From Candidatus Hermodarchaeota archaeon (GTDB taxonomy: Archaea > Asgardarchaeota > Lokiarchaeia > Sigyniarchaeales > SOKP01), in the NCBI GenBank assembly GCA_048885535.1, contig JBHLLO010000055.1, forward strand, positions 1 through 20,929: a stretch of DNA of 20,929 nt, in the 5' to 3' direction. The notes below the pieces were generated by a model that had not been told where the DNA came from, made no database searches, and saw nothing but the letters and a program-made list of their open reading frames with translations. A program made the position numbers and the translations under genes. Below, in pieces: positions 1 to 20,929 of the stretch (position 1 is its first letter; the number at the start of each line of letters is the position of its first letter).

Positions 1-3000
1 CTAGCTTTTGCTACAGACATTCTTACTAAATCCTTAGCTTTTTCTGTAGCTTCTTCTGGAGAGTGCATATGCACCCAAGAGCATTGATCTCTAATATTCG
101 CTAGATCAAAAAGGTATTTATTTAAACCTGCTTCTCTAATAGTAGCTTGGAATAGTGGTTCGTGCGTTCTTGGCGTACAAGATGCCACAATCACTCTATT
201 TAAATTATATTCTTTTATCTTTTCTTTTATTATTGTTTGCGTATCAGCTGAACAGGTATACAGATTTCTTTCAGTATATACTACATCTGGTAAAGTACTA
301 GCATAATCAACCACTTCAGGGACATCGACAACTCCTCCAATATTGATTCCACAATGACATACAAAAACTCCAATACGAGTTTGCTCACCACTTATATCAC
401 GTTCCTCAAAATGCATTTCTTGAGCTACTAGTGTATCCCTAACATCAGATAAAAGTACATTCACGGCTCCTGCTGCCGCGCTAGCTTCTATCACAGTTTC
501 TGGAATATCTTTAGGTTCCTTAAATGTTCCACATACATAAATTCCAGGTCGGGAAGTTTCACTTGGATTGAATGTATTAGTCTTACAGAAACCATATTCA
601 TTTAAAGCGACATTCAATTCTTTTGCTAATGTTGATACGGTTGAATTGGGTTGTATACCAATAGATAAAACGACTAAATTAAAAACTTCTTCCACCACTT
701 TCCCTTCTTCTGTTTCGAATTTAATCTTTAAATCTTCAGAATCAGGAATTTCACTTATAGAGGAAATTCTACTTCGAATATACCTTATACCATAGTCATT
801 CTTGGCTCGTTCAATATATTTTTCGAAATCTTTCCCATGTGCTCTTATATCCATGCTAAAAATCGTCGGTTCAACATTTTCTGAATGTTCTTTAGCGATA
901 ACTGCTTCTTTGGTGGTGTACATACAACACATTGATGAGCAATATTCATGACCAATTTTTTTATCCCTTGAACCAACACAATGCAAAAATGCAATCTTTT
1001 TAGGAGTTGTATGATCTGAAGGACGAACCACTTCTCCTTTAAACGGACCAGATGCATTAAGAATACGTTCAAATGCTATGCTTGTAATTACGTTTTTATA
1101 TACGCCATATCCATAAACATTTCCTTCTTCGGGAATATATTCATCAGAGCCAAGTGCCAAAATTATAGCTCCAACATTAATAGAAACTATCTCATCAGTT
1201 AAAGTGTGATCAACAGCGTCTGCCAAACAAGCTCTCACACATTCAAAACATTCACAGCAGGAAGCACAATTGAGACAACGATTAGCTTCTTCAATAGCTT
1301 CTTGTTCATTAAAAGTCATTGTTTCCTCTTCAAAATTCATTATACGTTCATTAGGTACGCACACGTTGCATTCTTTTCGTTCTTGGCATGAAAATCTCTC
1401 AATGTTCTCAATATCATCCATTCCAATAATTTCTTCCTCACAATAATTAGGAATTGTTTCTATTTCTTCTGAAATTACTTCATCTTTTAAAAATTTCTCA
1501 AGGATTATCGCAGCTTTATTTCCAATTGCTATTGCTTCTATTGCTGAACCCGGTCCCTTTACTATTTCGCCACCTGCGAAGATCCCAGGAATATTGGTTT
1601 CAAAAGTTTTTTCATTAATTTGAATCAGATTTGATTTATCAAATTCTAGTTCGTCTTGACACGCAGCTTGTATTAAAGAGAAATCTGCTTCTTGACCAAT
1701 AGCTAGAATCACTGTATCAATTTTCATTTTAAACTCAGAATTTTTTATTGGTACAGGTCGTCTTCTTCCTGAAGCATCAAGATCCCCCAATTCCATTCTA
1801 ATGCATTCTATTTCAGCAACTTTTTTAGCTTTATCACCATAAATCTTTACTGGATTAGTTAAAAATTGAAATTCTATGCCTTCTTCTTTTGACATTTCAA
1901 TTTCTTCTTTTGAAGCAGGCATTTCTTGTTCAGAACGTCTATAAATAATAATGACTTTTTTTGCCCCTAATCTAAGAGCAGAGCGAGCAGCATCCATAGC
2001 TACATCTCCTCCCCCAACTACACCAACAAACTTATCTTTAATGTTAGGTGTTTCTACTCCCAAATTTAAATTTCTGAGAAATTCTACTCCATATAAAACG
2101 TTCTTTAGATCATCTCCTTCTATTTTCATCTCTCGACTCTTATGAAGGCCAATAGAAATGAATATGGCTTTATATCCTTGCTTCTTTAAATCACTAAAAG
2201 TAAGATCTGGTCCAAAACAGGCATTTGTTTTTATTTCTACCCCATATCTCTTGATGTGATCAATGTCCGCTTCTAATATTTCAGGTGGTAATCTATAATC
2301 AGGTATGCCTATTCTAAGCATTCCCCCCGCTACTGATTCTTTTTCAAAAATGGTAACTGGATATCCTCGTCTTGCTAGATGATATGCAACAGTTAATCCT
2401 GCGGGACCTGAACCAATAATAGCAACCTTCTCTTTCTTTTTGTCTTCTAAAAAGGTGATTTTTTCTTCAAAATTCTCTCTTACATGATCAGCTACAAATC
2501 TTTTCAATCCACAAATGTTTACAGGTTCATCTACTTCCTTTCGATTACAAGCATCTTCGCAATAATGAGGACAAATTCGCCCGATCACAGATGGAAGTGG
2601 ACATCTTTCTCTTATGAGGTCTAAAGCCTCTTGATAACTTCCTTTAGAAATCAATTGGACATATCCCTGGGTATTTATATGAGCAGGACATGCATCTCGA
2701 CAAGGAGACACTCCCCTTTTATCTATTAAAGTTTTAAAAGGAACGGCTTGAGGGAATTGAAGATACATTGCTTTCCGATCACTTAAGCCCTGATTAAATT
2801 CATCAGGCATTTGTACTGGGCATTGTTGGATACATTCTCCACACCCCGTACATTTATCTTCATGAATATATCTTGTTCTTTTATTAATTTTGACGTTAAA
2901 ATTACCTGCTTTTCCATTAACACTTAGGACATCAGCATTGGTAATTAATTCAATATTAGGGTCTCTATCAACAGCAACAAGTTTAGGAGCCAAAATGCAC

Positions 3001-3179
3001 ATAGAGCAATCATTCGTGGGGAATGTTTTATCCAGCTGAGCCATTACTCCTCCAATTGAAGGGTTATTTTCAACAAGAAAGACTTTGATCCCAGAATTTG
3101 CTAAATCTAATGCTGCTTGACATCCTCCAATCCCTGCTCCTACAACTAATGCTGCTCCTACTTTACTTTCTTCACTCAT
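1..3179 (-). CDS. hdrA: HdrL-type heterodisulfide reductase subunit A-like polyferredoxin flavoprotein (HdrA + inserted GltD-like NAD(P)H module + second HdrA module); 3' end lies beyond the window edge
   Basis: Translated by hand from ATG 3179: MSEESKVGAALVVGAGIGGCQAALDLA (FAD-binding), LDKTFPTNDCSMC, CTGCGECIQQCP, CRDACP..CPHYCEDACNR, VAIIGSGPAG, GGGDVAMDAARSALRLG..IYRR, RCLNCASCCECFECVRAC, HCVGSRD..CSSMCC, PKDIPETV, then a new HdrA start RIGVFVCHCGINIGG..ATEKAKDLVRMSVAKA. The same frame holds at positions 3179, 1319 and 59. It is missing from the ORF track because it has no stop in the window. Confidence 0.95.
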   Translation of the reverse strand, partial: MSEESKVGAALVVGAGIGGCQAALDLANSGIKVFLVENNPSIGGVMAQLDKTFPTNDCSMCILAPKLVAVDRDPNIELITNADVLSVNGKAGNFNVKINKRTRYIHEDKCTGCGECIQQCPVQMPDEFNQGLSDRKAMYLQFPQAVPFKTLIDKRGVSPCRDACPAHINTQGYVQLISKGSYQEALDLIRERCPLPSVIGRICPHYCEDACNRKEVDEPVNICGLKRFVADHVRENFEEKITFLEDKKKEKVAIIGSGPAGLTVAYHLARRGYPVTIFEKESVAGGMLRIGIPDYRLPPEILEADIDHIKRYGVEIKTNACFGPDLTFSDLKKQGYKAIFISIGLHKSREMKIEGDDLKNVLYGVEFLRNLNLGVETPNIKDKFVGVVGGGDVAMDAARSALRLGAKKVIIIYRRSEQEMPASKEEIEMSKEEGIEFQFLTNPVKIYGDKAKKVAEIECIRMELGDLDASGRRRPVPIKNSEFKMKIDTVILAIGQEADFSLIQAACQDELEFDKSNLIQINEKTFETNIPGIFAGGEIVKGPGSAIEAIAIGNKAAIILEKFLKDEVISEEIETIPNYCEEEIIGMDDIENIERFSCQERKECNVCVPNERIMNFEEETMTFNEQEAIEEANRCLNCASCCECFECVRACLADAVDHTLTDEIVSINVGAIILALGSDEYIPEEGNVYGYGVYKNVITSIAFERILNASGPFKGEVVRPSDHTTPKKIAFLHCVGSRDKKIGHEYCSSMCCMYTTKEAVIAKEHSENVEPTIFSMDIRAHGKDFEKYIERAKNDYGIRYIRSRISSISEIPDSEDLKIKFETEEGKVVEEVFNLVVLSIGIQPNSTVSTLAKELNVALNEYGFCKTNTFNPSETSRPGIYVCGTFKEPKDIPETVIEASAAAGAVNVLLSDVRDTLVAQEMHFEERDISGEQTRIGVFVCHCGINIGGVVDVPEVVDYASTLPDVVYTERNLYTCSADTQTIIKEKIKEYNLNRVIVASCTPRTHEPLFQATIREAGLNKYLFDLANIRDQCSWVHMHSPEEATEKAKDLVRMSVAKA

Positions 3180-3255
3180 ATTACATCTAACAACAATTTC
3201 TACTCATAAAATTTTAAATTTTCAAAGGCAATTTAGTATACATTCCTTGTCATTC

Positions 3256-4470
3256 TTAAGCAAGGAAAAGTAATTCGCCAATAAAACTTGCTAAATCTAT
3301 TACTTTGATTTTATTTTTTAAATCTTGATGTTCAACATCTAAGGAAGGCTCATTGAGATAACAATCAAAATGTGTCCAACATTTAGGACAGGGTACAATT
3401 AAATACTCTGCTCCAGTTTCCACCGCTTCATTAATACGGTTCTGTCTAAAAACTCGTGTTGATTCGTTGCATCCTATAAAAGCTGAAACTCCACAACAGT
3501 TAGCATCGTCTTTAATATTTTCCATCTCAATTAATTGTACTCCAGGGATCTTTTTAAGTAAGTTTCTTGGAGCATCATAAAGTTTTCCTCCTAAACGCCC
3601 TAATCTACAAGCATCATGGTAGGTAACTTTTATTTTGGTTTCGTGTGGGAATCTAATATTTTCAAGGATATTTTCTTTGAGAAAAAATTCTGAGAAATGC
3701 AGAACTTCAAAGTTGTAATCTTTTATAACCTTTGGATAATCAAATTTCCACGTCCTATATCCTTCTGCGCATCCTATAATTATAGTTTTAACACCCGCAT
3801 CCCTATAAAGTTTAACATTATATTCTGCGAGTTTTTTAAATGTGTTTATATCTCCTTTACCCCACAAGATATCATGGCCGCAACACTTTTCATTTAAGAC
3901 AACTGGAATTATATTTGCTTCATTAAGTAAGCCAATTATAGTTTTTGGGATGCTAATATAATTCACATTTGATTTATAAAAGATATTTTCCATAAGGGGT
4001 AAGCATCCTGTAAAATATGCGATTTCTCCAGAATTAGCGGTTTTTAAAGCAGTATTTTTTAGAAAATCTAATTTGTTTGGACTAATTTTATCATCTGACA
4101 TTATTCTTGAAATAAGAGGAAATATTTCATCGTGAGTTTCGCATTGGATGATTTTATCTACTTGAGTACTATTGTTAAAGCCCAGTTTTCTTAATTCCAA
4201 AATTAGTTCAGGGAACTTCACTCCTGATCTCTCCTCTGTCATAGGGCAGTAATTAGTGCAAAGACCACAAGTCAGACAATCCCAAATATTATGATTCTTT
4301 ATGACCTCTTCTATAGGTGATGAGACTAAATCGACTATTAATTTTTGAGGATAAAAAACATCAATATGGGAGAGTGGACAAACATTAACACAACGATTAC
4401 AGTTATAGCAGAAATTTGCCATCGAATTAATCCTTTTTACAATATCCCCTGAAATCTTATTCACCCACAA
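3256..4470 (-). CDS. hdrD: HdrD-like Fe-S oxidoreductase (2x[4Fe-4S] + two CCG domains)
   Basis: CYNCNRCVNVCP and CLTCGLCTNYCP; CCG domains FTGC..EKCCG..GCAEG and YHDAC..NCCG..PCPKC. Co-oriented 76 bp upstream of hdrA/L. Start is uncertain (TTG 4470, GTG 4464 or a later ATG). Confidence 0.88.
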   Translation of the reverse strand: MWVNKISGDIVKRINSMANFCYNCNRCVNVCPLSHIDVFYPQKLIVDLVSSPIEEVIKNHNIWDCLTCGLCTNYCPMTEERSGVKFPELILELRKLGFNNSTQVDKIIQCETHDEIFPLISRIMSDDKISPNKLDFLKNTALKTANSGEIAYFTGCLPLMENIFYKSNVNYISIPKTIIGLLNEANIIPVVLNEKCCGHDILWGKGDINTFKKLAEYNVKLYRDAGVKTIIIGCAEGYRTWKFDYPKVIKDYNFEVLHFSEFFLKENILENIRFPHETKIKVTYHDACRLGRLGGKLYDAPRNLLKKIPGVQLIEMENIKDDANCCGVSAFIGCNESTRVFRQNRINEAVETGAEYLIVPCPKCWTHFDCYLNEPSLDVEHQDLKNKIKVIDLASFIGELLFLA

Positions 4471-4736
4471 ATTTTCATTAAGTTTTACCTTAGATGTTTT
4501 TACTTTCTTTACATGAATTTAATTAATTTAAAGTTTGTATAAGATATAATTTCCACGATTTTTCTAATTTATGCTTTTCTTTAAAAAGAATAATTATTGA
4601 TTTTATTAATTTTTTATAAATCTCTGTTGTACAATTAAATAAGAAAGATTTCAATAAATAACCTAAAAATTTAACTTTATATTACTTCTTTAATTAATAT
4701 TCTTTTCAATATTAAAGATAAAATTGCAATTAGAAA

Positions 4737-6194
4737 ATGAAAGTTTGCTTCATCAATCCAGCTCCTCGGTCTTATATAATTGAGAGAGGTCATGAAACAA
4801 CTGGAGCATATCCACCATTAGGTATTTTATATATTTTGGCATATCTGAAAAAAGAGGGCTATGAAAGCATATTAATCGATCAACACGCTACAAAAATACC
4901 AACAATTGAAGTCCTTAAACAATTAAAAAAATATGACCCTGATATAGTTGGTTTCAACACATTAACGGATATCAATATGGGTTTACGAGCAACTTTCATT
5001 GCAAAGTTGGTTAAAGAATGGAATCCGAATATAAAGACAGTATTTGGAAATTGTCATGCTACTTTTAATCATGATAGAATATTGAAAAAATATCCATTTG
5101 TTGATATATGTGTCAGAGGAGAAGGAGAACTAACCTTTCTTGATTTAGTCAAGTCTTTTGAAAGTAATAGAAATCTTAGGGATGTATTTGGAATTACATA
5201 TCGCGAAAATGGTAAAATTAAAGTCAATCCAGAAAGATCTTTGATCAAAAATCTTGATGAGCTTCCATTTCCAGATAGGGAAGCATGTGGGGATGTAATT
5301 TATTGCCAAAACTATGGAGGAGTTAACGCTGATTATGGAAAATTTACGACAATTCAATCTTCGCGAGGTTGTACTTTTAATTGTACATTTTGTTGTCAGA
5401 GTAACTTGTCAAAAAGAATATGGAGAGCTAGATCAATTCCCCACATAATCAAAGAATTAGAATATCTCGAAAGTGAGGGATATACAAATCTTTATTGGGT
5501 CGATGATAATTTTACAAACAATCCTAAAAGAGCTATAAAATTATTTCGGGAAATGGAAAAGAATAATCTCGAGTTTAACTGGGTTTGCGATCAAAGGGTG
5601 GATCTTGTTAATGATCTATTACTCCGTGAAATGAAAAGAGCTGGATGCCGGACGATCTCATTTGGTATTGAAAGTGCAAATCAAAGAATACTTGATTGTT
5701 TAAATAAAAATATTACGCCTCAAATAGCCGTTAATGCCACGAAAAAGGCAAAAAAAAGTGGTATTGATTTTATCATGGGAACTTTTGTACTTGGATTACC
5801 AACAGAAACTTTAGTAGAGATTAAAAAAACACTTGACTTTTCTCTAAAACTAGAAATTGATTATCCACAATTTCATATCTTTGGAGCGATTCCAGGAACT
5901 AAAATCTGGGATGATTTAGTTAATAAAGGAAAAATTAATCCCGATAAATACTGGGAAAATGGAGTTAAGACTTTAGTACCTCCTCTTGATGAAGTTAAAA
6001 AGTTAATCAGAAAAGCTTATTTTAAATTTTTTATGAGACCAAAATATCTCCTAGAACAAATCCCTCGCACTCTTAAAAGTAAGCACAGATTAAAAATTTT
6101 GTATTCTAATCGACACATCCTTTCTAATAGCAGAGCAGTTAGGACATTTATCGATTTTTCAATTAATACTTGGACACATGGAGATTATCCCTAA
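4737..6194 (+). CDS. Cobalamin-binding domain radical SAM enzyme (class B-like)
   Basis: N-terminal B12-binding-type domain (YPPLGILYI..DIVGF..VFGNCHAT..RGEGE), SRGCTFNCTFC CxxxCxxC motif, DDNF, SFGIESANQRIL, F-x-x-G-x-P-x-E-T. Substrate unknown. Confidence 0.92.
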   Translation: MKVCFINPAPRSYIIERGHETTGAYPPLGILYILAYLKKEGYESILIDQHATKIPTIEVLKQLKKYDPDIVGFNTLTDINMGLRATFIAKLVKEWNPNIKTVFGNCHATFNHDRILKKYPFVDICVRGEGELTFLDLVKSFESNRNLRDVFGITYRENGKIKVNPERSLIKNLDELPFPDREACGDVIYCQNYGGVNADYGKFTTIQSSRGCTFNCTFCCQSNLSKRIWRARSIPHIIKELEYLESEGYTNLYWVDDNFTNNPKRAIKLFREMEKNNLEFNWVCDQRVDLVNDLLLREMKRAGCRTISFGIESANQRILDCLNKNITPQIAVNATKKAKKSGIDFIMGTFVLGLPTETLVEIKKTLDFSLKLEIDYPQFHIFGAIPGTKIWDDLVNKGKINPDKYWENGVKTLVPPLDEVKKLIRKAYFKFFMRPKYLLEQIPRTLKSKHRLKILYSNRHILSNSRAVRTFIDFSINTWTHGDYP

Positions 6195-6249
6195 TTCAAG
6201 AGAATTTATAAATTTTTTATGCCTAATTATTAGCAAGTAAACTAAAAAA

Positions 6250-7923
6250 TTGGGCGTTTTTAAATTGAAACGAGATTTCAAAACAAAAATATTAATCTTA
6301 TTTGTATTAAGTTGCTTATGTATCTCATCAGTATTCCTTATGAAAACTATTGATATTGAGTACATTTTTAACTCAAAAAACTCAAAACAAGACATATCTA
6401 AAATCAAAAACCCACAGATATCACAGACATCTGACAGAATTCATATTAATAATAATTGGACAGAAACAAAGATTGCGGGTATATGTACAGGGAATGGCAC
6501 CTATTCTGAACCTTACATTATAAAAGATATGGTTATTGATGCAGACTTTTTAGGAAATGGCATATTAATAGAAAATTCTAAAGAATACTTCATAGTTAAG
6601 AATTGTTCTATTTATAATTCAGGAAATGGAGGGTGGGGTGCGGGAATTAAATTTAAGAATGTGAATAATTCTCAAATAATTGAAAATTATTGTTTTAATA
6701 ATTCTTTGGGAATAATTCTTAAACAAAGTCATAACAATTCTATTATCAGTAATACAGTAAATAGAATTAGCATGATAGGAATAGTTTTGAATCAAAGCTC
6801 CTATAACCATATTTTGGCTAACATAGTAGGGAATAATAGTGGAGTGACAATGGGGGCAGGAATTATTTTGTTAGGGACTAATAATTGTAGAGTTTTTGGA
6901 AATGTAATACAGAATAACAATTTAGGAATCAGTTTCTCAGATAGTTATAATAATGATATTTCAGGAAACCAAGTAAATTTTAATTCATATGGGATAGCTT
7001 CATCTTTTAGCAATAATAACTCCATTTCAGGGAATTATGTGAATAATAATCTATTTGAGGGAATTCATCTTGAACAAAGTGATTATAACAACATTTCAAG
7101 AAATGCGATGAATAATAACTCATTATATGGAATCTATCTAAGTGTCAGCGATGAAAACATAATTTCAAAGAACATTATGAACAATACTGAACGTGGGATA
7201 TATATATGGTTTGGATTTTTGAATATTATTTCAGAAAACATAGTAAATAATAATGTCGATGGAGTGTATTTATATTATACTAATTATAATAATATTTCAA
7301 AAAATATCATAAGAAATAACAGTGAAAATGGAGTAATCTTAAACAATTGTGATTATAACATGGTTTTGGAAAATGTAATCAGTGAAAATACCGAATTAGG
7401 AATAGGGTTAGATCTTAATAGTATTTACAATATAATTGCTGGTAATATTATAACACAAAATACAGATGGTATATATATGCACTATAGTGACCACATTGAA
7501 ATCCATAATAACACCATATCTTATAATTTGAATGGGATTAATATTGTGTATTGCAGTGATAATAATATCTCAGAAAATAAAATTTATGGAAATGAATATT
7601 CTGGGTTATATTTAAATAGAACTAGTTTTAACCACATCATAGGAAACGTCATAAATAATAACAATGAATATGGAATAATTTTAATAGAGAGCAACTTCAA
7701 CACAATCTCGGGAAACACCATAATAGGTAATAGAGTATGTATCACAGAGCAAAATTGTCATGATAATATATTTAGTGATAATACAGGGTGTGATTATGGT
7801 GAAGGAGGAGATGGTGGAATTCCTGTTGAAGCTATTCTCTTTACTCTTGGAGGGGTAACTCTGTTAATCTTGGTAATTATTCAATTATTTAGCAAGAGAA
7901 GAAAGAAATTGAAAAATGAATAA
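6250..7923 (+). CDS. Secreted/membrane-anchored parallel beta-helix (NosD/CASH/PbH1-repeat) protein
   Basis: N-terminal hydrophobic segment (ILILFVLSCLCISSVFL), IHINNNW..GNGTYSEPYII cap, many approx. 22-aa GIxLxxSxxNxIxxNxxxNN repeats, C-terminal TM helix followed by a basic tail (SKRRKK). Start is uncertain (TTG). Confidence 0.88.
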   Translation: MGVFKLKRDFKTKILILFVLSCLCISSVFLMKTIDIEYIFNSKNSKQDISKIKNPQISQTSDRIHINNNWTETKIAGICTGNGTYSEPYIIKDMVIDADFLGNGILIENSKEYFIVKNCSIYNSGNGGWGAGIKFKNVNNSQIIENYCFNNSLGIILKQSHNNSIISNTVNRISMIGIVLNQSSYNHILANIVGNNSGVTMGAGIILLGTNNCRVFGNVIQNNNLGISFSDSYNNDISGNQVNFNSYGIASSFSNNNSISGNYVNNNLFEGIHLEQSDYNNISRNAMNNNSLYGIYLSVSDENIISKNIMNNTERGIYIWFGFLNIISENIVNNNVDGVYLYYTNYNNISKNIIRNNSENGVILNNCDYNMVLENVISENTELGIGLDLNSIYNIIAGNIITQNTDGIYMHYSDHIEIHNNTISYNLNGINIVYCSDNNISENKIYGNEYSGLYLNRTSFNHIIGNVINNNNEYGIILIESNFNTISGNTIIGNRVCITEQNCHDNIFSDNTGCDYGEGGDGGIPVEAILFTLGGVTLLILVIIQLFSKRRKKLKNE

Positions 7924-8034
7924 GTTGAGGAATTCAGCGTTTAGGACTAAAGTATTTAAACCTTTTTTCTATGTTAAGAGCAGAAGACCCAACCTCATTC
8001 TATAGTGAAATATCAAATAATTTAGTTATTTTTT

Positions 8035-8422
8035 ATGGAAAAAACTGATAATTATTCTCTATACGTTAGAAAGTTTTTATATTTGATAATAAATACCTTA
8101 AAATGTTCTATTTATCACTAGTAAATTACTGGGTTTGATTTTTTATGAGGAAAATCGATAATAGAAAGTTAGTTTTTGTTTATATTGCAGATTCAGGTAT
8201 AAAATAAATGATGCTAAATATCCTTCAGCTTATCTTAATGAAAATGATAAATTAACTTTACTAAAGTCAAAGTCAGAAATAGATTCAATAAAAAATTTAG
8301 ATGAGATGGAAGCATTACTGTTAAGAAAGGTTAAGAACCTTGTATCTCCTCTTAAAAAGGATGATTTAGATATAAAAAATGAGAAACATGAAGGTAACCT
8401 TGCAGAAATAAATGAAGTTTAA
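8035..8422 (+). pseudogene. Possible degraded small zinc-ribbon protein gene
   Basis: ATG 8035 reads MEKTDNYSLYVRKFLYLIINTLKCSIYH*. A one-base frame change near 8119 continues SKLLGLIFYEENR**KVSFCLYCRFRYK and then stays open to TAA 8420-8422 (85 sense codons from 8165, long for AT-rich non-coding DNA). No homology check was possible. Confidence 0.4.
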
Positions 8423-8467
8423 AATTATAAATCTAAGAATACTATAATTATTAAATTAAAAGTATTT

Positions 8468-8473
8468 GAGGAG
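8468..8473 (+). promoter_or_regulatory. Shine-Dalgarno-like site
   Basis: GAGGAG 5 nt upstream of ATG 8479. Confidence 0.6.
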
Positions 8474-8478
8474 TTGAT

Positions 8479-8670
8479 ATGATACCTAAAAGTATAGTAG
8501 AAAGATTGATTAAAACAGATGTTTATATTTATCCAAGAACTGTAGATAGAGAATTTGGTGGTGTTCTAGACTCAATTACAGAGGATAATATTGTTGTATT
8601 AAAAGATAAGTACAATAATTTAATTTATATACCTTTAGATATAATAGAAATAATTACAGAAAGACGATAA
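8479..8670 (+). CDS. Small protein, probable Sm/Lsm/Hfq-like (SH3-type barrel) fold
   Basis: 63 aa with a good RBS. N-terminal helix, then VYIY..REFGGVLDSI..NIVVLKD (Sm1-like) and LIYIPLDIIEII (Sm2-like). Confidence 0.65.
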   Translation: MIPKSIVERLIKTDVYIYPRTVDREFGGVLDSITEDNIVVLKDKYNNLIYIPLDIIEIITERR

Positions 8671-8673
8671 TTA

Positions 8674-10764
8674 TCATTTCCATTTGGCATTTAAGTATTC
8701 AAGCATCTTATCTACATCATGAGTTGGAGATTTACACATTTTGTTAATGCAAACATATGTAGTAGCTTTTCCTTCCAAATTGTCGAAATATTGAACAAAA
8801 TTTGAAAGTTCATCGATATCCGGATTTTCATGTTCCATTTTCCTAAGCAGTATTACCTTATTTGGTAAGTATTCATTCTCAATTGCCTTTAGCATCTTCA
8901 ATGTATCATCAGATTTAGTTTCTCCAGCAATAACTATCGAATATGTTGGTCCAACAATAAAATCTGCCGCGACCATGAATTGTGTATAAGCTATTGGTGA
9001 TGATTCTAATCGTTCTGTAAAAACTCTACTTAATATATCGGCTTTTTGTTCTAAGTTAGAGTCTCCTGTGATGTAGCTTAGACGTAATAAGTTTAACATT
9101 GAAACTGAATTTCCTGAGGGAATTGCTCCATCATAGATTTCCTTTCGACGAGTTAAGAGTTCTTCGTTGAAATCAGAAGTGAAGTAAAAACCTCCAATCT
9201 CATCATCCCAAAAATGATTAATTTGGAAATTATTCAACACTATTGCGTTTTGTAAATAATCAATATCAAACGTAGCTTCAAATAGTTCAATTAAACCCCA
9301 GATGAAAAAAGCATAATCTGTTAAATAACCTCCAATTTGAGCTTCTTCATCTTTATAGCGATGGAGCAGCTGTCCATTCTTTTCTCTTAGATTATTTAAT
9401 ATAAATTGAGCTGATTTCATGGCAATATCTAAATAAAAGTTATTATTTAGAATTTTAGCACCTTTAGCTAAAGCTGCAATCATTAAGCCATTCCAATCTG
9501 TTAGTATTTTATCATCTTTTGAAGGATGAACCCTTTTTTCCCGATGGTTAAATAATTTTTGTCGTATTGATTCAATTTTTAAATAGTTACTTTCTTGTTC
9601 AAGTGGATCTATGTTATTTAAATGAGGTATGTTTTTACCAGTCTTTTTCCCTGTTGATTCTTCAAAAAAATTACCGGAGTCATTTATATTATATAGATTT
9701 ATAAAATAATTAGCATCATCTTCTCCGAGGGTTGTTTTTAATTCAGATTCTTTCCACAGATAAAATTTGCCCTCTTCGCCCTCACTATCAGCATCTTCGG
9801 CGGAATAAAAACCTCCCTCTGGTGAAAGCATATCACGTGTTACATAAGAGAAAATTTCTTCAGCAACCTTTCTATAAATTTCTTTTTTTGTCGCTGAATA
9901 TGTTTCAATGTAAGCAATAGCCGTTAAAGCTTGGTCATATAACATCTTCTCAAAATGAGGCACAAGCCAATAGGTATCTGTAGAATAACGGTGAATGCCA
10001 AATCCTATATGATCATAAATTCCTCCTAATCTCATCTGAATTAAAGTCTTTTCAACCATTTCTAATGCCTTTTCTTCTCCAGTGCGTTTCCAATAACGTA
10101 ATAAGAATAATAAGTTATGTGGAGTAGGAAATTTAGGTTTTTCACTAAATCCTCCATAATTTGGATCGAAAAGTGTTTGAAGTTGATCATAAGTCTTTTT
10201 CAATATTTTCTGGTTAAACTTATCACCGGGAGCTTCTTGAGTTATATTTTGGAGAGTGGAAGTAATTTTTTCAGCAGATTCTTTTAATTCATCATTTTTA
10301 TTTTCCCAAAGGGTTTTGACATTCTTAATTAGATCTATAAGACCAATTCTACCAAATTTAGTCTCTCGTGGAAAATATGTACCTGCAAAAAAGGGTTTTT
10401 TATCAGGAGTAAGGAAAATAGTTAGAGGCCAACCACCTGAACCAGTCATCATTTGACAAACAGTCATATAAATATGATCTATATCAGGGCGCTCTTCTCT
10501 GTCGACTTTTATTGAGACGAATACATCATTCATTAAATTAGCCACTTCCTCACTTTCGAAGCTTTCATGGGCCATAACATGGCACCAATGGCAAGTGGAA
10601 TACCCTATCGATAAAAATATTGGTTTATTCTCTCTTTTAGCTTTTTCAAATGCTTCCTCGGACCAAGGATACCAATCAACAGGATTATGTACATGTTGCA
10701 ATAAATATGGGCTTTTTTCAAATTTTAAATGATTTAATCTTTCATTCTCGATATTTGATTCTAT
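8674..10764 (-). CDS. yyaL: YyaL/SSP411 (SPATA20-like) thioredoxin-domain + alpha/alpha-barrel protein
   Basis: [93 protein letters not shown]. The ORF track starts at TTG 10701, but the conserved N-terminus continues upstream; I extended the start to ATA 10764 (uncertain). Confidence 0.92.
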
Positions 10765-10776
10765 TTTTGAACACCT

Positions 10777-11346
10777 TTATTCTTTTAATTTACTTCCAAA
10801 TTCATTTAAAAATACAAATTGATCTAAAGGTTTTCTTGGAGGTCTTTGTTTTTCACCTAATTTCATGGATTCAGATAAAACAGGATTTATTTCAGTTGAA
10901 TGCCTACCAATAATAATTAAAGTTATCAATAAATTATCATCAGGGATATTAAGCACTCCTTTTGCTTGATCTTCATTAAATCCGGCAATAGGATGGGCTA
11001 TCAAACCTAACTCTGTAGCCCTGAGTATAAGTAAAGAAACTGCCAATCCATTATCGAATAGATAATATAACCTATCTTTAATTAAACAATCATCTTCTTT
11101 TTTGCTGAAAATTGCAATAATCAAAGAAGCTTTTTCTACCCATTTATTACCTGGGGTGAGTGTCATAAACAATTCTTTTAATTTATTTTTGTCTCGCACG
11201 AAAATTAAGTTCCATGGTTGCTTATTCATACATGAGGGAGCCATTTGAACAACCTTAGCGAAATCTATTAACATTTCGTCCGAGATTTCAACTGAGTCAA
11301 GAGATCTATAAGATCTTCTTTTTTTTATTGCTTCTGTAACATCCAT
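10777..11346 (-). CDS. Nitroreductase family flavoprotein (copy 2)
   Basis: AIKKRRSYR, APSCMNKQPW, D-x-G-L-A..LRATELGLIAHPIAGF, IIIGR, PRKPL. Confidence 0.93.
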   Translation of the reverse strand: MDVTEAIKKRRSYRSLDSVEISDEMLIDFAKVVQMAPSCMNKQPWNLIFVRDKNKLKELFMTLTPGNKWVEKASLIIAIFSKKEDDCLIKDRLYYLFDNGLAVSLLILRATELGLIAHPIAGFNEDQAKGVLNIPDDNLLITLIIIGRHSTEINPVLSESMKLGEKQRPPRKPLDQFVFLNEFGSKLKE

Positions 11347-11534
11347 TTTGGTATTGATTATTTCGAATTTGCTTTTTAATTTTATCTCTAAAAATTATAA
11401 GAAATATTCAAAATATCAATATCCTGCTAATACTAAATCAAAATAATGGGATTATAACTAATAATTATAAAATAAATGGAGTAAAATAATAATAATTTAT
11501 AGAAACACAAGGATCTTGAATTTCTGAAATACGT

Positions 11535-12095
11535 TTAAAGAGAGTATTTATTAATATAAGAGAATTCTTTAAATTTTAATCGAACTGGTTTGTTAAATTC
11601 AGTAGCTCTCATTAATTCTGTCAAGTTTTTATCAATTTTAGGTGACTTTCTACCTATAATAATTAAAGCAATTACTCTCATGACATTAGGAATACCCAAT
11701 ATCTTCTTAACTTTTTCTTCCTCAAATCCGGCTATAGGATGAGCTACAAGACCAAGTTCAGTAGCTCGTAGAATTAAAAATGCTGTAGCTAGTCCAGTAT
11801 CAAATAAGTAATAAAGGCGTTCTTTTATGATACAATCATATTCAACATTACTAAACACAACAATTATCATGGAAGCATTTACCACCCATTTTTCATTAGG
11901 GGGGGTTATTGTAGGCATTAATTTTTCGAGTTGGGTTTTACTATAAACAAAAATAAATCTCCAAGGTTGGGAGTTTTTACAAGAAGGTGCTAAACTCGCG
12001 CAATCAGCTAAATCCTTTATAAGTTCATCATTAATATCAATAGGATTCAAAGATCTATAAGACCTTCTCTTATTAATAGCCTCTTTAACATCCAT
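11535..12095 (-). CDS. Nitroreductase family flavoprotein (copy 1)
   Basis: AINKRRSYR, APSCKNSQPWRF, DTGLA..LRATELGLVAHPIAGF; clear paralogue of 10777..11346. Confidence 0.93.
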   Translation of the reverse strand: MDVKEAINKRRSYRSLNPIDINDELIKDLADCASLAPSCKNSQPWRFIFVYSKTQLEKLMPTITPPNEKWVVNASMIIVVFSNVEYDCIIKERLYYLFDTGLATAFLILRATELGLVAHPIAGFEEEKVKKILGIPNVMRVIALIIIGRKSPKIDKNLTELMRATEFNKPVRLKFKEFSYINKYSL

Positions 12096-12260
12096 TATAA
12101 AACCCTTTTCCAGTTAATTTAAATTTTCTTTTCTAATTTAATAGAAAATAATGAACTATTTAATTTGAAGATATAGAAAAAACATCTCTGGATAAAATTC
12201 CTAGAACGTAATAGAAATTATCCTTTTATTGATTTTAAAAATTTAATAATAAATATTAGG

Positions 12261-12268
12261 AAAAAAAA
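12261..12268 (-). terminator. Oligo(T) archaeal terminator candidate for bcp
   Basis: T8 on the minus strand immediately after the bcp stop codon. Confidence 0.45.
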
Positions 12269-12769
12269 TTAAGCCTTATTTTTTAAGCTTTTAAGTTCAT
12301 CTTTAACTTCCTCTGCATGTCCTTTAACGCTAACCTTAGGCCAAATATAAGCGATCTTTCCATCTAAGTCTATTAAAAACGTGCTTCTAATAACTCCTAA
12401 ATATGTCTTTCCCTTAAATTTTTTTTGACCCCATGCCCCATATTTGTTCATCACTTCATGATTTTCATCGCTTAATAGGGTGACTTTCAAGTTTTTCTTT
12501 TCAATGAATTTAGCGTGGGATTCTGGACTGTCTGGGCTAATACCTATGACTTCTGCATCAAGTTCTTGGAATTCGGGTAAAATATTCGTAAATCCAATCG
12601 CTTCAGTTGTACAACCAGGGGTATTGTCAGCAGGATAAAAGTACACAATATTGTATTTTCCACTAAAATCTTTTAAGCATACTTGCTGTTTATCCTTATC
12701 TGGAAGGCAAAATTCAGGGGCTTTATCTCCTATATTCAGGTTCGCTTTCTTTTTTGTCATAAATATCAC
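12269..12769 (-). CDS. bcp: Peroxiredoxin, BCP/PrxQ family
   Basis: GDKAPEFCL, YFYPADNTPGCTTEA (PxxxTxxC), GISPDSPESH, RSTFLID, GHAEEV. Confidence 0.95.
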   Translation of the reverse strand: MIFMTKKKANLNIGDKAPEFCLPDKDKQQVCLKDFSGKYNIVYFYPADNTPGCTTEAIGFTNILPEFQELDAEVIGISPDSPESHAKFIEKKNLKVTLLSDENHEVMNKYGAWGQKKFKGKTYLGVIRSTFLIDLDGKIAYIWPKVSVKGHAEEVKDELKSLKNKA

Positions 12770-12930
12770 ATTTTTAAAAGTATTTATATCCTAATAATAA
12801 TTAAAATTTAAAAAATATCAAAATAGACATTATTAGCTATTAAATTTTAACTAAAATAAGAAACAAATTTAAGATTTAGAAAGATTAATATTAATAAAAT
12901 ATAAATTCAATTGTTTTACGTGTTTAATTT

Positions 12931-13527
12931 ATGGAAAGTAAAAGTTTGGGTCTATTCCTAAGTGTTTTAGGAGGAATTTTTATAGGAATTGCTTTAATTA
13001 CAATTTGGAGCATGTTTTTAACTTGGGAGCTATGGAAAGGTGGATATATAATCTTAGCAATTCCATTTTTAGCGTTTGGAGTCTCTACGATGTTTTTTGG
13101 AATTTATTTAATATTTGGCTCTAAATTTGGTTCAAAAATTAAAGGATTGATTATGATAATTGATGGAATAATCCCAATTATAGGAACGATAATTATTTGG
13201 CTAGATAGTAGGTTTTTACCCCATAATCTGACACAGTTTATTGTGTTTTTTCCTTTACTATTAGTTGGCATTTTTCTTATCATATATGGTATTTTTTTAA
13301 TATTAGCAGATACATTTATTCAGAATAAAAGAACTAGGAAAACAACAAATCAAGTCCTAGGTATAGTATCTGCTTTAGTAGGTATAACAAATATAGTATT
13401 TTTTGTAATTCTATTGATATCCTTTATTGATCATCCATTACTATTTTCTGTAGGTTGGCTAGCTCTTGGAGCTATATTGATAATATTTGGAATTTACTTA
13501 GTTATTAAGAAGATTGAAAAAAAATAA
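12931..13527 (+). CDS. Integral membrane protein, about 6 TM helices, unknown function
   Basis: 198-aa ORF made almost entirely of Gly-containing hydrophobic helices. Confidence 0.8.
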   Translation: MESKSLGLFLSVLGGIFIGIALITIWSMFLTWELWKGGYIILAIPFLAFGVSTMFFGIYLIFGSKFGSKIKGLIMIIDGIIPIIGTIIIWLDSRFLPHNLTQFIVFFPLLLVGIFLIIYGIFLILADTFIQNKRTRKTTNQVLGIVSALVGITNIVFFVILLISFIDHPLLFSVGWLALGAILIIFGIYLVIKKIEKK

Positions 13528-13539
13528 CATAAAATATTT

Positions 13540-15039
13540 TTAAGGGTCATTCCTAAAAGGATGTCTTGCATTTTCCATATTTGCAATTCCATCCTCCACA
13601 GTTGGGACACCTTCCATTGCTTTTCTAATAGCATTTCTTGTAGCTTTATAATTGTTAATGAATACTCTTTTTCTGGCACTAGCACTAGGGTGAACAAAAA
13701 CGTTGACAATTATTACAATTTCATCTGCTAATTCTTTAGGAAGTATACCATCATCAACACATTGCATAACTGCCTTAGCGATCGCTGCTTGAGCAGGACC
13801 ATAAGTTAGACTTGCATGACGTAGGGAAGTTGGTCTTACTGTGGGGATCATTATTGTGGATGGTTTTATCTGCATATTAGGCTCCAATATAACTTGTAAT
13901 CCTTCGCGACCTTCTTCAGGATTAGTCAAAGCTTGAGCATATGCATTTCCAACGGGTCCATCTTTTTTACCTATCAATATATCAATGTGAGCTACTTCAA
14001 CACGATCACCAACAAGTGATTCTCCAACTTTTAATCCAAAATCAGTGATTTTATGTGGTGTTATTCCAACAGCATAGAAGCGATTTGTTAGTGGCTTATC
14101 TCCAAATTGAAACTCTATTTCAGTTTTTTCAATTAATCCTAATTTTTCTAATTCAACTCTCAATTCATCTTTTATTTCATAGGAGAGAGCATCACCCAAA
14201 ACAAGCGGTTGCCGGGTTTTGCCTACTGGAATTTTCATCATATTTAAACAAGATTTAACTCCAAGTGCTCCTGAATTAATTAATAATCTCGCTAATTTTT
14301 GAACTCTCTTTTGAAGAGCTTGGGCTTCTTGCAGTCGGTTATTTTTAACGTGATCATAAATTTCTAGCCAAAATTTGGGAATTACATTTGCAGATCCTAA
14401 AATACATCCAGCAGCACCTCCAGCTAAAGCACCTAACACATTTTCATCCCATCCAATCATAACTGAAATCTTATCACTTACCTTCTCTAAAATTGCTGAA
14501 AAATATTTATAATCTCCACTCGAATCCTTAATGGCAACAATATTTTCAATATCTACTAAATCTTCCACTACAGTCCAAGGTAATTCTACTCCTGTACATG
14601 CTGGTATGTTGTATAAAACTATTGGTATATCTGTTTTCTCAGCAATTGTGAAATAATGGTCATATAGACCTTTACTTTTCGGTTTTAAATAATAAGGTGT
14701 AACTATAAGGACTGCATCAGCTCCAATGTCAGTTGCTTTATTAGTTGCATCAATTACTAATTTTGTACCAGTTTCTCCTGTTCCAGCGATGACCGGTATA
14801 CGTCCATTAACCTCATCTACAACAATTTCAATTATTTCTAAACGTTCTTCAAATGTCATATTAACAAACTCGCCAGTAGTACCGACTGGAACAAGTCCAT
14901 TTACTCCTTGTTCGATAAGATAATTTACTAAATTTCTTAATTGCTCTTCATTTATCGATTCATCTTTATTAAACGGAGTTACGAGAGCAACCATAACTCC
15001 TTCTGGTCTAAAATCAAACTTACTCATACTTTTTATCAT
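13540..15039 (-). CDS. DapA/NanA-family class I aldolase (aa approx. 10-303) fused to a C-terminal formaldehyde-activating enzyme (Fae) domain (aa approx. 336-499)
   Basis: ALVTPF, GTTGE, TPYY, LYNIP (Y143), AIKDSSG (Schiff-base K171). Fae: VGESLVG..EVAHIDILIGKKDGPVG, KPSTIMIP, GPAQAAIAKAV, VFVHP, NYKATRNAIRKAM, HPF. Confidence 0.92.
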   Translation of the reverse strand: MIKSMSKFDFRPEGVMVALVTPFNKDESINEEQLRNLVNYLIEQGVNGLVPVGTTGEFVNMTFEERLEIIEIVVDEVNGRIPVIAGTGETGTKLVIDATNKATDIGADAVLIVTPYYLKPKSKGLYDHYFTIAEKTDIPIVLYNIPACTGVELPWTVVEDLVDIENIVAIKDSSGDYKYFSAILEKVSDKISVMIGWDENVLGALAGGAAGCILGSANVIPKFWLEIYDHVKNNRLQEAQALQKRVQKLARLLINSGALGVKSCLNMMKIPVGKTRQPLVLGDALSYEIKDELRVELEKLGLIEKTEIEFQFGDKPLTNRFYAVGITPHKITDFGLKVGESLVGDRVEVAHIDILIGKKDGPVGNAYAQALTNPEEGREGLQVILEPNMQIKPSTIMIPTVRPTSLRHASLTYGPAQAAIAKAVMQCVDDGILPKELADEIVIIVNVFVHPSASARKRVFINNYKATRNAIRKAMEGVPTVEDGIANMENARHPFRNDP

Positions 15040-15072
15040 ACTAAATTGTTAATTTTAACCCAATAAAATTAT

Positions 15073-15639
15073 TCATTTACTTTTAGCTTTCGAAGTAGCT
15101 TCAAAATTTTTTGAACCGGGTAAATACTTAATAACCTTTGCTGGGGTTCCACCAGCTAGTGCAAAATCAGGTATATCCTTTGTAACAACAGACCCAGCAG
15201 CAATTACGGACCCTTCACCTATTGTTACTCCCCCCAAAACAATACTATGTAAACCTAACCAACATCCTTTTTTAATTCTAACTGGTGAAGGGGGATAACC
15301 TAGATCTGACACATACATTCCAGGTCTTAAAAGATGAAGGTCTCTACCATGGGCCATAATCATCGAATAAGCTGCTATTTCAACATTGTCTTCAAGGAAA
15401 ATTAAAAAAGGATACTCATTATCAATATAGACATCTTCACCAATCCATACATTTTTACCCATAACAACACCCTTTATTCTATGCAGTCTTGCTCTTGTAA
15501 AACCACCTGGGATATGCCTTGCTAAAACATTGATAAATCTAACCATAAATCGCCCAAATATGGTTTTCTTTCTTTTTTTCTTAATTTGTTCTAATTTCTC
15601 TCGAAGTTTTAATTCTTGTTCACGAGAAAATTTACTCAT
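15073..15639 (-). CDS. Hexapeptide-repeat (left-handed beta-helix) O-acyltransferase
   Basis: GVVMGKNVWIG, IFLEDNVEI, AH, PVRIKKGCWLG, GVTIGEGSVIAAGSVVTKDIP, GGTPAKVIK. Confidence 0.93.
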   Translation of the reverse strand: MSKFSREQELKLREKLEQIKKKRKKTIFGRFMVRFINVLARHIPGGFTRARLHRIKGVVMGKNVWIGEDVYIDNEYPFLIFLEDNVEIAAYSMIMAHGRDLHLLRPGMYVSDLGYPPSPVRIKKGCWLGLHSIVLGGVTIGEGSVIAAGSVVTKDIPDFALAGGTPAKVIKYLPGSKNFEATSKAKSK

Positions 15640-15715
15640 ATTTTCTTTAATGTTCCTTTTTTCTTAAATTAAATTCATATTACTAATAAGTGGTATTTGA
15701 AGTTTGATAACCTTT

Positions 15716-16555
15716 TTACTTTCTTAATCTTCTAATATAATCTATATAGGACCACGTATCGATATCACCAGTAATGCACACAAAATTTTCTTTTTGATCT
15801 TTCCTATAGGTTTCTACAGCTTTTTTAAATTCGATTAAAATTGAGTTCGCATCTTTATTTACAAATTTACAAATAGCATCCAAAGCAACGATAAACTTTT
15901 TCTGACCCATTCGTATTGGGTGCATATCGAAAATTATTATTGAGCCTTTAGTTTTACGAATAGATTTTATAAAATGCTTAGTGATGACTCTAGGATTCCA
16001 AATACCTAACAAATCTATTAAAAGATCATCACTAGGTCTTGCCATTACAAATTCGGGAACTACTTGATTAATTGGTTTCCAAGGCGGATCCTCTTGAAAT
16101 TCTGAACTGGAATGTGAGAACCCTATTTCTTTAAGAACTTCATAAAATTTAGATTTTCCCAAATTGCTAATAGAATTCATGGCATAAGGGGCGCGAAAAC
16201 ACCAAGATTCGAGATTACTTCTTTCAAAGATTTCTTTTGATCTCCTTATTTCCTGAATGGCTTGATTAACTGTTAATTCTTGGAGATTAAAATGCTTATA
16301 TCCATGCGGGAGAGCTATATTTTTTGAGTTTCTAAATATAGCCACTCTATCAGGATGTCCTTCAAGAATGTATGCTGCTACAAAATAAGTCATATGGGAA
16401 TTATATTTTTCAAGCACAGAATTGATATTGTTAATTAAATATTCCATCTTAGTTAATTGAAAAAAGAAGTTTAAAACAGTTTTTTTTAATAAATAAAAAA
16501 TGTTCCTTCTGTAGACTTTCAATAATTGCTTGAAATATTGGGGTATTATCGGCAA
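15716..16555 (-). CDS. Polysaccharide deacetylase (CE4/NodB-like), atypical motif order
   Basis: TYFV, HGYKH (HxxxH metal motif), FRAPY, DMHP; a TGDID motif at the C-terminus. TTG start preceded by AGGTGG (16566-16561). Confidence 0.8.
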   Translation of the reverse strand: MPIIPQYFKQLLKVYRRNIFYLLKKTVLNFFFQLTKMEYLINNINSVLEKYNSHMTYFVAAYILEGHPDRVAIFRNSKNIALPHGYKHFNLQELTVNQAIQEIRRSKEIFERSNLESWCFRAPYAMNSISNLGKSKFYEVLKEIGFSHSSSEFQEDPPWKPINQVVPEFVMARPSDDLLIDLLGIWNPRVITKHFIKSIRKTKGSIIIFDMHPIRMGQKKFIVALDAICKFVNKDANSILIEFKKAVETYRKDQKENFVCITGDIDTWSYIDYIRRLRK

Positions 16556-16575
16556 TTATCCCACCTATTAATTAA

Positions 16576-17862
16576 CTATTTAGGATAATGTAAATTTTTG
16601 GCAGCAATAATAGAAAGGCCATTTTCAGTTAATGCTTTAGCGGTATGATTTACTGCACGGTATCTATCAAGATGATTTATACGGAGAAAGTCCCATAATC
16701 CTGCGTTTTTCAAATCTTCTTTTGGCATGAAATATTCAAGTATGTCTGTAGGATGTTCTCGCTTTTCTTCTACTTCAACATCCCCACCTTCATGCTTAGC
16801 ACTCACATTTTTAACTATTTTTACTAATTCTAGGAGTTCTTTCCTTCGATCGTAAGGCTGTCTGACAATACTCTTCCAAGTTTCCGTTATATGATGTTCA
16901 AGTCTAACTACATCTTCAAAATCAAAATTTTTCCTAATATAAGCAGCTAATTCAATAGTTTCGTTATTAACAGAATTAGCAAGGTTAAACCCTATTAATG
17001 GACTTGTCCCATCTTCCCGTGCGAATAATTTAGCTGTTAATAACGTCCAAAGACAAGAATAAGGATTATCATTTCCCATATACACACTTATTTTAAATTC
17101 ATTATTAATTCCCAATTTGTAAATAAAATACCCAAGAAGTACAGTTCCAGGATTTACGTTAAGAACTTGTTTAATTCCATAATTGGTATAATAATAAAGA
17201 AATTCGTCAATCCATTTTAACGCAAAGTCATTTGGTTGGCCAACACCTCCAAAATAACCAGTAATTGTTTCTGGTCCTCCTAAATGGACATTAACAGGTA
17301 AACCATCAGGACCAGGAGCAGTCCCTTTTGTATCCAATGTTTCAACCCAGCTAGAGCCTATAATTTGCATTGCAGCAGTCATTGCGATTAGATCTCCATC
17401 TTTTTCTTGTTCTTTCATATTCCGAACACGTATAATTCTTCCTGGAACTAGCTGCTGAGTTTCTATAGCATCTCTAGCAATATCAATTAGAAAAGGGAAA
17501 TATTGACAGGCAGATAACTCCAAGGTTACCGCAAAATCTTCATTAAATTTTAACTCTAAAGCTTTTTCTCCTAAAACTTTTTCACGATATTCACCTATAC
17601 TAATGAAAGCTTCGTTATCTCTTTGATTGGTAAGCCATTCGATATCCTTAACATAATCAGAATTCACTTTTTCTAATCGCTGGATTAAAATATCGATTTT
17701 AGATGCCTCTTGTGCTTTTCTATTAATCTCCTTAATACCACCATATTTTTCCAATAATTCAAAAAGATCGTTGATAAGCGTATTATCTTCATCCAAAATG
17801 AATTCATTCACCGCTTTTAATGCGCTATCAGGAATTTTTAGCTTTTTTCTTAATTCTTTCAT
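16576..17862 (-). CDS. Uncharacterised soluble protein, enzyme-like
   Basis: 428-aa ORF rich in Gly/Pro/His/acidic motifs (ETLDTKG, NVHLGGPETITGYFGGVGQPN, KISVYMGNDNPY, RLEHHITET, SAKHEGG). I cannot assign a family. Confidence 0.85.
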   Translation of the reverse strand: MKELRKKLKIPDSALKAVNEFILDEDNTLINDLFELLEKYGGIKEINRKAQEASKIDILIQRLEKVNSDYVKDIEWLTNQRDNEAFISIGEYREKVLGEKALELKFNEDFAVTLELSACQYFPFLIDIARDAIETQQLVPGRIIRVRNMKEQEKDGDLIAMTAAMQIIGSSWVETLDTKGTAPGPDGLPVNVHLGGPETITGYFGGVGQPNDFALKWIDEFLYYYTNYGIKQVLNVNPGTVLLGYFIYKLGINNEFKISVYMGNDNPYSCLWTLLTAKLFAREDGTSPLIGFNLANSVNNETIELAAYIRKNFDFEDVVRLEHHITETWKSIVRQPYDRRKELLELVKIVKNVSAKHEGGDVEVEEKREHPTDILEYFMPKEDLKNAGLWDFLRINHLDRYRAVNHTAKALTENGLSIIAAKNLHYPK

Positions 17863-17893
17863 CTCTCATTTTTACCTTTATTATTTTCGTAAA

Positions 17894-17971
17894 TTTTGAA
17901 ATATTCTACCCATGCCATTCCCATGAATCTAATATTTCAAAAAGAAACCATAAATGTAATACTAGATTCAT
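17894..17971 (-). promoter_or_regulatory. Candidate structured 5' leader with two mutually exclusive hairpins
   Basis: Helix A: 17971-17958 pairs with 17936-17923 (14 bp, one G-U). Helix B: 17942-17931 with 17905-17894 (12 bp perfect), a 2x2 AG/AG loop, then 17928-17922 with 17914-17908 (7 bp, two G-U). The wobble pairs form only on the minus-strand RNA. Confidence 0.5.
17906..17971 (-). CDS. Candidate leader peptide MNLVLHLWFLFEILDSWEWHG
   Basis: ATG 17971 to TAG 17906, 21 codons with three Trp, overlapping both hairpins. No RBS (would be leaderless or near-leaderless). Confidence 0.3.
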   Translation of the reverse strand: MNLVLHLWFLFEILDSWEWHG

Positions 17972-18065
17972 TTTATTTTAAATTTATTTGAAATACAGCA
18001 AAATCTTTAATTAGAATTTCAAATATCATAAACTATATCAAGAAATTATAAGTGGCAACAATAAA

Positions 18066-19418
18066 ATGTTTAAATATAAAGTATCAATTTTAGGAACTGG
18101 TTTTATTGGGTTATGTTCTGCCGCATGCTTTGCAAATAAAGATATAAAAGTATTAGCATCAACTCATAATGAAAAAAAAGCTAAAATTATAAATGAAGGA
18201 AAAGCACCCTTTTTTGAAGCTGGCTTACAAGAAATAATGGATAACATCAAGAAAAATAAGCCTGAAATGTTCCAATGTTTAACTGATCCAATAAAAGCAG
18301 TACTTGAAACAGATATCTCGATGATAACCCAAGGAACTCCAATGAGGGAGGATAAAAGTATTAATTTAAGTTTTATTGAAAGCACAGCAAAGGAGATTGG
18401 AGAAGCTTTAAAACAGAAAGACAAATATCATTTGGTAGTTGTAAGATCAACTGTTGTGCCTAGAACAACTCGTAATTTAGTTGGAAAAATTATTACTGAA
18501 ATTTCTAATAAAGAAGCCGGTAAAGATTTTGGTCTATGTATGCAACCTGAATTTTTAGCAGAAGGTCGTTCAATTGAAGATACATTAAATCCAGATAGAA
18601 TTGTAATAGGCGAATTTGATGTAAAAAGTGGAGCGATGTTACAAGAATTTTATGAATATTTTTATGGCGATCACCTTCAAAATTGTCCTATATTAAGAAT
18701 GAATATTGAAAGTGCTGAGTTAGTTAAATATGGTAATAATTGCTTATTAGCAACAAAAATAAGCTATGCAAATGAATTTGCTAATTTCGCTGAATTAGTT
18801 CCTAATATTGACATAAATTTGGTAATGAAGGGAGTAGGTCTTGATTATCGCATCAATTCTAGGTTCTTACGAGCAGGGGCGGGATTTGGGGGTTCCTGTT
18901 TTCACAAGGATGTTAATGCGATAAAAGCATGGTCAAAATCAAAAGGTTATACTTCAAGACTTTTGGAAGCTGTTTTAGATATTAATGACGACCAAGCAAT
19001 ACATATAGTCGATTTAGCTCAAGAGTTATTAGGAAGCCTAGAAGGAAAGAAAATAACTCTGTTGGGTCTTGCATTTAAACCTGGAACTGATGACATGAGA
19101 CAAGCCGCTAGCATAAGAGTCGTAAATGAGTTAATTAAGAGAAAGGTTAAGGAGATAATAGGATATGATCCAAAAGCTAATGACACTGCTAAAATTGAAT
19201 TAGGTGAAAAAGTCAAATATTATGCCCCCTCAATTGAAGAAGCGCTAAAAGATTCAGACTGTGCACTTTTAATAACTGAATGGGATGAGTTTGAAAAACT
19301 AACTCCTGATGATTTTAAAAAATACATGAAAGTACCAAATTTAGTAGATGCAAGAAGGCTATATGATTTTGAAATATTTAATGAAGCCATACCATTTAGA
19401 GCAATAGGTCGAAAATGA
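18066..19418 (+). CDS. ugd: UDP-glucose/GDP-mannose 6-dehydrogenase family protein
   Basis: GTGFIG Rossmann motif, RSTVVP, PEFLAEG, AELVKY..N, GFGGSCFHKD (catalytic Cys), GLAFKPGTDDMR, DARRLY. Confidence 0.95.
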   Translation: MFKYKVSILGTGFIGLCSAACFANKDIKVLASTHNEKKAKIINEGKAPFFEAGLQEIMDNIKKNKPEMFQCLTDPIKAVLETDISMITQGTPMREDKSINLSFIESTAKEIGEALKQKDKYHLVVVRSTVVPRTTRNLVGKIITEISNKEAGKDFGLCMQPEFLAEGRSIEDTLNPDRIVIGEFDVKSGAMLQEFYEYFYGDHLQNCPILRMNIESAELVKYGNNCLLATKISYANEFANFAELVPNIDINLVMKGVGLDYRINSRFLRAGAGFGGSCFHKDVNAIKAWSKSKGYTSRLLEAVLDINDDQAIHIVDLAQELLGSLEGKKITLLGLAFKPGTDDMRQAASIRVVNELIKRKVKEIIGYDPKANDTAKIELGEKVKYYAPSIEEALKDSDCALLITEWDEFEKLTPDDFKKYMKVPNLVDARRLYDFEIFNEAIPFRAIGRK

Positions 19419-19444
19419 CCTCAAATTAGTCTATTTGAAATAAC

Positions 19445-20677
19445 ATGGTTGAACAAATTTCTCTTAATCAAGTAAGAAGATTTACTTTAGAGAATCAATT
19501 TCTCAGAACTGAGAATCCGACAGATTCTTTACTTGAGGTTATAAAAAAAATTCATAATGTCCAGATTGACACAATTTCTGTTGTAGCTCGAGCACAAGAC
19601 CTTACTTTATTTAACCGCGTAAAAAATTATAAAGAAAAGGATGTATGGAAGTGGGAAAAAGACGGTAAAATATTTGAATATTTTTCTCATGTTTTATGTT
19701 TTTTACCAATTGAAGAATATCCATTTTATACATGGATAATAGACTATATGAGCAAAAACCCAGGAAATTGGACAAAAAACTGGATTCCAGAAAATAAATC
19801 TATTATTGAACGTGTTTATAAGCATATAAAGACATCTGGTCCAACGTGTAGCGCTGATTTCAAAAATGCCACTAAAGTTAGGAGGGAAGGTTGGTGGGAA
19901 CTAAAAGCAGAGAATATCGCTCTTAAATATTTATTTCATGCTGGAAAGATACTCGTTTCTTATAGAAAAGGATTTCAACGCTATTACGATTTATCGGAAA
20001 GGGTCATACCCTCAAATATTAGCTCAGAACCTATGGAAAAAGATGATTTACCTCAACATATCCTCGAAATCGTCTTAAATGCCTTAGGACTTGCCTGTGT
20101 TGATGACTTCTGGAATTATTTAGGCACAACTTTCCCAAAAATTATATGGGATAATGATAAGCAAAAATTAATTAACTTTTTAGAAGAATATGTTAGCGAA
20201 GGAGCTTTAATTCCTATATATATTGAAGGCATTAAGGATAAATTTTACCTTACTGAAACAGATTATAATAAGTTATCGAAAACTCCAGATAAATTAGAAG
20301 AGAATTCTCCTGTAAAGCTCTTAAGCCCGTTTGATAACATAATAAGAGATCGGTATTATCCAAAAAAGATTTGGAACTTTGATTATAAATTTGAAGCTTA
20401 TCTTCCTAAGAATAAACGAGAATTGGGTTTTTTTCTCTTGCCAATTTTAGATAATTGTGAATTCATAGGTAATATAGATGCAAAAGTTCACAGAAAAGAA
20501 AAAAAATTAGAACTTATTACAATTTATCTTGATGTCGATTTAAATAACAATCTAAGCTCTAGATTAAGAGATGGGATTTGTAAATTTGCTCAATTCAATA
20601 ATTGTACTGAAATCTATCTCAATAGAATAATTCCTCAAAAATTTTCCACAATTTTAAAACCAATACTGGAATGCTAA
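19445..20677 (+). CDS. ycaQ: YcaQ/AlkZ-family (HTH_42) DNA glycosylase, interstrand crosslink repair type
   Basis: VQIDTISVVAR (QxD catalytic motif), FEYFSH, GWW, RKGFQRYYDLSERVIP, LLSPFDNII, FDYKFEAYLP..R..GFFLLPIL..G-x-IDAK. Confidence 0.92.
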   Translation: MVEQISLNQVRRFTLENQFLRTENPTDSLLEVIKKIHNVQIDTISVVARAQDLTLFNRVKNYKEKDVWKWEKDGKIFEYFSHVLCFLPIEEYPFYTWIIDYMSKNPGNWTKNWIPENKSIIERVYKHIKTSGPTCSADFKNATKVRREGWWELKAENIALKYLFHAGKILVSYRKGFQRYYDLSERVIPSNISSEPMEKDDLPQHILEIVLNALGLACVDDFWNYLGTTFPKIIWDNDKQKLINFLEEYVSEGALIPIYIEGIKDKFYLTETDYNKLSKTPDKLEENSPVKLLSPFDNIIRDRYYPKKIWNFDYKFEAYLPKNKRELGFFLLPILDNCEFIGNIDAKVHRKEKKLELITIYLDVDLNNNLSSRLRDGICKFAQFNNCTEIYLNRIIPQKFSTILKPILEC

Positions 20678-20775
20678 CTTTTTGAATATTTTGTCAATAA
20701 GTTTTTATGTTTCCAGATAATATAATAACTCATAGAAATTAGAACGTTATAAAAAATATCAATTTATAGACGCAT

Positions 20776-20783
20776 GAGGAGGT
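20776..20783 (+). promoter_or_regulatory. Shine-Dalgarno site
   Basis: GAGGAGGT 4 nt upstream of GTG 20788. Confidence 0.7.
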
Positions 20784-20787
20784 ATTA

Positions 20788-20929
20788 GTGGAAAGGAAAA
20801 ACATTATTATTGCCTTTCTGGCTATATTATTAGCTGTATCTGGAGTAGGAAATTTCATACTTGGAATTAATTTATTATTTCATGGTGAAATTGAACCACC
20901 TCTTAATAAAACACTCGTAATAGGTACAG
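20788..20929 (+). CDS. 5' fragment of a membrane-anchored protein, probably an ABC transporter (family 5, peptide-type) substrate-binding protein
   Basis: GTG start with a strong RBS: MERKNIIIAFLAILLAVSGVGNFILGINLLFHGEIEPPLNKTLVIGT. N-terminal anchor followed by TLVIGT, which resembles the first strand of OppA/DppA-type proteins. Truncated by the window and absent from the ORF track. Confidence 0.6.
   Translation, partial: MERKNIIIAFLAILLAVSGVGNFILGINLLFHGEIEPPLNKTLVIGT

Follow-up and report, generated by a model that had tools for sequence, protein, structure and literature searches.

The window analysed here, a stretch of 20,929 nucleotides, carries at positions 13540..15039 on the minus strand a single ATG-started open reading frame (ORF) of 499 amino acids without internal stops (P0001). 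Its product joins the Pfam domains DHDPS and Fae (formaldehyde-activating enzyme). Residues 13-297 (14149..15003, minus strand) match the DHDPS-family class I aldolase barrel (PF00701) over profile positions 3-286 of 289 (E = 4.9e-80; 268.8 bits, gathering score 22.1). Residues 338-495 (13555..14028, minus strand) match Fae (PF08714) over profile positions 1-158 of 159 (E = 6e-55; 186 bits against 27), and the NCBIfam model one_C_fae (TIGR03126) scored the protein at 184.4 bits with a cut-off of 118.05. The initial annotation had read this ORF as a complete DHDPS-family barrel followed by a complete Fae domain, and the profile matches agree with it. A linker between the domains was also present, but its length had been put at about 30 amino acids, while the Pfam limits make it about 40 (residues 298-337).

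This aldolase-Fae fusion is a genuine architecture, widespread in Asgard archaea. A chimera confined to one assembly was ruled out because 190 of 400 Asgard genomes had a match at E≤1e-90, our proxy for the two-domain fusion. All such matches among those listed spanned both domains or ended at contig ends. The best 120 database clusters all consisted of two-domain proteins of 476-505 amino acids, with 82-100% identity to the fusion. The gene was carried at 72 Asgard loci in species-representative genomes, whole at most of them and cut by a contig end or an N run at some. At one locus (L075), the match was short because of a 100-N run upstream, and the gene was not broken.

A full-text literature search for Fae together with DapA or dihydrodipicolinate synthase found no description of the fusion, which fits the earlier statement that no characterised protein has this architecture; gene tables of Asgard genome papers may mention the gene. 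Nor was the fusion found among the titles, abstract openings and passages retrieved on Fae in Asgard archaea, Lokiarchaeota, Bathyarchaeota and Thorarchaeota, of which the passages of PMC7495880 mention Fae-Hps only. The fusion resembles Fae-Hps in that Fae is joined to an aldolase-type barrel making or using an aldehyde. It differs in three respects: the domain order is reversed, with Fae at the C-terminus; its barrel is of the class I pyruvate aldolase type, which forms a Schiff base, and not Hps; and a conserved partner gene lies beside it. The Fae-Hps model (NF009833) matched the fusion by its Fae half only (residues 336-495; 146.6 bits against 274).

The partner gene, U428 (16576..17862, minus strand; 428 amino acids), has a conserved position upstream of the fusion. 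Two genes on the same strand are inserted between them in this window, a hexapeptide-repeat acyltransferase of 188 amino acids (15073..15639, minus strand; Pfam Hexapep) and a polysaccharide-deacetylase-like gene of 279 amino acids (15716..16555, minus strand; PF01522). Both are lineage-specific, being found at 2 and 1 of 72 related loci, respectively. U428 was directly upstream of the fusion at 67 of the 72 genome loci, and at one more it was separated by the two-gene insertion of this window. Four loci could not be evaluated, so that U428 was upstream at 68 of 68 evaluable loci. A UDP-glucose/GDP-mannose dehydrogenase-family gene assigned by Pfam (18066..19418, plus strand) is divergent from U428 and is a frequent neighbour (53/72 loci).

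In other lineages, U428 is replaced beside the fusion by U315, a TIM barrel of 315 amino acids. In 29 metagenome loci, U315 was flanked by 2.5 kb or more of sequence on either side; the two-domain fusion lay within 2 kb of it in 27 of them and at 3.4 and 5.8 kb in the other two. The other neighbours in the metagenome loci were housekeeping genes, for example those encoding a tRNA methyltransferase, a GTPase and an RNase-like protein of the metallo-beta-lactamase/RMMBL family. We treated U428 and U315 as positional analogues, which is supported by the presence of exactly one of them in 6 of 6 fusion genomes examined. They are possibly distant homologues, although their profile comparison was weak (E = 0.0067, probability 5.7%, 222 collinear columns). 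In family f1, the presence of U428 tracked that of the fusion by genus, and both were missing from genera g5 (0/6), g6 (0/4), g7 (0/2) and g11 (0/10). The two partner families are large, with at least 8000 significant matches for U428 and more than 4000 for U315. The conserved partner gene, absent from the initial annotation, is the strongest new clue.

The fused barrel has a Schiff-base lysine motif, KDSSG, at residues 171-175 (Lys171), GTTGE at residues 53-57 and YNIPACTG at residues 143-150 (Tyr143, Cys148). K171, Y143 and GTTGE align with the equivalent residues of solved DHDPS chains, and all three features were kept in 16 of 16 aligned fusions. The barrel shares with DapA its superfamily and its catalytic Lys, Tyr and Thr-Thr motifs. 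It scored just over the cut-off of the NCBIfam dapA equivalog model (TIGR00674; 255 bits, cut-off 206.15), and the database names of its close relatives, among the best 120 clusters, were all DapA except for one 'hypothetical protein'. The score and the names speak for a true 4-hydroxy-tetrahydrodipicolinate synthase with an accessory domain, but several observations make this very improbable. The same genome has a separate, better-scoring dapA (335.2 bits) on another contig, where it adjoins dapB, with a diaminopimelate-decarboxylase-like ORF, identified by eye, nearby. The fusion has no dapB alongside; its neighbours are U428 and unrelated genes. Its Cys148 occupies the site of the Arg that binds the semialdehyde in DapA (Arg138 in E. 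coli). Passages of the literature on these enzymes describe this Arg as binding the carboxylate of aspartate semialdehyde, and give Asn at the same site in human HOGA and Leu in NAL. Arg was found at this site in none of 27 fusion-length proteins but in 44 of 89 standalone relatives. In a tree, all 26 fused barrels grouped in a single clade (SH-aLRT 98) that was separate from the clade of DapA proteins with Arg; this was a quick tree search, from which 59 of 167 sequences were left out (shorter than 270, longer than 560 or 340-419 amino acids, or without Tyr-Asn-x-Pro).

The separate dapA-dapB pair, the loss of the semialdehyde-binding Arg and the separate clade led us to conclude that the fusion is not the housekeeping DapA. 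The ordinary DHDPS that the initial annotation had set against its own proposal is thus disfavoured by the sequences. Their best explanation is a Schiff-base pyruvate aldolase that diverged from DapA and would not bind aspartate semialdehyde. When five fusion-less genomes were searched for an orthologue of the fused barrel that stands alone, the sole match was one DapA-like gene with 30% identity. The name '4-hydroxy-tetrahydrodipicolinate synthase' is probably wrong for hundreds of database entries, which can distort the reconstruction of the lysine pathway for Asgard genomes.

Another difference from DapA lies in residues 196-199, where the fusion has GWDE and DapA has Gly-Asp-Asp; the fusion has an Asp-Glu pair in place of the Asp-Ala of DapA. 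The motif Gly-x-Asp-Glu was kept in 16 of 16 aligned fusions. In the passages available on sialic-acid lyase, the corresponding pair, Asp191-Glu192, is described as binding sugar hydroxyls. Of the Asp-Glu-Ser recognition residues of NAL, the fusion has the Asp-Glu pair (D198-E199) in a sequence alignment made without structure. The fused barrel is also like NAL and HOGA-type aldolases in its pyruvate Schiff base and in the non-Arg residue at the Arg138 site. It differs from NAL in scoring below the NAL cut-offs (NF003164, 194.4 against 281 bits; TIGR00683, 171.9 against 382 bits), and we know of no NAL or 2-keto-3-deoxy-acid aldolase member that carries a Fae domain. With the NAL model, fused barrels scored 156-199 bits, and the DapA of this genome scored 133 bits.

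The conservation of a pair that binds sugar in sialic-acid lyase suggests that the aldehyde substrate of the barrel may be larger than formaldehyde. Together with the NAL scores, it would fit a complex with three active sites. In such a complex, the fused barrel would join a larger hydroxylated aldehyde with pyruvate, and the partner, U428 or U315, would be a metal-dependent aldolase or a hydroxymethyl-transferring enzyme that acts on the same carbon skeleton and releases or uses the formaldehyde of Fae. We regard this arrangement as unlikely, although it has to be weighed against the structure of the partner below; the gene neighbourhood yields no candidate substrate for it.

Fae accelerates the condensation of formaldehyde with tetrahydromethanopterin (H4MPT) and forms a ring with the active site at the subunit interface. 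Solved Fae entries have five chains each (2 entries with 10 chains, and 9 entries with 45 chains of an engineered fusion). The Fae part of our protein aligns end to end with a solved Methylobacterium Fae chain, 1y5y_A (E = 5e-32; residues 13-173 of the 176-residue Fae piece against residues 6-166). It has the motifs AHID (350-353), EPNMQIKP (386-393), GPAQ (414-417) and ARHPF (491-495), of which AHID, with its histidine at 351, and GPAQ had been correctly pointed out before. AHID is aligned with the identical four letters in 1y5y_A, and we take its histidine (H351) to be the catalytic residue.

Single-copy fusions, including the one in this window, kept all of the Fae motifs and scored 167-210 bits (cut-off 118). 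In lineages with tandem paralogues, neither Fae domain is complete alone. The long form has lost the EPN and GPAQ motifs and scored 117.4 bits (cut-off 118.05), and the short form has lost the His motif and the C-terminal tail. In 16 aligned sequences, the AHxD histidine motif was kept in 11 long or single-copy fusions and lost in 5 short upstream paralogues. The losses in tandem pairs are complementary and not random, and this complementary decay predicts that the long and short fusions form a hetero-oligomer with composite Fae sites.

The same motif losses and the scores below or near the cut-off in the tandem forms could be taken to mean that the Fae-like domain has another role, whether in oligomerisation as a scaffold, in regulation as a pterin-binding module, or in the condensation of H4MPT with a different aldehyde, and that the barrel is an ordinary 2-keto-3-deoxy-acid aldolase. 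The five chains per solved Fae entry would fit a ring usable as a scaffold. This explanation appears improbable to us, given the intact motifs and high scores of the single-copy forms; the complementary losses are those expected for composite sites between unlike subunits. The distribution of the fusion argues in the same direction. Families f13 (0/31), f15 (0/12) and f16 (0/22) yielded no Fae match, and no fusion was found in families without any Fae match. The genome studied here, which carries the fusion, encodes Mch, Ftr and Mtd; for Mer, it gave two luciferase-family matches only (129 and 123 bits, cut-off 348.7). Mch was absent from 5 of 5 fusion-less genomes examined. The initial annotation had made the co-occurrence of the fusion with the H4MPT pathway a test of its proposal, and the fusion-bearing genome studied here agrees with it. 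This genome also has a 427-residue ORF in which about 260 more residues follow a Fae part. We took it to be Fae-Hps, which passages of PMC7495880 report in a Lokiarchaeota MAG.

The partner proteins have few recognizable relatives. U428 had no Pfam, NCBIfam or PDB sequence match. Its predicted structure, a model of mediocre quality (pLDDT 66), has N-terminal helices followed by an alpha/beta barrel. With this model, Foldseek gave no match at E≤0.001, and an Atlas search with U428 returned unnamed or unrelated clusters only. A complex prediction for the fusion and U428 scored 0.00, without controls, and says nothing either way. We also considered U428 as a copy, since decayed, of the upstream fusion paralogue, and rejected this because the profile-profile comparison was empty (E = 0.72).

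For U315, the profile found nothing meaningful among PDB sequences. The best Foldseek matches of its model were class II metal aldolases for fructose- or tagatose-bisphosphate (E = 2e-9 to 1e-7). Three His and several acidic residues are invariant in U315, and neither the 30 U315 nor the 13 U428 sequences compared showed an invariant Cys. These features would suit a metal-dependent aldolase as the partner in the three-site complex described above. However, the TM-scores of the matches were only 0.45-0.5, and a search of the full structural library gave a flat list of unrelated TIM barrels (Z 12-14.7). U315 had no match to a class II aldolase in Pfam. Because of the flat list, we did not assign U315 as an aldolase.

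A different lead came from a language-model feature search (Atlas), which placed U315 beside clusters of the peptidase U32 family (score 0.98, 243 of 256 features, 29 of 30 matches), and which is to be read as a lead only. This family (UbiU/UbiV, RlhA and TrhP, O2-independent hydroxylases) shares the TIM barrel with U315. The solved U32 member 5d88 aligned to U315 (Z 13.4; rmsd 3.1, 189 residues, 18% identity), at a level shared by many unrelated barrels. The Pfam U32 model (PF01136) gave no significant match to either partner: its best was E = 0.16 (11.7 bits against 22.4) in one of three U315 members, and U428 had no match. Passages of PMC11574389 state that U32 oxidases need the four-Cys iron-sulfur motif CX6CX15CX3C, and this is lacking in the partners.

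Lower in the Foldseek list of U315 were ketopantoate hydroxymethyltransferase (PanB) and hexulose-phosphate synthase. The aldol addition of formaldehyde to 2-oxoisovalerate gives ketopantoate. Being itself a 4-hydroxy-2-oxo acid, ketopantoate offers a chemical analogy, and nothing further, for the idea that the fusion is an H4MPT-dependent ketopantoate hydroxymethyltransferase in place of PanB. We rejected this replacement as extremely improbable. This genome encodes PanB (PF02548; E = 2.9e-111), and PanB co-occurs with the fusion in most fusion-bearing genera and families (32/36 in g1, 40/44 in g12 and 76/86 in f31), so that PanB and the fusion are not distributed in a complementary manner.

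Further evidence on the carbon skeleton came from lineages that have U428 without the fusion. In families f13 and f16, U428 was followed by an aminotransferase at 6 of 6 loci. At five of these (all but L099), next came a homoserine dehydrogenase of 344-369 amino acids and an aldehyde:ferredoxin oxidoreductase of about 596 amino acids. The homoserine dehydrogenase model scored 421 and 415 bits (cut-off 373) at the two of these loci that were tested. As judged from the gene content, this enzyme set would take 4-hydroxy-2-oxobutanoate to homoserine, then to aspartate semialdehyde and finally to aspartate. It is the set expected for handling the same four-carbon skeleton by a different route, which lends indirect support to 4-hydroxy-2-oxobutanoate as the candidate substrate of the fusion. 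It speaks against this substrate that no aminotransferase or homoserine dehydrogenase was found beside the fusion itself in the loci examined.

The reading that we favour, to which we would give a little under an even chance, is that the fusion interconverts 4-hydroxy-2-oxobutanoate with pyruvate and formaldehyde, and that the formaldehyde is exchanged with H4MPT. The protein would be a bifunctional enzyme, made of a class I Schiff-base pyruvate aldolase barrel and an intact formaldehyde-activating enzyme. The barrel would reversibly cleave a 4-hydroxy-2-oxo acid, for which 4-hydroxy-2-oxobutanoate is the simplest candidate, into pyruvate and formaldehyde. The Fae domain would pass the formaldehyde to the H4MPT one-carbon pool or take it from there, comparable to Fae-Hps with hexulose phosphate. 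The fusion would act together with its TIM-barrel partner, U428 here and U315 in other lineages, which may produce or use up the 4-hydroxy-2-oxo acid. From the domains and gene neighbourhoods we infer the substrate, the direction, any channelling and what the partner does.

More doubtful is a broader extension of this proposal, in which a natural dedicated route connects four-carbon amino-acid metabolism with the H4MPT branch of the Wood-Ljungdahl pathway. Its parts would be the aldolase-Fae fusion and the Cys-less TIM barrels (U428/U315) as a new enzyme family, in Asgard archaea and, judging from the source names of U315 relatives, also in Bathyarchaeia and Aigarchaeota. Lineages without H4MPT would use homoserine dehydrogenase and a tungsten-type aldehyde oxidoreductase on the same intermediate. 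Run one way, methylene-H4MPT and pyruvate would give 4-hydroxy-2-oxobutanoate and then homoserine, and the engineered homoserine cycle would have its counterpart in nature. Run the other way, four-carbon acids derived from homoserine or methionine would give pyruvate and an H4MPT-bound one-carbon unit.

The aldol reaction of pyruvate with formaldehyde to 4-hydroxy-2-oxobutanoate is chemically established. In the passages of PMC8879981, it is described only as a promiscuous reaction within an engineered pathway: in the homoserine cycle, E. coli RhmA forms 4-hydroxy-2-oxobutanoate from pyruvate and formaldehyde, and transamination then yields homoserine, as in our proposal. RhmA differs from the fusion in being a promiscuous class II metal aldolase, and the acid is called non-native in the same passages, whereas the fusion would be of class I, dedicated to the reaction and tied to H4MPT. 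If our proposal is true, metabolic engineers could use the fusion as a dedicated enzyme for this step, where they now depend on a promiscuous aldolase (passages of PMC8879981).

Taken together, the sequences of the fusion and its partner point to a so far undescribed connection of four-carbon acids with one-carbon metabolism. U428 and U315, two large and highly conserved families without a Pfam model, are now placed in a functional context that can be tested. If the proposed reaction is true, it would be the second natural archaeal coupling of an aldol reaction to the H4MPT pool, besides Fae-Hps, and the first with pyruvate as the carbon partner. It would then provide a new entry or exit between the methyl branch of the Wood-Ljungdahl pathway and amino-acid metabolism in these archaea, whose groups are dominant in anoxic sediments and most closely related to eukaryotes.

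The aldolase-Fae fusion is encoded by a single uninterrupted ORF of 499 aa (13540-15039, minus strand). Pfam placed a complete DHDPS-family barrel at residues 13-297 (E = 4.9e-80). The domain of the formaldehyde-activating enzyme, Fae, is likewise complete (residues 338-495, E = 6e-55), and about 40 residues lie between the two. NCBIfam gave the same domain picture, with 255 bits on the dapA model (cut-off 206.15) and 184.4 bits on the Fae domain model (cut-off 118.05); the protein stayed under the cut-offs of the sialic-acid lyase models. The Fae part aligned end to end with the solved Methylobacterium Fae and carries AHID at 350-353, its His being H351, and GPAQ at 414-417. Both the architecture and these motifs are as the initial annotation had described them.

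That annotation had allowed for a chimera of this one assembly. The fusion recurs across many independent assemblies and is not such a chimera: in a collection of 5.8 billion proteins, the best 120 clusters, drawn from many such assemblies, were all two-domain proteins of 476-505 aa with 82-100% identity. The source name of these best clusters was always '4-hydroxy-tetrahydrodipicolinate synthase', with one 'hypothetical protein' as the exception. A 50%-identity library added about a dozen more distant fusion clusters (35-49% identity). Species-representative genomes gave 72 Asgard loci with the fusion. Within the phylum (families and genera are given as f- and g-numbers, related loci as L-numbers), a match at E<=1e-90 was present in 190 of 400 genomes, including f1 (80/134), f18 (10/12), f19 (12/19), f9 (3/3) and, in three further families together, 78 of 89; at this threshold none was found in f13 (0/31), f15 (0/12) or f16 (0/22). 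Close Asgard-like copies of the fusion or of U315, a protein discussed below, also occur under the names of bacterial metagenome-assembled genomes (P0075, P0086, P0394 and P0469; Nanopelagicaceae, Anaerolineales, Anaerolineae). Faulty binning is the probable cause; the copies of the fusion are 84-85% identical to Asgard proteins.

The fusion is not the lysine enzyme. The genome of the window has a separate 300-aa dapA, directly followed by dapB, and an ORF nearby was read by eye as diaminopimelate-decarboxylase-like. This DapA scored 335 bits on the dapA model, whereas fused barrels scored 213-255 bits. When the fusion is aligned with solved DapA chains or with the DapA of this genome, its Cys148 takes the place of an Arg in the motif that follows the catalytic Tyr. 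In E. coli DapA this residue, Arg138, is described as binding the carboxylate of aspartate semialdehyde; its place is reported to be taken by Asn in human 4-hydroxy-2-oxoglutarate aldolase and by Leu in sialic-acid lyase. None of 27 fusion-length proteins had Arg there (Cys in 15, Val in 7, Leu in 4, Ala in 1), and 44 of 89 standalone relatives did. A quick maximum-likelihood tree was built from 108 barrels; the 26 fused ones all fell in one clade (SH-aLRT 98), which also holds two short rows, each sister to a single fusion, and which is set apart from the Arg-bearing clade containing the genome's DapA. The separate dapA-dapB pair, the replaced Arg and the distinct clade thus speak against an ordinary DapA, and we consider DapA or PanB-like roles for the fusion highly improbable. 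All 16 aligned fusions carry Gly-x-Asp-Glu where DapA has Gly-Asp-Asp. This Asp-Glu pair is shared with sialic-acid lyase, in which it is described as binding sugar hydroxyls. One more DHDPS-family match, the third in this genome, was weak (74.5 bits) and lies inside a 705-aa open frame (contig C8:38403-39158, L003).

The initial annotation had proposed that the fusion works with tetrahydromethanopterin (H4MPT). The genome of the window encodes the H4MPT enzymes Mch, Ftr and Mtd; Mer was not confirmed in it. A further ORF of 427 aa, with a Fae domain followed by about 260 more residues, was taken as Fae-Hps. Fae matches were absent in f13, f15 and f16, which lack the fusion, and Mch was not found in any of five fusion-less genomes examined (88-99% complete). 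Therefore, as far as tested, the fusion is confined to lineages with H4MPT enzymes.

In some lineages two copies of the fusion stand in tandem, the first about 470 aa long and the second about 495 aa (L082:8003-10891, L083:8004-10908 and L092-L096, for example L094:6606-9487), and U428, the 428-aa partner described below, is located elsewhere in the genome. Of the two, the long downstream form has retained the His motif and, at its C-terminus, the ARHPF tail but has lost the stretches EPN and GPAQ. In the short upstream form it is the reverse: EPN and GPAQ are retained, and the His motif and the tail are gone. Scores on the Fae model fall to 117 bits (long) and 91-126 bits (short). Solved Fae entries have five chains each, and H4MPT binds between neighbouring Fae subunits. 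Because the motif losses are complementary and H4MPT is held between subunits, the sequences suggest that the paralogues may form hetero-oligomers with composite sites. In one lineage, a triosephosphate isomerase gene (L082:10963-11649) directly follows a row of U315, short fusion and long fusion.

U428 (16576-17862, minus strand) is encoded upstream of the fusion in the same orientation and had no Pfam, NCBIfam or PDB sequence match. It was directly upstream of the fusion in 67 of the 72 genome loci, the two genes being separated by -41 to 28 nt; four others lack the DNA upstream of the fusion. In the remaining locus, L007, U428 and the fusion are parted by the same two genes as in the window, one polysaccharide-deacetylase-like and the other for a hexapeptide acyltransferase (15073-16555, minus strand; L007:8550-9983; also L006:337-888). 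These occur there only in the window's genome and one or two close relatives, and are a local insertion, given the direct adjacency in the 67 loci. In family f1, the presence of U428 by genus mirrors that of the fusion: g1 (U428 36/41, fusion 34/41), g2 (3/5 each), g12 (36/54 and 38/54) and g13 (3/7 each), with both at zero in g5 (0/6), g6 (0/4), g7 (0/2) and g11 (0/10).

Downstream of the fusion, the window encodes a DUF255 thioredoxin-like protein, two nitroreductase-family proteins and a peroxiredoxin (8674-12769, minus strand), a set that looks suited to redox chemistry or oxidative stress and is seen again in 47-52 of the 72 related loci. The stretch at 3-4470 (minus strand) encodes a large flavin/iron-sulfur oxidoreductase with Pyr_redox_2 and 4Fe-4S domains, which runs off the window end, followed by a CCG-domain iron-sulfur protein; together they resemble a heterodisulfide-reductase-like pair. 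A B12-binding radical SAM protein and, after it, a NosD/beta-helix protein (4737-7923, plus strand) occur together in only 2 of the 72 loci.

In more distantly related families the place of U428 is held by U315, a 315-aa protein with no Pfam match. It lies upstream of the fusion in f19, f32, f10 and f26; in f9 it is two genes away. All six fusion-bearing genomes checked for both had exactly one of the two. Relatives of U315 form >4000 clusters (71-81% identity), labelled, where named, Asgard, Bathyarchaeia, Aigarchaeota or Nitrososphaeria. A metagenome scan with a U315 alignment gave 80 loci, 77 with a callable U315 ORF. Where both flanks of U315 reached at least 2.5 kb (29 loci), a two-domain fusion stood within 2 kb in 27, and the remaining two had fusion-like ORFs 3.4 and 5.8 kb away. 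Of 48 loci with shorter flanks, 13 had a two-domain fusion, 14 had a fusion-like ORF truncated at the contig end and 21 had neither. The other neighbours were housekeeping genes.

U315 was modelled with confidence as an eight-stranded TIM barrel (pLDDT 88, pTM 0.86). Foldseek ranked class II metal aldolases on top (E 2e-9 to 1e-7, TM 0.45-0.5); sugar epimerases and other barrels came after them. A full-library structural search gave a flat list (Z 12-14.7) including CutC, RuBisCO-like proteins, class II aldolases and the solved U32 'peptidase' 5d88 (Z 13.4, 18% identity). A language-model feature search placed U315 beside U32-family clusters (0.98, 243/256 features). Two results speak against U32: the Pfam U32 model was not significant on U315, and the four-Cys motif of U32 oxidases, described in PMC11574389, is absent from it. 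The U428 model was weaker (pLDDT 66, pTM 0.72), with N-terminal helices, an alpha/beta barrel and only weak TIM-barrel matches. These matches to several barrel families place the partner only as a predicted TIM-barrel enzyme, with no family assigned. Because the partner is of no known family, the neighbourhoods are housekeeping ones and the Asp-Glu pair is conserved, rival readings stay alive: a three-site scheme with formaldehyde handled by the partner is unlikely, and a non-canonical role of the fusion's Fae domain somewhat more so.

U428 is also present in f13 (23/31), f16 (20/22), f3 (9/14) and f12 (1/1), families that lack the fusion except for one of the 14 genomes in f3. A class I/II aminotransferase gene directly followed U428 in each of six such loci from f13 and f16. 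In five of them (L098 and L100-L103, for example L100:8037-14596), this gene was followed by one ORF of 344-369 aa and another of about 596 aa, whereas L099, the sixth, had a DUF362 iron-sulfur protein there. Where tested, the shorter ORF encoded a homoserine dehydrogenase above the equivalog cut-off (421 and 415 vs 373 bits) and the longer one an aldehyde:ferredoxin oxidoreductase. One f16 locus had a PatB-family C-S lyase next in the row, and f16 loci had oligopeptide-type ABC transporter genes upstream of U428. These enzymes are the set that interconversion of 4-hydroxy-2-oxobutanoate, homoserine, aspartate semialdehyde and aspartate would need, in either direction.

The pyruvate-formaldehyde chemistry proposed in the initial annotation draws its best support, an indirect one, from a parallel: the same position after U428 is taken by these C4 enzymes in some lineages and by the fusion in others. 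In the accessible text of the review PMC8879981, this aldol reaction figures only as a promiscuous activity that an engineered homoserine cycle exploits, and 4-hydroxy-2-oxobutanoate is termed non-native there. Action of the fusion on this acid is plausible, though we stop short of calling it probable. In H4MPT-bearing lineages, the fusion standing after U428 could cleave 4-hydroxy-2-oxobutanoate to pyruvate plus a C1 unit carried by H4MPT, or could make the acid from the two.
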